Virus record (IMG/VR): IMGVR_UViG_3300017917_002466
Coordinates: 189,665-253,664 of that record
Direction: 5' to 3' (one strand)
DNA: 64,000 nt
The translations under genes and the position numbers were made by a program. Under the pieces are notes generated by a model. The model was not told where the DNA came from. It ran no database searches and saw nothing but the letters and a program-made list of their open reading frames with translations. The first letter of the stretch is position 1. Each line of letters opens with the position of its first letter. Shown one piece after another: positions 1-64,000 of the stretch.

Positions 1-420
1 TGTTCTCATAAAAAATTAATAGGAGATAAACGATTGAAGTTTTGGGAAAACAAAAATTTTTCACTAAGTCATAAAAATAAACTTTGTTCTAATAATTGGA
101 ATGCCAAACATACTGGTAAAAATAGTCCTCTTTGGAACTTCAAATTATCTGATAAAGAAAGAGGAAAACAACATCAAATTTCTGGAATTAATCAATGGAA
201 AAGAAAAGTTAAAGAAAGAGATAATCATACTTGTCAAAAATGTGGTTCAAAAGAATTTCTACAAGTCCACCATATAAATAACTTTAAAGATTTTGAAGAA
301 CAAAGAACTGATATTAATAACGGAATTACTTTGTGTCAAGAATGTCATAAAGCTATTCATAAACAGTTTGGTTTAAAAACTAAACTAAGTAATCTTTTAG
401 AATTCTTAAATCATACTTAA
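1..420 (+). CDS. HNH homing endonuclease (5'-partial; frame open from base 1)
   Basis: RDNHTCQKCG...LQVHHI...NGITLCQECHKAIH HNH/zinc motif; frame has no stop back to position 1; antisense to its neighbours. Confidence 0.9.
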   Translation, partial: CSHKKLIGDKRLKFWENKNFSLSHKNKLCSNNWNAKHTGKNSPLWNFKLSDKERGKQHQISGINQWKRKVKERDNHTCQKCGSKEFLQVHHINNFKDFEEQRTDINNGITLCQECHKAIHKQFGLKTKLSNLLEFLNHT

Positions 421-2331
421 AAATTCTTTTTCGTTGATTACTTTAACTCCTATTTTAGATGCTTTTTCATTCTTAGCACTTCCAGAATCATTATCGTTAG
501 TTACCAAATAATCAAGTCCTTTAGAAATAGTTGATTTATAAACTCCTCCGTTATCTTCAACCATTTTGATAAAATCATCTCTCTTTCCTAAAGATAAAGC
601 ACCAGTTACACAAAAAGACTTTCCATCAAGATTACTTCTTTTATTTGACTTTTTTTCCTTCTTCATAATTGTTATTCCAACCTCCATCAGTTCATTTATA
701 ACCTTCTGCTTCTTCTTCAATCCATCTATGATTGCCTCGGCTGTAACTCTTCCAATTCCCTTGATACCAGCCAAGTCTTCAACTCCCTGCGAAAGAATCT
801 TGGTAACAGAATCCAAACCATTCTTTTCAAGAAGCTCTGCCGTCTTGTCACTGAAGTTCGGGATATTCAAACCTCCGACGAACTCCCCAAAAGACAGTTC
901 TTTCTTTGCGTTCAAAGTATCCACAATCTTGTTTGCGGAACTAGAACCGAATCCTTCAAGCTCGCAAATCATATTCGGCTTCAATTTGTAAAGATCAGCA
1001 GGAGTCTTGACAAGACCCGCTTCATACAACTTCTCAAGTGTAGCAGAAGCAATCCCTTTCAGATCAAGCTTCTTCACCCACTTATTCAGATTGCCAATTT
1101 CTCCACCAGAGCATCCTTCATTTTCGCAAGTAAGGAAAATTCCACCAACAGAAACCTTCTCTCCACAAATAGGACAGTTCTTCGGAACGATAAGCTTATC
1201 TCCGCGTTTTGCTCCCGGATGATTACTCAAGTTCTCGCATATCTGTGGTATAACATCGTTTGCGCGCTCAACAAGAACTGTATCTCCCTTGTGGAAATTA
1301 AACTCATTGAACATTCCAAGATTGTGAACAGAAGCCCTTGATACCTTGACTCCTGCAAGTTCAACAGTCTCCATCACAAGAACTGGAGTGATTCTTCCCG
1401 AATTGCCCAACTGCCACTCAACCCCAAGAACCTTTGTCTGCTTCTTCATACTTGTAAACTTCCAAGCAATCATTCCACGATAGTTCTCACCCTTGAATCC
1501 AAGAGTCATAAGAACATCAATATCATTTGGCTCAATCACAAGACCATCAATTTCGTGGTCAAGGCTTGCTCTCGTACTTTGTTCGTATTCATTGTAAACA
1601 AGTTTGGCTGTTTCAATATTGCCACAAAAATGCTTACAAGTCCTCAGACCAAGCTTCTTCTCAATGAAGTCATACATTTCCTTCTTGGTCTTGAAATCTC
1701 CACTCGCAAAGTAATATTCAACATAAAGATACTCGGTATATTTTCCGTCATATCCCTTTGCGATACCAGAAGCTCCGTTCCTTACATTCTGATAAGGTCT
1801 TTCTCCGCGGATATTGCAGACCTGATTGACAGCCGAAAAATCGCCAGTCTTCATCATAATCTCACCACGAAGACTGCCGGTATAAGAATTAGGAACATTA
1901 GCTTTGACATTCTGCATCCGAAGAACATTCTGAGTAATCACTTCACCAGTGATACCATCGCCCCTTGTGATTGCTTTTGTCAGCTTTCCATTGGTATATT
2001 CAATTTCAAGGGAGATACCATCAAGCTTCTCTGAAACAATCATTTCCTCACCAGCAAGCCCATTATCCTTTGCCCAAGCAACGAACTCTTCAACAACGTT
2101 GACCTTGTTGCAACTGTGCATCGGAATCTTGTGCTTTGCCTTATCCCATTCAGAAGCTTCAGGAACAGGGGCACCAATCGTCTTCAAGAAGGGATCATTC
2201 GGATAAAGCCTTGTGAACTCATCTTTGAGTGCATCAAAATCCTTATCAGAAATTGTAGAAAATGACTTGTTGTAATAAGAGTCACAGGCTTCAACTAATT
2301 TTCTTTTCATTTCCTCATATTTCATAATCAA
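406..2331 (-). CDS. ligA: NAD-dependent DNA ligase
   Basis: YY..ISD..FD domain Ia, SEKLDG adenylation motif, TRGDG..GE, LRGE, IDGLV, AWKF, OB-fold GRITP/SVHN/RANDVIP, Cys4 zinc finger, HhH, C-terminal BRCT (FCVTG). Confidence 0.97.
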   Translation of the reverse strand: MIMKYEEMKRKLVEACDSYYNKSFSTISDKDFDALKDEFTRLYPNDPFLKTIGAPVPEASEWDKAKHKIPMHSCNKVNVVEEFVAWAKDNGLAGEEMIVSEKLDGISLEIEYTNGKLTKAITRGDGITGEVITQNVLRMQNVKANVPNSYTGSLRGEIMMKTGDFSAVNQVCNIRGERPYQNVRNGASGIAKGYDGKYTEYLYVEYYFASGDFKTKKEMYDFIEKKLGLRTCKHFCGNIETAKLVYNEYEQSTRASLDHEIDGLVIEPNDIDVLMTLGFKGENYRGMIAWKFTSMKKQTKVLGVEWQLGNSGRITPVLVMETVELAGVKVSRASVHNLGMFNEFNFHKGDTVLVERANDVIPQICENLSNHPGAKRGDKLIVPKNCPICGEKVSVGGIFLTCENEGCSGGEIGNLNKWVKKLDLKGIASATLEKLYEAGLVKTPADLYKLKPNMICELEGFGSSSANKIVDTLNAKKELSFGEFVGGLNIPNFSDKTAELLEKNGLDSVTKILSQGVEDLAGIKGIGRVTAEAIIDGLKKKQKVINELMEVGITIMKKEKKSNKRSNLDGKSFCVTGALSLGKRDDFIKMVEDNGGVYKSTISKGLDYLVTNDNDSGSAKNEKASKIGVKVINEKEFLSMI

Positions 2332-2720
2332 TCTTTTCCTTCTTCATCGTCTATATCTATTTCTTCTTCAATAAAAGTTCCAAATAAAAATTCAACATTT
2401 TCAGAATAAATAGTAAATTCTTTATTATTCATTAGTCCAAATTCTATTAATTGAAGTTCCATCTCTTTTTTGTGTTCGATTAATGATTTATTTTCATCAA
2501 GCAAAGTAATATCTTTTCCAAATAAAATAACCCCATCAGGCCAACTAATAATATTATTCGAACTAACCCAACAAAAATTATCTTTAAGGTTATTTAATTC
2601 TTTTTCATTAAGTTTATCAATCCATTTTATAAAACAACAATTGCAGATAACAATACCTAAAATAGAAATATCAGAAATACCTTTACAATTTCCTCTAACT
2701 TTTTCTTTAATAGTTATCAT
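2328..2720 (-). CDS. hypothetical protein
   Basis: ORF tiled with ligA; second Met (MITIK) is the likelier start. Confidence 0.6.
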   Translation of the reverse strand: MITIKEKVRGNCKGISDISILGIVICNCCFIKWIDKLNEKELNNLKDNFCWVSSNNIISWPDGVILFGKDITLLDENKSLIEHKKEMELQLIEFGLMNNKEFTIYSENVEFLFGTFIEEEIDIDDEEGKD

Positions 2721-2724
2721 AAAT

Positions 2725-2976
2725 TTATTTGTTCCTTTCATTAAAGTTGTGTTTTTCCACCCAATAAAATTTAGATTTAACAGTTTGATATGATTGATTT
2801 TTAAAATATTTATGAGTTATTTTTTCATTCATTTCATTTGCTAAAAGAATTATATCTCTATATGCAAAACAAGCTACTATTCTATGATCATTATTACCAA
2901 AATAAATATCTTTTCCTTCTAGTCTTTTTTCACGAATATTATTACAAAGCTCTTTCCATTGTTTTATAGTAATCAT
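2725..2976 (-). CDS. hypothetical protein
   Basis: tiled ORF; also starts MITIK. Confidence 0.6.
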   Translation of the reverse strand: MITIKQWKELCNNIREKRLEGKDIYFGNNDHRIVACFAYRDIILLANEMNEKITHKYFKNQSYQTVKSKFYWVEKHNFNERNK

Positions 2977-2978
2977 AA

Positions 2979-3284
2979 TTAGTCTTTAATTTTTTGAAAA
3001 ATTTTATATATAATATCGTATGTTTCATTAAAAGTAGTATGATCTATAGGTTCACCCTTAATTTCCAAAGGTAAACCAGTAGAGAAAACTTGACTATGGA
3101 ATTCATTAAACTTTTTACAGGCTTCAATAGCAAGGTCTATAACTTCAATCTTACGAAGATGATGGTCTCTAAAATACCTACGGAATTCATTTACAGAACA
3201 GTCAATAGTAACACGAACACGATTATCGGTTTGATTGACTCCTCTATCTTCCGATCTGTATGTGATAAAATTGGTTACTTTCAT
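2979..3284 (-). CDS. hypothetical early protein, probably leaderless
   Basis: ATG lies 7 nt downstream of a sigma70 -10 box; no SD sequence. Confidence 0.65.
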   Translation of the reverse strand: MKVTNFITYRSEDRGVNQTDNRVRVTIDCSVNEFRRYFRDHHLRKIEVIDLAIEACKKFNEFHSQVFSTGLPLEIKGEPIDHTTFNETYDIIYKIFQKIKD

Positions 3285-3290
3285 ACAAAC

Positions 3291-3319
3291 AATATACTAT
3301 ATTGTATATATTTTGTCAA
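3291..3319 (-). promoter_or_regulatory. sigma70-type (early) promoter
   Basis: TTGACA-17 nt-TATATT on minus strand. Confidence 0.8.
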
Positions 3320-3322
3320 GTC

Positions 3323-3544
3323 CTAAAATGCGTTATTTTGACACAGCAATTCTTCTGTGATTTTTCGAATTCTCATTTGAGACTGCATATCAGCCATAAC
3401 TCTATCACCCTTAACATTACCAAGAAATCGTTTGTAGGCTTTCTTGGCTTTGGCAAGAGTGGGTTCTTTATGAGAACCATACCATTGCCCATTACGATGA
3501 TTCTCTAATTCAATCACGTAATAAGTCACCTTTTTCATAAACAT
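3323..3544 (-). CDS. small basic hypothetical early protein
   Basis: AAGGAG SD; directly downstream of a sigma70 promoter. Confidence 0.7.
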   Translation of the reverse strand: MFMKKVTYYVIELENHRNGQWYGSHKEPTLAKAKKAYKRFLGNVKGDRVMADMQSQMRIRKITEELLCQNNAF

Positions 3545-3556
3545 CTCCTTTCAAAT

Positions 3557-3602
3557 AAAAAATCCCTCGCAGAATATCAATATAACACTCTGCAAGGGAT
3601 TT
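3557..3602 (-). terminator. intrinsic terminator overlapping a sigma70 promoter
   Basis: AAATCCCTTGCAGA...TCTGCGAGGGATTT stem followed by T-run on minus strand, downstream of 3644..5083. Confidence 0.75.
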
Positions 3603-3607
3603 GTCAA
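3579..3607 (-). promoter_or_regulatory. sigma70-type (early) promoter
   Basis: TTGACA-17 nt-TATATT with TG extension (TGtTATATT). Confidence 0.85.
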
Positions 3608-3643
3608 TAGTTATCTTTAAAATTTATTTAGAACTCTGCATCC

Positions 3644-5083
3644 TTAAACCGCATCAAAAGGATTTGGTTTCTTTACCTCTGGGGATTTGGCCTCTTTCTT
3701 CTTTTGCAAGAACTTCTTGAAACCTTGCTTAAGCTGATCGGCTTTGGACTTTGCAGTATCACCAACTTCCTCAGCTCCCTTCTTAATTACTTCTCCAGCC
3801 TTCTCTACACCAGATTTGACCTTGGTTTCTATATCACCTTTTTCGATTGCTTCTTTAGCTTTCTCTATACCAGCCTTTGTTTTAGCTTCTATTCCTTTAC
3901 CAACTTCCTCAGCTCCCTTTTCAATTTCCTTACTAACTTTTTTAGTACCTTTTTCAATTTCTTTACCAACTTTTTCGGCTCCTTGTGTTACTTTTTCTCC
4001 GGCCTTTGCTCCCTGTTCTTTTACAATCTCAACAATCTTTTCAGCATTCTTCTGTGCCTTTTTAAAAGCTTCTTCACCAGTATCACTCTTAGCAAAGACG
4101 TGTTGGCCTGAACCCATAATCATTAATATAAGAGCGGCAGCAGTTAGAACTTTAGGACTCTTCTTAGCAACAAGGTCAAGAATGTTCTCCTTCAAAATTT
4201 CTCCACTAAGAATTTCTTCCTCAAAAGTCAACTGCTTCTTATCCATCATATGTCTTGCAATATCCATTGCGTGAACGAAATCTTCCTTATTATCATTTAG
4301 CCACTGTATCATTTCGTCCTTTGAAAGACCCATGACTTCTCCACAAACACCCTTGATCTTTTCCTGAATCCTCTTGAATGCGGCTCTTGCGGCTCCTTTC
4401 AAAGCGTCTATTCCTTTTCCTTCTTCAAGAACTCCAAGCTTCTTTGCCTTGAACTCGGAGAAAGATTCGGTCTTGGTATCATAAGCCTTATCACCCTTTT
4501 CCAACTTATCTGTCTTACTTGTACCTGACATATGAGCTTTATTTGGCTTAATATCCTTTGGTAATTCATAATCAGGTTTAAACTTATCAGAAACAATTGC
4601 TTCTCTATCTTCTGTATCAACTACTTCTTGTGGAACCATTTTAGTCCAAGTTATCTTACCAATTTCATTTCCTTTAATAACTTCTTTAGTTTCCTCATCC
4701 TTCCTATCAGCAGTATCATCTATTAAATTATATTTTTTAATTTTCTTTTTCATAGCTTCTAAAATAGACTTAATGGGTTGTATAGATGAACCATATGTAA
4801 AAAAACTAAAAGGATTTTTTTCTTTAATAAAATTATTAACGGCTTCAGCAAAACTAGAAGCAATTTTAGAATTTGAATCGTTTATACTAATTCTATGAGA
4901 AATACTGTTTTCAAATTCCAGTATCCAAGTATTAAAATCTTCTGAACCATTTCCACCAACAGAATTGCATAATAATGCGTATTCTACTCCATCAACAACA
5001 AATCTATTTTCCCATTTTCCAGCCATTCCATTATAAATTTGTTGACTTTCTAGTTTTTCTATTAAAATATTTTTAAAAGACAT
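3644..5083 (-). CDS. putative head-packaged multi-module protein with internal signal-peptide-like segment and 11-aa LEA-like repeats
   Basis: MSFKNILIE tag, internal TESFSEF and ILKE motifs, hydrophobic VLTAAALILMIMG..VFA, GAEEVGKGIE-type repeats; late promoter and GGAGG SD upstream. Confidence 0.7.
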   Translation of the reverse strand: MSFKNILIEKLESQQIYNGMAGKWENRFVVDGVEYALLCNSVGGNGSEDFNTWILEFENSISHRISINDSNSKIASSFAEAVNNFIKEKNPFSFFTYGSSIQPIKSILEAMKKKIKKYNLIDDTADRKDEETKEVIKGNEIGKITWTKMVPQEVVDTEDREAIVSDKFKPDYELPKDIKPNKAHMSGTSKTDKLEKGDKAYDTKTESFSEFKAKKLGVLEEGKGIDALKGAARAAFKRIQEKIKGVCGEVMGLSKDEMIQWLNDNKEDFVHAMDIARHMMDKKQLTFEEEILSGEILKENILDLVAKKSPKVLTAAALILMIMGSGQHVFAKSDTGEEAFKKAQKNAEKIVEIVKEQGAKAGEKVTQGAEKVGKEIEKGTKKVSKEIEKGAEEVGKGIEAKTKAGIEKAKEAIEKGDIETKVKSGVEKAGEVIKKGAEEVGDTAKSKADQLKQGFKKFLQKKKEAKSPEVKKPNPFDAV

Positions 5084-5100
5084 TTTTAATCCTCCTTTGA

Positions 5101-5141
5101 TAATCTTTAATAGTATTTATATAAATACTATTAAGAGATTA
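5101..5141. promoter_or_regulatory. palindrome containing back-to-back T4-type late promoters
   Basis: TAGTATTTAT|ATAAATACTA perfect core; TATAAATA on minus (5114-5121) and plus (5120-5127). Confidence 0.75.
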
Positions 5142-5214
5142 GACTTAATATTCGTTGTATTAAGTCAACAAGATGAGGTTTCATATCTTGCTGTTCCTCT
5201 TAACAATATTTATA
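5131..5214 (-). ncRNA. putative three-stem structured (antisense) RNA upstream of the endonuclease relic
   Basis: stems 5131-37/5197-5203, 5142-50/5158-66, 5169-74/5185-90; minus-strand TATAAATA at 5207-5214; loop matches the RBS region of the adjacent plus-strand gene. Confidence 0.45.
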
Positions 5215-5224
5215 AAGGTTTCAA

Positions 5225-5481
5225 ATGAAAAAATCACTACAGAAGAATTTATTCAAAAAGCTAAATAAGTCCGCGGTGATAAGTTCAATTACTCTAAAGT
5301 TAAATATATTAGTACTCATCAATTTGTATTGAATATAACGGCAAACAACACGTTGATAAAGAAAGTAAATTTTATTCTGATGAAAATGTTAAAAACGAAT
5401 ATTGTCAGAAAAACAATATTCGCTTAATCAGAATTCCATATTGGGAAACTTCTAATATAGAAAAAATTCTTAAAAATTTAA
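5225..5481 (+). pseudogene. internally deleted, frameshifted homing-endonuclease relic (same family as 16173..17093)
   Basis: MKK/ITTEEFIQKAK*VRGDKFNYSKVKY joined directly to CIEYNGKQH...KNEYCQKNNIRLIRIPYWE. Confidence 0.85.
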
Positions 5482-5730
5482 TTATACTAATATTTTAAGC
5501 ATCTGCTGAATTAATCTAATATCAATTCCTTCTTGAATAAGGAAAGAGGTAAATTGAGCTACTTCGCTAACAGTTTTCATCATTTTTTTAAAATCATCTA
5601 TACTTCCTTGAAAATAAGTATTATATGCTTCATCTAAAGCGTCTTGAGTCATTCCCTTTGAAACTGTTTTTGTGTACTCCGCTACTTCATCATTGCCTAA
5701 AAATCTATTAAAATAAGTGTTATTTTTCAT
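5482..5730 (-). CDS. hypothetical protein
   Basis: AGGAG SD before MKNNTYFNRFL. Confidence 0.7.
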   Translation of the reverse strand: MKNNTYFNRFLGNDEVAEYTKTVSKGMTQDALDEAYNTYFQGSIDDFKKMMKTVSEVAQFTSFLIQEGIDIRLIQQMLKILV

Positions 5731-5734
5731 TTTA

Positions 5735-6070
5735 TTACTCCTGTTTCTTTTTAGATTTATATGATTCATCGGCTAAATCTTGCATTCTAACTATTGCTTT
5801 CCTGAGTGAAACTTCAGCTTCAAATGCAGTTGTATTACCTTCATCAGTTGTAAGTGTATCAATAAATTCAGCTGCTTTTTTAACATTATCAATATGCTTT
5901 AAAATTTCACCAACAGCACTACCAGATGATTTTTCTTCATTTTCTTCATCATCAACTACTTTAGATGCAATTTTCTTAATAGTTGGACTATTTTCTTTTT
6001 CATCCTCAATATCTTCAATATCTTCAATATCTCTTTCTACTAATTTTTCAAGATCGTTTAAAATACTCAT
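5735..6070 (-). CDS. acidic hypothetical protein (candidate head internal protein)
   Basis: MSILNDLEKLVE N-terminus; DIE tandem repeat; late promoter upstream. Confidence 0.7.
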   Translation of the reverse strand: MSILNDLEKLVERDIEDIEDIEDEKENSPTIKKIASKVVDDEENEEKSSGSAVGEILKHIDNVKKAAEFIDTLTTDEGNTTAFEAEVSLRKAIVRMQDLADESYKSKKKQE

Positions 6071-6119
6071 ATATTATAATCCCCTTATGTTTTAATTTTA
6101 TAACAAAATATTTCAGAAG

Positions 6120-6127
6120 TATTTATA
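6120..6127 (-). promoter_or_regulatory. T4-type late promoter
   Basis: TATAAATA in intergenic gap. Confidence 0.65.
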
Positions 6128-6448
6128 TTAATCAGTAGATTTTTTAGAAACTTCAATACTTGGATATTCTTTCTTAACAGCCCTTGCTACAGCCATCTTA
6201 AGTCCTTTAAGTGTTCCTTTATACCAAGATGGAACTTTATCAAATTGATTGGCTCTTGCCAAAGCATTTCTTGCCTGAGCAGCACTTCCAAGTGGAAAAT
6301 GGTCTTTATCATCCTTAACACTTTTACTCTTAGCATCAAAAACAGGATTTGGACGATTTCTAACCTTTGCCTTTTCACTTTTTTCTTTAGCTTCATTAAC
6401 AACTATACCATCAATGTTCTCAAAAAGTTCTTCAAGCATTGTTGTCAT
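6128..6448 (-). CDS. small basic virion-associated protein (DUF6582-like)
   Basis: HFPL...ARNALARA...AV.K.YPSI motif after an acidic N-terminal propeptide. Confidence 0.6.
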   Translation of the reverse strand: MTTMLEELFENIDGIVVNEAKEKSEKAKVRNRPNPVFDAKSKSVKDDKDHFPLGSAAQARNALARANQFDKVPSWYKGTLKGLKMAVARAVKKEYPSIEVSKKSTD

Positions 6449-6449
6449 A

Positions 6450-6869
6450 TTATCTCCTTGCTAAGAAAAGCTCATCATCATAGGTTTGAACTTCTCTATT
6501 TTCTATAAGACTATGTATTTCTTCTAAAGCTTCATTTTGATTTTTGAAAGTTCCATATTTAAGAACCAAGTTCTCATCAAATATTCCAAAAATATTATCT
6601 CTCTCAAACACAAATAGACGATTTCCTTTAGAGTGTGGTTTTCCATCTAAATCCAAATTATTTAAACTATCTTCGTATTCTGTAAAAAATACGCTACCGT
6701 CATTAGACAAAGGGTAATTACCTTGTCCATCAGTCACAGTATATAGAGTGTATGGACCTTTTTCAAAATTCCAAGACCACATATCCAATTCAATTACTTG
6801 TCTTGGAGATTCTTCTTCCATCTTTTCAAGAAGAAAATTGGCTTTGTTCATATAAAAGTCTGATTTCAT
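6450..6869 (-). CDS. hypothetical protein
   Basis: ORF after late promoter; NFLLE motif near N-terminus. Confidence 0.7.
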   Translation of the reverse strand: MKSDFYMNKANFLLEKMEEESPRQVIELDMWSWNFEKGPYTLYTVTDGQGNYPLSNDGSVFFTEYEDSLNNLDLDGKPHSKGNRLFVFERDNIFGIFDENLVLKYGTFKNQNEALEEIHSLIENREVQTYDDELFLARR

Positions 6870-6914
6870 TGATTGATTCCTTTAATATTTTGTAATCTTT
6901 TCTTTATTATTAAG

Positions 6915-6922
6915 TATTTATA
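6915..6922 (-). promoter_or_regulatory. T4-type late promoter
   Basis: TATAAATA in intergenic gap. Confidence 0.65.
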
Positions 6923-6980
6923 GTTTAACCAATCTTTCTAAACGGAAATAAGCACATAACAAAAGAAATGTTCGATAAAT

Positions 6981-8405
6981 TTATTTCCAGTCTTTTATAA
7001 ACTTTTCAATTGATTTCATATCATTTATATCAATTTCATTATTAAGTACATAATCTATTGTGTCTTTAATAATTTTACCAAATTGAATTCCTTGTTTAAT
7101 ATCTGGTCTTAATTTCATTATTAAAGCACCATTAATAACTTTTTTAACAGGATCAACAATATCTTTACCTTTAACCATATTTCTGACTTTTTCTATTTTT
7201 TCTTGAATATCATCCCATTCTTTTTGGTCAAATAAACTACCTCTGCTTTTATTATCACAATATGCCGTCTTTTCTAATAAATCAAAATATGGCGATTTAA
7301 CTAAAGTAGCAACAGTACTATTATTCATTTTTAAAATATCAAAAAATTTCATATGATTTTCGGCTACCCATTTTATAGCAGAAATTGTATCATTATCCAT
7401 CTTCATTCTTTTACCAATTTCTTCTATCATCTTACCAGATTGTTCAGCATGGCCATGATAAGAATGGGTTCCTTTATCTGTTAATGCATATGTTTTATTT
7501 TTACCCAAATCATGCATTAATAAACACCAATTTAATAAAGCATTAGGTTCTTTATTTACTTTAAGAACTTCCATGACATGACCGAAAACATTTGGAGATT
7601 CTGGATGGTGGTCTGGTGAATGTAACATTGACTCTTGTTCCACCAATTCAGGAAGAACATATTTCAATATTCCAATATCCTTTAACATAATAATAGCATC
7701 TGCAAACTTTGATCCGGATTGTTTTGCCATAGATGTAAGTTCTTTTAGTATTCTTTCTTGTGCGACCTTCTTTATCTCTGGTGCGTGTGACTTCATTGCT
7801 TCTAATGTTTCTTTGTCAATATCAAATCCAAGACGAGAAGCAAAACGAATTCCACGAAGAACTCTTACTTCATCTTCCTTAAAGCGTAAATTAGGATCAC
7901 CAACGGCAGCAACCACTTTCTTTTCAATATGGTCTAATCCACCATGATGGTCTATAATATTACCATCTTTATCAATACCAAGTTGATTGATTGTAAAATC
8001 TCTACGAGAAGCATCATCCTTAAATGATGTTGTAAGTTCTACTTTGTCAGCTCCTTTACCACCTTCACCAGAATACAAATCTTTTCTATAGGTAGCAATT
8101 TCTACGTTTTGACCTTTGTATGGAATAACAGTAACGCCCATAGCCTTATTCTTTCCAATGTCAATAGTTCTTCCAAATATCTTTTCTATTTCATCTGGAG
8201 TAGCATTAGTAGTAATATCAACATCATTTGGATTATTACCTAATACCAAATCTCTAACAACACCACCAACCATGAGGGCTTCAAAACCAGCAGCATTGAT
8301 CTTATCTAAAATCTCAATAGCGTTTCTGATTTCGGGATTGCTTTGTTTAATGGAATCCCAGTTATTTAATTTAGTTTCTTGAAAGTAATACTTTTCAAAT
8401 CTCAT
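6981..8405 (-). CDS. cca: class II tRNA nucleotidyltransferase (CCA-adding enzyme) with HD domain
   Basis: VGGVVRD..DVDITT, EIATYR, DASRRDFTIN, RFKED..RVLRGIRF, ERI..EL, HH.E...H and LMHDLGK HD motif; N-terminal MRFEKYYFQE tag. Confidence 0.92.
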   Translation of the reverse strand: MRFEKYYFQETKLNNWDSIKQSNPEIRNAIEILDKINAAGFEALMVGGVVRDLVLGNNPNDVDITTNATPDEIEKIFGRTIDIGKNKAMGVTVIPYKGQNVEIATYRKDLYSGEGGKGADKVELTTSFKDDASRRDFTINQLGIDKDGNIIDHHGGLDHIEKKVVAAVGDPNLRFKEDEVRVLRGIRFASRLGFDIDKETLEAMKSHAPEIKKVAQERILKELTSMAKQSGSKFADAIIMLKDIGILKYVLPELVEQESMLHSPDHHPESPNVFGHVMEVLKVNKEPNALLNWCLLMHDLGKNKTYALTDKGTHSYHGHAEQSGKMIEEIGKRMKMDNDTISAIKWVAENHMKFFDILKMNNSTVATLVKSPYFDLLEKTAYCDNKSRGSLFDQKEWDDIQEKIEKVRNMVKGKDIVDPVKKVINGALIMKLRPDIKQGIQFGKIIKDTIDYVLNNEIDINDMKSIEKFIKDWK

Positions 8406-8956
8406 TTTAATTTTTCCACGTTTAATATTTTAATTAAAGAATCAGAATAAGCTACATAAATTTTTCCTCTTCCTTGTATATCATCAGCAATAGACCCATA
8501 AACATTTAAATCATAAAGAAATTCAGAAGCTTTTTTATCACTTTTAAAAGTATCTCTTAATATTCCATAAGTTTGATCTAAATTATAAGTTTCTCTATAA
8601 CTTTCTAATTCTTCTTTCATATTATTAGCATCTTCATCATAACCATTTTCTTCGAGTTTATTAGCTATATCTAAATATATATTTTCAGGAATAAGTTGAT
8701 CCCATTCATAAAAATTTTCTAATCCATTAATTTTAACTTCATATAAAAACATTCCCTGATGTTTTTTACCTAAAAAATTTTCACGAGCATAATATTCAGC
8801 CAATTCTATATTATCGGCAAAATATAATCCAAATCCATATTTATTTAATCCATCGCCAGTTCCAACTTTATTCAAATCAAATTTATTAAAAGAATAAGCT
8901 GATCCATGATAAAGGACTTTAGATTCTTCTGTTAAATAATATTCATCGAATTTCAT
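8402..8956 (-). CDS. ADP-ribosyltransferase-like (ART-PolyVal type) domain protein
   Basis: LYHGS...F.KFD....GTGDG...YGFGLYFA...A..YA motif; MKFDEYYLTE tag. Confidence 0.7.
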   Translation of the reverse strand: MKFDEYYLTEESKVLYHGSAYSFNKFDLNKVGTGDGLNKYGFGLYFADNIELAEYYARENFLGKKHQGMFLYEVKINGLENFYEWDQLIPENIYLDIANKLEENGYDEDANNMKEELESYRETYNLDQTYGILRDTFKSDKKASEFLYDLNVYGSIADDIQGRGKIYVAYSDSLIKILNVEKLK

Positions 8957-9477
8957 GATACATACCTTGAAAATCTAGAAGCAGCTAATTTAGCATCTTC
9001 TAATGTTTTAATATCTTTACTTCCGTGTTTAATGAATGGAGTTTTATCATCATTACTAAAATATTCATCAAATAACTTATCTCCAATTTTAAATCCACAA
9101 ATTGCACGATGACTCCACCCATACCATTTTTTACTAGTAGGTGAATAACCAATACTACAAACAGAATGTTTAGGACTTACTTTTTCAAATTGTTTTATTT
9201 TAAATTTATCTGATAAATGTTTAGCTGTTTTAGAATCACCAATCCAATCACCATTTTCATTGTATGCATTTAGCATTTCAAGTTTACCATTTCCACCATA
9301 TTCACTATCATCTATTAATTCTTTTTTAATAATATAACTACCATGATTTCTAGTAAAAATAATTTCTTTTATTTTGAATGGACTCGCTTCTAATAATATA
9401 TTTTTAAAAGCTGGTTCTAATAATGATAAAAAATATTCAGTTGAGTCTTCATTAAAATATAATTCGTCAAATCTCAT
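8953..9477 (-). CDS. conserved phage hypothetical protein
   Basis: CSIGYS...KWYGWSHRAI.GF.IGD motif; MRFDELYFNE tag. Confidence 0.75.
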   Translation of the reverse strand: MRFDELYFNEDSTEYFLSLLEPAFKNILLEASPFKIKEIIFTRNHGSYIIKKELIDDSEYGGNGKLEMLNAYNENGDWIGDSKTAKHLSDKFKIKQFEKVSPKHSVCSIGYSPTSKKWYGWSHRAICGFKIGDKLFDEYFSNDDKTPFIKHGSKDIKTLEDAKLAASRFSRYVS

Positions 9478-9479
9478 TT

Positions 9480-10094
9480 TTAATATCCTCTCATTTTTTT
9501 TAGTCTTTCTGGGCTATTATTTACAACATTTTTACCACTATTTGAAATACCCCCATTAGCTTTTATCAATCCTTTTTGTAATAATGACTGATGTATTTCT
9601 TCTGGTACTCTTGGTCTAGCCGATGAAATTAAACTTTGTTTATAATAAAGATGTTTGAACTCTTCATCGGAAACTTCAGTTGATATATCTGGTAAAAATT
9701 TAGAAGCATCAGAAGCGGTATAAATTTCTAATCTTGGAGGATATGTACCAACTACAGCCATAACAAAACCACTTGGAATTTCGGTTTCTCCGCCAATTTC
9801 TTTTCCAGTAATTGCTCCATCTCCTTCCATACCGCTTCTTGTAAAAGAAAAAGGTACTTCAATAGCTTTATTATTAGAAACCAATTTAAACATTTGATAA
9901 TATTCTCTATCAGCTTCATGCCAAGGTATATCTACTTTTATAGTTCCTTTTTGAATTAATCTAATATGAGAATTAATTTTTTTATAAAGTTTTTCATCAG
10001 CCCATTTCAAAATTTCAATTGGAACTTGTTTTCTATCTAAATTTACATTTTCTATTAAATATTTTTCTAGTTCTGATAAGAAACTCATAACCAT
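9480..10094 (-). CDS. hypothetical protein
   Basis: tiled ORF; MSFLSELEKYLIE tag (start may be 10088). Confidence 0.75.
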   Translation of the reverse strand: MVMSFLSELEKYLIENVNLDRKQVPIEILKWADEKLYKKINSHIRLIQKGTIKVDIPWHEADREYYQMFKLVSNNKAIEVPFSFTRSGMEGDGAITGKEIGGETEIPSGFVMAVVGTYPPRLEIYTASDASKFLPDISTEVSDEEFKHLYYKQSLISSARPRVPEEIHQSLLQKGLIKANGGISNSGKNVVNNSPERLKKMRGY

Positions 10095-10169
10095 TCTCCT
10101 ATTAGTTCATATAATCTGGAAACTTCGCATTTGGAAATAAATTTAATAAAATTGGTTTAATTTTTTTAA

Positions 10170-10649
10170 TTAATTTTTTTCTTCTTTTGGATATTCATTT
10201 ATTTCCAAAACTTCATCTTCTTTAATATTTATATCTTCTTTAACCATAGTTACTTGTCCTTTCATTCTATTTTCTTCTTTAAATCCTTTTGCTAACAAAA
10301 TCTTTTCCATTGTTGGATTAACAACATATGCTCTTATTATAGGTTCATCAAAAGCTTCTTTGTCTTGATTATATGTATCAATTGCAATATCAACCAATCT
10401 CTTTCCAACTCCCTTACCTTGAAAATCATCACGAACTACAACATCAAAAGAGAATTCTCCACTTAACCAAGTTGTCCAAAGTGCACCAACTACTTCATTA
10501 TTTAAAATAGCAACTGTATGAATTTCTTTATCTGATAGGACTCCAATATCATATTTCTTGGCCATTTTATAGGCATCATCTATATGCTTTGAGTCTAGCT
10601 CATCTGCATAAACATATGCAACATTTTCATAAAATTCTACAAAGTTCAT
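10170..10649 (-). CDS. GNAT family acetyltransferase
   Basis: VVRDDFQGKGVGKRL acetyl-CoA loop, V.NP.M...L...GF; MNFVEFYE tag. Confidence 0.85.
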   Translation of the reverse strand: MNFVEFYENVAYVYADELDSKHIDDAYKMAKKYDIGVLSDKEIHTVAILNNEVVGALWTTWLSGEFSFDVVVRDDFQGKGVGKRLVDIAIDTYNQDKEAFDEPIIRAYVVNPTMEKILLAKGFKEENRMKGQVTMVKEDINIKEDEVLEINEYPKEEKN

Positions 10650-11029
10650 GTTATATCTTTAAGTACCTTTTGGAAAACTTTCTTGCCCAAAGGAGTAAAA
10701 CCGCCCGTCTTCTTCCTATGTTCTGGGTATTTTTCCCAAAACTCTTTAGCAAGCAAAGTTCCTATTCCCTGTTTTTGAAATTCTTGAACCACCGATAAAT
10801 CAGTTTCATCACCACCAAGTTTAAGAATAAATCCGACTTCTTGAATACCAATTTTTGCTATGATTCCTTCCCCATTATCATATAGCTTTACTTTTCCAAC
10901 CATCTTATAAGGCTTCAATCCATCTGTCATACCTTCCATATCTCCGATATGCAGAACTGGTCTTGAAGAATTCGGAATATCTTTTCCGTAATCTTCTATA
11001 TTTTCTTTATAAAAGCTTATAAAGTTCAT
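10646..11029 (-). CDS. GNAT family acetyltransferase
   Basis: LSVVQEFQKQGIGTLL, TPLGKK; MNFISFYKE tag. Confidence 0.75.
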   Translation of the reverse strand: MNFISFYKENIEDYGKDIPNSSRPVLHIGDMEGMTDGLKPYKMVGKVKLYDNGEGIIAKIGIQEVGFILKLGGDETDLSVVQEFQKQGIGTLLAKEFWEKYPEHRKKTGGFTPLGKKVFQKVLKDIT

Positions 11030-11658
11030 TTTGTTTCCTTCACCTTTCCTGGAATAAAAACTTCAAGATGATCTCTACTTATAAATCCACCCTTACCTCT
11101 TTTGTAAGGGTCTGCTATTGGTCTTGGCTTTCCTTTCTCTTGACCTAACCACTTATCACCTTTAAGTGACTTAATATCTCTTGATACAACTTTATTTAAA
11201 AGTAATGGTAAATCTTTAGTATCTACTTTAACCCAAGAACCTTTATATTCTTTACCAACTCCAAATTCTTTTGCCTCTTGAACAAAATGACACCAAATAT
11301 CTCCGTGATGCTGAAACTTCTTAATAGGTGGAAATCTATACTCTGGTTCTCCATACTCGTCCGTTCCAATCTTAACCATCATTTCCTTATTCCACGCTGC
11401 AAGAAAAGGCTCAATATAAGGCCAGATATATGCATAGATTCCTCTATGCTCTGGTGCGTGATGGAATCCAACAATCGGACTTCCGAGTTCTTCACTTTTA
11501 GAAAACGCCTTTTCCTTTCTCTTATCTTGCTTGGGGTTCATATGACCCCAACGAGCAAACATAATTTTAGGAGCCTTCTCAGATTTTTCTCTTGCCTTTA
11601 CTCTGATAGGCTCCTCGTCTTCATCGTCATAATAATAGGCTTCAAATTGATTAATCAT
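11026..11658 (-). CDS. hypothetical protein
   Basis: tiled ORF; FHHAPE.RGIYAY and SRDHLEVFI look like conserved motifs. Confidence 0.75.
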   Translation of the reverse strand: MINQFEAYYYDDEDEEPIRVKAREKSEKAPKIMFARWGHMNPKQDKRKEKAFSKSEELGSPIVGFHHAPEHRGIYAYIWPYIEPFLAAWNKEMMVKIGTDEYGEPEYRFPPIKKFQHHGDIWCHFVQEAKEFGVGKEYKGSWVKVDTKDLPLLLNKVVSRDIKSLKGDKWLGQEKGKPRPIADPYKRGKGGFISRDHLEVFIPGKVKETK

Positions 11659-12022
11659 AAAAATCTATTACGTCTGCCTCATTAAAAGCTATTTCCATAT
11701 TATATTCATTTATTTGAACATCGCTTATATCTTTATTTTGTAACAACTCGTTTTTTATCTTAACAATAGTTTCTGGTGGAACTCTACCATTATATGCTTT
11801 GCTCGTAATAGGAAATGAGATATATGCATCAAATTTATGGATTCCAGTAGGAACATCTTTCTTTTTGATTTCTCCATCAATTTCAATTCCATATTGACTC
11901 AAGTATTCTTTTAATTCATTAACGCGAATGTCTGCTATCATAAACATATCTTCATCAGCACCTACAGTAACAAAAGAAGATTTGGATTCAAGCGCCTCTT
12001 TTAAATATTCATTAAAACTCAT
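11651..12022 (-). CDS. hypothetical protein
   Basis: AAGGAG SD before MSFNEYLKEALES tag. Confidence 0.75.
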   Translation of the reverse strand: MSFNEYLKEALESKSSFVTVGADEDMFMIADIRVNELKEYLSQYGIEIDGEIKKKDVPTGIHKFDAYISFPITSKAYNGRVPPETIVKIKNELLQNKDISDVQINEYNMEIAFNEADVIDFYD

Positions 12023-12023
12023 A

Positions 12024-12629
12024 TTATGCTCCTTCACTCTTTTCTTCCGGGTCTGAAAGGTGGAAATCTATTTGATCTTTGAACTTAAAGAAGTCTACAA
12101 GGTAAACATCGTTATCAGTCCAATTGATAAGCTCAAACTTTTTCTCATCATCCATATCTTTAGGAAACGAAACCCATTCACTATTCTCATAATCCCAATA
12201 CTTTTTGAAAGCATCTATTGGAACCATATGAGCAACTGCTACAGAATGTCCCTGCTTTTCAATATCCATTGCCTTTGCGGAATCGTCTGTAACCATAACA
12301 AGCTTACCTTCTGTAAACTTATCATAAGAACCTTCTGGTCTATCCGCTGAATAGTAAACTATAAAAGTTCTCTTTGGTTTTTGTGTTACTTGTGGTTCAG
12401 ATGGTGGTGTATTGAAATCTGTATTGCTTCTATCTCCACCAAGCTTCTGTTGTCTCTTGATTTTGACTTCCAATGGAGCATACTTCCACTGATCTTCTTT
12501 AGGAAGACTCTTTACCTTAATCTTATTACGCTGGCCGGATTTAGTCCTATGCCAAACATATCTTTGGCGCCAGTCGTCGTTAGGATTTCTTTCTTCTGTT
12601 AGTAAACAGAAAAATTGAAAATCATTCAT
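12024..12629 (-). CDS. hypothetical protein
   Basis: tiled ORF; MNDFQFFCLLTEE N-terminus. Confidence 0.75.
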   Translation of the reverse strand: MNDFQFFCLLTEERNPNDDWRQRYVWHRTKSGQRNKIKVKSLPKEDQWKYAPLEVKIKRQQKLGGDRSNTDFNTPPSEPQVTQKPKRTFIVYYSADRPEGSYDKFTEGKLVMVTDDSAKAMDIEKQGHSVAVAHMVPIDAFKKYWDYENSEWVSFPKDMDDEKKFELINWTDNDVYLVDFFKFKDQIDFHLSDPEEKSEGA

Positions 12630-14155
12630 TATTTACCTAACTCCTTTTGAAGTCTTCCAAAAACTCCTGCGTGTTGCTTTGCAAGGGCTCCAGTAATCTT
12701 TGGCTGTTCACCCCTCTGAGCCTGCTCAATAGCATTATTTAGAGCTTTGATTAATGAACCCCATTTCTTCTGTGCAGGTGCTTGGCCTTGTGCAATTGCT
12801 TGTTCTATTGCTTGCTCAAACTTTCCGGTAAGAGCATCAACACTCTTTGCCAATCCTTCTGCACTTGCTTCCTGTGAAATAGGTACCTCAACATTTCCAT
12901 CCTTTGGTCTGGAAACATATGCCTCAATTGCTTTCATCAACACCTCTCTATTTCCTTGACTCTTTATAATCTTGGTAAAAAGGTCAGCTCTATCTTGACG
13001 AATTGGAACAAGTCTGGTAAACTTCTTTTTCATTTCCTCTGGAACCAATGCAAGGGCTTGTTCTCCTTTTTCGGCTGGCTTACCCTCCGCTGCATAAAGA
13101 GCAGCGAACTCGGGAGTTCCAACAACTGAAGTTAATATGTTTTCTAACTCTATCTGATAAGGAGTTCCTGAACCGTGAATAGGAAGGAAGATATGCTTCT
13201 TCTCTTTCTTCTTGCAATAGGAACACTTTCTACAGTCTCCCATACAATGAACCCCACGGGACACTGGTTCACCATTAAATTCCTTAAGCTCCTTCTTTTC
13301 AATCAAATCCATCACTCTGTTGAACTCTTCAAGCTCAAGAGGAACAAAGTTATTATCAAGCATAAATCCTGAACCATTTATACAAACATTGTCTCCCAAG
13401 TCTCCAATCTCTAAATCACTTCTATGTGTATATGTGTAAAGTGTAAGTGGGGCGCCCAATTTCTTAAGCTCATCACCAACTTGTTGTAACTTCTCAACAT
13501 CGTTTACTTCAGCAAGCTTTGCTTTTCTTTCTTCTGGAACCCTTGCCAAAAGTTCTGGATTGGATGGAAGGTTTCTTATTTCTCCTGCTTCATTGATTCT
13601 GATGAACCTGATAGAAGGCATTACTTCGGCAATCTGTGCAATTCCCTGTGCAATTCCTCTTGCTGTCAAACAAGCCCACTGTTCTTCGTGTCTTAGGTTC
13701 TTTGCCAAAGCATCTTTCCATTGCTTCTCAAATCTAAGTGCATAACACTGACCATTCGGACCAAGCTTACAAGTTCCAAGGATTGCAGACATACAGTTAC
13801 CGGCTGTTGACATATTAAGAAGAACTGTATCTCCACCAATCTTTGCATTACCGGCGGCAACCTCAAAGTCTCTTTCAACTCCAGTCTCTGGGTCTTTCAC
13901 CTTAGTTCTAAGCTTATTTGGCTTCTCTATCTTTTCTTCTTCGGAAAGATTATCAAAGTGTTCATAGGCTTCTTTAAGGCTCTTGAATATCTTGCCATCT
14001 CTTGACAATCTGATAACATCGTGTTCTATAAGCTCTGGAAGATACTTCAAAGGAATACCAATCTCAAGTTCACCCGTCTCGTTGATAGAGCAAAGGTCTA
14101 AATCAATGGGCATATAGAAAGTGTTATCTTTAAAGTAATGGTCTAAAAATCTCAT
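12629..14155 (-). CDS. Gp88-like Cys-rich (radical-SAM-related) protein
   Basis: GNAKIG..LLNM...C.....C.....CYA, FIRINEAGE, YTYT, C.GDCRKCSYC; MRFLDHYFKD tag. Confidence 0.65.
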   Translation of the reverse strand: MRFLDHYFKDNTFYMPIDLDLCSINETGELEIGIPLKYLPELIEHDVIRLSRDGKIFKSLKEAYEHFDNLSEEEKIEKPNKLRTKVKDPETGVERDFEVAAGNAKIGGDTVLLNMSTAGNCMSAILGTCKLGPNGQCYALRFEKQWKDALAKNLRHEEQWACLTARGIAQGIAQIAEVMPSIRFIRINEAGEIRNLPSNPELLARVPEERKAKLAEVNDVEKLQQVGDELKKLGAPLTLYTYTHRSDLEIGDLGDNVCINGSGFMLDNNFVPLELEEFNRVMDLIEKKELKEFNGEPVSRGVHCMGDCRKCSYCKKKEKKHIFLPIHGSGTPYQIELENILTSVVGTPEFAALYAAEGKPAEKGEQALALVPEEMKKKFTRLVPIRQDRADLFTKIIKSQGNREVLMKAIEAYVSRPKDGNVEVPISQEASAEGLAKSVDALTGKFEQAIEQAIAQGQAPAQKKWGSLIKALNNAIEQAQRGEQPKITGALAKQHAGVFGRLQKELGK

Positions 14156-14158
14156 AAT

Positions 14159-14347
14159 TCATTCCTTTTGTATTGATGAAACTTCTGCTTTGGTTACTTG
14201 TTTCTTTTTCTTTCTTGCTTTATTTTCTGCTTCCTTTGCATTCTTGGCTTGTAAAAATCCAACTTTTGGTTTTCCTTTTTCAACGTAAGAAACTTTATAT
14301 GTTAAATCTTTCTGAAAAGATTCTAAAAAATATTCTAAAAATGACAT
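14159..14347 (-). CDS. small basic hypothetical protein
   Basis: MSFLEYFLES tag; late promoter at 14398-14405. Confidence 0.7.
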   Translation of the reverse strand: MSFLEYFLESFQKDLTYKVSYVEKGKPKVGFLQAKNAKEAENKARKKKKQVTKAEVSSIQKE

Positions 14348-14363
14348 TAGCTAACTATTCCAT

Positions 14364-15548
14364 TTAAGTTTTTAAATTATAATCAGTCTTATTATAGTAT
14401 TTATAAATATTTCCTTCATAATTTTTGAGCAAAATACTTTCATTTTCATAACCAACCACATAATCAGGATTGATTGGGATTTTACCTCCACCACCGGGAG
14501 CATCAATAACAAATTGAGGAATTGCGTATCCTGTAGTATAGCCCCTTAAACTTTTAATAATTTCAACTCCTTGAGATATAGGTACTTTAAAATGAAATCC
14601 TCCTTTTATTAAATCCATAGAATAAATATAATATGGTTTAATTCTTATTTTAAGTAAGTCTTTCATTAAGTTTCCCATTGTTTCAACATTATCGTTTATA
14701 TCTTTTAAAAGAACTGTTTGACTGCCCAAAGGAATTCCAATATTAGCCAATTTATTACAAGCGATTGAAACTTCTTTAGTTAATTCATCCGGGTGAGTGA
14801 AATGAATACTCATATATAATGGATGATATTTTTTTAATACTTTTAATAAACCTGAAGTTATTCTTTGTGGCAGAACTACTGGTACTTTAGTTCCAATTCT
14901 TATAATCTCAACGTGTTTTATTTTTCTAATTTTATTTAAAAGATTATCTATAATTTCATCTGAAAAAGTTAAAAAATCTCCTCCACTAAGTAAAACATCA
15001 CGAACTTCTTTATGTCTTTGAATATATTCAATTGCTAAATCCCAATCTTTAATATTAGGAATTTCATCAAAATCATTACAATTAATCATTCTTGATCGAG
15101 TGCAATATCTACATCTTGCGGCACAAAAATGAGTAGTTAAAAATAAAACTCTATCTGGATATTTATGAACTAATCCCGGAATAACCATATCCGAGTCTTC
15201 GTCTAACGGATCGTCTAACTCTTCCGGTCTATTTTCCATTTCTTCAATTACAGGAATAACAGTCTTCCTAAGAGGATAATCAATTCCTTTATTATAAATC
15301 AGATTTAAAACATAAGGAGTAATTGAAATATTTGCTCCTTTTTTAAAGGCTTGAATTTCTTTTTCAGAAAGTTGAATAAATTTTTGAATTTGACTATAAG
15401 AAATAATCCTATTTCTTATTTGCCATTTCCAATCATTCCATTCTTTTTTTGAAGCATTCAATTTTTTGATAAAATAATTTTTATAATTACTACCCGAAGG
15501 CTCTTCTTTGTCTGAGGAATATTCTTCCAATTTTTTATTCTCTGGCAT
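14364..15548 (-). CDS. kamA: KamA-family lysine 2,3-aminomutase (radical SAM, PLP)
   Basis: WNDWKWQ, DPL.E, GLVHKYPDRVL, CAARCRYCTR, DVLLSGGD, RIGTK.PV..PQRIT, HFTHP.E, QTVLL..IND, PYY, DAPGGGGKIP. Confidence 0.95.
   Translation of the reverse strand: MPENKKLEEYSSDKEEPSGSNYKNYFIKKLNASKKEWNDWKWQIRNRIISYSQIQKFIQLSEKEIQAFKKGANISITPYVLNLIYNKGIDYPLRKTVIPVIEEMENRPEELDDPLDEDSDMVIPGLVHKYPDRVLFLTTHFCAARCRYCTRSRMINCNDFDEIPNIKDWDLAIEYIQRHKEVRDVLLSGGDFLTFSDEIIDNLLNKIRKIKHVEIIRIGTKVPVVLPQRITSGLLKVLKKYHPLYMSIHFTHPDELTKEVSIACNKLANIGIPLGSQTVLLKDINDNVETMGNLMKDLLKIRIKPYYIYSMDLIKGGFHFKVPISQGVEIIKSLRGYTTGYAIPQFVIDAPGGGGKIPINPDYVVGYENESILLKNYEGNIYKYYNKTDYNLKT
14398..14405 (-). promoter_or_regulatory. T4-type late promoter at the 3' end of kamA
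   Basis: TATAAATA about 50 nt upstream of 14347. Confidence 0.5.
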
Positions 15549-15572
15549 TTAAATAATTCTCTTTCTCCTATT

Positions 15573-15602
15573 TTATTATTTGAAATAGTGATCTAAAAAT
15601 CT
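15573..15602 (-). pseudogene. scar: degenerate copy of the 5' end of the 12629..14155 gene
   Basis: reads R-F-L-D-H-Y-F-K-stop-stop, the same peptide as MRFLDHYFKD, with 4 synonymous changes. Confidence 0.65.
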
Positions 15603-15616
15603 TAACTTAATTAATT

Positions 15617-15844
15617 TTATTTCTTATTATATTCATGTAATTGTCTAAGAGCAATTTCTGCGTTTGAAAAGCTTGTGTGCCAATTAGTAGTTAAACCACA
15701 TGGACACGAATATCTATAATTTTGACCATACTTATCTTTTTCTTTTTTAATTTCTGGTTTAGCTTTATTATGGCATGAACTATATACAACACTTGGAATA
15801 GATTCTTTATTAATTTTTTCTTTTAAATATTCTTGAAAACTCAT
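15617..15844 (-). CDS. small Cys-containing protein (weak Lar-like zinc ribbon)
   Basis: MSFQEYLKE tag; SSCH...YSCPCG..T.W. Confidence 0.6.
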   Translation of the reverse strand: MSFQEYLKEKINKESIPSVVYSSCHNKAKPEIKKEKDKYGQNYRYSCPCGLTTNWHTSFSNAEIALRQLHEYNKK

Positions 15845-16059
15845 TTAATTTTTCCTTGATTAAAATTTTTATTTATATGTTTATTTATTCTTTGTGCTAT
15901 TGCGTGAAAGTCAATTCCCCAATCATCTTGTTTTCTACCAATGAAAGTCTTTTCTTTCTTAGTTCCAGTAGTATCATCAACTTCAAAATAGTAATTATGG
16001 AAGTCTGGCGTATAGTGAAGCTTCTCGGTAGATGAGTTCTGAATCTTATCTTTCTTCAT
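15841..16059 (-). CDS. hypothetical protein
   Basis: GAGG SD; ATGA overlap with next gene; internal DFHNYYFE motif. Confidence 0.6.
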   Translation of the reverse strand: MKKDKIQNSSTEKLHYTPDFHNYYFEVDDTTGTKKEKTFIGRKQDDWGIDFHAIAQRINKHINKNFNQGKIK

Positions 16060-16119
16060 TCTATAACCTCAAATCCTTCATCTTTATGTAAGATTCCTAT
16101 GATTTTTTCATTCTTTTTA

Positions 16120-16160
16120 TATAAATACTTATAACCAATAAACCTTTATACTTATTTATA
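16120..16160. promoter_or_regulatory. convergent T4-type late promoters upstream of the endonuclease
   Basis: TATAAATA on plus (16120-16127) and on minus (16153-16160). Confidence 0.6.
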
Positions 16161-16172
16161 GGAATATAAAAT

Positions 16173-17093
16173 ATGAAAAAACTTACTCAAAAAGAAGTCA
16201 TTAAAAAATTTCAAAATATTCATAATACAAAGTATGATTATAGTCTTGTTGATTATTCAAATGCTCATACTAAAATCTGTATTATTTGTCCGGAACACGG
16301 TGAATTTTGGCAAGAGCCAAATAGTCACTGGACTGGTTGTGGTTGCCCCAAATGTAAATCCGAAAAATTATCCTTAACATTTATTTCTAATCAAACGGAT
16401 TTCGTTAATAAAGCCCTTAAAGTTCATAAAAAGTTTATTTATGATAAAGTTCAGTATATCAATAGTCAAACTAAAGTTTGTATTATTTGTCCAGAACACG
16501 GTGAATTTTGGCAAACTCCATCCAAACATCTTTTCGGACAAGGATGTTCTAAATGTTCTAATATTATTAATTCAAACCAATTAAAATCCAATAAAGAAGA
16601 ATTTATTAAAAAAGCTCAAAATAAACATAAACATCTTTATGAATACGATGTTGTTAAATATATTAATGCTTTGACTAAAGTCTGTATTATTTGTCCAGAA
16701 CACGGTGAATTTTGGCAAACTCCAGCAAACCATTTAAGTGGTCAAGGATGTCCATTTTGTAAAAAATCTAAAGGCGAAAAACAAATTGAACAATGGCTTA
16801 AAGAAAATAGTATAGATTTTATACCACAAAAAAGATTTGAAGATTGTAAAAATATTTACCGACTATCGTTTGATTTTTATATTCCTAGTCTCAATTTTTG
16901 TATTGAATACGATGGTCAACAACATTTTAAACCAACCGGATTTGGTGGAAATCCCCAAGAAAAATTTCAAAGAACTATTGAAAACGATAGAATTAAAAAT
17001 AATTACTGTCAACACAAAAATATTAAATTACTAAGAATTTCTTATAAAGAACTTAAAAAGATAAAAGAAATTTTAAAAACCAAATTGCTTTAA
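16173..17093 (+). mobile_element. free-standing homing endonuclease: three DUF723-like zinc repeats plus a Vsr/DUF559-like PD-(D/E)xK domain
   Basis: 3x KVCIICPEHGEFWQ.P..H..G.GC..C; SKGE, FDFYIP, CIEYDGQQH, D.IKN.YC...I.LLRI.Y; opposite strand to neighbours. Confidence 0.88.
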
Positions 17094-17603
17094 CTGTTTA
17101 ATTGTATTTTCAGCATTCTGGTGGTGTATGCCAATACCGTCTCCGCGATTTATCCAGTCCATTATTTTCTTTTCGTAATCATCTATTAAAATACTATTCG
17201 TATCTGCATACTTGAACTTATCTTTCTCAAAAATAAAAGGAACTTTCGGTCCTAGTTCTCTTTTAATCCAAATCTCTTTTCCAGTTTTACTTGCTTTACT
17301 TTTTGCAGGGGTTGTAAGGATAGTTGGATTGTGCTTCTTTACATAATTCCAAAGCTTTCTACCATCATCCATCCAAGGCATTTCACTCCAAAATTCAACT
17401 CCACCACTATTAATAAGTTTCCAAAGAGCCTCGGTACCATACTTATCTTCAAATTTCTTAGGAGAAAGACCTTTAGTCTGTTCCTTTCCGAAACTACTAA
17501 AAGCCTTTTCAAAGTCATTAATAGTTCCATCCATATCAACATAGATTTTAAACTCTTTGCCTTTGTTACTTTCAAATAAACCAATCTGTTCTAGAATACC
17601 CAT
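17073..17603 (-). CDS. HAD-family 5'(3')-deoxyribonucleotidase-like protein
   Basis: IYVDMDG..NDF, FW..MPW, ILT, GK..W, ILIDDY..I..W...GG.GI.H. Confidence 0.85.
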   Translation of the reverse strand: MGILEQIGLFESNKGKEFKIYVDMDGTINDFEKAFSSFGKEQTKGLSPKKFEDKYGTEALWKLINSGGVEFWSEMPWMDDGRKLWNYVKKHNPTILTTPAKSKASKTGKEIWIKRELGPKVPFIFEKDKFKYADTNSILIDDYEKKIMDWINRGDGIGIHHQNAENTIKQLKQFGF

Positions 17604-17992
17604 TATGTGTTTCCTTTTGCAAAATAAGCTGATAACTGAGACAAATCCATTGGCTCACATTCATCTGGTGGTTCTTTTGAAATAGATGAATCTGGCTTAT
17701 ATCCATTCGGGAAATTCTTTTTCATTATGTAATCAAGGTAGTCGGGAAATCTTGCTTCAAGTTTCTTTATGATTTCTTCTTCGTTCTTTGCAGTAAAAGT
17801 ATTCCTTGCGTTTGGAACATTTTGGGGAATAGTAAACATAAAAGTAATCTCTTGCCAACCATTTAGGATAAGCCCAAAACGATCTGCAAGCCTTTGACCA
17901 AATAAAACACAAGATTTATCTTTTTGTGTATCAATTGGCTCTCTAAGACTAATTGACTTTTCTGATAAGTAGAAATCCGAAAATAAAATCAT
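17603..17992 (-). CDS. hypothetical protein
   Basis: MILFSDFYLSE tag. Confidence 0.7.
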   Translation of the reverse strand: MILFSDFYLSEKSISLREPIDTQKDKSCVLFGQRLADRFGLILNGWQEITFMFTIPQNVPNARNTFTAKNEEEIIKKLEARFPDYLDYIMKKNFPNGYKPDSSISKEPPDECEPMDLSQLSAYFAKGNT

Positions 17993-18035
17993 TATAATAT
18001 TCCTCTTTTAGTCAAACGCAGTATACTCTAAATTT

Positions 18036-18398
18036 TTATTCTACTTCTGATCCTCTTATTTTTGCAAATCCAATAGTAGGACTATCAGATTTAATAGCAC
18101 TAACACTTCCATATCCCAATTCATCTCTTATAGAATCTCTATTAACAAATTGAAATTTACCAAGATTTTCTTTTACTTTTGGGTAAATATCTCTTAAAAA
18201 CTTTCCTTTCATTATAAAAATACCAGTATTACTGGCTTCAACCCATTCAACTTCACCATTTCTAGCATAATTAATATTAAGAAATTTACGTGAATTTCCT
18301 TCCTTTTCACGATCCATACTAACAACAGCTATATAAGAAGCTAAATCGGCTACTTGTGCTCTTGTCAACATTTCTTTAAGAATCTCCAAAAATGCCAT
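18036..18398 (-). CDS. hypothetical protein
   Basis: GGAGG SD before MAFLEILKE tag; late promoter upstream. Confidence 0.7.
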   Translation of the reverse strand: MAFLEILKEMLTRAQVADLASYIAVVSMDREKEGNSRKFLNINYARNGEVEWVEASNTGIFIMKGKFLRDIYPKVKENLGKFQFVNRDSIRDELGYGSVSAIKSDSPTIGFAKIRGSEVE

Positions 18399-18450
18399 AA
18401 TATATCCTCCCATTGAAGTTATAGTTCATTATTAACTATTATAATATAAT

Positions 18451-18458
18451 TATTTATA
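18451..18458 (-). promoter_or_regulatory. T4-type late promoter
   Basis: TATAAATA in the gap between the glycan island and the tagged-protein block. Confidence 0.7.
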
Positions 18459-18496
18459 GTTATCAATAGAAGATATTGTGAAGATTATCAAAAAAG

Positions 18497-20146
18497 TTAG
18501 GCTTTAAACTTAAGCATATAATTTGGAAAGTTTTCTAACATTTGATGGTTGCGGCAATATATTATATCAAAGAAGTCGTCCCAAAGCGGTTGTGTCTTTT
18601 TCCAGCTAAAGTTTTCTTCTACAAACCATCTATTTCTAATACCAACATCCCTTCTAAGAATTGGATTTTTGAAAAGAATATTAAGCTTTTCATTAGCTTG
18701 TTTAACCACTTCTTTCTCTGGGTTAGCATCAACTATCCATTCTTTATCAAGTAACATACTCAAACATCCAACATTTGTAGCAACAACTGGTAATCCCATT
18801 GCCATTGCTTCTAAAACTACTCTTGGAATGCATTCTGTTATACTCAATAAAATAAGAACGTCAATAGATTGATAAAAATTCTTCATATGATCTTGGGTTT
18901 GCTGTACCCAAAACTTTTGGCCCCAATCACTTTTCTGTATTACTGGAAAATTAAGCTTATCAAATAAATAAGTTCTTTTAAGTGGGATTGGACTTCCTGC
19001 ATATCCTACGTTGAATCTATTTGAATTAAAAGAAGAATTTGATTTAAAGTAATCAGTATCAACTGATTCAGGAAGAAAGATTGTTGGACAGTCATATTTT
19101 TCTTTTGCATAATTATATGTCTCTGGGGAGATTGTAGCAATAACATCTGCATACTGATAGGTTGCACTCACAAGTCCACCATAACCTCCAATAACTGGAA
19201 TACCTTTATCTTTACATTTTTGAATTAATTCATCATTAATGCTTCTTGGAGCCATATCAGGGCCGTGGAAATATATTACATCAACATCATCAAGACTCAT
19301 ATTAAATTCAGTATACTTTTGTAATATAATATTATGCCTTGTAAATTTTTGTTGCTCTTTTCCAAGATAATAATAAGCCCATCCCCATTGGTCAATAACT
19401 TTAACAACATTAAGCTTCTTATCATCATTCATAAAAGTCTCCATCCTTATCAATTCTTTCTTCTTACCAAGAGTATAATCCTTTTCTTTATGTTCTATTT
19501 CTTCTTTAATTATACTTGTATAGGCTCCCAATAAAGCATAAAGGTTATTTTTGGTAGGATTCTTTTTCAGAATATTCCAAAGCTTAAGAGGAACTCTTTC
19601 TAACCAATTATACTTAAACTCTTTGTATTTCTCCATCAAATTATAGTATCTTTCAAAAATAGTTTCATCAGTCCAATTTGGACTATGATCGCCAACAATT
19701 TTTTGCTTAGTAATAAAAGTATATCCATCTCTTTTCATTCTATCAGTCTGTTCAACTTCACAGGATAAACAAGATAGATTATATGGATACTTCTTAAATA
19801 TATCGTGCTTGTAAATTTTAACTCCACAGATAGGAAAATTCAAATGAACATCTTTAAGCATAAAAGCTACCATTGAAATCTCTTTTCTTGACTTAATAAT
19901 CGCATTATACATATCTTCAATGGCATTTGGATAAAGAATCATATCATCATCAACTTGCACATAGTAAGGAGTCTGACATTGATTAATCATTTGCTGGAAT
20001 GCTTTTGACATTGGATGATAGTTGCTAATAGCAAAAAGTTTAAATCCAACTGACTGATTCTTTAAAGCCTCGATACAGTCTTCGTAGTTTATACTTTTAT
20101 CCGTCGTAATAACAAACACTGTCAAATCATTAATAAACTTTTTCAT
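18497..20146 (-). CDS. fused GT-A (GT2-like) + GT4 glycosyltransferase
   Basis: YVQVDDDM DxD motif; C-terminal E.IP.VVLEAMAMGLPVVATNVG GT4 signature. Confidence 0.88.
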   Translation of the reverse strand: MKKFINDLTVFVITTDKSINYEDCIEALKNQSVGFKLFAISNYHPMSKAFQQMINQCQTPYYVQVDDDMILYPNAIEDMYNAIIKSRKEISMVAFMLKDVHLNFPICGVKIYKHDIFKKYPYNLSCLSCEVEQTDRMKRDGYTFITKQKIVGDHSPNWTDETIFERYYNLMEKYKEFKYNWLERVPLKLWNILKKNPTKNNLYALLGAYTSIIKEEIEHKEKDYTLGKKKELIRMETFMNDDKKLNVVKVIDQWGWAYYYLGKEQQKFTRHNIILQKYTEFNMSLDDVDVIYFHGPDMAPRSINDELIQKCKDKGIPVIGGYGGLVSATYQYADVIATISPETYNYAKEKYDCPTIFLPESVDTDYFKSNSSFNSNRFNVGYAGSPIPLKRTYLFDKLNFPVIQKSDWGQKFWVQQTQDHMKNFYQSIDVLILLSITECIPRVVLEAMAMGLPVVATNVGCLSMLLDKEWIVDANPEKEVVKQANEKLNILFKNPILRRDVGIRNRWFVEENFSWKKTQPLWDDFFDIIYCRNHQMLENFPNYMLKFKA

Positions 20147-20148
20147 AC

Positions 20149-21000
20149 TTACTTTTTCCATTTTCTAAACTTATTATGAATTATCATTGCAATATCATTA
20201 TAGTCCGTACATTTAAGAATTGAGGATTCCCAATAATCTTCAATTGGGTTTCTAAGTATAGAAAGCAATTCTTGCTTATTTGAGAAGACTGGAATGTTTA
20301 ATCTATCAATCATACATTTTGGAAGAAAATTAGGCGGAGTACAAATCCTCGTTCCCCTACACGCCATATCAATTACTCCATAAGCATAACTTTCTTTATG
20401 AGTAATGATATAGGTTTCAATAAATTCGGTATTCTTCAAATAAGTTTCATAGTCTGAATAAAAGATAGGATTCTCAAAAAGCTTAATATTATTTTCTTCC
20501 CCTTTGAAACGAATCATTCTATAGAACTTATATCCTTCATCCAACAATTCTTCTACAGCGATTTCAATTTGATATGTCCAATCATCAAAAGTATTAAGAT
20601 ATTTTTCCCAGTAATGATCTATAAGGATAGTCTTCTTATCTTTTTCTGTTGGGAATAAAACTTTCTTATCAGCTGGTAATGGAATAACAGTATAATTTTC
20701 AGAAGATTCATCGCCATTAAAAAGAAAAGAATGGTCTAGAAAAGGAAATATGCACTCCATCAAAGAACAAACTTTAAGACATTGAGTCTTATGTTTAATA
20801 ATTTGGCTTTTAATATCAACTTCATCACTGAAATAACTAACTATCAAAACAAAATCAACTTTAGGTAAATCTTGAAAATTAGTAAAAGGCGAATTAAAAA
20901 CTTTAACATTCAGATTTTCAAAAGCCTTTCTAATGTTCCTTGTAATCATTTGAACACTATCATTAGCTCCTTCATCACCCATTATCAAAAGTTTGTACAT
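20149..21000 (-). CDS. putative GT-B glycosyltransferase-like protein
   Basis: THKESYAYGVIDMACRG resembles the GT4 ES.G....E...G motif; cluster context. Confidence 0.55.
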   Translation of the reverse strand: MYKLLIMGDEGANDSVQMITRNIRKAFENLNVKVFNSPFTNFQDLPKVDFVLIVSYFSDEVDIKSQIIKHKTQCLKVCSLMECIFPFLDHSFLFNGDESSENYTVIPLPADKKVLFPTEKDKKTILIDHYWEKYLNTFDDWTYQIEIAVEELLDEGYKFYRMIRFKGEENNIKLFENPIFYSDYETYLKNTEFIETYIITHKESYAYGVIDMACRGTRICTPPNFLPKCMIDRLNIPVFSNKQELLSILRNPIEDYWESSILKCTDYNDIAMIIHNKFRKWKK

Positions 21001-21002
21001 AC

Positions 21003-21440
21003 TTATAGCCCTATAAATTGTTTCATATGGTTAACGAATAATTCGTGTCTTTCTATGTCTCTGGGTAGTTCGTTCAACTTCCTAACAACTTTTGCAGGAT
21101 TGCCTACCACCAATGAATTATCGGGGATTGGATGAGCCTTGGTAACAACAGTTCTCGCTCCAATCACGCAATTATTACCAATGACTGCACCGGGACAAAT
21201 GAAAGCACCATATCCAATATAACAATTATCCCCAATAGTTACTGGAAGCCAATCTAATGGGTAGCCGTGACATAACACAACAGCTTCAGATGCTATCATA
21301 GTACAAGTACCAATTGTTATAAGTTCAGGTCTTGTTCCCGGCCCAATATCTAATCTTCCAAATATCAAAGTACCTGTTCCAATCTTTGAACCCTCTGCTC
21401 TTGCATTATCCGCATTTATTATTGCTTGACTTTTACTCAT
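21003..21440 (-). CDS. hexapeptide-repeat (LbH) O-acetyltransferase
   Basis: PVTIGDNCYIG..A.I.PG.VIG.NCVIGA..VV...IP.NSLV.GNPAKVVR. Confidence 0.92.
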   Translation of the reverse strand: MSKSQAIINADNARAEGSKIGTGTLIFGRLDIGPGTRPELITIGTCTMIASEAVVLCHGYPLDWLPVTIGDNCYIGYGAFICPGAVIGNNCVIGARTVVTKAHPIPDNSLVVGNPAKVVRKLNELPRDIERHELFVNHMKQFIGL

Positions 21441-21443
21441 TTA

Positions 21444-22010
21444 TTAACTCCTGTATGCTAAAGCAATTCCCACTAAATGTCCATCACCTTCTATATATCT
21501 TGTCGGAAAATTCAAAATGTTCCAACCGTCTTCTTTGAATTTCTTAAAATAGAATGATTCAGCTAAACTAGAATCGTGGAACATAATCAGATTGGAAAAG
21601 TTTTTACAGTTATTATAATCAGCAATAATAGCTTCATCTGAATGATCTCCGTCAATAAATATCAAATCCACCTTTCCTATCTTTTCAAAGAGCTTTGGAA
21701 TCTCTACTTTAGAATCTCCTTGTATCATATTAATGTACCAATCAAATCCAGCCTTTTGAAAATTGGATTGTGCTACTACTTTCATATCAGCCTGAATCCA
21801 ACTATCTACTGAATAGATTTTTGGAATCTTCTTATTATCAAGAATGGCTTGACAAAAGGTAATTGAGGAGCCTCCCTTATGAGTTCCTATCTCTACAACC
21901 TTTTCAACTTGGAAAGTCCTTGCAATAGTGTACATCACATCATAACACTGATTGGAACTTCCAAGGTTTCTATCCCTATTGATTTCATCTAATACTGCAT
22001 TGATTTTCAT
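21444..22010 (-). CDS. class I SAM methyltransferase (Methyltransf_24-like)
   Basis: VVEIGTHKGGS, GDS, DLIFIDGDHS, FHD. Confidence 0.88.
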   Translation of the reverse strand: MKINAVLDEINRDRNLGSSNQCYDVMYTIARTFQVEKVVEIGTHKGGSSITFCQAILDNKKIPKIYSVDSWIQADMKVVAQSNFQKAGFDWYINMIQGDSKVEIPKLFEKIGKVDLIFIDGDHSDEAIIADYNNCKNFSNLIMFHDSSLAESFYFKKFKEDGWNILNFPTRYIEGDGHLVGIALAYRS

Positions 22011-22693
22011 TATCTACTTCTCCCTAAAAGGTCTTGATGCTTTTGTTTCAAATATTCTCTTATCTTTTGAAGCTTAATATCTTTATCATTATGAACTTGT
22101 GAGAACTGAGAATCTCCCCTTCTATACAACAAATAAGTTGTATCACACTTTTTAAACTTAAATCCTTTCTCATATGCCATCATCCAGAAGTCATAATCTT
22201 CCCAACCATCAACCATTGATTCGTCGTATCCACCAACCACTTCCCAAACTTCCTTTCTGAACATTGATGCACAATGGATAAAAGGACTCTGTAACATTCT
22301 ACCTATTTCAAAAGGTGGCCAGTTATAAAGCTTATCAGATGATCCAAAGCATTGAGAATTGGAATAAGAAATATCTACTTTATTATATATGAGATTGTCA
22401 TAGTTCGCTTGTATATAGTTATCTGGAATCTTATCGTCTGCATCCAAACAAATGATAAAATCTCCATTACAACTTTCAATAGCTTTATTTCTTGTTGTAG
22501 GTAACTTCAGATTCTTTTCATTTCTTATAACTTGACAACCAAGGAGTTGAGCTTCATTATAGGAATCATCTGAACTATAATCATCAACTACAATAATCTC
22601 ATACTTCAAACTAGTTATATTTAAAGTAATAGAGCCAATACAATCTTTCAGGTACTGGCTCTTATTAAAGCAAGGGATGATTATTGAGATCAT
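22010..22693 (-). CDS. GT2 glycosyltransferase
   Basis: ISIIIPCFN, VVDDYSSD, RN, LDADD, GGYDE, EDYDFW. Confidence 0.92.
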   Translation of the reverse strand: MISIIIPCFNKSQYLKDCIGSITLNITSLKYEIIVVDDYSSDDSYNEAQLLGCQVIRNEKNLKLPTTRNKAIESCNGDFIICLDADDKIPDNYIQANYDNLIYNKVDISYSNSQCFGSSDKLYNWPPFEIGRMLQSPFIHCASMFRKEVWEVVGGYDESMVDGWEDYDFWMMAYEKGFKFKKCDTTYLLYRRGDSQFSQVHNDKDIKLQKIREYLKQKHQDLLGRSR

Positions 22694-22699
22694 AACAAA

Positions 22700-22790
22700 T
22701 TTCCGAAACAATACAAACATCAACACATGCTATGGGCTTGTATTAAAGTAAGAAGTTATATTCTCTTTGTGGTATTAATTCTATAAACAT
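22700..22790 (-). pseudogene. 5' remnant of a GDP-mannose mannosyl hydrolase (Gmm/WcaH-type Nudix)
   Basis: MFIELIPQREYNFLL*YKPIACVDVCIV, in-frame stop, truncated. Confidence 0.5.
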
Positions 22791-23542
22791 ATCCAACCTT
22801 CTCTATAAATATCTTGATAGTCCTTTGGCCCTGTTTCTCCAAACCAATTCTTTGGAGCAATTACTTTTTCTTTATCTTTTCCAAGGTATGCTCCCCACCA
22901 AGAAAAGCTACTATTACAAATAACCAAAGAATCACATTGAGAAAGTAAGTATAAATCTTCTATTTCATTAGTAAAAGGTGAATTAATCGCATTAGTAAAC
23001 TTCATTTCCTTTTGAACAGAAGCCCAATCATCTGTACAAATAATAGCTTGACTTTTGCCAAGTACTTTTGAGGCTTCTATATAGTAGTCTGATTTCTGTA
23101 CTTTATGATAGTTTGAAAGTCTTATATAGTCTCCCCTTCGAATATGAATACCAACTATGGGATGGTTTAAGTTCTTTATAAATTGGTCTACTTTAAGTTT
23201 ACATTCTTTTGAAAAAGTAAACAATTCTTTAACTTCATTTGAATAGTCCCCAAAGTATTTTTCAGACTGAAAGAATCCATCTAATAAGATATTATCAATG
23301 GCCGGTATTGGATCAAAGTTAAATCTTGGTTCATTATAAATTGATGGTGGTTGAAAATCTATTGATGGAATCTTTTGATAGAAGTTATCTTTATACTTAT
23401 GTGCGGTATTACCTTGATTCGGACAAAAACTAAAGTTGTAATTGATTCCCCAATTAAAACTATTTCTCTTAGCAAATGCAAAAGCATTAGCTATTTGAAA
23501 CATTTGATTTCCTAAACCGCCTTTTAATATTGGAACTATCAT
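22781..23542 (-). CDS. GT11 alpha-1,2-fucosyltransferase-like
   Basis: GGLGNQMFQ, G.FQSEKYF, HIRRGDY, TDD, NSSFSWWGAYL, VIAP..WF. Confidence 0.92.
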   Translation of the reverse strand: MIVPILKGGLGNQMFQIANAFAFAKRNSFNWGINYNFSFCPNQGNTAHKYKDNFYQKIPSIDFQPPSIYNEPRFNFDPIPAIDNILLDGFFQSEKYFGDYSNEVKELFTFSKECKLKVDQFIKNLNHPIVGIHIRRGDYIRLSNYHKVQKSDYYIEASKVLGKSQAIICTDDWASVQKEMKFTNAINSPFTNEIEDLYLLSQCDSLVICNSSFSWWGAYLGKDKEKVIAPKNWFGETGPKDYQDIYREGWICL

Positions 23543-24484
23543 TTAAGCTCCTAATATTTCAATCAATATTTTAGCTCTATTAATATAAGTATGATTCTCT
23601 TTAACATATAACATCATTCTTTTCATATTTTCTTTTGATAGGGAAGCATAAGATTGTTCAGTAGTATAAAAAAGAGTATATGGGTTATTATCATAGGCTA
23701 TATATCCTTTAAGAATATTACCAATATGTGGTGAATTAGTTCCTGTAAACTTACCATAGCTAATATTTTTCCATATCCTACAAGGTATATAACCGCATTG
23801 TTGGTGCCAATTTCCACGAATATCTACTGAAATATAAGAGTTCTGAATTAGCTTTTTATTTTCTTCAAAGCTAATATTTCCTTGTCCAACTTTTATATTT
23901 TTCCCATTCTGTTGACAACATTGAGCAAACATTTGAAACTTAGGTAAAATATTATCGTGATTAGTACTTCCTATATAATAAACTGTTGGAATATTGGGAT
24001 TGAATCTTATAGGATTTTCAACGTCTATTTCATGTGGAAGTAAATCGGTTGCCCAAGGTTGATAAATCGCATTATTCTTTTTATCCCAAAAACAAAAATC
24101 CCTTATTTTTTCAACTGTTGGCGTATTAGCAGTTTTAACTAAAAGATTATTAGGATCATTATAATTCATACTAATTCCACGTTCACAAGGCTCAACATAA
24201 TTACAAAGATTGATTTGTTTACAACCAATGGCAACATATTTGTCTGGATTACAATGATGAGTTATATATTTTATATTCTTAAAAAGAGGAACTTGTTGGT
24301 CTACTTGACCTTCTGTAAAAATAACAGTATCATTAAAATCAAAGTCTTTTACTTTTTCAACATCGCTATTATCAAACCAATAAGGTGTATATCCAAGATA
24401 TTCAAATGCACGAAAGTATCCATAATAAACATAGCTATTAGTATGCGTATGTAACTTATGACCCCATATCATAAACTTTTTCAT
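23543..24484 (-). CDS. putative glycosyltransferase-like protein
   Basis: IWGHKLHTHT.SY, PWATDLLP, GYIPCRIWKNISYG, HTYINR (GT-B/CgeB-like C-terminus). Confidence 0.6.
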   Translation of the reverse strand: MKKFMIWGHKLHTHTNSYVYYGYFRAFEYLGYTPYWFDNSDVEKVKDFDFNDTVIFTEGQVDQQVPLFKNIKYITHHCNPDKYVAIGCKQINLCNYVEPCERGISMNYNDPNNLLVKTANTPTVEKIRDFCFWDKKNNAIYQPWATDLLPHEIDVENPIRFNPNIPTVYYIGSTNHDNILPKFQMFAQCCQQNGKNIKVGQGNISFEENKKLIQNSYISVDIRGNWHQQCGYIPCRIWKNISYGKFTGTNSPHIGNILKGYIAYDNNPYTLFYTTEQSYASLSKENMKRMMLYVKENHTYINRAKILIEILGA

Positions 24485-25443
24485 ATTAACTCTCCAACTC
24501 TGTTTTTAATTTTATTATACAAACAATCTTTAATATCTATGTCACCAAAATACTTAATAAACTCGCTATTTGAAAAAACGTAATGACCACAAACTTTAAT
24601 TAGCTTTAATTTATTTTCAAACGGATTAAAGGTATTGTCGCCTTTAAGCCACTTAACCCACATATTAGAATTATAACATATTTCAAAAAATTTATCAAAG
24701 CTTTTTTCATCCATTTTATCTAAATAACATTCAGTTTCCATTCTACCAATTTCTGGAGCAATATTAATAGCATCTAATCCTTTTTGAAATTTAGACTGAA
24801 TTAACGAACTATCTAAGTAATCTCCGTTATGTTCTTTACTCAAAATATTATAAAGTTTACAAATTTCAATCATTTCTCTAAGTTTATTTTCTTCATACTT
24901 ACCAGTATTCATATCAAGTTTTAAATTTGTTCCAGATTGTATAACAGCATATTTAATTTGATTAAAGCATTTAACATTCTTTTTCATAAAAGTAAGCATA
25001 TACATTAATTGATCTGGTTTAAAACTTCTTATAGATTCTTCAGTTCCAATTTCAAACATTATTTTTGAATTTTTTTTATTACAAAAATTTATGAAATTCG
25101 CTGTTATTTCAAAACATTTCATAAAATCTTCATCAAGCTTCCAAGGGTCAATATGAATCAAATCCATATATTCACAATCAGTAATTAAAGAAGCAATACC
25201 AAAGTCTTCTTGAATTCCTTGTTTTGGTCCTCCATGATCTCTGCATATAACAATATCTTTATTTCTTTCTTTAACATATTGTACAAATTCTTCAGTAGTC
25301 CAATTATTAACATAACCACCATTAAAATCTATTTGTCTTCTTGAGGGAATCAAACCAATATTCAAACCAAAATTATTTAAGTTAATAATTACATCAACTA
25401 TATTCTTACTCATTGGACCTAAAAACAACTTGGGAAAATTCAT
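24481..25443 (-). CDS. GatZ/KbaZ-like (tagatose aldolase/epimerase-like) TIM-barrel protein
   Basis: LGPMS, SRRQID..GGYVN, CRDHGGP, IHIDP, EIGTEE, KEHNGDY, INIAPE.G. Confidence 0.7.
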   Translation of the reverse strand: MNFPKLFLGPMSKNIVDVIINLNNFGLNIGLIPSRRQIDFNGGYVNNWTTEEFVQYVKERNKDIVICRDHGGPKQGIQEDFGIASLITDCEYMDLIHIDPWKLDEDFMKCFEITANFINFCNKKNSKIMFEIGTEESIRSFKPDQLMYMLTFMKKNVKCFNQIKYAVIQSGTNLKLDMNTGKYEENKLREMIEICKLYNILSKEHNGDYLDSSLIQSKFQKGLDAINIAPEIGRMETECYLDKMDEKSFDKFFEICYNSNMWVKWLKGDNTFNPFENKLKLIKVCGHYVFSNSEFIKYFGDIDIKDCLYNKIKNRVGELI

Positions 25444-25460
25444 ATTGGATTCCTTTAAGT

Positions 25461-25820
25461 CTAAATATTAACGTCTTTAATTCCATGATTTCTAGGAACG
25501 GTAATAGAAACTGATGTATTTTCTCCATCAAGTTTACAATCATTAATAACAACTCTGATTCCTCCCCCAATTCCCATAATAAGTTGGTCATATATTATAC
25601 CCGATTCGGCTAATTGTTTTTCAGTTGCTTTTCTAGTTGACTCTCTCCTACCAGTTGTCAAAATAATGTTATAACCTTTAATATCCCACTCTAATAATTT
25701 TTCTTTTGTGCCTTCTAACAATTCTAATTTGAAACTTTCTGAAGTAGTCTCAGTAGGTGGATTATGTCTAACTAATGTACCATCTATATCACAAAAAATT
25801 GTTTTAGGTCTGGAATCCAT
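25461..25820 (-). CDS. minimal HAD-family phosphatase
   Basis: IFCDIDGTL, LTTGR, YDQLIMG, IND. Confidence 0.85.
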   Translation of the reverse strand: MDSRPKTIFCDIDGTLVRHNPPTETTSESFKLELLEGTKEKLLEWDIKGYNIILTTGRRESTRKATEKQLAESGIIYDQLIMGIGGGIRVVINDCKLDGENTSVSITVPRNHGIKDVNI

Positions 25821-25833
25821 ATAAACTCCTTTT

Positions 25834-27012
25834 TCATTCCCATATTATTATACTTTCATTTTGTTTTTTCAAATTATTTACAATTTCTTCTTTATAAGCT
25901 CCAACTTTTAATATTATAGCCGAGTCGTTTTTAATTTCAATCTGATTAGGTGTTCTGATCTTTAAATTATAGCCGTATAATCTTGTATTATTTTTCATTT
26001 CAGAATTGTCAAGTATTAACTTAATCCTACTTTTATTCAGTCCCAAGTTTAATAAAAATTGAGAAAATATATGGGCTCCAAATAAGTAAACATCTCCTTC
26101 AAACTTCTCTAATTTTTGATTGATTTCTGCCACAAAGTCTTGATAATATTTGATGCAAGACAGATACATTTCTTTATACTCATTATATTTATTAATGACA
26201 ATACTATTGATTTTTTCATTGGTTTTTCTAGTCACATATATTATGCTATGATTCGTATAATAAGTTTTATAAAGTATCTTAAAACTATTTTGGGCTAATA
26301 AAAAATCAGTAATTTCTTCAGTCAAAAATATTGTGTGCTCAAAATTAATAGTATTAATGAACTTATTTTTCAAAAAATCATAAAGATTTGGAATAGAGAA
26401 TATATGTAAGCCTTCATCATTTAAAGACTGATTAATCAAAGATAGAAAAGAGTTAATATCATAAGTATGCTCTAAAGTGTGCGAGTGCACTATTATATCC
26501 TTTTTTGATACTTTTAAGTCTTCAAAAAAAGAATCAATGTATTTAATTTTGATATTTAAGTCTTTGGGCTTAAAAATATTTGGCTCAATAATTGTCCAAT
26601 TTTTAATTTGTGGATTACTGCTCAAAACCATTGAAGCCAATTTTCCATTAGACCCACCAATTTCTAAAATATCAGGTTCTAATACTTTTTCTTTTTGAAG
26701 TATTTCATTGATTACATCTACAAAACAATTCCTATGTTTTTCCCACACTTCTCCAATTGATTCGGAATGATACTTAGAATAGATTAAATCTGGCTTTAAA
26801 ACATTTCTTAGTTGAATGATTCCAGTATCTTTGCAAATATCCCATATCATATCACAGAACAAATCTTTCTCAAAAGGCTCTTTAGTATGACCAATAAAAA
26901 CCGGAAATTCTTTAATCGTAATTAAATGTTCTAAGCTGTCCAAACCCGTAACTATACTTTTAGTTCGGGTTTGATGTATGTAATTTTTATCCATCATATT
27001 TGATTCTCGCAT
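25834..27012 (-). CDS. NDP-sugar C-methyltransferase-like SAM methyltransferase
   Basis: ILEIGGSNG, SHTLEH, IPN..FEH, YLFGA, ILDN...K...LYG; architecture like NovU/EryBIII. Confidence 0.75.
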   Translation of the reverse strand: MRESNMMDKNYIHQTRTKSIVTGLDSLEHLITIKEFPVFIGHTKEPFEKDLFCDMIWDICKDTGIIQLRNVLKPDLIYSKYHSESIGEVWEKHRNCFVDVINEILQKEKVLEPDILEIGGSNGKLASMVLSSNPQIKNWTIIEPNIFKPKDLNIKIKYIDSFFEDLKVSKKDIIVHSHTLEHTYDINSFLSLINQSLNDEGLHIFSIPNLYDFLKNKFINTINFEHTIFLTEEITDFLLAQNSFKILYKTYYTNHSIIYVTRKTNEKINSIVINKYNEYKEMYLSCIKYYQDFVAEINQKLEKFEGDVYLFGAHIFSQFLLNLGLNKSRIKLILDNSEMKNNTRLYGYNLKIRTPNQIEIKNDSAIILKVGAYKEEIVNNLKKQNESIIIWE

Positions 27013-28567
27013 TAATTTCTTTCAATTTCCTATTTAAGTTAAATTTTCCAAAATTGAATAAAAATGTACTCAAAGGTTTTTCATGCAAAGGAGCCATATT
27101 AATCCAAATTATACTTGTCAATATTTCAACTTTATTGAAATCATAATGATTTTTAAGTATAAAATTATGAAGTACTTCTTTACAATTAATCAAATTTTTA
27201 CTGCATAACAAATCACAGTATATTTTGTTATCTTGTTTTTCAATAGTGTATAATTTTCTATTGATTATGTCGTGATTGAAAATTAAGTTATGATTAAGCT
27301 TAGCCAAGTCATAATAAATATCTCCATTAATCAAATCACCGGCAAAATCTTGTCGCCAGTCTAATAAAACAAAATCCTCTTTACTTCGACAAATTATATT
27401 ATCTAAGATGTAATCACCATGATATTGGTATGGTTGTTCTGAGCATAACCAGTCCCTATCTATTGATTCTATTAATACTTTGGCGCTTGGTACTAAAACT
27501 TCATTGATAATATTAGGTTTATCTGTATCGTTTTCTTGTTCCAAGTATTTTTTAATTCTTTGAAGAGTCTTATCAAAATAAAAACTCTCGCATAGTTTTT
27601 TGAACTGATTATTTTTGGGCTTAACAATCCAAAGATTGTTCTTACTCCAATTCAGAAAAGTTAAAAAAAAATCATCATTAACTACTTTGGATAATAACTC
27701 CCCTTCTGAATACTCATACTTATAAAAATTATTACGATAGTCGATCAATTTCGGAGTAAGTGGTTCTAATTGTTTACATCTTTGAACTCTATTTAAGCAC
27801 ATTTTTTCGTCAAAAAAGAACTTTATAACAAAACCATCAAAGATAAAAATGGACTCATCTACTTTATCTAATATTTCAAACTTATCGCTTATATGACTTC
27901 TAGCAAATTTTAACTCAGAAGAAGTACCAACATCAAACCATGTCTTAAATTCCAGTATTTTAAAATCTTTATTCATATTGTTTATCCCATCACAGTCAGA
28001 CAATTCTTGACAAGATGGGTTCTTGTTATAACAATTCTCCAATGCTTTCCAAAAAACATCATAATCCTTAATACCACACAATCCAATATAACAAAAAGTT
28101 GAATCGTGCAACTGACCTTTATCAAAGATTTTGAACTTTCCTTGACTATTAATCATCCTATATTGTGAAGTATTGTTTTTATTACAACCAACCACATAGT
28201 TGTATTTTGGTTTAGGTATGGATTCAACAACAATGGTATCTGCGGCATGGAAGATAAATGGACATTGTAATCTATCCTTTGCTTTCAACATTGAATATCC
28301 TAAACTACTACCTTCACCTGAAAACTTATCAACTTCTACAAACTCAAAATGTCTATCATTATAAGCTAAAGTTAAAAAATCACGAACCTGATTCCCAAAA
28401 TGTCCTAAGGTTATTACAAACTTAGTATCTTTAGGATAGTTTTCTATGATATAAGATATGGATGGCTTCTTTCCAATTCTAACCAAGGATTTATTTGTAT
28501 ACTTAGTTAAATCACCAAGTCTACTTCCCAATCCACCAGTAGTTATTAATACTTTAAACTCTTCCAT
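26987..28567 (-). CDS. sugar-phosphate nucleotidyltransferase fused to an APH/choline-kinase-like domain
   Basis: GGLGSRL..LT...NKSL and WFDVG; YHGDYILDNI..F.LLDWRQ.F.G....GD.YYDLAKL. Confidence 0.85.
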   Translation of the reverse strand: MEEFKVLITTGGLGSRLGDLTKYTNKSLVRIGKKPSISYIIENYPKDTKFVITLGHFGNQVRDFLTLAYNDRHFEFVEVDKFSGEGSSLGYSMLKAKDRLQCPFIFHAADTIVVESIPKPKYNYVVGCNKNNTSQYRMINSQGKFKIFDKGQLHDSTFCYIGLCGIKDYDVFWKALENCYNKNPSCQELSDCDGINNMNKDFKILEFKTWFDVGTSSELKFARSHISDKFEILDKVDESIFIFDGFVIKFFFDEKMCLNRVQRCKQLEPLTPKLIDYRNNFYKYEYSEGELLSKVVNDDFFLTFLNWSKNNLWIVKPKNNQFKKLCESFYFDKTLQRIKKYLEQENDTDKPNIINEVLVPSAKVLIESIDRDWLCSEQPYQYHGDYILDNIICRSKEDFVLLDWRQDFAGDLINGDIYYDLAKLNHNLIFNHDIINRKLYTIEKQDNKIYCDLLCSKNLINCKEVLHNFILKNHYDFNKVEILTSIIWINMAPLHEKPLSTFLFNFGKFNLNRKLKEINARIKYDG

Positions 28568-28904
28568 AACTATCCTCCAACCTAATTACATCATCCAAGA
28601 AGTTTGTAGAGCTTTCTAAATAAAGACTATCAACCAATGCTTCCATTCTATGAATTACTAAAGGCTCTATTGTATAGAAGTCTTTTTTGTTCAGCAATAT
28701 CTCTGATAGATTTTCTTTGCTATCTCCGACATAAAACTTTAAACACCCCTCTATAACATAAAAAGATTCATGCTTCTTTTTATGGTATTGTAAACTACAA
28801 CGATGACCAGCTTTCATAAACAGTTCTTTAACAACATAACCTTTATTAACTTCAATCCACTTTTCCCAACCCCAAGGTTTTTCCTTCAGTATAATATTTT
28901 TCAT
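28554..28904 (-). CDS. cupin, mannose-6-phosphate isomerase type-II C-terminal-like
   Basis: KPWG.E, SLQYH..K.E, HR, ES, DVIRLEDSYGR. Confidence 0.88.
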   Translation of the reverse strand: MKNIILKEKPWGWEKWIEVNKGYVVKELFMKAGHRCSLQYHKKKHESFYVIEGCLKFYVGDSKENLSEILLNKKDFYTIEPLVIHRMEALVDSLYLESSTNFLDDVIRLEDSYGRV

Positions 28905-30410
28905 TTATTCCTTTCCTATTCTCATTAGCTTTTCAAACATCATTTGACCTTCTTCATTATTTTTCTCAGCTATTTTAATATCTAAGTAATATGATTCTGG
29001 CAATGTCACATAAAGCACAAAAGTTTTCTCTAAGCCATATATTTCATCTTTATTCATAGTAGGCATGTTTAGTATGCTTCTATCAAAAAACGAAATTGGA
29101 ATATCTTCTTCTCCTGTTATATATCCTTTCTCAATTGAAAGATTTCTTAATTGAGTACCAGAAAACGGAATGAATGTAAATACATTCAAATGACATTTTC
29201 CTTTAAGGATTTCAAAGGCTTTTTTAGTTAATCCTATTGTTTCAAAAACTTCTTCTCTTGTTTCATCCGGCAGCCCAATCATACAGTTGATAACTGGAAT
29301 AATATCATACTTAGCCAATTCTTTAAAAGCCGATATAATTTGGATATTTGATAAACGCTTATCTAATAATTCTTTCCTTATTCTTTCTGAACCATGTTCC
29401 AAACCAACTGCAATAGATTTACAACCCATTTCGGCCAATAATTTAGTCTTTTCTTCAGTAAGAGTATCTAATCTACTTTGACAAAAGAATGGTAAGCCAA
29501 CTTCTTTTTTGTAGCGAATAGCAAAATCTTTAAAATCTTTCCTTGATAAAGCTGTAAAAGTTTCAGAAAAAAATGACAAATAGTCAATATCAAATTCCTT
29601 AACTAAGTATTTGATTTCATCGAAAATCTTATCGTACTTTTTAACTCTATAATATCGACCAATATTTTCAGCCTTACATAAATTTTTGATAGCGGGTGCG
29701 GCACAATATGTACACCACCACGGACAACCCCTATCAGTATCAATGGGCATTACCCTAACAACCTTTCCAGAAAAAGGTCTATAAAACCTATAATTCTCAT
29801 ATATTGAAAAATCAGGCATAGGAGTTTTGTTTATATCAACCAATGCCCTTAATGGATTTTTAACTATCCCACCATCTTTAATTGTGTAGATATTCTTAAT
29901 TTTTGAGCAGTCTTTATTTTCCATGATATTAGTGGCTAATTCAACTATTGTTTCTTCACCTTCACCAATACAAACATAATCAACTAACCCACTTTTTAGA
30001 ATCCTTTCATATGCAAAAGTTGCTCCTACACCTCCAAAAACTACTGGTATTTTCTTATCTTTAATCAGCTTTAAAAAATCTAATGAAAAGAAAATCGTAC
30101 TATCAATAACCGATATTCCGATTAAGTCTGGTTGATAATCGTTGATAGTTTTTACAAAATCCTCATAAATATTTTCAGTTTTACCTTTAAAGTAATTCTC
30201 AATATTTGTTTTCTTAACGTGTCCTAATTTGGTTCGCACATCATCATTAGTTTCAGTTTTAGACTTATAAATGCTACAATCAAATAACTTAGTTATAAAT
30301 CCGGCTTGTTTTAAACAAGCCGATAATATAGCTAAATGAGTGGGAGCAATTCCTAATAATGATTGATTAGGATAGAATAATAAGACTTTAAAATCTTTTT
30401 TAGTATCCAT
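28905..30410 (-). CDS. cobalamin-binding radical SAM protein (class B methyltransferase-like)
   Basis: B12 domain (PDLIGIS, VFGG, IGEGE), RGCPWWCTYC, GLEHGSE.IR, IGLPDET, FIPFSGT. Confidence 0.9.
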   Translation of the reverse strand: MDTKKDFKVLLFYPNQSLLGIAPTHLAILSACLKQAGFITKLFDCSIYKSKTETNDDVRTKLGHVKKTNIENYFKGKTENIYEDFVKTINDYQPDLIGISVIDSTIFFSLDFLKLIKDKKIPVVFGGVGATFAYERILKSGLVDYVCIGEGEETIVELATNIMENKDCSKIKNIYTIKDGGIVKNPLRALVDINKTPMPDFSIYENYRFYRPFSGKVVRVMPIDTDRGCPWWCTYCAAPAIKNLCKAENIGRYYRVKKYDKIFDEIKYLVKEFDIDYLSFFSETFTALSRKDFKDFAIRYKKEVGLPFFCQSRLDTLTEEKTKLLAEMGCKSIAVGLEHGSERIRKELLDKRLSNIQIISAFKELAKYDIIPVINCMIGLPDETREEVFETIGLTKKAFEILKGKCHLNVFTFIPFSGTQLRNLSIEKGYITGEEDIPISFFDRSILNMPTMNKDEIYGLEKTFVLYVTLPESYYLDIKIAEKNNEEGQMMFEKLMRIGKE

Positions 30411-30412
30411 TA

Positions 30413-31084
30413 TTATTGTCTTCCCAAAAATATTTTTTGAAAATATTCTAATTGATTATTTACAACTTGAGGGACTTTAGCTAAATAATCACCTTCAACT
30501 GAATACTTATGAAGGTCGACTTCTTCTTGTGATAAGCAAATTCCAACTATTCTTTCTTTCATTTGTGATTCAAATTTATCATTAGGAAGTAAAGCTTTAT
30601 GTAAACCCTTTTCAAAAAACTTTTTCATAATATCTTGCTTATAAATTCCAGCAGCAGCAAATACTCCAATATGTCCAGTATTTGGAATAGAATTGTATTT
30701 GGTCATTGATAATACTTTAGTTGCATAATTTAATTCTCTTGATAAAAAAGGCCCCTCATTAAAATACATAAGGTTCCAAGTTTTATCATCATATAAGAAT
30801 TTATCAAATGATTTCTTTAAAAGCATACTATCTTGCATCAAGAAATAAAAATGTTCATTGGGATATTCTTCATATGCTTTCCATAATGATCCTGCTCCAC
30901 GATGAGGATTTATATAATCTGAAACTATTACGTTTGGATACTTTTTTACTTTTTCTATATAGGTTTTATCATCCGAATTTGAATCATATATTATCGTTCG
31001 TTCGTTTGGATGAAATTGAAATATAGCATCTAAACATATAAAAATTGGACTTCTTTCTGTATATTTGGATGGTATAATAAACAT
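30413..31084 (-). CDS. GT-A-like hypothetical protein
   Basis: IYDSNSDD, FLMQDS, ER..GI. Confidence 0.55.
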   Translation of the reverse strand: MFIIPSKYTERSPIFICLDAIFQFHPNERTIIYDSNSDDKTYIEKVKKYPNVIVSDYINPHRGAGSLWKAYEEYPNEHFYFLMQDSMLLKKSFDKFLYDDKTWNLMYFNEGPFLSRELNYATKVLSMTKYNSIPNTGHIGVFAAAGIYKQDIMKKFFEKGLHKALLPNDKFESQMKERIVGICLSQEEVDLHKYSVEGDYLAKVPQVVNNQLEYFQKIFLGRQ

Positions 31085-32593
31085 TTATCCTCCCATAATT
31101 TTTTTAAGTTTTTCAAACATCCTTTGACCTTCTTCATCATTTTTTTCGGCTATTTTAATATCTTTCCAATATTTCTTATCTAACTTAATATATAAATGTA
31201 CTGTTTTCTCTAACCCTAATATTTCTTCTTTACTTAAATTTGGCATATTAAGTATACTTTCTTTATACCAAGAAAAATTAATTTCATCTTCTGGTGAAAT
31301 ATATCCTCTATCTAAAGCTATTTGTCTTAGTTTAGTTCCAGAAAAAGGTATAAAAGTAAATACATTGATATTGTGATTACCCTTTAATATCTTGGATATT
31401 TTTCTATTCATTTTAATTGTTTCAAATATTAGTTCTCTATTTTCATCTGGTAATCCAATCATGCTATTAATTGTTGGCTTAATACCATATTTTGCCAACA
31501 ATCTAAATCCTTTAAGTACTGATTTATTAGTTAGCTTTTTATTAAGTATTTTAGTTCTAAATTCTTCATCTCCATGTTCTAATCCAACTGAAATAGCTAC
31601 ACAACCAATTTCTTTAAGAAGTTTAGTTTTTCCATCTGTAAAACTATCCAATCTTGTTTGACACCAGAATGGAAGATTAATTTCTTTCTTATATCTTTCA
31701 GCAAAAATTCTAAATTTTTCAAAAGGTAAAGCTAACAAAGTTTCTGAACTTATATAAAGAAAGTTAATATTATATTTTTCTATAATCTCTTTAGAATCAG
31801 AAAAAAATTTGTCTAAACTCTTAACTCTATAATATCGGCCTGACTTTTCTGTTTTAAAGAAAGATTTTAAACCTTCAGCAGCACAATATGAACAAGAAAA
31901 TGGACACCCTCTATCAATATCAAATTGAGCCATTCTAACAATATTACCGTCAAATGGACGATAAAACCTTTCATTATCATAAATTGAAAAATCTGGAGTT
32001 GGAAGATCATCTAAGTTAGATAATTTTCTAGATGGATTTTTAATTATCTTATCATTTTCAATATAACACATATTCATAACTGTTTTAGGATTTTCTTGAT
32101 TCTTAATTCTATTACACAATTCTGGTAAAGCTTCTTCTCCTTCTCCAAGACAAACAAAATCAACATAACCGGACTTAAGTATTTTTTCATATGAAAATAA
32201 AGCTCCAACACCACCAACAACTACTGGTATTTTTTTATCTTTGATTTTTTCTATGAAAGAATAAGATATTTGTATCGTACTATCAACTAAAGTTATAGCT
32301 AAAAGATTTGGTTTATAAGAATTAACTAAGTCTATAAAATCATTATAGATATTTGAAGTTTTTAATGGCGCGATTTCATCTATATTAGTTTTCTTTACAT
32401 GACCTAATTTTTCTCTTATATCATCTTGCTTTTCGTTAATAGATTGATAAGTTGAACAATCAAATAACTTAATATCATATCCGGCTTTTTTCAGACAAGC
32501 GGCCAACATAGCAATGTTACTTGGAACAACTCCAACACGAGGATCATTTGGAAATAGAAATAATACTTTAAATTTTTCAATTGGTTTTTTCAT
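31085..32593 (-). CDS. cobalamin-binding radical SAM protein (paralog of 28905..30410)
   Basis: VVGG, LGEGE, RGCPFSCSYC, GLEHGDE, IGLPDE, FIPFSGT. Confidence 0.9.
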   Translation of the reverse strand: MKKPIEKFKVLFLFPNDPRVGVVPSNIAMLAACLKKAGYDIKLFDCSTYQSINEKQDDIREKLGHVKKTNIDEIAPLKTSNIYNDFIDLVNSYKPNLLAITLVDSTIQISYSFIEKIKDKKIPVVVGGVGALFSYEKILKSGYVDFVCLGEGEEALPELCNRIKNQENPKTVMNMCYIENDKIIKNPSRKLSNLDDLPTPDFSIYDNERFYRPFDGNIVRMAQFDIDRGCPFSCSYCAAEGLKSFFKTEKSGRYYRVKSLDKFFSDSKEIIEKYNINFLYISSETLLALPFEKFRIFAERYKKEINLPFWCQTRLDSFTDGKTKLLKEIGCVAISVGLEHGDEEFRTKILNKKLTNKSVLKGFRLLAKYGIKPTINSMIGLPDENRELIFETIKMNRKISKILKGNHNINVFTFIPFSGTKLRQIALDRGYISPEDEINFSWYKESILNMPNLSKEEILGLEKTVHLYIKLDKKYWKDIKIAEKNDEEGQRMFEKLKKIMGG

Positions 32594-32595
32594 TT

Positions 32596-34011
32596 TTAGT
32601 CCAATTTAATAGCTGACCAACTAGTATCTTTAAATACTAAGATTTTACTTATACCTTTTTCTCTAAAAAATTCGTTAACAGCTTTTTTAACTCCTTCTTG
32701 ATTATAATCGTGACCAGCTAAAATTCCACCCTTTTTAACTTTACTATACCAAGATTCTAAATCAGCTTTAACATATTCATATGAATGGTTGCCATCAATA
32801 TATATCATATCAATAGAATCATTCTTAACTTGTTCACAATATTTTTCTCCATATTCTTTAATCAATTCAACATGAGGATATTTTAAAAGTCTTTCTCTTG
32901 CTTTTTGTTCAATAATTGGCCAATAATTTCTTGGATTTTCACCACCTTCATAAGATAAATCCATCCCCCATAAATCAATTGAAAAAACTTTTTTACAAAA
33001 AATAGCAAAAAGTTCAGTTGAAATTCCTAAATAACATCCAATTTCTATTACTGTTTTTCCTTCCAACTTATAATGATTAATCAAATCTAATAATCCACCA
33101 GTAGTATTTTCTGGTGATCTGACATTAGAATTTGGCCCCATCCTAGGTTCTTTAATAATAGCTTCAATTCTTCTAGATGGTTTATTTTCATCATTACATA
33201 AAAGATGTTCGTACTTTATTAGATTACTTAAAATATACTTTGAACAATTTCTTTCGTCTAAAATTATTTTAGAAGGATTCCAACCAGGTCTTGAAATAAC
33301 ATCTTCCAAATTAGATATTTTTCTATCCATTGAATTTTTATAAAAGTCATTATTATATTCTACGTGTCCAAAAGATTTTAATTTAAGTTTAGCTTTTTCT
33401 GCACCACCTAACCAAGTATAATGCCAACCTGTTACTTTTCCATATTTTTCTTTGTTCACATAAAGAATTTCATCTGTATGATTTTTCCAATAATTCCCAC
33501 TATAACTTCTAAAAGAATCAAAAGAATATTGTTTAAAATAACTATAATTACAAAGTCTTGTTCCACGCCAAGGTTGATTTACTATCGCATCTATGAAATA
33601 AGAATAAAGATCAACATTAAAAACAAATAATTTATTAGCTTGAAAATCATTCTTTAATAATTCTCTAAGTACTTCTGGATTTGGAATTTCATCCAAATCT
33701 GACATAAGAATAATATCATCATCTTTACAATTAACAAGAGATTGGGCTATACTATTTTTATGGTTTACATCTCTATCCCAATGATTCCATTTATTACCCA
33801 TGTCATCTATAAACTTATTATGAATAATTTTATCTTCAAACTTTTTAAACCTATCTTTATTTTCTAAATAATAAAATGGTTTATCGTTTCCTTGAAAAGT
33901 TTTGTTACATTCCCCAATAACAAAATAATCAACATAAGGATCAAGCATTTCCATCCTAATTTCAAGTAAATCTAATTCATTTAGAAAAGGGAAGACATCA
34001 TAAACTTTCAT
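32596..34011 (-). CDS. GT17-like GlcNAc transferase fused to Methyltransf_24
   Basis: YD.F.F.NELDLLEIR...VDYFVI.E, SDLDEIP, GWHY.W.GG; EIG.YLG.S, YIDGNHSY, GG..AGHDY. Confidence 0.88.
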   Translation of the reverse strand: MKVYDVFPFLNELDLLEIRMEMLDPYVDYFVIGECNKTFQGNDKPFYYLENKDRFKKFEDKIIHNKFIDDMGNKWNHWDRDVNHKNSIAQSLVNCKDDDIILMSDLDEIPNPEVLRELLKNDFQANKLFVFNVDLYSYFIDAIVNQPWRGTRLCNYSYFKQYSFDSFRSYSGNYWKNHTDEILYVNKEKYGKVTGWHYTWLGGAEKAKLKLKSFGHVEYNNDFYKNSMDRKISNLEDVISRPGWNPSKIILDERNCSKYILSNLIKYEHLLCNDENKPSRRIEAIIKEPRMGPNSNVRSPENTTGGLLDLINHYKLEGKTVIEIGCYLGISTELFAIFCKKVFSIDLWGMDLSYEGGENPRNYWPIIEQKARERLLKYPHVELIKEYGEKYCEQVKNDSIDMIYIDGNHSYEYVKADLESWYSKVKKGGILAGHDYNQEGVKKAVNEFFREKGISKILVFKDTSWSAIKLD

Positions 34012-34136
34012 TTTTTAACTCCTCTTATTAAAATTAAATCCACCGAAAACAAATTACTTTTATAATACCATTTATTCATTAATTTATTATATTCAATTTA
34101 TTGTTCATCGCAAAATATTTTTATATTCTTAAATTT

Positions 34137-35012
34137 TTATTTGTAGCACTCAAAATTATACAAATAAGCATATTTACTTTCTTTAACTTCTTTTATAACT
34201 TCATCATAAGATTCTAATTTTTCTTTCCTACTTAAATACATCCAACCCTTTGTAAAAATATTACTATTAGCCCAATAACCATCCGAAACATTATATCTTG
34301 CCCAATACTTAGGAGCAATAGTTAATTTTGACCTTTCATTTAACCAAGCTGGAAAATAAGCAAAAGATGAATTAGAAAGAATTAAATAATTAGCCTGATA
34401 AATCATAAAAAAATCAGTATTAATTCCAGTATGATAACATTTCAAAGGAAATTCAGGAAACAAAGTTCTTGCATATGAAACATCATCAGTAATCACAGTA
34501 AACTTCACATCTGGATTTATTTTTCTTATTTGAGTAATTGCATTATCCCAATATGATTTAGGGAGAAGTACTTCTCTAATTCCTTTATACTCTCCTCCAC
34601 GAACATTAATAATACACTCATTATCATCAGTTCTCATATTTTTATATGAATCTATATTTTTAATTTGAATCCATTGTCTAACTTTCTCTTTATCCAAATA
34701 TTGTTCAGTCTGCCAACATCCTATTAATTTTGAATTATCTTGAAGATCATCAAAATTATGATATAAATGTATATTCACCTCATCAACATGATGAATTTGA
34801 ACTACTTTCTCTTTATATTCTCGTTCTATTTCAACAACATCTTTACCATAATCCAAATCAAGAAAATCTATCTGTGATTGTCCACCGTAATAATCTCCAT
34901 AAATTTTTTTAGTAAATCCCCATTCAAATCCTTTTCTTTCGGCTATTGAACGTAAAACAACATACTGCCAAATATGATTACCAAAATTACCTGTAAAATC
35001 AGTTGTTATCAT
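34137..35012 (-). CDS. GT11-like glycosyltransferase
   Basis: GNFGNH.WQY, NVRGGEY, VITDD, SNSSFAYFPAW, IAPKYW. Confidence 0.8.
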   Translation of the reverse strand: MITTDFTGNFGNHIWQYVVLRSIAERKGFEWGFTKKIYGDYYGGQSQIDFLDLDYGKDVVEIEREYKEKVVQIHHVDEVNIHLYHNFDDLQDNSKLIGCWQTEQYLDKEKVRQWIQIKNIDSYKNMRTDDNECIINVRGGEYKGIREVLLPKSYWDNAITQIRKINPDVKFTVITDDVSYARTLFPEFPLKCYHTGINTDFFMIYQANYLILSNSSFAYFPAWLNERSKLTIAPKYWARYNVSDGYWANSNIFTKGWMYLSRKEKLESYDEVIKEVKESKYAYLYNFECYK

Positions 35013-35656
35013 ACTTTTCCCAATACAAAAACGTGATTTCCTTTTCCGTAGGCAAAATCTTGCCAGTTATCTTTTAATCCTTGAACATGATTACAATGTT
35101 TAATAACTTTCCATTTATTCAATTCAAAATTCTTTATCCACCAATCTTCATTTTCTGCAATTAAATGTGAAATTTCTAAATGATATTCATCAATCCTATA
35201 TTTTCCATTATCTCCCATTGGAATAACACACATAATTTTCGAACATACTTTAGAAATATTATCTAACATATCTATAAGCTGTTCTTTTGTTAAATGTTCC
35301 AAAACATCTTTCATAATAACATGAGTATAACCAGTATTAGAATGTTTATCCCAAGAACTTTTATCTGAACAATTCCAACAACCTTCTGGGGCAAATGATA
35401 AAGCATAATCACTTATATCGCATCCATCTGCTTTAATTTCTAATTGTCTAAAAGCTTTTACAATAAATCCTTTAGCACATCCAACATCAAGAACATAACT
35501 ATTAGAATCTAAACCAAAATAATCAATAAAAGATAAAGCTTCTTTACAACTACGAATTGGCATCCATCTATAGTTAGTTAACCAACCTTTTCCTGATTGT
35601 CTTCCTCTTTCGTAATAATCAGCGTCATAAAAATCTCCTGTATATTTTTCAAACAA
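35009..35656 (-). CDS. class I SAM methyltransferase
   Basis: VLDVGCAKG, GCDIS.YA, DVLEH. Confidence 0.88.
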   Translation of the reverse strand: MFEKYTGDFYDADYYERGRQSGKGWLTNYRWMPIRSCKEALSFIDYFGLDSNSYVLDVGCAKGFIVKAFRQLEIKADGCDISDYALSFAPEGCWNCSDKSSWDKHSNTGYTHVIMKDVLEHLTKEQLIDMLDNISKVCSKIMCVIPMGDNGKYRIDEYHLEISHLIAENEDWWIKNFELNKWKVIKHCNHVQGLKDNWQDFAYGKGNHVFVLGKV

Positions 35657-36581
35657 AATCTATATCCTCCATTTTTTGTAATAAATTATGTATGTATTCA
35701 TTTTCATCTTTACCACAATTACAGAAAGTGCATCTATATCCCAAATCATACACAGGATTATTTTCTAACCAGTTTTCTAAATCTTTAATTTTACAAAGTG
35801 CAAAATCTTCTGGTAATTTTCCTGGTGATTCAAAAGAAAGTTCCATAGATGGGCATGGTAGAAAATTACCTTTCCAATCAATTGCTGCTCTCAACCAAAC
35901 CATATAACATCCCGAAGGTGTTCCAAATTCTTTACGAAAGAATATTAAAGGATTTCCATATTTACTTACTTCATTTACAACTTCATCTTCCCAAGATTTT
36001 TCACAAGGTCTATTTGGTGCAACTCTAACTATAGTATTATTTTCTTTTGCAAAATTATATATGTTTTTAATTTCTTCAAGACTTTTCTGGTTATATACTA
36101 TAAATGACATACTTCTTTTAACATTTGATGGAATATGATTTAAGTTTATTTTCTTTGCATAGCTTGCAGATTGTACGCTGACTCTTATCCAACTAAAATT
36201 ACTAAATAATTCTGGCTTATATTTCTCTAAATCTAAACCATTAGTAACTAATGACAATTTTAAATTCTTACTATGTGCATATTCAATAGCAGATTCAAAA
36301 TGTGTCCATAAAAGCGGATCACCACCACCACTAAATTCAAGAGCTTTTAATCCTTTCTTTGTAAGAACATCAACTACTAGTTTAAAATCTTCAATTGATA
36401 ATTCAGACGAATCTTTATTTTCATTTTTAAAACAACAATACTTACATTTTAATTGACATCTTATATTTGGAAAAACTGAAATATGAATCGGTGAAACAAT
36501 TTCTCTTTTCTCTAACTTTGCAAGATGTTCTTGGTGATGAATTAATTTATGTACTCCAGGTGAAAAACTTTTTAAGCTCAT
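35649..36581 (-). CDS. radical SAM protein with C-terminal SPASM/twitch-like cysteines
   Basis: CQLKCKYC, FSGGGDP, LVTNG, WIRVS, C...PC...C..C. Confidence 0.88.
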   Translation of the reverse strand: MSLKSFSPGVHKLIHHQEHLAKLEKREIVSPIHISVFPNIRCQLKCKYCCFKNENKDSSELSIEDFKLVVDVLTKKGLKALEFSGGGDPLLWTHFESAIEYAHSKNLKLSLVTNGLDLEKYKPELFSNFSWIRVSVQSASYAKKINLNHIPSNVKRSMSFIVYNQKSLEEIKNIYNFAKENNTIVRVAPNRPCEKSWEDEVVNEVSKYGNPLIFFRKEFGTPSGCYMVWLRAAIDWKGNFLPCPSMELSFESPGKLPEDFALCKIKDLENWLENNPVYDLGYRCTFCNCGKDENEYIHNLLQKMEDIDFV

Positions 36582-37237
36582 TTTAATTCCTCCACAGCTT
36601 GAAGTTCACCTTTTAGAATCATCCATAAAGCCCTTTCTATAATATGACCTTCTGTTGGATTTTTAGCAACAAGATGATCTTTTAAATTCTGCCAAAAAGA
36701 AATAGAATAAAATAAAGCCTGTCTTTTTTCAATTAAGTATTGTGAACCTGGACAAAATCTTATCCAATCGACATGATTGTAGTTAGCAAAAATTGTATTC
36801 ATAAACTCATCAAACGAACTATATTTACATCCTTGACTATAAGTTTTATTACATTCTGGTATATACCAGGAATTATTTATTTCCATATATCCACCATCTT
36901 CAGCTTTTTTATGGCATCCTTCTGCTTTAACATGACTATAATCTTCTAATGAAGTAAATTCATTATTTAAAATAAGTTTATCGAAAGTTTCTTTTTTACA
37001 ATGGTCAAAAGGAAAAGCTTGAACAAATGCCATTAAATTTGGTAAGTTATCATAATTACTTATTATAAAATCAAAAATATCTCTTTGATTTCCACCAAGA
37101 TTTTCTACATTCAAAATATGATTATTATTTTCTATTACTTCTCCTTTATTGTAAACAACATAATTATCAGTATATTCTTCAACCCAAGAATAATCTTCTT
37201 TAAATCTACTTATAATTATTTTAGCTTTAATTTCCAT
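36578..37237 (-). CDS. DUF3431-like protein
   Basis: ISRF.ED..W, VYNKG, N.G......I..NYD.LP...F.Q..PFDH, GH..ER.W. Confidence 0.7.
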   Translation of the reverse strand: MEIKAKIIISRFKEDYSWVEEYTDNYVVYNKGEVIENNNHILNVENLGGNQRDIFDFIISNYDNLPNLMAFVQAFPFDHCKKETFDKLILNNEFTSLEDYSHVKAEGCHKKAEDGGYMEINNSWYIPECNKTYSQGCKYSSFDEFMNTIFANYNHVDWIRFCPGSQYLIEKRQALFYSISFWQNLKDHLVAKNPTEGHIIERALWMILKGELQAVEELK

Positions 37238-37239
37238 TT

Positions 37240-37437
37240 TTATTTTCTCCAATAACTATATATATTTTATCAATTTCATACTTCACAAATTTTTGTTCTC
37301 GTCTTGGTTGTTTCGTGGCTCAATTAAACATTTCATAAACTACTTTCTCAATATCAGTTTTATCTTTCAAATATCAAGTAAGTATCTTGAAAAGTTATTT
37401 TTATTAAATCAGCAACACCAGTAATAAATATATTCAT
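37240..37437 (-). pseudogene. internally deleted NAD-dependent sugar epimerase/dehydratase relic
   Basis: MNIFITGVADLI/NFSRYLLD Rossmann start joined to DKTDIEKVVYEMFN*ATKQPRR...YEIDK/IYSYWRK C-terminus, with frameshifts and a stop. Confidence 0.7.
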
Positions 37438-38096
37438 TGAACAACTTCTCTAAAATGTGAACCATATTCATTCCATCCATGAAAACCAAAAGGTGTAATG
37501 CCTTGAATCTCTGGTACATTTTTTTCATGTGAAAAATACTTAGCAACTTCTATTGGGGCATATTTAATACCAGCTTTAAGAAAAGCTTCTCTATTATACA
37601 CACAAACATTTCCATCTTCATTATAAAAACCTCTTTCGTGAGTAAATCCAATATTGTATTTTTTAGGAGCTTCAAGAAGCTTTTTACTTCTTAAAGTAAA
37701 ACCTCCATTTCCAACTCTAACATGCTCTCCTTGTGGAGAAATATATGAATCTTCTGAATAAGGCCATATAGCGCCAATATAATCATACTGTAAAAATTCT
37801 TCTCTCCATAAATGAGGATTCGTAATAAACCCATCATATTGAACCAATATACAAAAATCAGTATCAATATAGTCTACTAAATCTTCAAATACAAAACGAT
37901 TATACTTAATATAAGTATCCATTGGATAACATTCACAAAATTGAATATTAGATGGTAAATTTTTAGGCCAAATATGACTTACAAATTTAACAGTACCAAA
38001 GTTAATTCCTTGCATACTATACAACATTGCTTTAATAGTATCTTCAATATGAGAACCTGTTGGAGCTACTAAAGTAATATTAGATAAATTCAACAT
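37434..38096 (-). CDS. DUF5672-like GT-A protein
   Basis: LxLxNITLV, TD..L.VQ.DGF..NP..W...FL.YDYIGA.W, VGNGGF.LRSKKL, NED, FS.E, PFGFHG. Confidence 0.78.
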   Translation of the reverse strand: MLNLSNITLVAPTGSHIEDTIKAMLYSMQGINFGTVKFVSHIWPKNLPSNIQFCECYPMDTYIKYNRFVFEDLVDYIDTDFCILVQYDGFITNPHLWREEFLQYDYIGAIWPYSEDSYISPQGEHVRVGNGGFTLRSKKLLEAPKKYNIGFTHERGFYNEDGNVCVYNREAFLKAGIKYAPIEVAKYFSHEKNVPEIQGITPFGFHGWNEYGSHFREVVQ

Positions 38097-38101
38097 AATT
38101 A

Positions 38102-38803
38102 TTAACTCCTATTTTTATATTTTAACAATATATATTGTGTTTCTCTATTGACTAATTCTTTATTTATTATTGAATTTGTAACACTTCCACTCCAAGTTCT
38201 ATTGACTATTGTTATTTCATTGAGAATTAACGGCAACCCATACTTTTCTTTAATTCTTTTATAAAATTCACAATCCATAAACCATATCAAATTTTCATCA
38301 AAAAATATTGAACCTTCATTTATAAAACTTAAACAACTATGAGTTCCTATAGTATTATGAAAATGAATATTATCATTCCATTCTGGAATGTGTTCTCTAT
38401 AATAATTGATTCCATCGTTAGAATGTATATACTTTGAAACCAACCATTTTGCATTAGGATTTTTATTTAGGATTTCATAAGTATTTAACAAAGATTCTGT
38501 ATTAAAAAGAAAATCGTCTTGACAAAGAACTTTAATAAACTTACCTTGACTTTTTCTTATACAATTATTAACATTTGCCGATGAATTCCCTCTTTTTTCT
38601 TCAAACTTAAAATACTTAATATCTAAACATTTGCTCCAAGATGCACACAATCCTTTTATTGATTCATCAACTGAATGATCTGAAACAATAACTTCAAAAT
38701 CTTTAAAAGTTTGTTTTTCTAATATAGCAAGCGATTGGTTTAAAAAATTCAAACCAAATCCGTGCATCTCATAACAAGGTATTACAACACTTATTAATAT
38801 CAT
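38102..38803 (-). CDS. GT2 glycosyltransferase
   Basis: SVVIPCYE, QTFKDFEVIVSD, QDD, FDE...W.MD. Confidence 0.88.
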   Translation of the reverse strand: MILISVVIPCYEMHGFGLNFLNQSLAILEKQTFKDFEVIVSDHSVDESIKGLCASWSKCLDIKYFKFEEKRGNSSANVNNCIRKSQGKFIKVLCQDDFLFNTESLLNTYEILNKNPNAKWLVSKYIHSNDGINYYREHIPEWNDNIHFHNTIGTHSCLSFINEGSIFFDENLIWFMDCEFYKRIKEKYGLPLILNEITIVNRTWSGSVTNSIINKELVNRETQYILLKYKNRS

Positions 38804-39531
38804 AATTTCTCATATGGTTTTTTGTTTTTAATTTCATTAGCAGAATTCAACTGTTGCATTACATTTTTTCTAAAGTCATTGATTGGATTATTGTCGTTAT
38901 AAACATACAACGTCTTTTCTATAAATCGGATTCTTTCAGCCCCACTCATTTCAAGCAAAGGATACATTATAGCCATATCCCACGCCATTGCATAATATCT
39001 TCCAAACGCATCTCTCAAATCCTTATCTTCTATCTTTTTCCATAGCCAATATTTGAATGTTCTTAAGTGTGAAGTTACCCAGGAGTCTTTTCTATAATTT
39101 TGAATACTTGGAATTGGTTTACAAAAGCCATTATGCATACCAGATTCGCTTACAAAAGAGCCATAAGTCATCCAATTTTTCTCTTTAGTATAAACTTCAT
39201 CTAAATAGCTTAAAACGTATTGGTCATAAAGCCAATCATCACCATCTAATAAAACTATTACTTCTTCATCATCTTTACAAATACTTTGAATTCCATAAAC
39301 TATATTTTCCATTGCTCCAATATTTAAACTTCTTTTCATTACCTTAAAAAATTCTTTTAAGTTATGACTTTTAATAGTTTCCTTAATAGATTCAATCGTT
39401 TTATCCGTTGAGTTATCATCTATTATAATTGCTTTCCAATTCTTATATTCTTGGTTTATTAGTGATTCAATACACTTAGAAATCCATTTCTCTGAATTAT
39501 AAACTGGTATTATTATTCTAAAGCTTATCAT
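38800..39531 (-). CDS. GT2 glycosyltransferase
   Basis: IIIPVYN, IIDDNSTD, LDGDDWL, SHLRTF, D.A.M.P..EM. Confidence 0.9.
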   Translation of the reverse strand: MISFRIIIPVYNSEKWISKCIESLINQEYKNWKAIIIDDNSTDKTIESIKETIKSHNLKEFFKVMKRSLNIGAMENIVYGIQSICKDDEEVIVLLDGDDWLYDQYVLSYLDEVYTKEKNWMTYGSFVSESGMHNGFCKPIPSIQNYRKDSWVTSHLRTFKYWLWKKIEDKDLRDAFGRYYAMAWDMAIMYPLLEMSGAERIRFIEKTLYVYNDNNPINDFRKNVMQQLNSANEIKNKKPYEKL

Positions 39532-40334
39532 ATTCTAAGTTCCTTTATCCATTTTTCAACAATTTTTTGCTTATCAAATTCATACTCAATATTCAAATAG
39601 TTTTTTCCTTCAATAACATGAAGCTTTTTATCTGCCATTCTAGCCTCACCAGGAACATAAGGAGCACATTCTCTAATAGAAGAAAAGTAAAGATCAGTAA
39701 AGGAATCATACATCTTTTGCTTGTTTTCTTCGTATCCTTTATAAACTACTTTATTTCCATCCACTAATTTTGAAACTTCGGTCTGCCAATACCAAGGGTC
39801 TGTTATTGCTCCATATATATAAATCTTTTCACAACCATCTTCTAATGCTCTCTTGATAGAAAGATGGACTTGTTTATTCTTATCTACAGAACCAACTATT
39901 CCTCCAATTTTTCCTTGAAGATTAGAATTGGGCTTTAAATCTTCAAGAATATTGGGAAGTATGAAGTATGGATGATCTAGTCCATGATAATTCCTCTGGT
40001 GTTCGCTAACATAATGAATCTTGTCAAATATCTCATACTTTATATTTACGAGTGGAAATATGTCTTGTTCGTGGCAGGAAAGGAAAAAACCTTTGATTGG
40101 TGGTCTTTCAATGAAGTTACTTCTAAAATGGACTACTAAAGTATCTTCTTTATTAACTTTAAGTCTACTATTTGGAGTATACTGTTCTGCTTTGCACTTA
40201 TTCAAATGCCATGAGTGGGGCCCCATGAATACTGTTTCATAGCCGGACTCGTTCAAAGCATTAGTCAAATTTATGAAAGAAACAGTTGATCCACCTTGAG
40301 CACTCCACCCACTGAGTATAATTATTTTTCCCAT
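39528..40334 (-). CDS. GT4-like (GT-B) glycosyltransferase
   Basis: GGS, HE, YVSEHQ, IVGSVDKNK, SIREC..YV..EA. Confidence 0.65.
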   Translation of the reverse strand: MGKIIILSGWSAQGGSTVSFINLTNALNESGYETVFMGPHSWHLNKCKAEQYTPNSRLKVNKEDTLVVHFRSNFIERPPIKGFFLSCHEQDIFPLVNIKYEIFDKIHYVSEHQRNYHGLDHPYFILPNILEDLKPNSNLQGKIGGIVGSVDKNKQVHLSIKRALEDGCEKIYIYGAITDPWYWQTEVSKLVDGNKVVYKGYEENKQKMYDSFTDLYFSSIRECAPYVPGEARMADKKLHVIEGKNYLNIEYEFDKQKIVEKWIKELRI

Positions 40335-40510
40335 TAAACACCCTCTAATATTTTAGAAGCTCTTGAACTCATAAACTTTAATAAAGTTTTATTCCATTTT
40401 TCTCCGTTAAACAATCTTGAAGCAATATTATTATTTTGAATAATATGTTGTATTTTTCCAATAATATCTTCCATGAAATAATTAGAATAGTCAAATGTAC
40501 CACCGCTCAT
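40334..40510 (-). CDS. 58-aa hypothetical protein (not in ORF track)
   Basis: MSGGTFDYSN...ILEGV*; AGGGG SD; TAATG overlap with the next gene. Confidence 0.55.
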   Translation of the reverse strand: MSGGTFDYSNYFMEDIIGKIQHIIQNNNIASRLFNGEKWNKTLLKFMSSRASKILEGV

Positions 40511-40526
40511 AAAAACCCCTAAAAAT

Positions 40527-40565
40527 GAAAAGAAAGGAATAAAGTCATTACAACTTTATTCCCCT
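40527..40565 (-). terminator. intrinsic terminator
   Basis: GGAATAAAGT-loop-ACTTTATTCC followed by TTTCTTTT. Confidence 0.75.
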
Positions 40566-40577
40566 CTAATACGAAGA

Positions 40578-40730
40578 TCAGGCAGACTCTTGAATGATCT
40601 CATGAACTCTTGACTTACTCACTCCGGTGATCTCCGCAATCTGCCTAGTACTCTTACCCTTATCATGGTAAAGCTTACAAATCCTCTCGTCACGCTTCGC
40701 CCTCTGCTTCTCAGTCAACACCTTTGCCAT
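40578..40730 (-). CDS. 50-aa helix-turn-helix DNA-binding protein (not in ORF track)
   Basis: MAKVLTEKQRAKRDERICKLYHDKGKSTRQIAEITGVSKSRVHEII; GGAGG SD; own promoter and terminator. Confidence 0.85.
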   Translation of the reverse strand: MAKVLTEKQRAKRDERICKLYHDKGKSTRQIAEITGVSKSRVHEIIQESA

Positions 40731-40801
40731 ACAAACCTCCTATCAAAAAAGTGAAAGTGATTAATAAAATGGTTCAAACACTTCTATGAACCAACAATAT
40801 A

Positions 40802-40830
40802 ATGATAACATTTTCTTTTATATATGTCAA
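40802..40830 (-). promoter_or_regulatory. sigma70-type promoter
   Basis: TTGACA-17 nt-TATCAT with TG extension. Confidence 0.8.
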
Positions 40831-40837
40831 TGGTTTT

Positions 40838-41218
40838 TTATGAAACAACAAATAATCTTACAAAAAATATTTCAGCCTTATTATAATCTTCAACCCAATC
40901 ATAAATAATAGCTTCTGGATTTCCTTCTTCATCATCATAAGTTACTTCTGTTGCCAACTCTTTTAAAGTTTTATCACAAAACTCTTTATATTGCTTAGTA
41001 TCCATTTCATAAAGATAGACAAGTCCATTAAGAGCTTTAACATCTTTAAAAAAGTCATCATTTTTCAATTCCTCTAAAGAATTCCATTTAAATATTTTAG
41101 CAGCTAATGGTACATTATTAATTAGTGTTACCGGAGCAAAAGCTACTTCAACTTTTTCAACACCGAGTTCTTTCTGAATAAATTCTTTTGTTAGATAAAA
41201 AGTATTTACATATTTCAT
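40838..41218 (-). CDS. hypothetical protein
   Basis: GGAGG SD; tiled. Confidence 0.7.
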   Translation of the reverse strand: MKYVNTFYLTKEFIQKELGVEKVEVAFAPVTLINNVPLAAKIFKWNSLEELKNDDFFKDVKALNGLVYLYEMDTKQYKEFCDKTLKELATEVTYDDEEGNPEAIIYDWVEDYNKAEIFFVRLFVVS

Positions 41219-41319
41219 TATAAGCCTCCTATTTCGGGATTATATTTCCCCAAACAAAATATTGCTTCTTTAGAAACTTCGGATAAGCTATCTATAGTTT
41301 TATATTCAAAAAATTTCAT
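41218..41319 (-). CDS. 33-aa hypothetical peptide
   Basis: GGAGGG SD; overlaps both neighbours at start and stop. Confidence 0.4.
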   Translation of the reverse strand: MKFFEYKTIDSLSEVSKEAIFCLGKYNPEIGGL

Positions 41320-41489
41320 ATTCCCTCCATATGTTTGATATGTTTTTCAAACCCTTCATAATTTTCTTTGGCTATCTTTCTAGTTTCTTCATCTGGAGCC
41401 ATTTCTATTTGTTTCCCCATCATAGAAAGAATTGATTTAGCATTCTCAATTTCCTTTTTCAGTTCTTCTTTTTGAGTTTCAGTTATCAT
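41316..41489 (-). CDS. 57-aa coiled-coil hypothetical protein
   Basis: AAGGAG SD; MITETQKEELKKEIENAK. Confidence 0.6.
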   Translation of the reverse strand: MITETQKEELKKEIENAKSILSMMGKQIEMAPDEETRKIAKENYEGFEKHIKHMEGI

Positions 41490-41537
41490 AATTTAAACTC
41501 CTTTGTAAAATTGTATCAATACTAACTATTGAAAATA

Positions 41538-42083
41538 TTAAAAAATACGATCATTTAGTTTTATAAAAATATCATCAATCAAAATTGGTTTAAATCCTAT
41601 CATTTCAACGGAACAATTAAACATATTACTTTTTAGTTTATCATTTGCTTCTTTATCATTATGAATATGCCCACACAATTCAATATCTTCATCAAAATCA
41701 TAAATTGGTTCGTGACAAAGTAATATTGTTTTATCTTTATATTTAAGACTAATAGGACCATCATACGCATTAATTGTAGTATATTCGTTCAAATAAGTAT
41801 CGTGATTTCCTAGAAGAAATTTTTTAATACCTGGTAAACTATCATAAAGTATTTGTGCGGTGGCATATTTGTTTGGATGACCAATTACCCAATCGCCCAA
41901 ATGAAATATAATATCTTCTGGTGATACTGTTTCACACCAATTCATATACATCAGTTCATTCATTTGTTCAATGCTTATAAATTGCTTTCTAAGCCCAAAA
42001 TCAAATGCTAAACGACTATGAAACCAATGACAATCACTAATAACATAAAAAGGTTTATCAAATTCTCCAATAAAATTAATCAA
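41538..42083 (-). CDS. calcineurin-like metallophosphoesterase
   Basis: ISDCH, HLGD, GNHD, LCHEP, GHIH, N.SVE. Confidence 0.92.
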
Positions 42084-42601
42084 TGAAAACTCCTTTCAAG
42101 TTGTTCTTTATAAACTTGTAACTTCAAAAATTTCTCTGTACTTCCACCCTTATCTGGATGGTATTTCAAAACAAGTGATCTATAGCTTCTTACTAATTCT
42201 TCCTTTGTAAAGTTTGGTTTCAATCCCAAGAAAACTAAAGCTTCATTCTTTACTTCAGCAATATTAATCTTCGTTGTAGAGTATCTAAACTCTAAGTCTA
42301 GAAACTTCTTATTGATGATGAAGATATAATAGTTCAATCCAATGTTTCTAATTCTACTGAATACAGATACCCAAATCAAATTACAGTTGGCATTCTTTAC
42401 AGAATTATATATAGTATCCATATACTTCAAGGTTTTATTAACGGCTTCAACAAAATTATGTGGACAACCTAAAATTATCTTACCGTTCTCATCAGAAATC
42501 TCATTGTAGAAATCTATCCACAACTGGTCTATGATATAGGATGTTTGATCTGGGTGTGCGCGTAAGTAGTTAACCAACTCAACTACATTCAACATTATCA
42601 A
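42080..42601 (-). CDS. J-domain (DnaJ-like) protein
   Basis: C-terminal LGL......[18 protein letters not shown]. Confidence 0.85.
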
Positions 42602-42611
42602 CCTCTTTCAA

Positions 42612-43196
42612 TTATCTTTTGAACGAATAATAGAAGTCTACTAAACTTCTATCCTTCTTTACTTTTTCAAATACTTCCTTGGAGTCTTTATTGGTTCTTA
42701 TGATTTTGTAATCTTCTACGGGGTTTCTTTCGCCGGTTTCTGATCTTTGCTGGGATTGCTTGATTGCGACTTCTTCGGGAACATCTATGTGAATGAGCAC
42801 TGTTGTAAATCCATTTGCCTTTGCAAGCTGAAGTTTCGCAATAGTTCCATTTAGATTTGCATTAGTACCAGTATGAATGAAGGATTCTTTTTTAGTAAAG
42901 GCTATTGGGAGTTCTTTTTTAAACTGAGAGGTAGCTTTACCGGCGAGTTCTCTTTTGTATTCTCCGCCGCCTATCTTAGAAGCTAAAATATCTACATCAT
43001 AAACTGGTAAGTTACCAACTACTTTCTTTAGAACATTATCAATGAAGTATGTCTTTCCTGAACCAATTCCACCACCAACGGAAATAAAGAGCTTATCTTC
43101 TAAATAGGTCTTCAAGTCGTCAATATTGTTTAACGACCTACCATAAAAGGTATCGCTCTCGTAAAACTCAATAAAGTTATGGATTTGGTAGGTCAT
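42612..43196 (-). CDS. P-loop kinase (zeta-toxin/AAA_33-like)
   Basis: GGGIGSGKT, DVD, SF...GT, GF...LI.I......A; NFIEFYES tag. Confidence 0.8.
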   Translation of the reverse strand: MTYQIHNFIEFYESDTFYGRSLNNIDDLKTYLEDKLFISVGGGIGSGKTYFIDNVLKKVVGNLPVYDVDILASKIGGGEYKRELAGKATSQFKKELPIAFTKKESFIHTGTNANLNGTIAKLQLAKANGFTTVLIHIDVPEEVAIKQSQQRSETGERNPVEDYKIIRTNKDSKEVFEKVKKDRSLVDFYYSFKR

Positions 43197-43593
43197 AAGA
43201 AGAATCCCCTCGCATTGCATCATCTACGGCTAAAGGTTTATAACTCTGTGGTGGTTTTGGTTCTTCCTTTGGAAGTATCTTTACCTTCTCCACCTTATCT
43301 TGAATGTTTCGCAGAAATTTACTCTTTGCTTTATTAATGATTTCGTGAATTCTCTGCTTGACCTTCTTTATATATGAGTTATCACCTTGCATATACTGTC
43401 GGATTTCGTTTCCAACAGCCACATCAAAATCGCCGTAGTTAGGGAATCTTCTTTCAAGATAGTTACAAAGTCTTGAAACAAATGCAGGATTTAAACCAAC
43501 TGAAGCAGACTCTTCCTCTATCAGAAGTTTTACTTCATTGGTGAAAGCTTTGGCTTCGCTTTCTTGAAAATAATGATCTTGAAATTTCTTCAT
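43177..43593 (-). CDS. hypothetical protein
   Basis: MKKFQDHYFQESEA tag. Confidence 0.7.
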   Translation of the reverse strand: MKKFQDHYFQESEAKAFTNEVKLLIEEESASVGLNPAFVSRLCNYLERRFPNYGDFDVAVGNEIRQYMQGDNSYIKKVKQRIHEIINKAKSKFLRNIQDKVEKVKILPKEEPKPPQSYKPLAVDDAMRGDSSYDLPNP

Positions 43594-44540
43594 TATAGCA
43601 TTGTCTTTTCTGAAAGGTATATAGTAGATTCTTTCAAATGACTTTCAAGATTACTTCTTAACCTCTTTATAACTTCGTCTTCATTCTGTTTCAAACAAAA
43701 TGCCGATACAATGAATTCTCTTAGCTGTGCAAAGGTGAAATCCTTTGTCTTCTCAGCCAACTCCATAATCCTCTTTTCATCCTGATGTTCCTTTAGCTTT
43801 GCTTTTAAGTAGGCATATCTTCCAGTTGTTGGTGGATTTCCAATCTCTATCTTCCTATCAAATCTGGAAGCTCTAAGAATTCTAGGAGGAAGTCTATCAA
43901 TATAGTTAGTTGTTCCAAGAAACAATACATTGTTGGTCTGTGCATCACCATCAAAAAGCTCAAGGATAGCGTGTTCTCCATACTTTACAATCTCGTCAAT
44001 GTCTTCCATAATGACAAGAATCTTTCTCTCTGGCTCAACTTCTCTTACAACTTTAAGTGCTTCAACAAGGTCGTGTGCTTCTCTAGTAATGAAAACTATG
44101 TTACCCTTACTTACCATATCTTCCATTGCTAACTTCAAAAGTGCACTCTTACCACTTCCCGGTTGACCATAAAGAAGAACTCCTCTCTTATGAGTGAATC
44201 CATACTTCTTAAAATCATCCTTCAATGTCCAGAAGTTATCAATCTCTTGAAGTATCTTAGTATAACGAGAATCTTCAAAGCGAAGAATATCATCAGTATT
44301 AATATCGTGAACTTCAAAGAAAACACCAGACATATTTCTCTGTATTCTGAAAACACCAGCGGGAATAGTCTTCTCGGTTACTACTTCACCAACAGGCTGA
44401 AAAGAATTACCTTGCACGATATACTTCTTGTAAATCTGCTTTCTCTTACTTGGTTGTGTTGAAAGAACCTTTGGACCAATATCAATTGGTTCAGCCTTTA
44501 AACAGGATTGATTTTCTTTGATAAATTCTCTAAAGCTCAT
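43593..44540 (-). CDS. classical AAA+ ATPase
   Basis: RGVLLYGQPGSGKS, VIMEDID, TTN..D.L...I.R.SRFD second region of homology; MSFREFIKE tag. Confidence 0.92.
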   Translation of the reverse strand: MSFREFIKENQSCLKAEPIDIGPKVLSTQPSKRKQIYKKYIVQGNSFQPVGEVVTEKTIPAGVFRIQRNMSGVFFEVHDINTDDILRFEDSRYTKILQEIDNFWTLKDDFKKYGFTHKRGVLLYGQPGSGKSALLKLAMEDMVSKGNIVFITREAHDLVEALKVVREVEPERKILVIMEDIDEIVKYGEHAILELFDGDAQTNNVLFLGTTNYIDRLPPRILRASRFDRKIEIGNPPTTGRYAYLKAKLKEHQDEKRIMELAEKTKDFTFAQLREFIVSAFCLKQNEDEVIKRLRSNLESHLKESTIYLSEKTML

Positions 44541-44839
44541 ATTAAAACCCCCTTTCCTAAAATATCTTCAACCATCCATCTTGCTCTTGTTTGAATCTTT
44601 GCAATAAGCTCTTCTTTATCTTGAACTACTGCACCTTTCTTAATGGCTATTCCAATTGCTTCAGCAGCTTCTCTTGCCTTTATCATAGCGTTACTTAACT
44701 TTATAACATTTGAATTAAGCAACTTTTGATAGTCTTTTCCTTTTGGTTGTTGTGCCAAAGGGGATTCTATTGGCTCTTCACCAATGGCTTCACCTAGGTA
44801 TCTTTCAGCTTCACCTAGGTATTTTTTGTAATCTTTCAT
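44537..44839 (-). CDS. hypothetical protein with duplicated tag
   Basis: MKDYKKYLGEAERYLGEAIGE; late promoter at 44858-44865. Confidence 0.75.
   Translation of the reverse strand: MKDYKKYLGEAERYLGEAIGEEPIESPLAQQPKGKDYQKLLNSNVIKLSNAMIKAREAAEAIGIAIKKGAVVQDKEELIAKIQTRARWMVEDILGKGVLI
44787..44822. repeat. 15-bp direct repeat, 21-bp period (YLGEA x2)
   Basis: GCTTCACCTAGGTAT at 44787 and 44808. Confidence 0.85.
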
Positions 44840-44857
44840 ATTACTTACCCCGTATAA

Positions 44858-44865
44858 TATTTATA
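44858..44865 (-). promoter_or_regulatory. T4-type late promoter
   Basis: TATAAATA overlapping the stop codon of the upstream gene. Confidence 0.6.
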
Positions 44866-46273
44866 AATTCTTTAATCTTATAATATTAGCTATTTCTTCT
44901 TTTTCTTCGGTTGTTAAAATCTCTGGTGTCCATTTCATTGATTTTAGATATTCCAAATTGTTTCTTATATTAGAAGCTGAAATTTTTTCATCCGATTCTT
45001 CGCCCACTCTACCGAATTCCATAATCCGTACTTTAGAGTATTTATCTTTATGTTTTACAAAATAATCATACTTCTTCGTATCGCCTTCTGTTCCTCCGAT
45101 AAGAACCTGACTAACTTCGTTCTGGTGAGTATCCACCCAATCGTATATATCTTTAACCGGTGTTATTTTACTTAACAATATTTCAACTGGTTTGTTGATA
45201 TGCCTTATATAAACTTCCCATATCTTTTTAGATTGTTCGGCTGTGATAGTTTCTCCTTCTCTCAGCTTATGACCAATAAAAATGATTATCTTATCAGACT
45301 GTTTTGATAGTTGTTCAACTATACTAAAATGTCCTTTGTGTGGTGGTTTAAACCCACCGGCATACAATCCTATAATTCCAGCATCACTACTTTCCCAAAA
45401 GTAATGTTCAACAAAGTTGCCAGAGAAAGCCTGTTTGATTTTATTAATGGCTCCCAATTTCATTTTTTCTTTTGCTGTTCCAACTTCACCAGATTTAACT
45501 GATACTAAAGATTGAAAGGTACCAGGGATTCTTCTTCTTGATCTTGGCTGTTTAACTTGTTTATTAACTGAATCTAATAGTTCATCGAAGCTACTATATA
45601 TGTTATAATTGTGAAACAGTTTTTCCACATCAGGCCAATTAGTTGTAGACCAAACATCTATATGTCCAACATCTCTACTATCTTTAACATCAACGACTCT
45701 TAAAGTTAACTTATTAGAGGAAAGATTAAATTCATACTCTTGATCTTTTTCTAATGCGGGCACTTTTCTAATTCCTAATTTCTTAAAAACAGTATTGTAA
45801 TCTTCTTCTAACAACAACACTTTAGCCAAAGCCACCAGTATGCCTTGTTTATCTGCCGGTAGATTTAGGAACTGTTCTTTGAAATCATATTCCTCTGTGG
45901 ACAAAGCAATGATATTATCTATTTGAATATTACCTTCAGCCCCAACAATAGGATACAAAATCGTAATTATTTCACCTGAATTATAATACTTACGTCCTTT
46001 ATATAGTGAAGATTGGAAAGGAACAATAACTCTATCTGGCATAGATGATACATAATCTATAATTGCTTTTTTGACTGCTTTCTTATCGTTTCCCTTAAAA
46101 TGAACTACTATATCTAAATCACCATAATCATCTTTGGATTTTATTTTAGCACTACCTGTTAATTTGGCATTTTGAAAATCAGGAATATTTTGTAGTACTT
46201 TTCTCTGATAATCAGCAAAAGTTCTATCAACATTGCTTTTTAGTATTCTGGAACCACCAGCAACTCCACTCAT
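44861..46273 (-). CDS. pol-beta-like nucleotidyltransferase fused to an HxGH cytidylyl/adenylyltransferase domain
   Basis: TGS......GDLD and QID; GGFKPPHKGH, SASNIR. Confidence 0.8.
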   Translation of the reverse strand: MSGVAGGSRILKSNVDRTFADYQRKVLQNIPDFQNAKLTGSAKIKSKDDYGDLDIVVHFKGNDKKAVKKAIIDYVSSMPDRVIVPFQSSLYKGRKYYNSGEIITILYPIVGAEGNIQIDNIIALSTEEYDFKEQFLNLPADKQGILVALAKVLLLEEDYNTVFKKLGIRKVPALEKDQEYEFNLSSNKLTLRVVDVKDSRDVGHIDVWSTTNWPDVEKLFHNYNIYSSFDELLDSVNKQVKQPRSRRRIPGTFQSLVSVKSGEVGTAKEKMKLGAINKIKQAFSGNFVEHYFWESSDAGIIGLYAGGFKPPHKGHFSIVEQLSKQSDKIIIFIGHKLREGETITAEQSKKIWEVYIRHINKPVEILLSKITPVKDIYDWVDTHQNEVSQVLIGGTEGDTKKYDYFVKHKDKYSKVRIMEFGRVGEESDEKISASNIRNNLEYLKSMKWTPEILTTEEKEEIANIIRLKNL

Positions 46274-47226
46274 TATATTCTCCTATCTTCAAAATAAATA
46301 TCTTCAAACTTTAGCGATTCGGTTTTATACTTTATAAGTTTAGAATTGTCTGGTAAAAACTTTCCTTTTAATCCAAGTCTATCTTGGTTTTTAATCCAGT
46401 ATTCTTGAAGGTCTTCTGGTATATCTGCTCTTGTACTATCTAATATCTTTAGGTAAGTATCGTACAATTTATTCAAATCTTCTTTAGATAGATTAGCTCT
46501 TACAAATTTTTGTAGCTTAAAATAGTCTTCCAGTATATTTTCGTTTATATCAAACTTATATATTTTGTTTAAAAGTTCAATAGCTTCTTTTGGATTGGAA
46601 GCTGCCATCTCTTGCGTTTCTTTATTCTTCACACCATAATTATGCGAGAAGGTATATCCCTTGATTGCATAAAGGGCTAACATAAGTTGTGTTCTGTGCA
46701 ATCCTTTTACATTACCGCTATATGTCGATGAATAATATGCGAAACTAAGCCAATCAATATTACCAACATTCAAATCTATTTGAACCCAATCTTTGAGTTT
46801 CTTTCCCGAAGAATCGAATTGTGGGAAAGCAAAAAACAAAGAACCACCAATACTACCTTTAGTATCTAAATGAATATCCTTGACTTTTTCAAGAATTTTT
46901 TCTGATAGAGCCACTAAAATAGCTCTTTTCATAATTTGCTGGTCTGTGGAAGTTTTTGACCTTTTCTTAAAATTATTGAAAAGACTATTGATATGTTCTT
47001 GGTCTAAATTCCATTCTTTGATGTTCTTAAAAATATCTTCGGATATAGCCAAGTCTATATCACCAGAAACATCCTTCTTTCCTACTGAACCCAGTGTTCT
47101 AATATCTTTAAAGTATTTCCGAGCTTTAGGAAAAACAGTGGCCAACTCTTCATAGAACTTGGCAAGAGTTGGTTCAATGTTTTCCTTGCGAATCGAAGTT
47201 GTTAAATCAAAAACATTTCCACCCAT
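46273..47226 (-). CDS. pol-beta-like nucleotidyltransferase
   Basis: MGGNVF start, LGSVGKK..SGDIDLA, VQIDL, KG.HR. Confidence 0.8.
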   Translation of the reverse strand: MGGNVFDLTTSIRKENIEPTLAKFYEELATVFPKARKYFKDIRTLGSVGKKDVSGDIDLAISEDIFKNIKEWNLDQEHINSLFNNFKKRSKTSTDQQIMKRAILVALSEKILEKVKDIHLDTKGSIGGSLFFAFPQFDSSGKKLKDWVQIDLNVGNIDWLSFAYYSSTYSGNVKGLHRTQLMLALYAIKGYTFSHNYGVKNKETQEMAASNPKEAIELLNKIYKFDINENILEDYFKLQKFVRANLSKEDLNKLYDTYLKILDSTRADIPEDLQEYWIKNQDRLGLKGKFLPDNSKLIKYKTESLKFEDIYFEDRRI

Positions 47227-47248
47227 TATTAGTTCCTTTCTTTAATAG

Positions 47249-47277
47249 ATAATAACATTTTCTTTTTCAAAAATCAA
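47249..47277 (-). promoter_or_regulatory. possible sigma70-type promoter
   Basis: TTGATT-17 nt-TATTAT; shares AAAAGAAAATGTTAT with the 40802-40830 promoter. Confidence 0.5.
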
Positions 47278-47310
47278 CAAGCCAACCAAATTATTAGTTT
47301 GATTGGCTTG
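47270..47310 (-). terminator. intrinsic terminator
   Basis: CAAGCCAATCAAA-loop-TTTGGTTGGCTTG followed by TTGATTTTT. Confidence 0.7.
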
Positions 47311-47361
47311 TCTTCAAATCAATTCCTCTCTTTTTGTTTATTTCAACTTGAAGCCATTTCC

Positions 47362-49410
47362 TTATCCCTTGAAACCACCTTTCTTATATTCTGGTGGCAA
47401 AGCTGGTGCACTAATCTTCTCTACTTTTTGACCAGTCTTACCCGGCTTAGCTGTAAAGCTTCCCTTTGGAGCAGCCTTGGAAGGAGCCTTTGGTGCACTA
47501 CCAACCTTCTCAATCTTCTTTGGTGGTGCTTTTGGCTTTGCTGTCAATGCTGTTGATGGGCCTTTCTTAGCAGGAGAAGATGGTGCAGATGGAATCTTCT
47601 CAATCTTCTCACCTGGCTTGCTTGGCTTTGCTGTCAACGCTGCTGTTGGGCCCTTGACAACTGGTGCCTTTGGAGCTGGCTTAATTGAAGCAATAGTCTG
47701 ATTGATAACACCTGGCTTAGAAGTTAATCCACCACCTTGAGTAGTTGCCATCTTTGGAGGTGTCAATGCATCTTCGTCAAGATCAAAGTATTTATTAGCG
47801 GCAATCTTTACAAAGCTAAGAGACTCTTCCTGACTTCCAGAGGCTTCTTCATCATCGTCTTCTGATTCCTCTCCCTCTTTTTCATCATCCTCAGATTCCT
47901 TTGGTTTCTCTGCTTCTTCTTCAGCAGGAGCAGCTTCTTCCTCACCACCAAGTTCAGCAGAAGTCTTCTGAAGCAACCATTCAAACGGGTCGCCAGTTCT
48001 TGCCTTCATTGTTCCATATGGCATTTCATCTGCATAGTAATCCATCAATGCCTGATAAAGCTCATCTGATGGATCGTTCTGTGGGTCTGCTATCCAAGCC
48101 TTAAGCTCTTCAAACTGTTCAGGAGAAAGGGCTTTCTGAAGTCCAACTGATCCTAGCTCTTCCTCACCCTTATCACAAGGAACACATTCTTCTGCACCGG
48201 CTGGGCAAGACTTTTCCTCTGCTTTCTCAGAATCTTCTAATTTTTCTGTTTCTTCTTCAGCATTAGGTGAAACTGCACTCTTTGCTAGTTCACCAAGGGT
48301 CTGTTCCATTTCTTCAATCTGCTCAAGATCAAAATAGTTTTCTGTTCCTTCCTTATCAATACAAATAACTTCGTTATTCTCAGTAATAGAATTGACCTTA
48401 TACCACTTGCTTTCAACCTTTACAAGAGTATTGATAAGCTTTTGAAGATCAAGACTCTCAAGTTCAGTAGAACCAATTACACGAACAGGAGCAACGATAC
48501 ATTCTTCTGCATCGCCTTCTTCCTCACCTTCACCGGCGGCAATATCTTCCCAATCAATTTCCCCAGCATCCTCAGGCTCTTCACCTGCATCCTCTGGTTC
48601 CTCGCCAGCATCCTCAGGCTCTTCACCTGCGTCTTCTGGCTCTTCACTAACATCCTCTGATTCATCACCAAACTCATCAGCTTCAGAAACAAGCTTCTTA
48701 TTACTTGAAGTAGATTCTTCTTCAGTTCCAGAAATTTCTTCCTCGGATGCACCGGCTCCCTCTGATTCTCCCTCGGCCGGTTCTTCCTCGGACTCTCCCT
48801 TCTCAACCTTAAATCCCTTGAAAAGATTCTCAAGTGAATCTACAAATGCCTTTGCTTCTTCTTCGTCTTCAAAATCGTGTTCAGACTTTTCAAGACCAGT
48901 GTTTTCAGAAGGCTCAACCGTTACTTTGTTATCCACAACGGAAACTTTTACTACCTTCTCATCTTCTCCTTCTCCACCAACCGATCCTCCCATTTCTGTT
49001 CCAAGTTCCTCAGTTGGCTCTACCTCGTCCATTTCTTCCTTGACTACATCCTTCTTACCTTTCTTACTTTCAGTTTCCATTCCAGTAACAGAAGTACGTG
49101 TTGAACCCTTCTGAACATCTCCTGTATTAATAATAATTTTAACATCCCCTTCTTCTAAAGAGTTTATTTTTTCAATAATATAATTCAAATTTTCTTTAAC
49201 AAAAATAGAATCTATATTTTTAGGAGAAATTTTTGGATTTACAAACTCATTTTGAATTTTAAAGATAGCATTCTTTTTATCAATATATGGTTCGTCAAAT
49301 GCTGCTTTAATTACTTCAATTACTTTATTCCATTTTTCAGAAATAATCTTCTCAGTAGAAGAAACATCTTCTTTATAATTTTCCTTTAAATAGCTTAAAA
49401 ATTCCAACAT
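47362..49410 (-). CDS. large acidic, low-complexity head core/internal-like protein with Pro/Lys-rich tail
   Basis: AGGAG SD before MLEFLSYLKE tag; Glu-rich body; EEPEDAG repeats; C-terminal TAKP..P..KIEK repeats. Confidence 0.75.
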   Translation of the reverse strand: MLEFLSYLKENYKEDVSSTEKIISEKWNKVIEVIKAAFDEPYIDKKNAIFKIQNEFVNPKISPKNIDSIFVKENLNYIIEKINSLEEGDVKIIINTGDVQKGSTRTSVTGMETESKKGKKDVVKEEMDEVEPTEELGTEMGGSVGGEGEDEKVVKVSVVDNKVTVEPSENTGLEKSEHDFEDEEEAKAFVDSLENLFKGFKVEKGESEEEPAEGESEGAGASEEEISGTEEESTSSNKKLVSEADEFGDESEDVSEEPEDAGEEPEDAGEEPEDAGEEPEDAGEIDWEDIAAGEGEEEGDAEECIVAPVRVIGSTELESLDLQKLINTLVKVESKWYKVNSITENNEVICIDKEGTENYFDLEQIEEMEQTLGELAKSAVSPNAEEETEKLEDSEKAEEKSCPAGAEECVPCDKGEEELGSVGLQKALSPEQFEELKAWIADPQNDPSDELYQALMDYYADEMPYGTMKARTGDPFEWLLQKTSAELGGEEEAAPAEEEAEKPKESEDDEKEGEESEDDDEEASGSQEESLSFVKIAANKYFDLDEDALTPPKMATTQGGGLTSKPGVINQTIASIKPAPKAPVVKGPTAALTAKPSKPGEKIEKIPSAPSSPAKKGPSTALTAKPKAPPKKIEKVGSAPKAPSKAAPKGSFTAKPGKTGQKVEKISAPALPPEYKKGGFKG
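48562..48645. repeat. 4 x 21-bp tandem repeat (EEPEDAG)
   Basis: direct reading of DNA and protein. Confidence 0.9.
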
Positions 49411-49491
49411 ATCTTTTCTCCTTTTTGGTCGTTTTCTAAAGCTTTCAATTTTTTCTTTTTCTATTTTACAAATATTACAATTTTTTTTCAT
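49411..49491 (-). pseudogene. N-terminal zinc-finger remnant of a homing endonuclease, in frame with the next gene
   Basis: MKKNCNICKIEK....F.KR resembles the MKxCxxCxxEK...F.K start of HNH/endo-VII type endonucleases. Confidence 0.5.
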
Positions 49492-49499
49492 ACAATCCC

Positions 49500-49590
49500 C
49501 CAAGACAAGGAAATCTCCAAGACTTTTAGTATTTTAAAGGAAAAAGTAAAGTCTTGGTTCTACTTCTTGTCGGGAGCTACCCTATCCTTT
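49500..49590 (-). ncRNA. C4-antisense-like three-stem RNA plus two downstream target sites
   Basis: AAAGGA/TCCTTT closing stem, GGG-TAGCT-CCC hairpin, AAGTAGA-ACCAAGAC-TTTACTT hairpin; loop complementary to GTCTTGG at 49517-49523 and 49500-49506 (next to RBS). Confidence 0.55.
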
Positions 49591-49591
49591 T

Positions 49592-49777
49592 TTAACCATC
49601 AATTTCTTCAGTTCCTTCTCTGTCTAAAGAACAATCTCCAACTAATTTATTTTCAGTGTTGCTAAAGTCCAATTCACTTGGTTCTTCTTCAACTTTCTGT
49701 TCTAACCCATAAAACTCTTCAAAATCCTCAAAGTCTTCAAAGTCATTCTCATCACAATAGTATTTATCTTTAACCAT
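49592..49777 (-). CDS. small acidic hypothetical protein
   Basis: AAGGAG SD; overlaps the regA stop. Confidence 0.65.
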   Translation of the reverse strand: MVKDKYYCDENDFEDFEDFEEFYGLEQKVEEEPSELDFSNTENKLVGDCSLDREGTEEIDG

Positions 49778-50198
49778 TTGAAGACTCCTTACTTGTATTT
49801 ATAGAATTTATACTTCTAAAATTGAACTTATGACTAACTTTCCAATCTTGTTTCTGATTATAAGGAAGAACAAATACAAATTTATTATGTGGTTCTATTC
49901 TTTCATTCGCAACTTCTATTAAACCCCACGATTTTAAACAAAAAGCAATTGCATTTCTTCTAAGTATATCATCCTCACAAATAGCATTATAAGCAAAATC
50001 TCTTGTTAAAAGAAACATCTGTTTAAAATGAACTAAATATTTTTTATTATCTTGGTCATAAAGATAACAAGAAGGATACAAAATCTTCTTTTTCTTATTA
50101 GCGATACCAATACGATTAAGTGTTTCTTTAATAACTTTATCGTCAACTAAAACTTTTATTTCCAATAAGTCCTTTTCAATTTCCATATTTTCCTCCAA
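49770..50198 (-). CDS. regA: T4 RegA-like translational repressor
   Basis: KETL.RIGIAN...K.LY.SC.L.....Y.VHFK.MF, D..RRN.IA..L..WGLI, K..W...K. Confidence 0.92.
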   Translation of the reverse strand: MEENMEIEKDLLEIKVLVDDKVIKETLNRIGIANKKKKILYPSCYLYDQDNKKYLVHFKQMFLLTRDFAYNAICEDDILRRNAIAFCLKSWGLIEVANERIEPHNKFVFVLPYNQKQDWKVSHKFNFRSINSINTSKESSNG

Positions 50199-50224
50199 TT
50201 TAAAAAATTCAAATATCTTCTAAT

Positions 50225-51925
50225 TTATTTATAAGAAACACCTTTCATTCTTTCAATAATAGGATTTAATGTTGTAGCAAAATAAAAACAATCGCCAAAT
50301 ATACCAAAACCAATAATATCACTATTTCTTTCAAGCAAAATACTATATCCATCAAAAGGATCAAAAGTATTAATATTTAATACGCTAATATATGTTCCAT
50401 TAGAATAATAAGTATTAATAGGATATAATAATAACAAATTTTTATAATGTGTCATACTATAACACGAATAAAAATTAGAATTAAACTTTAAAACATCAAC
50501 TGACCTTATAGATTCTACATTAAAGTTTTTAGTATCAATTCTATTAATAATACCATTATATACTTTCGTAAATGAATCGAAAATTTTATGATCAGAAGGA
50601 CTCATATAAATATATCTACCATCAAAAGTAGCACCATAACAAGGACTAAAAGAACTCACCGATGGACATTTAATAGCATCAATATAACTAAAATCTGAAC
50701 ATCTAATTCTCGGAATATATATAGCTGATAATGATTCTGGTTGAGGAAAGAAAATATTATCTGCTAATGGTATCATATAAACATATTTACCATCAGTAAT
50801 AACATTACCAAATGATTTCATATCTGGATTTATAGATTTTAAATCTAAAAATGTAGCTGATCCTGTAAAATTATTTTTATCAATTCTAGCAACTAATCCA
50901 TTATCCATTTCAAATAAAGAATTATAATTTGGTGCTAAATAAATATATCTATTATCTTGTGTCATTGAATTATATCCAACTGCTGATATATTATCAGATT
51001 GAAGGTCTTTAACTACCATTGAAGCTGAATTTCCAAACATAGTTAAATCTATTCTAGCAACTTTACCATATACTAATGGATTAATGTTATCAAATTGTAT
51101 TAATACATAAAGATATTTACCATCACTTAACATATCAATAACATAAGTTAATGTTGGGTCTATATCAGTTAAACTCATTATAGTACAACCAGATATTGTA
51201 AAATTATTAGGGTCTATCCTAACAATAGAATTTTGTTCTCCTGTATTTAAAAAAGCATCATAATATATGTATCTTCCATCTGATGCCATCGCAATAGAAG
51301 CAAAAAATGTAGGTAATATTGCGCTTAAATTAAGTTCTACTGGTTTTCCAAAAGGTATTAATTCTTGTGGTATTGTTGATTTTTGACCTATATCTCCATT
51401 ATAAGTATATCCAGTAATCTTAAATGGTTTAGAAAAGAAAGCCGTACTTCCGCCAAATATTAAAATACCAGTTTGATAATTAAATAGCCAATTACAAGGA
51501 TCAGTGGGAAATATTTCATTATTATCAGCATCATATAAATGAATAGTATAATCTAAACCATACTTATCACTTATCCAATTTTTAATTCTAGTTCCACCTT
51601 CAAAAGCAAAATAACATTGTTGGTTTGCAACAGAAGTATCTTCTGTTAATGCAAATAATACTCTTTGTGATGCTTTACCTGCGCTTACAGCAATATTAGA
51701 ATTAGAATTAATACTATCTACCCAAACTTCATCTAAAGTTGTATTAATAGTAAAATCACCAAATTCTTCGTAAAACATTTTTGAAGATGTTGTTACTCTT
51801 TTATTAATTAATTCTTTAAAAGATAAATCTTCTTGAGTCCACATAATAGGGTCCGATAAAAGTGAAATACCTGAATTATTACCACCATTAGTATATAATG
51901 ACGCATATATATTTATGTTATTCAT
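50225..51925 (-). CDS. virion structural protein with beta-propeller-like repeats
   Basis: W.FNYQ.GIL.F...P..ITGY.Y.G module; repeated DGRYIY/DGKYVY...RID...F units. Confidence 0.65.
   Translation of the reverse strand: MNNINIYASLYTNGGNNSGISLLSDPIMWTQEDLSFKELINKRVTTSSKMFYEEFGDFTINTTLDEVWVDSINSNSNIAVSAGKASQRVLFALTEDTSVANQQCYFAFEGGTRIKNWISDKYGLDYTIHLYDADNNEIFPTDPCNWLFNYQTGILIFGGSTAFFSKPFKITGYTYNGDIGQKSTIPQELIPFGKPVELNLSAILPTFFASIAMASDGRYIYYDAFLNTGEQNSIVRIDPNNFTISGCTIMSLTDIDPTLTYVIDMLSDGKYLYVLIQFDNINPLVYGKVARIDLTMFGNSASMVVKDLQSDNISAVGYNSMTQDNRYIYLAPNYNSLFEMDNGLVARIDKNNFTGSATFLDLKSINPDMKSFGNVITDGKYVYMIPLADNIFFPQPESLSAIYIPRIRCSDFSYIDAIKCPSVSSFSPCYGATFDGRYIYMSPSDHKIFDSFTKVYNGIINRIDTKNFNVESIRSVDVLKFNSNFYSCYSMTHYKNLLLLYPINTYYSNGTYISVLNINTFDPFDGYSILLERNSDIIGFGIFGDCFYFATTLNPIIERMKGVSYK
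50226..50233 (-). promoter_or_regulatory. T4-type late promoter
   Basis: TATAAATA upstream of regA. Confidence 0.6.
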
Positions 51926-51927
51926 AT

Positions 51928-54012
51928 TTAGCTTGCATTATTTAAACCAGTTAATTTAATTTTACCCATAGTAATATCAACTTGTGGTGCGAAATTAAAT
52001 CTACTTCCTATTGTTTTAGGTTTCCATTCCAGATTAGAAGTAGTATTACCAATATCACCTGGTTTAAACGATGGTAATATCCATTTAGAATTATTTAAAG
52101 TTTCCCAAGTTATAATTTGACCAGGAGTTTTTGCTTGTAAATTTGCTATTTGATCTTGTGTTATAGAAATTTCTGAATTTGATCCTTCTAAAATAATTTT
52201 AGTATACTCAAAACCAAAAGGATTATAACCAAAATAACCTTTTATTATATTTAAATTATTTTTAATTTTAAGATTATTCGGTTGTAAATTACTTAAAAAT
52301 CCTAATGATGCATTACTTATTAAAGTATTTGATGTCATATTAACTGTTAAACTTTTAATTGAAGCTAAATCTAATTCAGTCATTCCATAACCATTATTAA
52401 TAGTAATTTTAACATAAGAATCTTTATTATCTTGTGATTCAAAATATATATCGTATGGATAATAATTCATATTACTAACTGTCAATGATAAATTCTGATA
52501 TGGAAAAGTATCTTCTATTGGTACATATGATAACATTCTAATAGTTTGTAAATTTGGTGCATTTAAAGTAAAAATAGCATCGTTTCTATATGATCCAATA
52601 ATAAAATCTTTATTTAAAATTCTTATTTCTGTTGCACTTATATTTACTGTTAAATTTTCATTAGAAAGTATATTTATTGAATCAAAAGTTATAATATTTT
52701 CAGAAAATAAATCTATTGTTGAACTTATTGATGGAAGTGCTATTGTTGGATAATATTGTATTCCAACTCCTGATATATTTCCTAAAAATCTCCATTTAGT
52801 ACCAGTTGCACTAATTTCATCTGGAATAATATTAATTATATTAGATGTTGATTCACCTATATTTTTTGTTTTTGCCAATATTATTTCTGAAAAATCAAAA
52901 GTTATATTATTAGAAATATTATATGGTATTATATTAAATTGCAAAAATCCATAAAAATTAAAACCTGAATATGCTGAAATTATATATCCTGATTCTTTAG
53001 GATAAATTGAAAAAACTTTTTCTTCTCCAAAAATACCTGAACTTGGGAATCCTTCTTTAATAATTAAAGATTTCATATTAACATTATTATTAATAGTACA
53101 ATGACCAATACCATTTTCATTAAATTCAATATCATTTGTACTATCAGGAATAATACCCAAAGACCAATTTAAAGAATTATTCCATAAACCAGATGTATTT
53201 GCTATCCAATAATTTTTAGGTCCAAATTGAAGAGTTCCATTTACTGGATGTGTATATCCTTTTAATCCACCAAGATCAGCGCTTAATGTATAAATATTAT
53301 AAACTTCTTCATCTGATAATACTCGATTATAAATTATTATATTATAAGTATCAATAGATTGATTATTATTAGTAGTTTGGAAAAAATTTCCAATTGAAAT
53401 ATCTGATAAAATAGCGTCATTAAATGGTATTGTATTTATAGGAGTGGAATATATTGTTGATTTATTACTAATGCCATCAATATAAAATTTATATTCTCCA
53501 ATAGAATTTCTTATAACTGTAATTGCGTGAATTCCTAATGGAATTCTGCCTTCCAATGTATAATCAATATATACGTTTTCTTGATATATTTCAAATGGTT
53601 CCCAATTTCCTACTAATATAATTAAATTAACATTTTTTTGACCTTGAGTAATTATAAATTGTAATGACCCAAAATCATAATTTCCAAATGGAAGAAAATT
53701 ACCAGCATTTAAAATATAAAACTCAGCTGTATTAGTAATATTAACTATACTATGAATTGTAAAACCATCATTGCCCCAAATAATTTTACCATTTGTTTGT
53801 AAATATTTTGCTATAATTGTATCAGTTTGGGACGTTAAAAGAATACCATTATCATAAACTAAGTTATTAACCATCGTTCCACTTATATTAGCACTAGGAC
53901 TATAAATTGGAAAAGTAGTTCCTGAAAATGGTGGTGGATTTTGACCATTCTTCAAACATTCCGGAAGAATAGCAAAATTACAACCAGAAGCATTCCAATT
54001 ACCTATAAACAT
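51928..54012 (-). CDS. virion structural protein with LamG/ConA-like domain
   Basis: H...VR....KFYIDG, IG, IYNRVLS.EEV..IY; W....NWS...P....I.F motif. Confidence 0.7.
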   Translation of the reverse strand: MFIGNWNASGCNFAILPECLKNGQNPPPFSGTTFPIYSPSANISGTMVNNLVYDNGILLTSQTDTIIAKYLQTNGKIIWGNDGFTIHSIVNITNTAEFYILNAGNFLPFGNYDFGSLQFIITQGQKNVNLIILVGNWEPFEIYQENVYIDYTLEGRIPLGIHAITVIRNSIGEYKFYIDGISNKSTIYSTPINTIPFNDAILSDISIGNFFQTTNNNQSIDTYNIIIYNRVLSDEEVYNIYTLSADLGGLKGYTHPVNGTLQFGPKNYWIANTSGLWNNSLNWSLGIIPDSTNDIEFNENGIGHCTINNNVNMKSLIIKEGFPSSGIFGEEKVFSIYPKESGYIISAYSGFNFYGFLQFNIIPYNISNNITFDFSEIILAKTKNIGESTSNIINIIPDEISATGTKWRFLGNISGVGIQYYPTIALPSISSTIDLFSENIITFDSINILSNENLTVNISATEIRILNKDFIIGSYRNDAIFTLNAPNLQTIRMLSYVPIEDTFPYQNLSLTVSNMNYYPYDIYFESQDNKDSYVKITINNGYGMTELDLASIKSLTVNMTSNTLISNASLGFLSNLQPNNLKIKNNLNIIKGYFGYNPFGFEYTKIILEGSNSEISITQDQIANLQAKTPGQIITWETLNNSKWILPSFKPGDIGNTTSNLEWKPKTIGSRFNFAPQVDITMGKIKLTGLNNAS

Positions 54013-54025
54013 TTTTATCTCCTAA

Positions 54026-54271
54026 TCAAATTTCTAGTTTATTTAAAATATTCATTAATATTGGAATAAATGCTATAAAAGGTATTGGTAAAAATTTAAA
54101 CAGAATTTTTTCATCACCAACTTTAGTTAATATTATTATATTATTCGTTAAATCTAATTTATAATTTTCTTTATTAATTTTTCCTTTAAAAATTATTTCT
54201 GTATCACTTGAACTAACTATTTCATATTCTTTCTTTCTAAAAAATTCTATAATCATTGAAGAATTAATCAT
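54026..54271 (-). CDS. hypothetical protein
   Basis: GGAGG SD; tiled. Confidence 0.55.
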   Translation of the reverse strand: MINSSMIIEFFRKKEYEIVSSSDTEIIFKGKINKENYKLDLTNNIIILTKVGDEKILFKFLPIPFIAFIPILMNILNKLEI

Positions 54272-54281
54272 AACCCCTCCT

Positions 54282-56675
54282 TTATAAACCTACTATTAAC
54301 ATTTGTGATGCTTTAGCTATACTATTATTTAATAATGTTACTCTAATAAAAACTATTCCATTTGAATTTGAAGATGTAAATGTTCCAAATGAAAGGTTAA
54401 AAATATTTCCAGACGAAGAACCTAATTTACAACCATTACCATCTCCAAATGATTTACCACAATCTAACCAACCAGATTCATTAGGTAATCTTATTTCTAT
54501 ATTTAAATTTCCTGTTCCAACAGGAGATACGTCTGAAACTGTAACACCTGTAAAAGTTATTCTCATACTAGAATGAGCCATTCCAATATTGGAAGCCCAT
54601 ACACCGACTTGATTTCCTGTAAATCCAGAATAATTAACTGATTGTAATGGTAAATATCCACTAGAATAATTAATTGAAGGATAATCCCAAACGCTATTAA
54701 ATAATACTAAATTTCCATTTGTTAATGGAAGATTACTATTCCAGTTTCCTGTTATAGAAATAGGAATTATTGAAAAATCTGCTGATAATGGAAATCTATA
54801 ATTTTCATCAAACATTGTAATATTTCCATTAGTACTATTAAATGGTGAATATGTATTAACTAATCTATTTTCAGAAATAGATTGTGATGTTGCTGTTATT
54901 CCATTTGGTTTTTTTGCTGTAATTATAATTCTATCATTAATTGAATATGCACTTAATACATTAAGAGCAACTGATAAATCATTTAAAGTATAAACTCCAT
55001 TGTAAGCAAAAGAACTACCAGATATCGCTTTATTAACATTATTTAAACCTTCCATAATATAAGAAATGGGATCAATTGGTCTAATTGCTCTATTTGCTAT
55101 ATTTGTTACTTGTGCACTAATATCAAATGTATCACCTAAATAATAATATCTAATACCAGAAAGGTATCTTGAACTTGATATTACATTTTGAACAATTGTT
55201 GCAATTGTAGAAAATGATGGAGTTGAATTAACATTATCATATCTAACAGCAATATCTCCTGTTTGTAATATTGTAGCACCATCAATATATTTCATAGAAT
55301 GCTTTTTAAATCCTTCTGTTGATTGAACCGCATTAATACGTGCATTTGCTTTTTGCCATATAGAGTTATATGTTGTAAGGGATGTAATTTGAAGCTGACC
55401 TGTAACTCCTACTCCGGCTGAAATAGCTCTACTTTCATTATTAATTCCATCTTCTATATGAATTAATGTTCCTCTTGCTGTTTCAAAAGCAGTACCAACC
55501 ATAAAAGCAGAAGTTATATTTGGTGTTTCCATTATTGATGTATTAGAAACCATATAATCAGTTATTGTATTTCCGGCTATACTTCCATCAGCATACCAAG
55601 CTGAAGTTAATCCTGTTGGAAGAATAGCGCTATATTTTGTTCCTGTAAAATTAAGAGTTCCTCCGAACGCTAATGGTGCTGCCGGAGATATAGCATTTAT
55701 AATAGTTTGAAGTTGACTTATTTCATTCTCTGTAATTATATCTTGGGCGCTTAATGCTGATATTTCTGATTGAAGAAAATTATCCATAGCACTTAATGCG
55801 CTTAATTCAATATTAACAGCGCTTGAACTTCCACCACTTATAACTATATTTTGAATAGCGGCACTTAATTGATTAATTTCATTTTGTAAATTTATATCAT
55901 TAGCACTAACTTGAACAATTAAATTATCAACATATCTTTTATTAGCTGCATCAGTTGGATTAACTGGATTAGCTAAATTAATAATTCTAAAATTACCAAT
56001 ACTTAAATTAGCAATCATCGGAATGCTACCATCTGATAAAATAGCATTTGATGTTCTATTAACAACTACGCCTGGAACTGTTACTACAGGTGATTCTCCA
56101 CCAGTAGAACATTCATTATTTGTTGATAAAAGTTTAGATTCAAATAATATTTCTTCATAACTAAAATTACATAAAAATGTAATTTCATCACTAATACCTT
56201 GATTTAATGAAATAGGACCAAGACTTAAAAGAAAAGCTTCTGAAAATCTCCAAAAAGCTATTGGTCTTTTTTTATTATCAAGAATACTTAAATTAATAGA
56301 TTTAATTGTATATTTACGAAAAAATTCTTCTTCTTTATTAAAATTTTCTACTTTTCCATATTTTAAAGATTGCATCCAATTAAATAAATTGGAATAATTC
56401 TTCATATCTTCTGAAAGTTTAAATTCTATTGAAATTTGAGAAAGATCAGTATTTGCTTTAATACCACCAACAGGATGTCTGATACGAAATCCCATTGTAT
56501 CAGAGTATATTTCATTCATTGTATATTCTGGAAAACTAACACTTTTAACAAAATTATCATAAATTCTCATATCACGAATAGATTCTAATGTTGGTAAATT
56601 AGAAAAACTTACTTGCCAACGATCACTATGAAAAAGATTCGGATAGACATTAGATGGTAAAACTATTTTATTCAT
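54282..56675 (-). CDS. T4 gp19/gp54-like tail-tube (initiator) domain fused to a long fibre-like extension
   Basis: N-terminal PN....V.FP...L.IEF...EDM.NY..L..WM...L.ILD.....F..AF..SLG......F...FSY; then RI.NL.NP...TDAANK.YVD fibre motif and coiled coil. Confidence 0.72.
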   Translation of the reverse strand: MNKIVLPSNVYPNLFHSDRWQVSFSNLPTLESIRDMRIYDNFVKSVSFPEYTMNEIYSDTMGFRIRHPVGGIKANTDLSQISIEFKLSEDMKNYSNLFNWMQSLKYGKVENFNKEEEFFRKYTIKSINLSILDNKKRPIAFWRFSEAFLLSLGPISLNQGISDEITFLCNFSYEEILFESKLLSTNNECSTGGESPVVTVPGVVVNRTSNAILSDGSIPMIANLSIGNFRIINLANPVNPTDAANKRYVDNLIVQVSANDINLQNEINQLSAAIQNIVISGGSSSAVNIELSALSAMDNFLQSEISALSAQDIITENEISQLQTIINAISPAAPLAFGGTLNFTGTKYSAILPTGLTSAWYADGSIAGNTITDYMVSNTSIMETPNITSAFMVGTAFETARGTLIHIEDGINNESRAISAGVGVTGQLQITSLTTYNSIWQKANARINAVQSTEGFKKHSMKYIDGATILQTGDIAVRYDNVNSTPSFSTIATIVQNVISSSRYLSGIRYYYLGDTFDISAQVTNIANRAIRPIDPISYIMEGLNNVNKAISGSSFAYNGVYTLNDLSVALNVLSAYSINDRIIITAKKPNGITATSQSISENRLVNTYSPFNSTNGNITMFDENYRFPLSADFSIIPISITGNWNSNLPLTNGNLVLFNSVWDYPSINYSSGYLPLQSVNYSGFTGNQVGVWASNIGMAHSSMRITFTGVTVSDVSPVGTGNLNIEIRLPNESGWLDCGKSFGDGNGCKLGSSSGNIFNLSFGTFTSSNSNGIVFIRVTLLNNSIAKASQMLIVGL

Positions 56676-56728
56676 TTAAACTCCAATCTAAAATACCATA
56701 GAATTTATGAAAAGCAATACTATATTCT

Positions 56729-57235
56729 TTAAAGTATATTTTCAATTTCTTCATCTGTTTCTTTAACTAAAATACGAAGAATATCAAAATTAAAATCATT
56801 TGGAAGAGCCTCAAATTTACACTGTACAATATCTACTTCGACTTCTTGTTCCAAAATTTCATTAAAAATATTAATTTCTTTAGAACGTTCTTCAAGAACA
56901 TTCGCATATTCTTTTGCCAACTGATTAACTTCTTCTTGACACTTTTGTTTTTCTTCATCTGACTTAAATTCTCCGTTAATTATATAATTGTTTATAATTA
57001 TTTGTTTTCTTTCTTCAAACTCCTTAAACTTTGGTAATCCTGATTCTCTTGCTTTTAAAATATCAGAAGCAATTGGTTGAAGATATGTAAGAGTTCTACT
57101 AATAGCAAAATTAAATCTTTTATCAAACTTCTCTAAATCAGGATATTTATTCCTTAAAAGATATACAATATTAAATATTTTTTCATTAGTTAACCGAGTT
57201 TTCATAAACAAAACCTCCTTATTGTTCACACTCAT
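56729..57235 (-). CDS. helical hypothetical protein (possible tail-fibre assembly chaperone)
   Basis: charged helical protein directly after a fibre gene; GAGG SD. Confidence 0.6.
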   Translation of the reverse strand: MSVNNKEVLFMKTRLTNEKIFNIVYLLRNKYPDLEKFDKRFNFAISRTLTYLQPIASDILKARESGLPKFKEFEERKQIIINNYIINGEFKSDEEKQKCQEEVNQLAKEYANVLEERSKEINIFNEILEQEVEVDIVQCKFEALPNDFNFDILRILVKETDEEIENIL

Positions 57236-60161
57236 AAATTATAGTATAATAAAAATTAGTTGGTAAATTATCTGATCCTTGTGCTATAAATGTAAATAAA
57301 CTATTATCATTTTCAAAAATCATTATATCAATATTTGATAATGATTTGCGTGTATTAATTGAATTAAACTGTATTATTGAATAACAGTTAAAATTAAATA
57401 AAGGATTATCTTGATTAAAATAAAGTTGTTCTGGTAAATTAACTGTAATAGAATGTACTACTTCATTTGTTAATACCATTCCGTGAACAATTGCAGTTTT
57501 TCCTACTTTAGTATATTTAAAAGGAGCAATATTTGTATTTCCAATTTGTAAAGATGGATTAAGAGTTAATTCTCTCAATGGACCACCAGTACCTCTAATA
57601 TTACTGTTAGGAAAATTAATTTGAAAAGTAATAATATCAACTTTAAAAGACCCTTCTATATATCCTCTAACTTTAACATAACCATTTTCTAAAGAAACTT
57701 CAAAATTTGATGGAAATTCTTCTCCGGTTCCATTTGATGTTGGATTTTGTAATATATTATTAACTTCTGATTTAATATTTGATAATAAATTTTCAATAGT
57801 AGTATTACTATTAATACTTACTGAAATATTTGATTTATTTAAAGATGTTATAGATGATCCGTGTGTAAGATATAAAATAAAAGAAAAAGTTAAATTACTT
57901 GTTGTAGTTCCTACTTGAGCATCTATATTACCTAAAAATAATTCAGAAAGAGTTCCATTACTATTAGTTTTATCTTGTATATAATTTTGGAGATCAGCAA
58001 TTAAAAAAGTTTGAGTAGTATTATTTAATGATCCATCCCATTCTCCAACTGCTACCGATCTCTTTCTCTCATAAAAACCTGAATTTGAAAATGTTGCCAT
58101 AGTAGCATATATGTTATGATAACTACGAATATTTTCCATAGCTATAATTTCACTATCGCTAACAATATTATCAGTTGCACTAATATTTTCTGCTAGAATT
58201 CTTTTTGAAAAAAGATTATTCCAACGAATATTTTGAGTTCCTAAATCACATATTTCATTTGATATTGGCTGTATTGTTGAATCAACATAAATTTTCTTAC
58301 TAATAAGAAATAATTTTGAATTATTATCTAATAAGTCTTGCATTGTTTCTATTGAATTAGCTTTTTCAATAATATCTGTAAATGCAATAACTTTTTTAAA
58401 TCCTGCTCCAACAACTAAATTAAAGTCTCCTGCATATCCAGAATCTTCTACTTTAGATATCAATAAAGCTGTATTATAAGTTGTTCCAATATTTCTTAAC
58501 TCAACAGGACCAAATAATCCGATTTTTCCTTTCGATCCAAGTATAAGCTCAGCAGAAGTTGAAAGATTAGTATTTTGGCTATTAAATAAACCAGGAGACT
58601 TCCTTTCAATTTCATAAACAATATTTTTATGAGTTGCTCCAGTTTGACCAGCTAATGAAGCATATGAAGCTGAAGTATCAAGACCAGCAAAAATGTAAAT
58701 ATTTTCTACATTATATTCTTTACCAAGATTTTTATAATAAGTATTATATATAAGAAGATTTTGTTTTTCTCTCCATAAATCTCCTCCTTTAAAAGCACCG
58801 ATCAAATAAGAAGATTGAATTTCGGAAAAATCAATTATATCAATTCCTCTTAATTGTAAGGTAATTCCAAAAGGGTCTTTTTCTGGTGGAACCGAAGTTC
58901 CTCGAACTCCTCCTATTGTAATACTACCATAATTAACACTAATAGCATGATTATACCAACTAATTACATTAAGTGGAATTATATTCGTTGTATCTTTTGA
59001 TCCTGTATGTGATCCATTTTCAAGATATAATTCTCTAAAACGGTACTCATCTGTTCCAAGAGCAATTGATTGAGTTATTTTTGGACGAATAGATATAGCA
59101 TCTCCACAATATGTATTCCAATTTGCAACATTAAGAATAATATCTGCTCCAATTTTTCCATCAGTACTTTCAGTAACATCATATTGATTTGGACTAATAT
59201 CAATACTATCAAATCTATTATTATCGTAATCCATTCTAAGAATTGGAATACCTGTATCCAAATCTTGTCTAGCATATCTAAGATGCATTGCTGCACTTAT
59301 TTCACTAGTATTTCCATCAAATTGTCCAACTCCAATTCTATTTGGAAAGTATAATCCACCCGGAGAATGTGACCAATAATCAGCAGAAGATGAGAAAAAT
59401 ATTTCTTCCCACGTTGCATCTACTCCACTAATATCTAATTGAATATCAAATTCAAATTGACTATATCCAGTTTCTGTTCTTGAAATTTGTGCTGGAAAAG
59501 CTGATAAATAAGCTTCTCCAAAAAAGACTGAGGTTCCTAATGATGGCGGAGCCTCTGAAGCAAATAAAGCTATCTTATTAAACTTAAAAGAACCTTTACT
59601 ATTATCAATAATACATTTTATTGAACCTCTAAGTTGAGTTAAACTTGGTCCTTCATAAACTGGGTAATAATCACCAGCAGACCAATATTCTGAATATGTT
59701 GAAGGAGAATCTTCAAGAGGAGTAACTCCAGAAACAACTTGAGCATTAGTAGCCGACCAATTAAATAATCCACCACCAACATTTATTGAAGTCCATTCTG
59801 AAGCACTAATTTGATCTGAAAGTGGTTGGTTATTTAAAAGGTTTACAGGAACAGTTGATTTTTGATAAGAATTATATAAAGTATTTGGACTCCATAGACC
59901 AGCACTTGTAATATAACTTTCAGTATTATCAATAGAATATCCATTTTTTCTCCAAATTACTTCACCATATGGTACTAGTCTATGAATACCATCTTCAGCA
60001 ACTTGTTGAACAGAAGACAAAGTACTTGATTCAGTTCTAATATATGGGTCTATTCTATCATCATAAACTGGTACAAAATACTTCAAGTAAATGAAGATAC
60101 CTTCATCCTTTGCATACTTAACGAAATTCAATCCACCCTGTGTTAGCATTACATTTGGCAT
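57219..60161 (-). CDS. tail fibre/baseplate protein
   Basis: LT..G start and F.FN.IALF collar-like domain, DLG....RW..LF repeats, C-terminal YTKVGK...V.G...LP receptor-binding-like domain. Confidence 0.7.
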   Translation of the reverse strand: MPNVMLTQGGLNFVKYAKDEGIFIYLKYFVPVYDDRIDPYIRTESSTLSSVQQVAEDGIHRLVPYGEVIWRKNGYSIDNTESYITSAGLWSPNTLYNSYQKSTVPVNLLNNQPLSDQISASEWTSINVGGGLFNWSATNAQVVSGVTPLEDSPSTYSEYWSAGDYYPVYEGPSLTQLRGSIKCIIDNSKGSFKFNKIALFASEAPPSLGTSVFFGEAYLSAFPAQISRTETGYSQFEFDIQLDISGVDATWEEIFFSSSADYWSHSPGGLYFPNRIGVGQFDGNTSEISAAMHLRYARQDLDTGIPILRMDYDNNRFDSIDISPNQYDVTESTDGKIGADIILNVANWNTYCGDAISIRPKITQSIALGTDEYRFRELYLENGSHTGSKDTTNIIPLNVISWYNHAISVNYGSITIGGVRGTSVPPEKDPFGITLQLRGIDIIDFSEIQSSYLIGAFKGGDLWREKQNLLIYNTYYKNLGKEYNVENIYIFAGLDTSASYASLAGQTGATHKNIVYEIERKSPGLFNSQNTNLSTSAELILGSKGKIGLFGPVELRNIGTTYNTALLISKVEDSGYAGDFNLVVGAGFKKVIAFTDIIEKANSIETMQDLLDNNSKLFLISKKIYVDSTIQPISNEICDLGTQNIRWNNLFSKRILAENISATDNIVSDSEIIAMENIRSYHNIYATMATFSNSGFYERKRSVAVGEWDGSLNNTTQTFLIADLQNYIQDKTNSNGTLSELFLGNIDAQVGTTTSNLTFSFILYLTHGSSITSLNKSNISVSINSNTTIENLLSNIKSEVNNILQNPTSNGTGEEFPSNFEVSLENGYVKVRGYIEGSFKVDIITFQINFPNSNIRGTGGPLRELTLNPSLQIGNTNIAPFKYTKVGKTAIVHGMVLTNEVVHSITVNLPEQLYFNQDNPLFNFNCYSIIQFNSINTRKSLSNIDIMIFENDNSLFTFIAQGSDNLPTNFYYTIIYECEQ

Positions 60162-60199
60162 ATTTCTTTATACTCCTTAAAAACTCCTTATCTTTCAAT

Positions 60200-60207
60200 T
60201 ATTTATA
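60200..60207 (-). promoter_or_regulatory. T4-type late promoter
   Basis: TATAAATA in intergenic gap; AAGGAG SD downstream. Confidence 0.7.
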
Positions 60208-60229
60208 TTTCTTATAGAGTATCAACTAA

Positions 60230-61894
60230 TTATTCTGGATAAATATAACCATTCCAATCATTAGAGTATCCATTTGAATCAATTTTAATATAAACTGAAG
60301 ACCTTACCCAACAAGCGACTTCAAGCTCGAAAACTCTCTTTACATATCCTGCTAGCTTTCTAAATACTGTATTTATCGGTCTTATTGATTCAATTGCATT
60401 AACTACACTATTTCTTCTATTTTGTTGAGAAATATCTTGGCTTTTATCAAAATCAATATAAACAGCAAAATGTGGAGTTGGAAACCAATTATTTGGAATT
60501 TCTGATAAGTCTTTATTAAAATCAGCCCTCCAATTTTTACTATCTTCACTATAATCTGATGAAAAATATTCAATAATTTCACCAACTAAACCAAAAGAGT
60601 ATAACATTACTTTAATAGAATTCCTTGTAGTTTTAATTTTATACCAAGATGGAAGATTTTCTACAACAAATCTTAAATATTTATTAATATCTGAAGCTGA
60701 ACAATTAGAATCTATTTCAGTAGTTCCAAATTCTCCTGATTGAATACCTTCTGCGCTAACTCCAACTTCATCTCTTGAAACAGATACGTTATATCCAAGA
60801 TTAGATGCAAAGAACTGGATATATTCTATATCTATAAGACTTGGGTCATGTAATTCTGTCAATCTTGCTACTTTTTCAAGAATAGATATTTTTTGGGCTG
60901 AAGTAAAATAGTTTATATTAGACGGTTCAATTAATTGCATCTGTTCTACATTAGTAGCATCTGTTCTTGCACTAACATCAGTTGCTGAATAAATGAAATC
61001 CTGTTGTGCGGTTGCGGAAGAAGTTCCTGAATTTGAAACATAGAATGAACTTCTTGTTGTTAACTCAGTTGAACTTATTTCCCAACCACAAAGACCATTA
61101 TACATATTATTCAAAAATTCTTCAAAGAGTATTAAGAATTCCTCTGTTTCTCCGCCTCTTAGGTACAGAGGTAGGTATTCTCGTAGGTTGATGTTTTTAC
61201 AACTACCATATCTACCAACAATATCAGGGCCGCAGATAGTAATATAATCTTCTTTAGTTTGACAACAAGAACTTTCAATAATAGAAATAGAAGTTGTACT
61301 TATTCCAATATTACCGCTTATATCAAAAGCTGATACAGAAACTGTATAATTTCCTTTTGTTGAATATGTATGTTCAAATGTTGCTGTTGTATCTACTGTT
61401 GAAGAAGTATTACCATCTCCAAAATCCCATACAATATTAGTAATAGTTCCATCAAAATAAAGACTTCCGTGTTCGTCTGAAAAAATAATTACCGAACTTA
61501 CTGATGGTGAGCCATTTATCCAAATTTCTGGTAATGGATTAACATAAACTGGTTTTCCAGTAGCTACAGAAGTTATAAGAATATCACCTTGTGAATTAGT
61601 TACATTCGCATAAACTCCCCATAAATAATTCCCTTTATACCCAAAACTATGTTGTGCTGATGTTGATGAAGTAACAACTCTAGAATGATCGGTAAATGAA
61701 AAATAATAAGAAACCGTCCAGTCACTTCCCAATCCATTAGCAGAAGAAATAGCTGAAAAGGTAAAATTATTACCTACAAAATCTAATGTTTTATTAACAG
61801 TGGCAGAAAGAATATTAAAAGAAATATTATTATCAAACCAAAAGGCTCCTATTCCTTCTCTACTTTCTCCCCAAAGTCCAGTATTATATGTCAT
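60230..61894 (-). CDS. baseplate wedge protein (gp7/P2 gpI-like) with PKD domain
   Basis: WDFGDG..HTY...GNYTV; LP.YL, DP..ID.EY...A..LGY, YK.K.T...I...L..FG, IE..RP.NT. Confidence 0.75.
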   Translation of the reverse strand: MTYNTGLWGESREGIGAFWFDNNISFNILSATVNKTLDFVGNNFTFSAISSANGLGSDWTVSYYFSFTDHSRVVTSSTSAQHSFGYKGNYLWGVYANVTNSQGDILITSVATGKPVYVNPLPEIWINGSPSVSSVIIFSDEHGSLYFDGTITNIVWDFGDGNTSSTVDTTATFEHTYSTKGNYTVSVSAFDISGNIGISTTSISIIESSCCQTKEDYITICGPDIVGRYGSCKNINLREYLPLYLRGGETEEFLILFEEFLNNMYNGLCGWEISSTELTTRSSFYVSNSGTSSATAQQDFIYSATDVSARTDATNVEQMQLIEPSNINYFTSAQKISILEKVARLTELHDPSLIDIEYIQFFASNLGYNVSVSRDEVGVSAEGIQSGEFGTTEIDSNCSASDINKYLRFVVENLPSWYKIKTTRNSIKVMLYSFGLVGEIIEYFSSDYSEDSKNWRADFNKDLSEIPNNWFPTPHFAVYIDFDKSQDISQQNRRNSVVNAIESIRPINTVFRKLAGYVKRVFELEVACWVRSSVYIKIDSNGYSNDWNGYIYPE

Positions 61895-61906
61895 TTAAAT
61901 TCTCCC

Positions 61907-63427
61907 TTAAATCAACTTCAACTTAGCACAACATTTAACAGAATATTTTTGACCACGATATCCTGTATAAACGTGTGATATAGTATTAATAGTTGAAGTT
62001 TCAAAAGGAATATTACAAACATTATTAACATAGTCATAATCAAAACACCATTCATAAGTATCTACTTTATACTTTGATATTAATTCTGGGGAAAGATTAA
62101 TTGTTGCAGTAAAATCGACTACAAGTGGTGAAGAACCAATTCTTGGAACGCCCACAAAATTAACATTAATCTCTTGAGTTGAATAAACAGTAGGCTGAAG
62201 TAAATTAAAAAGTACTGAAAGATAAGGTGGACTTACAACAGTATTTTCAGTATTTATAATTATTACATTAGGTGGTAAAAGAATAGCTGAAATTTCTATT
62301 ATAGGAGCTTCGACAGTTTCATCTACTGGTCCAAAATAAAAGGCTCCAATATGTCCAACATTAACGCCAATAAAATCATTTTTAGATATTATGGAATTAA
62401 TTGGTTCATTTCCATAACCAATTCCACTAGTAGCAGAAAGTATTACTGAATATAATCCATTATTTAAATAAGTATGGGTTGGATTAGCACACGTTGAAAA
62501 TGATCCATCACCAAAATCCCAAAGATAAGTAGATGCTCCAGTTGAAAGATTTGTAAATTGGACATTAAGATTATTTGATCCGAATAATGGAGATGCACTA
62601 AAATCAGCTTGTGGATCAACAGCAGTAACTGTCTTACTTGCTATAGAATTATTCAATGGGCCATATGCAGAAAGAGTTATTGTATAAACTCCTGGAGTAT
62701 CATATCCAAAAGAAAACGAACTAGTTTTATGACAACTATTATCAATTAATCGGCCATCTCCAAAATCCCACTTACAAGCTGATTCATTTTGTGAAAGATT
62801 ATCAATATAAAATCCTGCGCTTGTAATAGAATCGAAATAATTAGGACCAATTCTTGTACATAAAGGCCAACCATAAGTATCATATGGTAGTAAATTAAAA
62901 TTAGCTAATGTTAAAATAACAGATACTGTTTTAATTTTTATACTTTGTGTAGTTGCTCCATTAGCTGATAATCTAACATTAAAACTTCCGCTTCCAGAAA
63001 ATATATGAATTGGATTAGTAGTACTTGAAGTATACCCATCTCCAAAATCCCAATTATATGTCAATGCATTAGTACTTGAATTACTAAATTGATATGTTGT
63101 TCCTGAAATTAAAGTATATCCAAAATCTGCACAAACAGATATTGCACTAATATAATTACTTCTTGTAGTAAGTCCTGAAGTTAATCCACTTATCGCAGTT
63201 AAACTAACAGTATAAATTCCAGAAGATTCATAAATGTGGGTTGGGTTAGCACTCGTTGAATAACTTAAATCTCCAAAATCCCAATAATAAGCTGAAGCTC
63301 CACTTGATAAATTAGTAAAAGTAATTAAAAGTGGCGTCTCACCAGATGTTGGAGTTGCACTAAAGAATGCTGATAAACCAGTTCCTTTATAATCTCCTAA
63401 TCCATATGTTAAACTTCCATAGGCCAT
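61907..63427 (-). CDS. multi-PKD-domain virion protein
   Basis: four WDFGD..ST..NP.H.Y...G.Y.V.L PKD repeats plus a degenerate fifth. Confidence 0.88.
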   Translation of the reverse strand: MAYGSLTYGLGDYKGTGLSAFFSATPTSGETPLLITFTNLSSGASAYYWDFGDLSYSTSANPTHIYESSGIYTVSLTAISGLTSGLTTRSNYISAISVCADFGYTLISGTTYQFSNSSTNALTYNWDFGDGYTSSTTNPIHIFSGSGSFNVRLSANGATTQSIKIKTVSVILTLANFNLLPYDTYGWPLCTRIGPNYFDSITSAGFYIDNLSQNESACKWDFGDGRLIDNSCHKTSSFSFGYDTPGVYTITLSAYGPLNNSIASKTVTAVDPQADFSASPLFGSNNLNVQFTNLSTGASTYLWDFGDGSFSTCANPTHTYLNNGLYSVILSATSGIGYGNEPINSIISKNDFIGVNVGHIGAFYFGPVDETVEAPIIEISAILLPPNVIIINTENTVVSPPYLSVLFNLLQPTVYSTQEINVNFVGVPRIGSSPLVVDFTATINLSPELISKYKVDTYEWCFDYDYVNNVCNIPFETSTINTISHVYTGYRGQKYSVKCCAKLKLI

Positions 63428-63491
63428 TATTAATATTTCCTAAAATTTAAAAAAATAAATTTATATTCTAATTTAAGGCATATTATTTTAT

Positions 63492-64000
63492 TTAAGGTAG
63501 TTCCCACCATCCATCAAAAGTAACTATTTTTGTACCACTTGTAGTCCAAAAAGTAGAACCTGTTGCGTCGTAATAAAAAGTTATTAAATAATCAGGAGCA
63601 TGTATAACATAACGGGCTCTTCCCACCTTCGTAGCTCCTTCACTTGTTCCAATAAAGGGATAATCGCCTCGTATATTAATATTTGATGATGATAGAGATG
63701 GGGGAATATGAACATGAGCATTAACAGAACTATTAGACGTACCACTTATATAAAGTCTATAAAGTACTATTTTTCCAATTCTTTTATATGCAGCACTTAT
63801 ATCAACTGCACTAGATACCCATCCAGATGCACTTACACTTGAAACAGGTTGTACTGTCCATTTAGTTGTAAATATATCATTACCAGCTGATATATCTGTT
63901 CCAGCTGTTATACTTGTACCCGCACTTATAGTAGTTGCACTTAAACTACTGGATTTAATACTTGTACCCGCATTAATACTTGTACCCGCACTTATAGTAG
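63492..64000 (-). CDS. C-terminal part of a tail fibre protein (5'-partial, not in ORF track)
   Basis: open frame TISAGTSINAGTS...YKRIGKIV...GWWELP*; SAGTSI repeats. Confidence 0.8.
   Translation of the reverse strand, partial: TISAGTSINAGTSIKSSSLSATTISAGTSITAGTDISAGNDIFTTKWTVQPVSSVSASGWVSSAVDISAAYKRIGKIVLYRLYISGTSNSSVNAHVHIPPSLSSSNINIRGDYPFIGTSEGATKVGRARYVIHAPDYLITFYYDATGSTFWTTSGTKIVTFDGWWELP

Follow-up and report, generated by a model that had tools for sequence, protein, structure and literature searches.

In mycobacteriophages, virion proteins are glycosylated by phage-encoded glycosyltransferases (GTs), with sites that cluster in C-terminal extensions of the capsid and tail tube subunits (Freeman et al. 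2023, as cited in PMC12619734); to our knowledge, no sequence motif has been reported there. The general O-glycosylation system of Bacteroidota recognizes the three-residue motif D-(S/T)-(L/I/V/T/A/S/M), whose enrichment is visible in sequence statistics. It acts only on non-cytoplasmic proteins, by transfer from a lipid carrier in the periplasm, and its glycans are commonly methylated and built by GT loci that include fucosyltransferase-family enzymes (PMC12871550). Human peptide O-xylosyltransferase 1 (XT1), a eukaryotic Golgi GT14 enzyme with a Xylo_C domain, requires Ser (Thr gives 7% activity) and also Gly or Ala at +1 because of a constriction in its cleft, tolerates uncharged residues (even large ones) at -1, favours acidic flanks and binds the peptide in extended form, with many sites per core protein (PMC5992326). 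Finally, soluble GTs of the HMW1C, Aah/TibC, GtfA/B (acting on serine-rich repeat proteins) and Maf systems decorate large fibrous bacterial surface proteins, such as adhesins and flagellins, at many Ser or Asn sites in the cytoplasm before export or assembly, and use N-x-S/T, alternating S-x repeats or no defined motif.

Here, we analyzed a window of 64,000 nucleotides from the IMG/VR record IMGVR_UViG_3300017917_002466 (positions 189,665 to 253,664), which belongs to an uncultured group of giant T4-like phages. The first-pass annotation of this window had claimed that the dipeptide Ser-Ala (SA), usually in the context [ILVTFS]-S-A, pervades all tail and baseplate proteins, that it is not a DNA repeat and matches neither the Bacteroidota D-(S/T)-x nor the N-x-S/T sequon, and that selection has placed it on exposed virion proteins as an acceptor site for a 22-kb glycan island in the same window, giving a self-encoded glycan shield. 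The observation held, and was in fact stronger than first described. Its interpretation, however, was only partly supported, as detailed below.

Similarly to the mycobacteriophage system, the phage studied here carries its own GT genes, which would place glycans on its own structural proteins in the cytoplasm, and sites cluster in the C-terminal tail of gp15 of relatives and in an extension fused to a tube-fold protein. It differs in that a sharp tripeptide is inferred, in that the putative targets are fibres, outer baseplate and neck rather than the capsid shell or the true tube, and in the far larger enzyme island (about 22 kb); in contrast to the mycobacteriophage case, glycosylation is here a hypothesis. 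With the Bacteroidota system it shares a three-residue motif whose enrichment is visible in sequence statistics, with Ala possible after the acceptor, and a GT locus that includes fucosyltransferase-family enzymes. However, that motif requires Asp at -1, which is strongly depleted here, and accepts Thr, which this one does not; moreover, no membrane machinery was detected in the island and virions assemble in the cytoplasm. The logic of the XT1 rule is nearly identical to that inferred here, and one relative has a sulfotransferase inside its fibre module, but no Xylo_C domain was detected and charged residues are at background in the flanks and depleted at -1, so that the resemblance is one of mechanism only. 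Regarding the adhesin and flagellin systems, one relative's island carries an MptE-like (Maf-type) protein and a CMP-sugar synthetase. Nevertheless, N-x-S/T is not enriched here, alternating S-x repeats would make SA equal to the reversed dipeptide AS, and none of the signature enzyme families of those systems was detected in the window.

The tail module of the window, together with its synteny anchor, comprises the following features, where L-numbers denote loci of related phages, Phi stands for Thr, Leu, Val, Ile or Phe, and counts are given as observed against expected:

63492..64000 (-), 3' part of a fibre gene, cut by the end of the source contig at window position 64000 (168 codons plus stop), with hexad-like repeats such as TISAGTSINAGT; Phi-S-[AG] 8 against 1.8.
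61907..63427 (-), 506-aa protein with four PKD domains (PKD_4, E 1.2e-40, 4 stretches), the densest motif carrier in the window; Phi-S-[AG] 16 against 3.3, z 7.5.
60230..61894 (-), 554-aa fibre-like or outer baseplate protein with one PKD domain (PKD_4, E 3.4e-12); Phi-S-[AG] 8 against 2.8.
57219..60161 (-), 980-aa clade-conserved baseplate-module protein with conserved N-terminal two thirds and a variable C-terminus, without Pfam, PHROG or GenBank phage match and with a poor AF2 model (pLDDT 42).
56729..57235 (-), 168-aa conserved small protein between the 980-aa gene and the tube-fold gene, 40% identical to L003 12694..13215; SA 0.
56106..56675 (-), tube-fold domain (residues 1-190) of ORF 54282..56675 (phrog_45 tail tube, E 7.8e-15), 68% identical to the 180-aa stand-alone orthologue in L003; a paralogue of the tail tube and not the main tube, since the relative has a separate tube gene next to its sheath gene; motif count 0.
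54282..56105 (-), 607-residue C-terminal extension fused to the tube-fold domain only in this phage (orthologues in relatives end at about 180 aa), including the coiled-coil-like repeats ELSALSAMD and EISALSAQD; Phi-S-[AG] 15 against 4.3, z 5.5.
50225..54012 (-), two ORFs (566 and 694 aa) between the tube-fold gene and regA, without family match and mildly enriched (Phi-S-[AG] 5 against 2.0 and 8 against 2.6); no ORF of that size occupies this position in the three relatives examined, where the ~180-190-aa tube-fold gene is followed directly by regA (a 34-aa ORF intervenes in L005).
49770..50198 (-), RegA-type translational repressor (Translat_reg, E 1.4e-22), 57-87% identical in all related loci, a synteny anchor that marks the phage as T4-like.

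Firstly, we recounted SA and AS in the five minus-strand ORFs 54282..56675, 57219..60161, 60230..61894, 61907..63427 and the partial ORF 63495..63998, and obtained SA/AS values of 14/2, 10/4, 11/2, 12/4 and 7/1, exactly as annotated. In 54282..56675, the first SA is at residue 257, so that all 14 lie in the extension. To correct for composition, a control that had been named beforehand as a possible refutation, residues were shuffled within each protein. SA was found 54 times against 20.0 +/- 4.0 expected (z 8.4), ranking first of 262 dipeptides (the next best had z 3.4), while AS was 13 against 19.9. By contrast, the other 57 ORFs of the window gave SA 36 against 39.0. One third of all Ala residues in the five proteins follow a Ser.

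Since the dipeptide had been chosen after inspection of the sequence, we also asked whether the signal could be an artefact or a nucleotide-level effect, such as a DNA or RNA motif, codon-pair bias, S/A-rich low-complexity patches or the selection of one dipeptide out of 400. AGY Ser codons are somewhat over-used in SA (26 of 54, against 117 of 365 overall). However, 15 different codon pairs from both Ser codon families are used, and the DNA pattern (TCN|AGY)GCN was enriched only in the coding frame (54 against 20.1), not in other frames or on the other strand. Further, AS, SS and AA are not raised, which excludes S/A-rich patches, and the signal was replicated in independent genomes at z 19-29 and holds from 25% to 42% GC. 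These results refute such an origin, which we consider practically excluded. Neither do repeats account for the sites, as 46 independent contexts remained after merging those with similar flanks, against 19.9 +/- 4.1 in shuffles.

The whole excess lies in the tripeptide [TLVIF]-S-A, with 42 sites against 7.1 (z 13.4) in the window and 139 against 18.3 (z 29) in 13 fibre proteins of relatives, whereas [^TLVIF]SA was at expectation (12 against 12.8). Ser at -1, included in the initial definition, is not part of the motif. Thr does not replace the acceptor Ser, as Phi-T-A was at expectation (7 against 4.8 and 15 against 14.3). In line with the first-pass annotation, neither the Bacteroidota D-(S/T)-x motif (6 against 10.6) nor N-x-S/T (48 against 50) was matched. 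Across 532 sites, specificity was confined to positions -1, 0 and +1, with no flanking periodicity. The motif does not pervade all tail proteins: the tube-fold domain and the 81-aa and 168-aa ORFs have none, and ORFs 50225..51925 and 51928..54012 are only mildly enriched (SA 6 and 5 against 2.4 and 2.0) and show no SA/AS asymmetry (6/5 and 5/4).

Next, we monitored the motif in other phages. It was present in about 10 related uncultured phages (25-42% GC) and in about 65-85 gp15 cluster representatives. In the gp15 family, motif O/E was 4.5-5.4 for the 65 nearest cluster representatives and 1.4-2.2 for distant ones, while T4 gp15 has none. Structural proteins of T4, HTVC008M and S-SSM7 showed no significant SA or Phi-S-A excess, although Phi-S-A was borderline in S-SSM7 (21 against 13.9, z 2.0). 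In 16 homologues of the 980-aa protein, pooled SA was 177 against 88.6, with AS 73; about 8 [ILV]-S-A columns are conserved, next to many lineage-specific ones. SA sites are shared between homologues no more than ordinary Ser residues are (Jaccard 0.15 against 0.21 at 35-50% identity), even though the fibre-module ORFs of every lineage examined stay enriched (about 3-fold pooled). Ser within SA is somewhat more conserved than other Ser (44% against 32%).

These comparisons bear on the possibility that there is no modification, and that Phi-S-A (and Phi-S-G) is a lineage-specific structural habit of beta-rich appendage proteins, consisting of a hydrophobic residue, an outward-pointing Ser and a small residue at strand ends, spread by domain shuffling within the clade. 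In favour of this, about 100 of 187 SA sites in the 980-aa family lie in the conserved columns and could be structural, motifs such as W-D-x-S-A-Y-G-P-W recur in several fibre proteins, and position -1 is typical of beta strands. In addition, Phi-S-G is enriched in the giant baseplate proteins of HTVC008M (45 against 22.3) and S-SSM7 (41 against 21.6), so the Gly variant may partly be a turn motif. However, 46 of 54 sites have unrelated contexts, their positions turn over between homologues, and no amphipathic periodicity surrounds them. The motif also occurs independently of fold, in PKD domains, coiled-coil-like segments, fibre repeats and a globular 243-aa protein, and forms a dense T-S-A/G array in the low-confidence, possibly disordered C-terminal tail (pLDDT 41-68) of a well-modelled gp15 terminator. 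Moreover, Thr, the usual structural stand-in for Ser, is not enriched and TA is depleted, and homologous folds outside the clade (T4 gp15 and the T4, HTVC008M and S-SSM7 fibre and baseplate sets) lack the motif. We therefore regard a purely structural origin as unlikely.

To determine which virion parts carry the motif, we counted Phi-S-[AG] in the proteins of the L003 phage. Strong enrichment was observed in fibres (z 7-12), gp15 (10 against 1.2), a 243-aa baseplate protein (10 against 0.9) and a 362-aa protein (11 against 1.5), and mild enrichment in the sheath, gp13 and the major capsid protein. Zero sites were found in the portal, protease, scaffold, tube, tube paralogue, gp25 and three further inner proteins (0 against 7.3 pooled), which include beta-rich ones such as the tube; this, too, speaks against a purely structural habit of beta-rich proteins. 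The VanY hub (2 against 2.5), the gp5-like spike (1 against 0.5) and terminase (1 against 1.0) were not enriched, and the gp6-like wedge lacks the SA signal (SA 3 against 5.2) but is borderline on the wider motif (7 against 3.5). Hence, in this relative the motif marks parts taken to be outward-facing and is absent from internal ones. The major capsid protein of a relative, although surface-exposed, was hardly enriched (SA 4 against 3.0; wider motif 5 against 1.8), and the signal is concentrated on appendages, namely fibres, outer baseplate, neck and terminator. A glycan shield over the whole virion is therefore not supported.

We then examined the candidate enzymes, and confirmed by Pfam searches that the annotated island is indeed one of glycan enzymes, with at least 9 GT-domain proteins:

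18497..40334 (-), 21.8-kb island with GT2 x4, GT11 x2, a GT17+methyltransferase fusion, a GT2+GT1 fusion, a compact GT-B, DUF5672, DUF3431, 2 B12-radical SAM, 1 radical SAM, several methyltransferases, a hexapeptide acyltransferase, a cupin and a HAD phosphatase.
39528..40334 (-), compact (268 aa) soluble GT-B-type glycosyltransferase, first and best-conserved gene of the island and candidate initiating enzyme, with 46-71% identical orthologues at the same position in five other phages.
38800..39531 (-), GT2 glycosyltransferase (Glycos_transf_2, E 9.6e-22), conserved partner directly next to the compact GT-B, with 48-54% identical orthologues in L007, L008, L012 and L028.
22781..23542 (-), GT11 (fucosyltransferase family) enzyme (Glyco_transf_11, E 1e-27), third conserved member of the GT core, with 52-58% identical orthologues in L007, L008 and L028.

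The GT-B, GT2 and GT11 core is syntenic in six phages, and motif and GT core co-occur in every relative that could be examined. No relative lacking the GTs was found for a contrast, so that this co-occurrence within one clade is not an independent test and may count as a single evolutionary event. The compact GT-B had no Pfam hit; an atlas placed it with viral GT1/GT4-like clusters (TM 0.8-0.9 to GT4 models), an assignment that rests on language-model and predicted-fold similarity only, and no island protein matches a known protein O-glycosyltransferase family. The island could also serve another substrate, such as host envelope glycans or DNA. A crude hydropathy scan found no island ORF with more than two hydrophobic segments, and thus no polytopic flippase, polymerase or oligosaccharyltransferase was detected, which fits stepwise cytoplasmic transfer.

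Taken together, the best reading, which we hold to be about as likely as not, is that Phi-S-A (relatives also use Phi-S-G) is a short linear acceptor motif for phage-encoded O-glycosylation, kept by selection at high density on the outward-facing appendage proteins of an uncultured clade of T4-like jumbo phages. In this view, a soluble, Ser-specific protein O-glycosyltransferase, for which the compact GT-B with its GT2 neighbour is the best candidate, would act in the cytoplasm before or during tail assembly. Its peptide cleft would take an extended chain with an uncharged residue before the Ser and only Ala or Gly after it, and the variable remainder of the island (GT11, GT2 and GT17 transferases, O- and C-methyltransferases and an acyltransferase) would extend and decorate the first sugar. 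The result would be fibres, outer baseplate and neck carrying roughly 8-16 glycans per protein in this phage, and up to about 30 in relatives. While the motif, its specificity, its distribution among proteins and phages and the enzyme genes were established by our analysis, it is an inference from statistics and gene neighbourhood alone that the motif is modified at all, that the modification is a glycan, and which enzyme initiates it.

Alternatively, the motif could be a recognition signal for another Ser modification (phosphorylation, acylation or a radical-SAM-dependent change) or for a fibre chaperone or assembly factor, the island then serving a different substrate such as host surface polysaccharide or phage DNA. 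All the evidence for a short linear motif under selection applies equally here, phage GTs act on DNA and on host serotype antigens (reviewed in PMC12619734), and the window also encodes, besides the three radical SAM enzymes of the island, a lysine-aminomutase-like one and P-loop kinase-like proteins. Nonetheless, this seems unlikely, since no protein kinase, acyl-carrier or RiPP-type recognition domain was detected, no flippase, polymerase or ligase for a lipid-linked surface glycan was detected in the island by the crude hydropathy scan, and the radical SAM and B12 enzymes, unlike the GT core, were not found in those parts of the relatives' islands that were retrieved. Furthermore, glyco-enzymes sit inside the fibre modules of relatives themselves, with a GT2/Anp1-like protein plus a sulfotransferase in L004, Methyltransf_24 in L020 and an Anp1-like protein in L021, and a methyltransferase and a cupin lie next to the motif-rich 362-aa gene in L025.

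The window, which forms the last 64 kb of the 253,664-bp IMG/VR contig IMGVR_UViG_3300017917_002466, is AT-rich (24-40% GC) and almost entirely coded on the minus strand. Besides an NAD-dependent ligase and a CCA-adding enzyme, it carries the following features relevant to this analysis:

18497..40334: 21.8-kb block (island) of glycan enzymes
39528..40334: first gene of the island, a compact 268-aa protein placed with GT-B enzymes
49770..50198: T4-type regA
50225 to the contig end: tail and fibre module
50225..54012 (minus strand): two large ORFs (566 and 694 aa) with no family match
54026..54271 (minus strand): 81-aa ORF with one strongly hydrophobic segment (residues 54-76), lying between the tube-fold gene and the two large ORFs
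54282..56675 (minus strand): tube-fold protein, of which 54282..56105 is a motif-rich extension
57219..60161: 980-aa protein
60230..61894: further motif carrier
61907..63427: PKD protein
63492..64000: partial fibre gene

No GenBank phage matched the region, either at the nucleotide level or by tblastn with the tube-fold or 980-aa proteins, and no cultured relative was found. However, a syntenic 264-kb relative (covered by loci L003, L011, L024 and L025) carries gp13, gp15, terminase, sheath, tube, T4-type portal, prohead protease, scaffold, gp23-type capsid, gp25 and a gp6-like wedge, the latter being only about 24% identical to those of cyanophages and pelagiphage. Together with regA in the window, these T4-type core genes indicate that the phage belongs to a distant, uncultured T4-like jumbo lineage. 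The 253.7-kb contig, several conserved glycosyltransferases (GTs) and the low GC are compatible with the 'moraphages', a described lineage of 200-307 kb aquatic phages with four core GT orthogroups (PMC12619734).

Firstly, we re-examined the excess of Ser-Ala (SA) over the reversed dipeptide (AS) that had been proposed in a first-pass annotation. The counts were reproduced exactly, with SA/AS values of 14/2, 10/4, 11/2, 12/4 and 7/1 in 54282..56675, 57219..60161, 60230..61894, 61907..63427 and the partial fibre, respectively, and the observation is thus confirmed and, as described below, considerably extended. Shuffling within each protein gave 54 SA against 20.0 expected (z 8.4), the highest of 262 dipeptides, the runner-up having a z of 3.4, while AS was slightly low (13 against 19.9). 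In contrast, the 57 other ORFs of the window had 36 SA against 39.0. One third of all Ala residues in the five proteins follow a Ser.

We next considered whether the signal could be an artefact, a possibility which is effectively excluded by the following tests. A DNA or RNA motif or a codon-pair effect was rejected, since the pattern (TCN or AGY)GCN was enriched only in the coding frame (54 against 20.1), with the other frames and the opposite strand at expectation, 15 codon pairs from both Ser codon families were used, and the signal held from 25 to 42% GC. Internal repeats or domain duplication were rejected as the main cause, as 46 independent contexts remained of the 54 sites after merging those with similar flanks, against 19.9 +/- 4.1 in shuffles. 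Likewise, S/A-rich patches cannot account for it, since AS, SS and AA were not raised.

The excess was found to lie entirely in a tripeptide, Phi-S-A (Phi being Thr, Leu, Val, Ile or Phe), as shown by the pattern counts in the five window proteins and in 13 fibre proteins of relatives.

Observed against expected counts of tripeptide patterns (window, five proteins; relatives, 13 fibre proteins)
[TLVIF]-S-A: window 42 against 7.1 (z 13.4); relatives 139 against 18.3 (z 29)
[other]-S-A: window 12 against 12.8; relatives 44 against 36.3
[TLVIF]-T-A: window 7 against 4.8; relatives 15 against 14.3
[TLVIF]-S-G: window 14 against 9.7; relatives 86 against 27.0 (z 12.4)
[TLVIF]-S-[not A/G]: window 112 against 112.7; relatives 196 against 277.4 (z -6.3)
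D-[ST]-[AILVMT]: window 6 against 10.6; relatives 33 against 40.4
N-x-S/T (x not Pro): window 48 against 50.0; relatives 103 against 116.6

Neither the motif of Bacteroidota general O-glycosylation nor the N-x-S/T acceptor site of HMW1C-type cytoplasmic N-glycosylation was therefore enriched. Further, Asp directly before the Ser, which the Bacteroidota system needs, occurred at only 0.19 times background (3 of 248 sites). Across 37 motif-rich proteins and 532 sites, information was confined to positions -1, 0 and +1. At -1, charged residues were at 0.03 against a background of 0.16 and G/P/D/N at 0.08 against 0.26, whereas every other position was at background and no amphipathic periodicity was detected. 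This is the signature of a short linear motif, not of an extended structural element.

To determine how widely the motif is spread, we analyzed related sequences. The 16 database homologues of the 980-aa protein gave a pooled SA count of 177 against 88.6, with 73 AS. Loci from about ten distinct uncultured phages were examined, in which identity to the 980-aa protein goes down to 26-30% and GC ranges from 25 to 42%. In all of them the large ORFs upstream of that gene had SA z-scores of 3 to 9.5, while their regA, replication and tube-fold genes showed no such enrichment. For the gp15 tail terminators, we scored the 150 best representatives of 50%-identity clusters, and the observed/expected ratio of the motif was 4.5-5.4 for ranks 1-65, 3.3 for ranks 66-85 and 1.4-2.2 beyond. 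T4 gp15 has no site.

This was in contrast with the outgroups, which were negative for both SA and Phi-S-A, so that a generic property of myovirus fibres was rejected for these two patterns. T4 gave 57 SA against 68.7 (21 structural proteins) and 23 Phi-S-A against 22.9 (24 structural proteins), HTVC008M (locus L022) gave 60 against 55.7 and 18 against 22.0, and S-SSM7 (locus L023) gave 38 against 35.3 and 21 against 13.9, the last value being not significant (z 2.0). However, Phi-S-G was raised in the giant baseplate and fibre proteins of the two marine T4-like phages, HTVC008M (45 against 22.3) and S-SSM7 (41 against 21.6), with Phi-T-G also raised in the latter. The Gly form may therefore partly be an ordinary turn motif, and what is clade-specific is the Ala form together with the exclusion of Thr.

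In order to establish which proteins carry the motif, we walked along the 264-kb relative and counted Phi-S-[AG] per protein (observed against expected). Enrichment was strong in five fibre-like ORFs (z 7-12), the 891-aa orthologue of the 980-aa protein (13 against 4.5), a 243-aa protein next to gp25 (10 against 0.9), gp15 (10 against 1.2) and a 362-aa protein near the portal (11 against 1.5). It was mild in the sheath (6 against 2.1), gp13 (3 against 0.5) and the major capsid protein (5 against 1.8; SA alone 4 against 3.0). Terminase (1 against 1.0), the VanY hub (2 against 2.5) and the gp5-like spike (1 against 0.5) were at expectation, and the gp6-like wedge was borderline (7 against 3.5, z 2.0), although its SA count was not raised (3 against 5.2). 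Ten internal virion proteins, namely the portal, prohead protease, scaffold, true tube, tube-fold paralogue, gp25, a gp51-like protein and three inner proteins of 357, 418 and 174 aa, had no site at all (0 against 7.3 pooled). This could mean selection against stray modification, although the test is post hoc and covers one genome.

Non-virion ORFs of the window were also at expectation (21 against 17.6 pooled). In the window itself the carriers are 54282..56105, 57219..60161, 60230..61894, 61907..63427 and 63492..64000, while the ORFs of 50225..54012 carry the motif weakly. The motif therefore marks outward-facing appendages, rather than all tail and baseplate proteins, as the first-pass annotation had claimed, or the whole virion surface.

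The N-terminal 180 residues of 54282..56675 are 68% identical to a stand-alone 180-aa protein in relatives, which also have a separate tube gene next to the sheath gene. The window ORF is therefore a tube-fold paralogue, perhaps a tube initiator or cap that now carries a fibre, which has acquired a 607-residue, motif-rich, fibre-like extension in this phage only. The two ORFs of 50225..54012 sit between this gene and regA. No ORF of that size occupies this position in the three relatives examined, where the tube-fold gene is followed directly by regA, and they look like a lineage-specific insertion of extra appendage genes.

We also analyzed the evolutionary behaviour of the sites. In pairwise alignments of homologous appendage proteins at 35-50% identity, SA sites were shared with a Jaccard index of 0.15, against 0.21 for Ser in general; even so, the fibre-module ORFs of every lineage stayed enriched, about threefold when pooled. 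Ser within SA was somewhat more conserved than other Ser (44% against 32%), with an ordinary replacement spectrum. The 980-aa family is an exception, since about 100 of its 187 SA sites sit in about 8 conserved columns. Inheritance of conserved positions thus explains much of the excess in this family, but not in the fibres, where sites turn over. The AlphaFold model of the 980-aa protein was too poor to use (pLDDT 42).

In gp15 of this clade (for example 2057..3013, plus strand, in locus L024, and the cluster representatives P0017-P0100), the sites crowd into the last 75 residues or so as an array of 5-10 T-S-A/T-S-G units with variable spacing. T4 gp15 and distant homologues lack this tail, the region being mostly gaps in the latter. 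The gp15 core was modelled by AlphaFold with confidence (pLDDT 80-97) and matched T4 gp15 (Foldseek E 8.5e-16), while the motif-bearing tail had a pLDDT of 41-68, with residues 276-299 modelled as coil. Positional turnover with maintained density, plus arrays in a low-confidence appended tail, point to selection on the motif itself. A clade-specific structural habit without any modification remains possible on the present evidence, but we consider it unlikely.

With regard to the enzymes, at least 9 GT-domain ORFs lie in 18497..40334. The island holds four GT2, two GT11, a GT17-methyltransferase fusion, a GT2-GT1 fusion, DUF5672, DUF3431, two B12-binding radical SAM proteins, one further radical SAM protein, several methyltransferases, a hexapeptide acyltransferase, a cupin and a HAD phosphatase. 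Its first gene (39528..40334), which had no Pfam hit, is the best conserved and is placed with compact viral GT1/GT4-like GT-B enzymes. This gene and the adjacent GT2 (38800..39531) recur at the same place in five other phages, and the GT11 (22781..23542) in three of them, whereas the rest of the island differs between phages. The island of one relative (locus L007, 19486..20555, plus strand) contains an MptE-like (DUF115, Maf-type) protein followed by a CMP-sugar synthetase-like gene, a pairing that occurs in flagellin nonulosonic-acid glycosylation. A crude hydropathy scan detected no polytopic membrane protein in the island, and so no flippase, polymerase or oligosaccharyltransferase of a lipid-linked pathway.

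In relatives, glyco-enzymes are embedded in the fibre modules. In a 253-kb relative (locus L004, 5971..7598, plus strand), a small GT2/Anp1-like protein and a sulfotransferase lie between motif-rich fibre genes, which hints at sulfated glycans on its fibres. Locus L020 has a Methyltransf_24 and locus L021, from a distant relative, an Anp1-like protein, while in L025 a methyltransferase and a cupin sit beside the motif-rich 362-aa gene. BLASTP revealed no homology among these small enzymes of the fibre modules, nor between them and window ORFs. An IS605 OrfB/TnpB (Cas12f-like) gene is also inserted within the fibre module of L021 (7473..8810, plus strand). No relative lacking the island was found, although the four most distant loci (L018-L021) end before the position where it would lie and a GT-based scan recovered only close relatives. 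Motif and GT core co-occur within one clade, so this may count as a single event.

Taken together, the best reading is a Ser-specific acceptor motif for a phage-encoded, cytoplasmic O-glycosylation of appendage proteins, which we regard as about as likely as not. The motif, its distribution among proteins and phages and the presence of the enzyme genes were established here from sequence, whereas that the serines are exposed, that they are modified, and that glycans are covalently attached to virion proteins by these enzymes is inferred, as nothing has been shown chemically. Another modification or a chaperone signal, with the island serving a different substrate, is a further possibility that we consider unlikely. 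The interpretation in the first-pass annotation is plausible and partly supported, but its claims of a motif in all tail and baseplate proteins and of a virion glycan shield are overstated.

The inferred acceptor logic closely parallels that of human xylosyltransferase 1, in which a constriction in the peptide cleft demands Gly or Ala after the Ser, Thr gives 7% activity, and uncharged residues are tolerated before the Ser (PMC5992326). In line with this rule, Phi-S-A and Phi-S-G are enriched, while Phi-T-A is not and Phi-S-[not A/G] is depleted, although this is a statistical inference about sites, not an enzyme assay. The resemblance is one of mechanism only, since no GT14 or Xylo_C domain was detected by Pfam among the island ORFs at E <= 1e-3, and the preference of that enzyme for acidic flanking residues was not observed, charged residues being at background at all flanking positions except -1, where they are depleted. 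The Bacteroidota system needs Asp at -1 and acts in the periplasm on non-cytoplasmic proteins after lipid-linked assembly and flipping (PMC12871550), whereas here Asp is rare at -1, no membrane machinery was detected in the island and the targets are virion proteins, which assemble in the cytoplasm. In the mycobacteriophage case, phage-encoded glycosylation reportedly targets the C-termini of the major capsid and tail tube subunits (Freeman et al., as cited in PMC12619734), while in the 264-kb relative the capsid protein is barely enriched, the true tube has no site, and the motif marks fibres, outer baseplate and the gp15 C-terminal tail.

A recent review states that bacterial O-glycosylation generally has no sequence motif, with the Bacteroidota system as the only known exception (PMC12871550), and the one studied case of phage self-glycosylation has, to our knowledge, no reported sequon. 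In a more far-reaching view, which remains tentative and slightly less likely than not, Phi-S-(A/G) would be the acceptor sequon of a previously unknown, phage-encoded, cytoplasmic, Ser-specific protein O-glycosylation system, turning the fibres, outer baseplate and neck of a large uncultured clade of jumbo phages into proteoglycan-like structures, with about 8-30 glycans per protein that are fucosylated and methylated and in some lineages sulfated. It would be the second sequence-defined O-glycosylation motif outside eukaryotes, after the Bacteroidota one, and phage glycoproteomes could then be predicted from sequence alone, including directly from metagenomes. A sharp, Ser-specific tripeptide, selected only on outward-facing virion parts and paired with a conserved set of soluble GTs, gives a falsifiable rule, in which the modification should disappear when the Ser, the Ala or the hydrophobic residue is changed, and the 268-aa GT-B is small enough for direct biochemistry. 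The finding would bear on how large environmental phages protect or tune their host-binding organelles and could provide a small tag-and-enzyme pair for glyco-engineering. Even without a glycan, a z of about 29 for one tripeptide, confined to a defined subset of virion proteins across a large clade, would still need an explanation.

A scan of the window revealed no tRNA genes. A radical SAM protein with a lysine-2,3-aminomutase C-terminal domain (14364..15548, minus strand; LAM_C E 3.2e-21) lies just outside the GT island, and a small protein with an ADP-ribosyltransferase domain of the 'polyvalent protein' type is encoded at 8402..8956 (minus strand; ART-PolyVal E 2.8e-7). The only clear plus-strand gene is an HNH homing endonuclease (16173..17093; phrog_559 E 7.9e-83), with a non-coding gap of about 0.6 kb on its upstream side (15549..16172) and a 3' end that overlaps the next minus-strand ORF (17073..17603). 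Finally, GC rises to 39.6% in 12001..14000, against about 28% around it, over an ORF of 508 aa with no family match (12629..14155).
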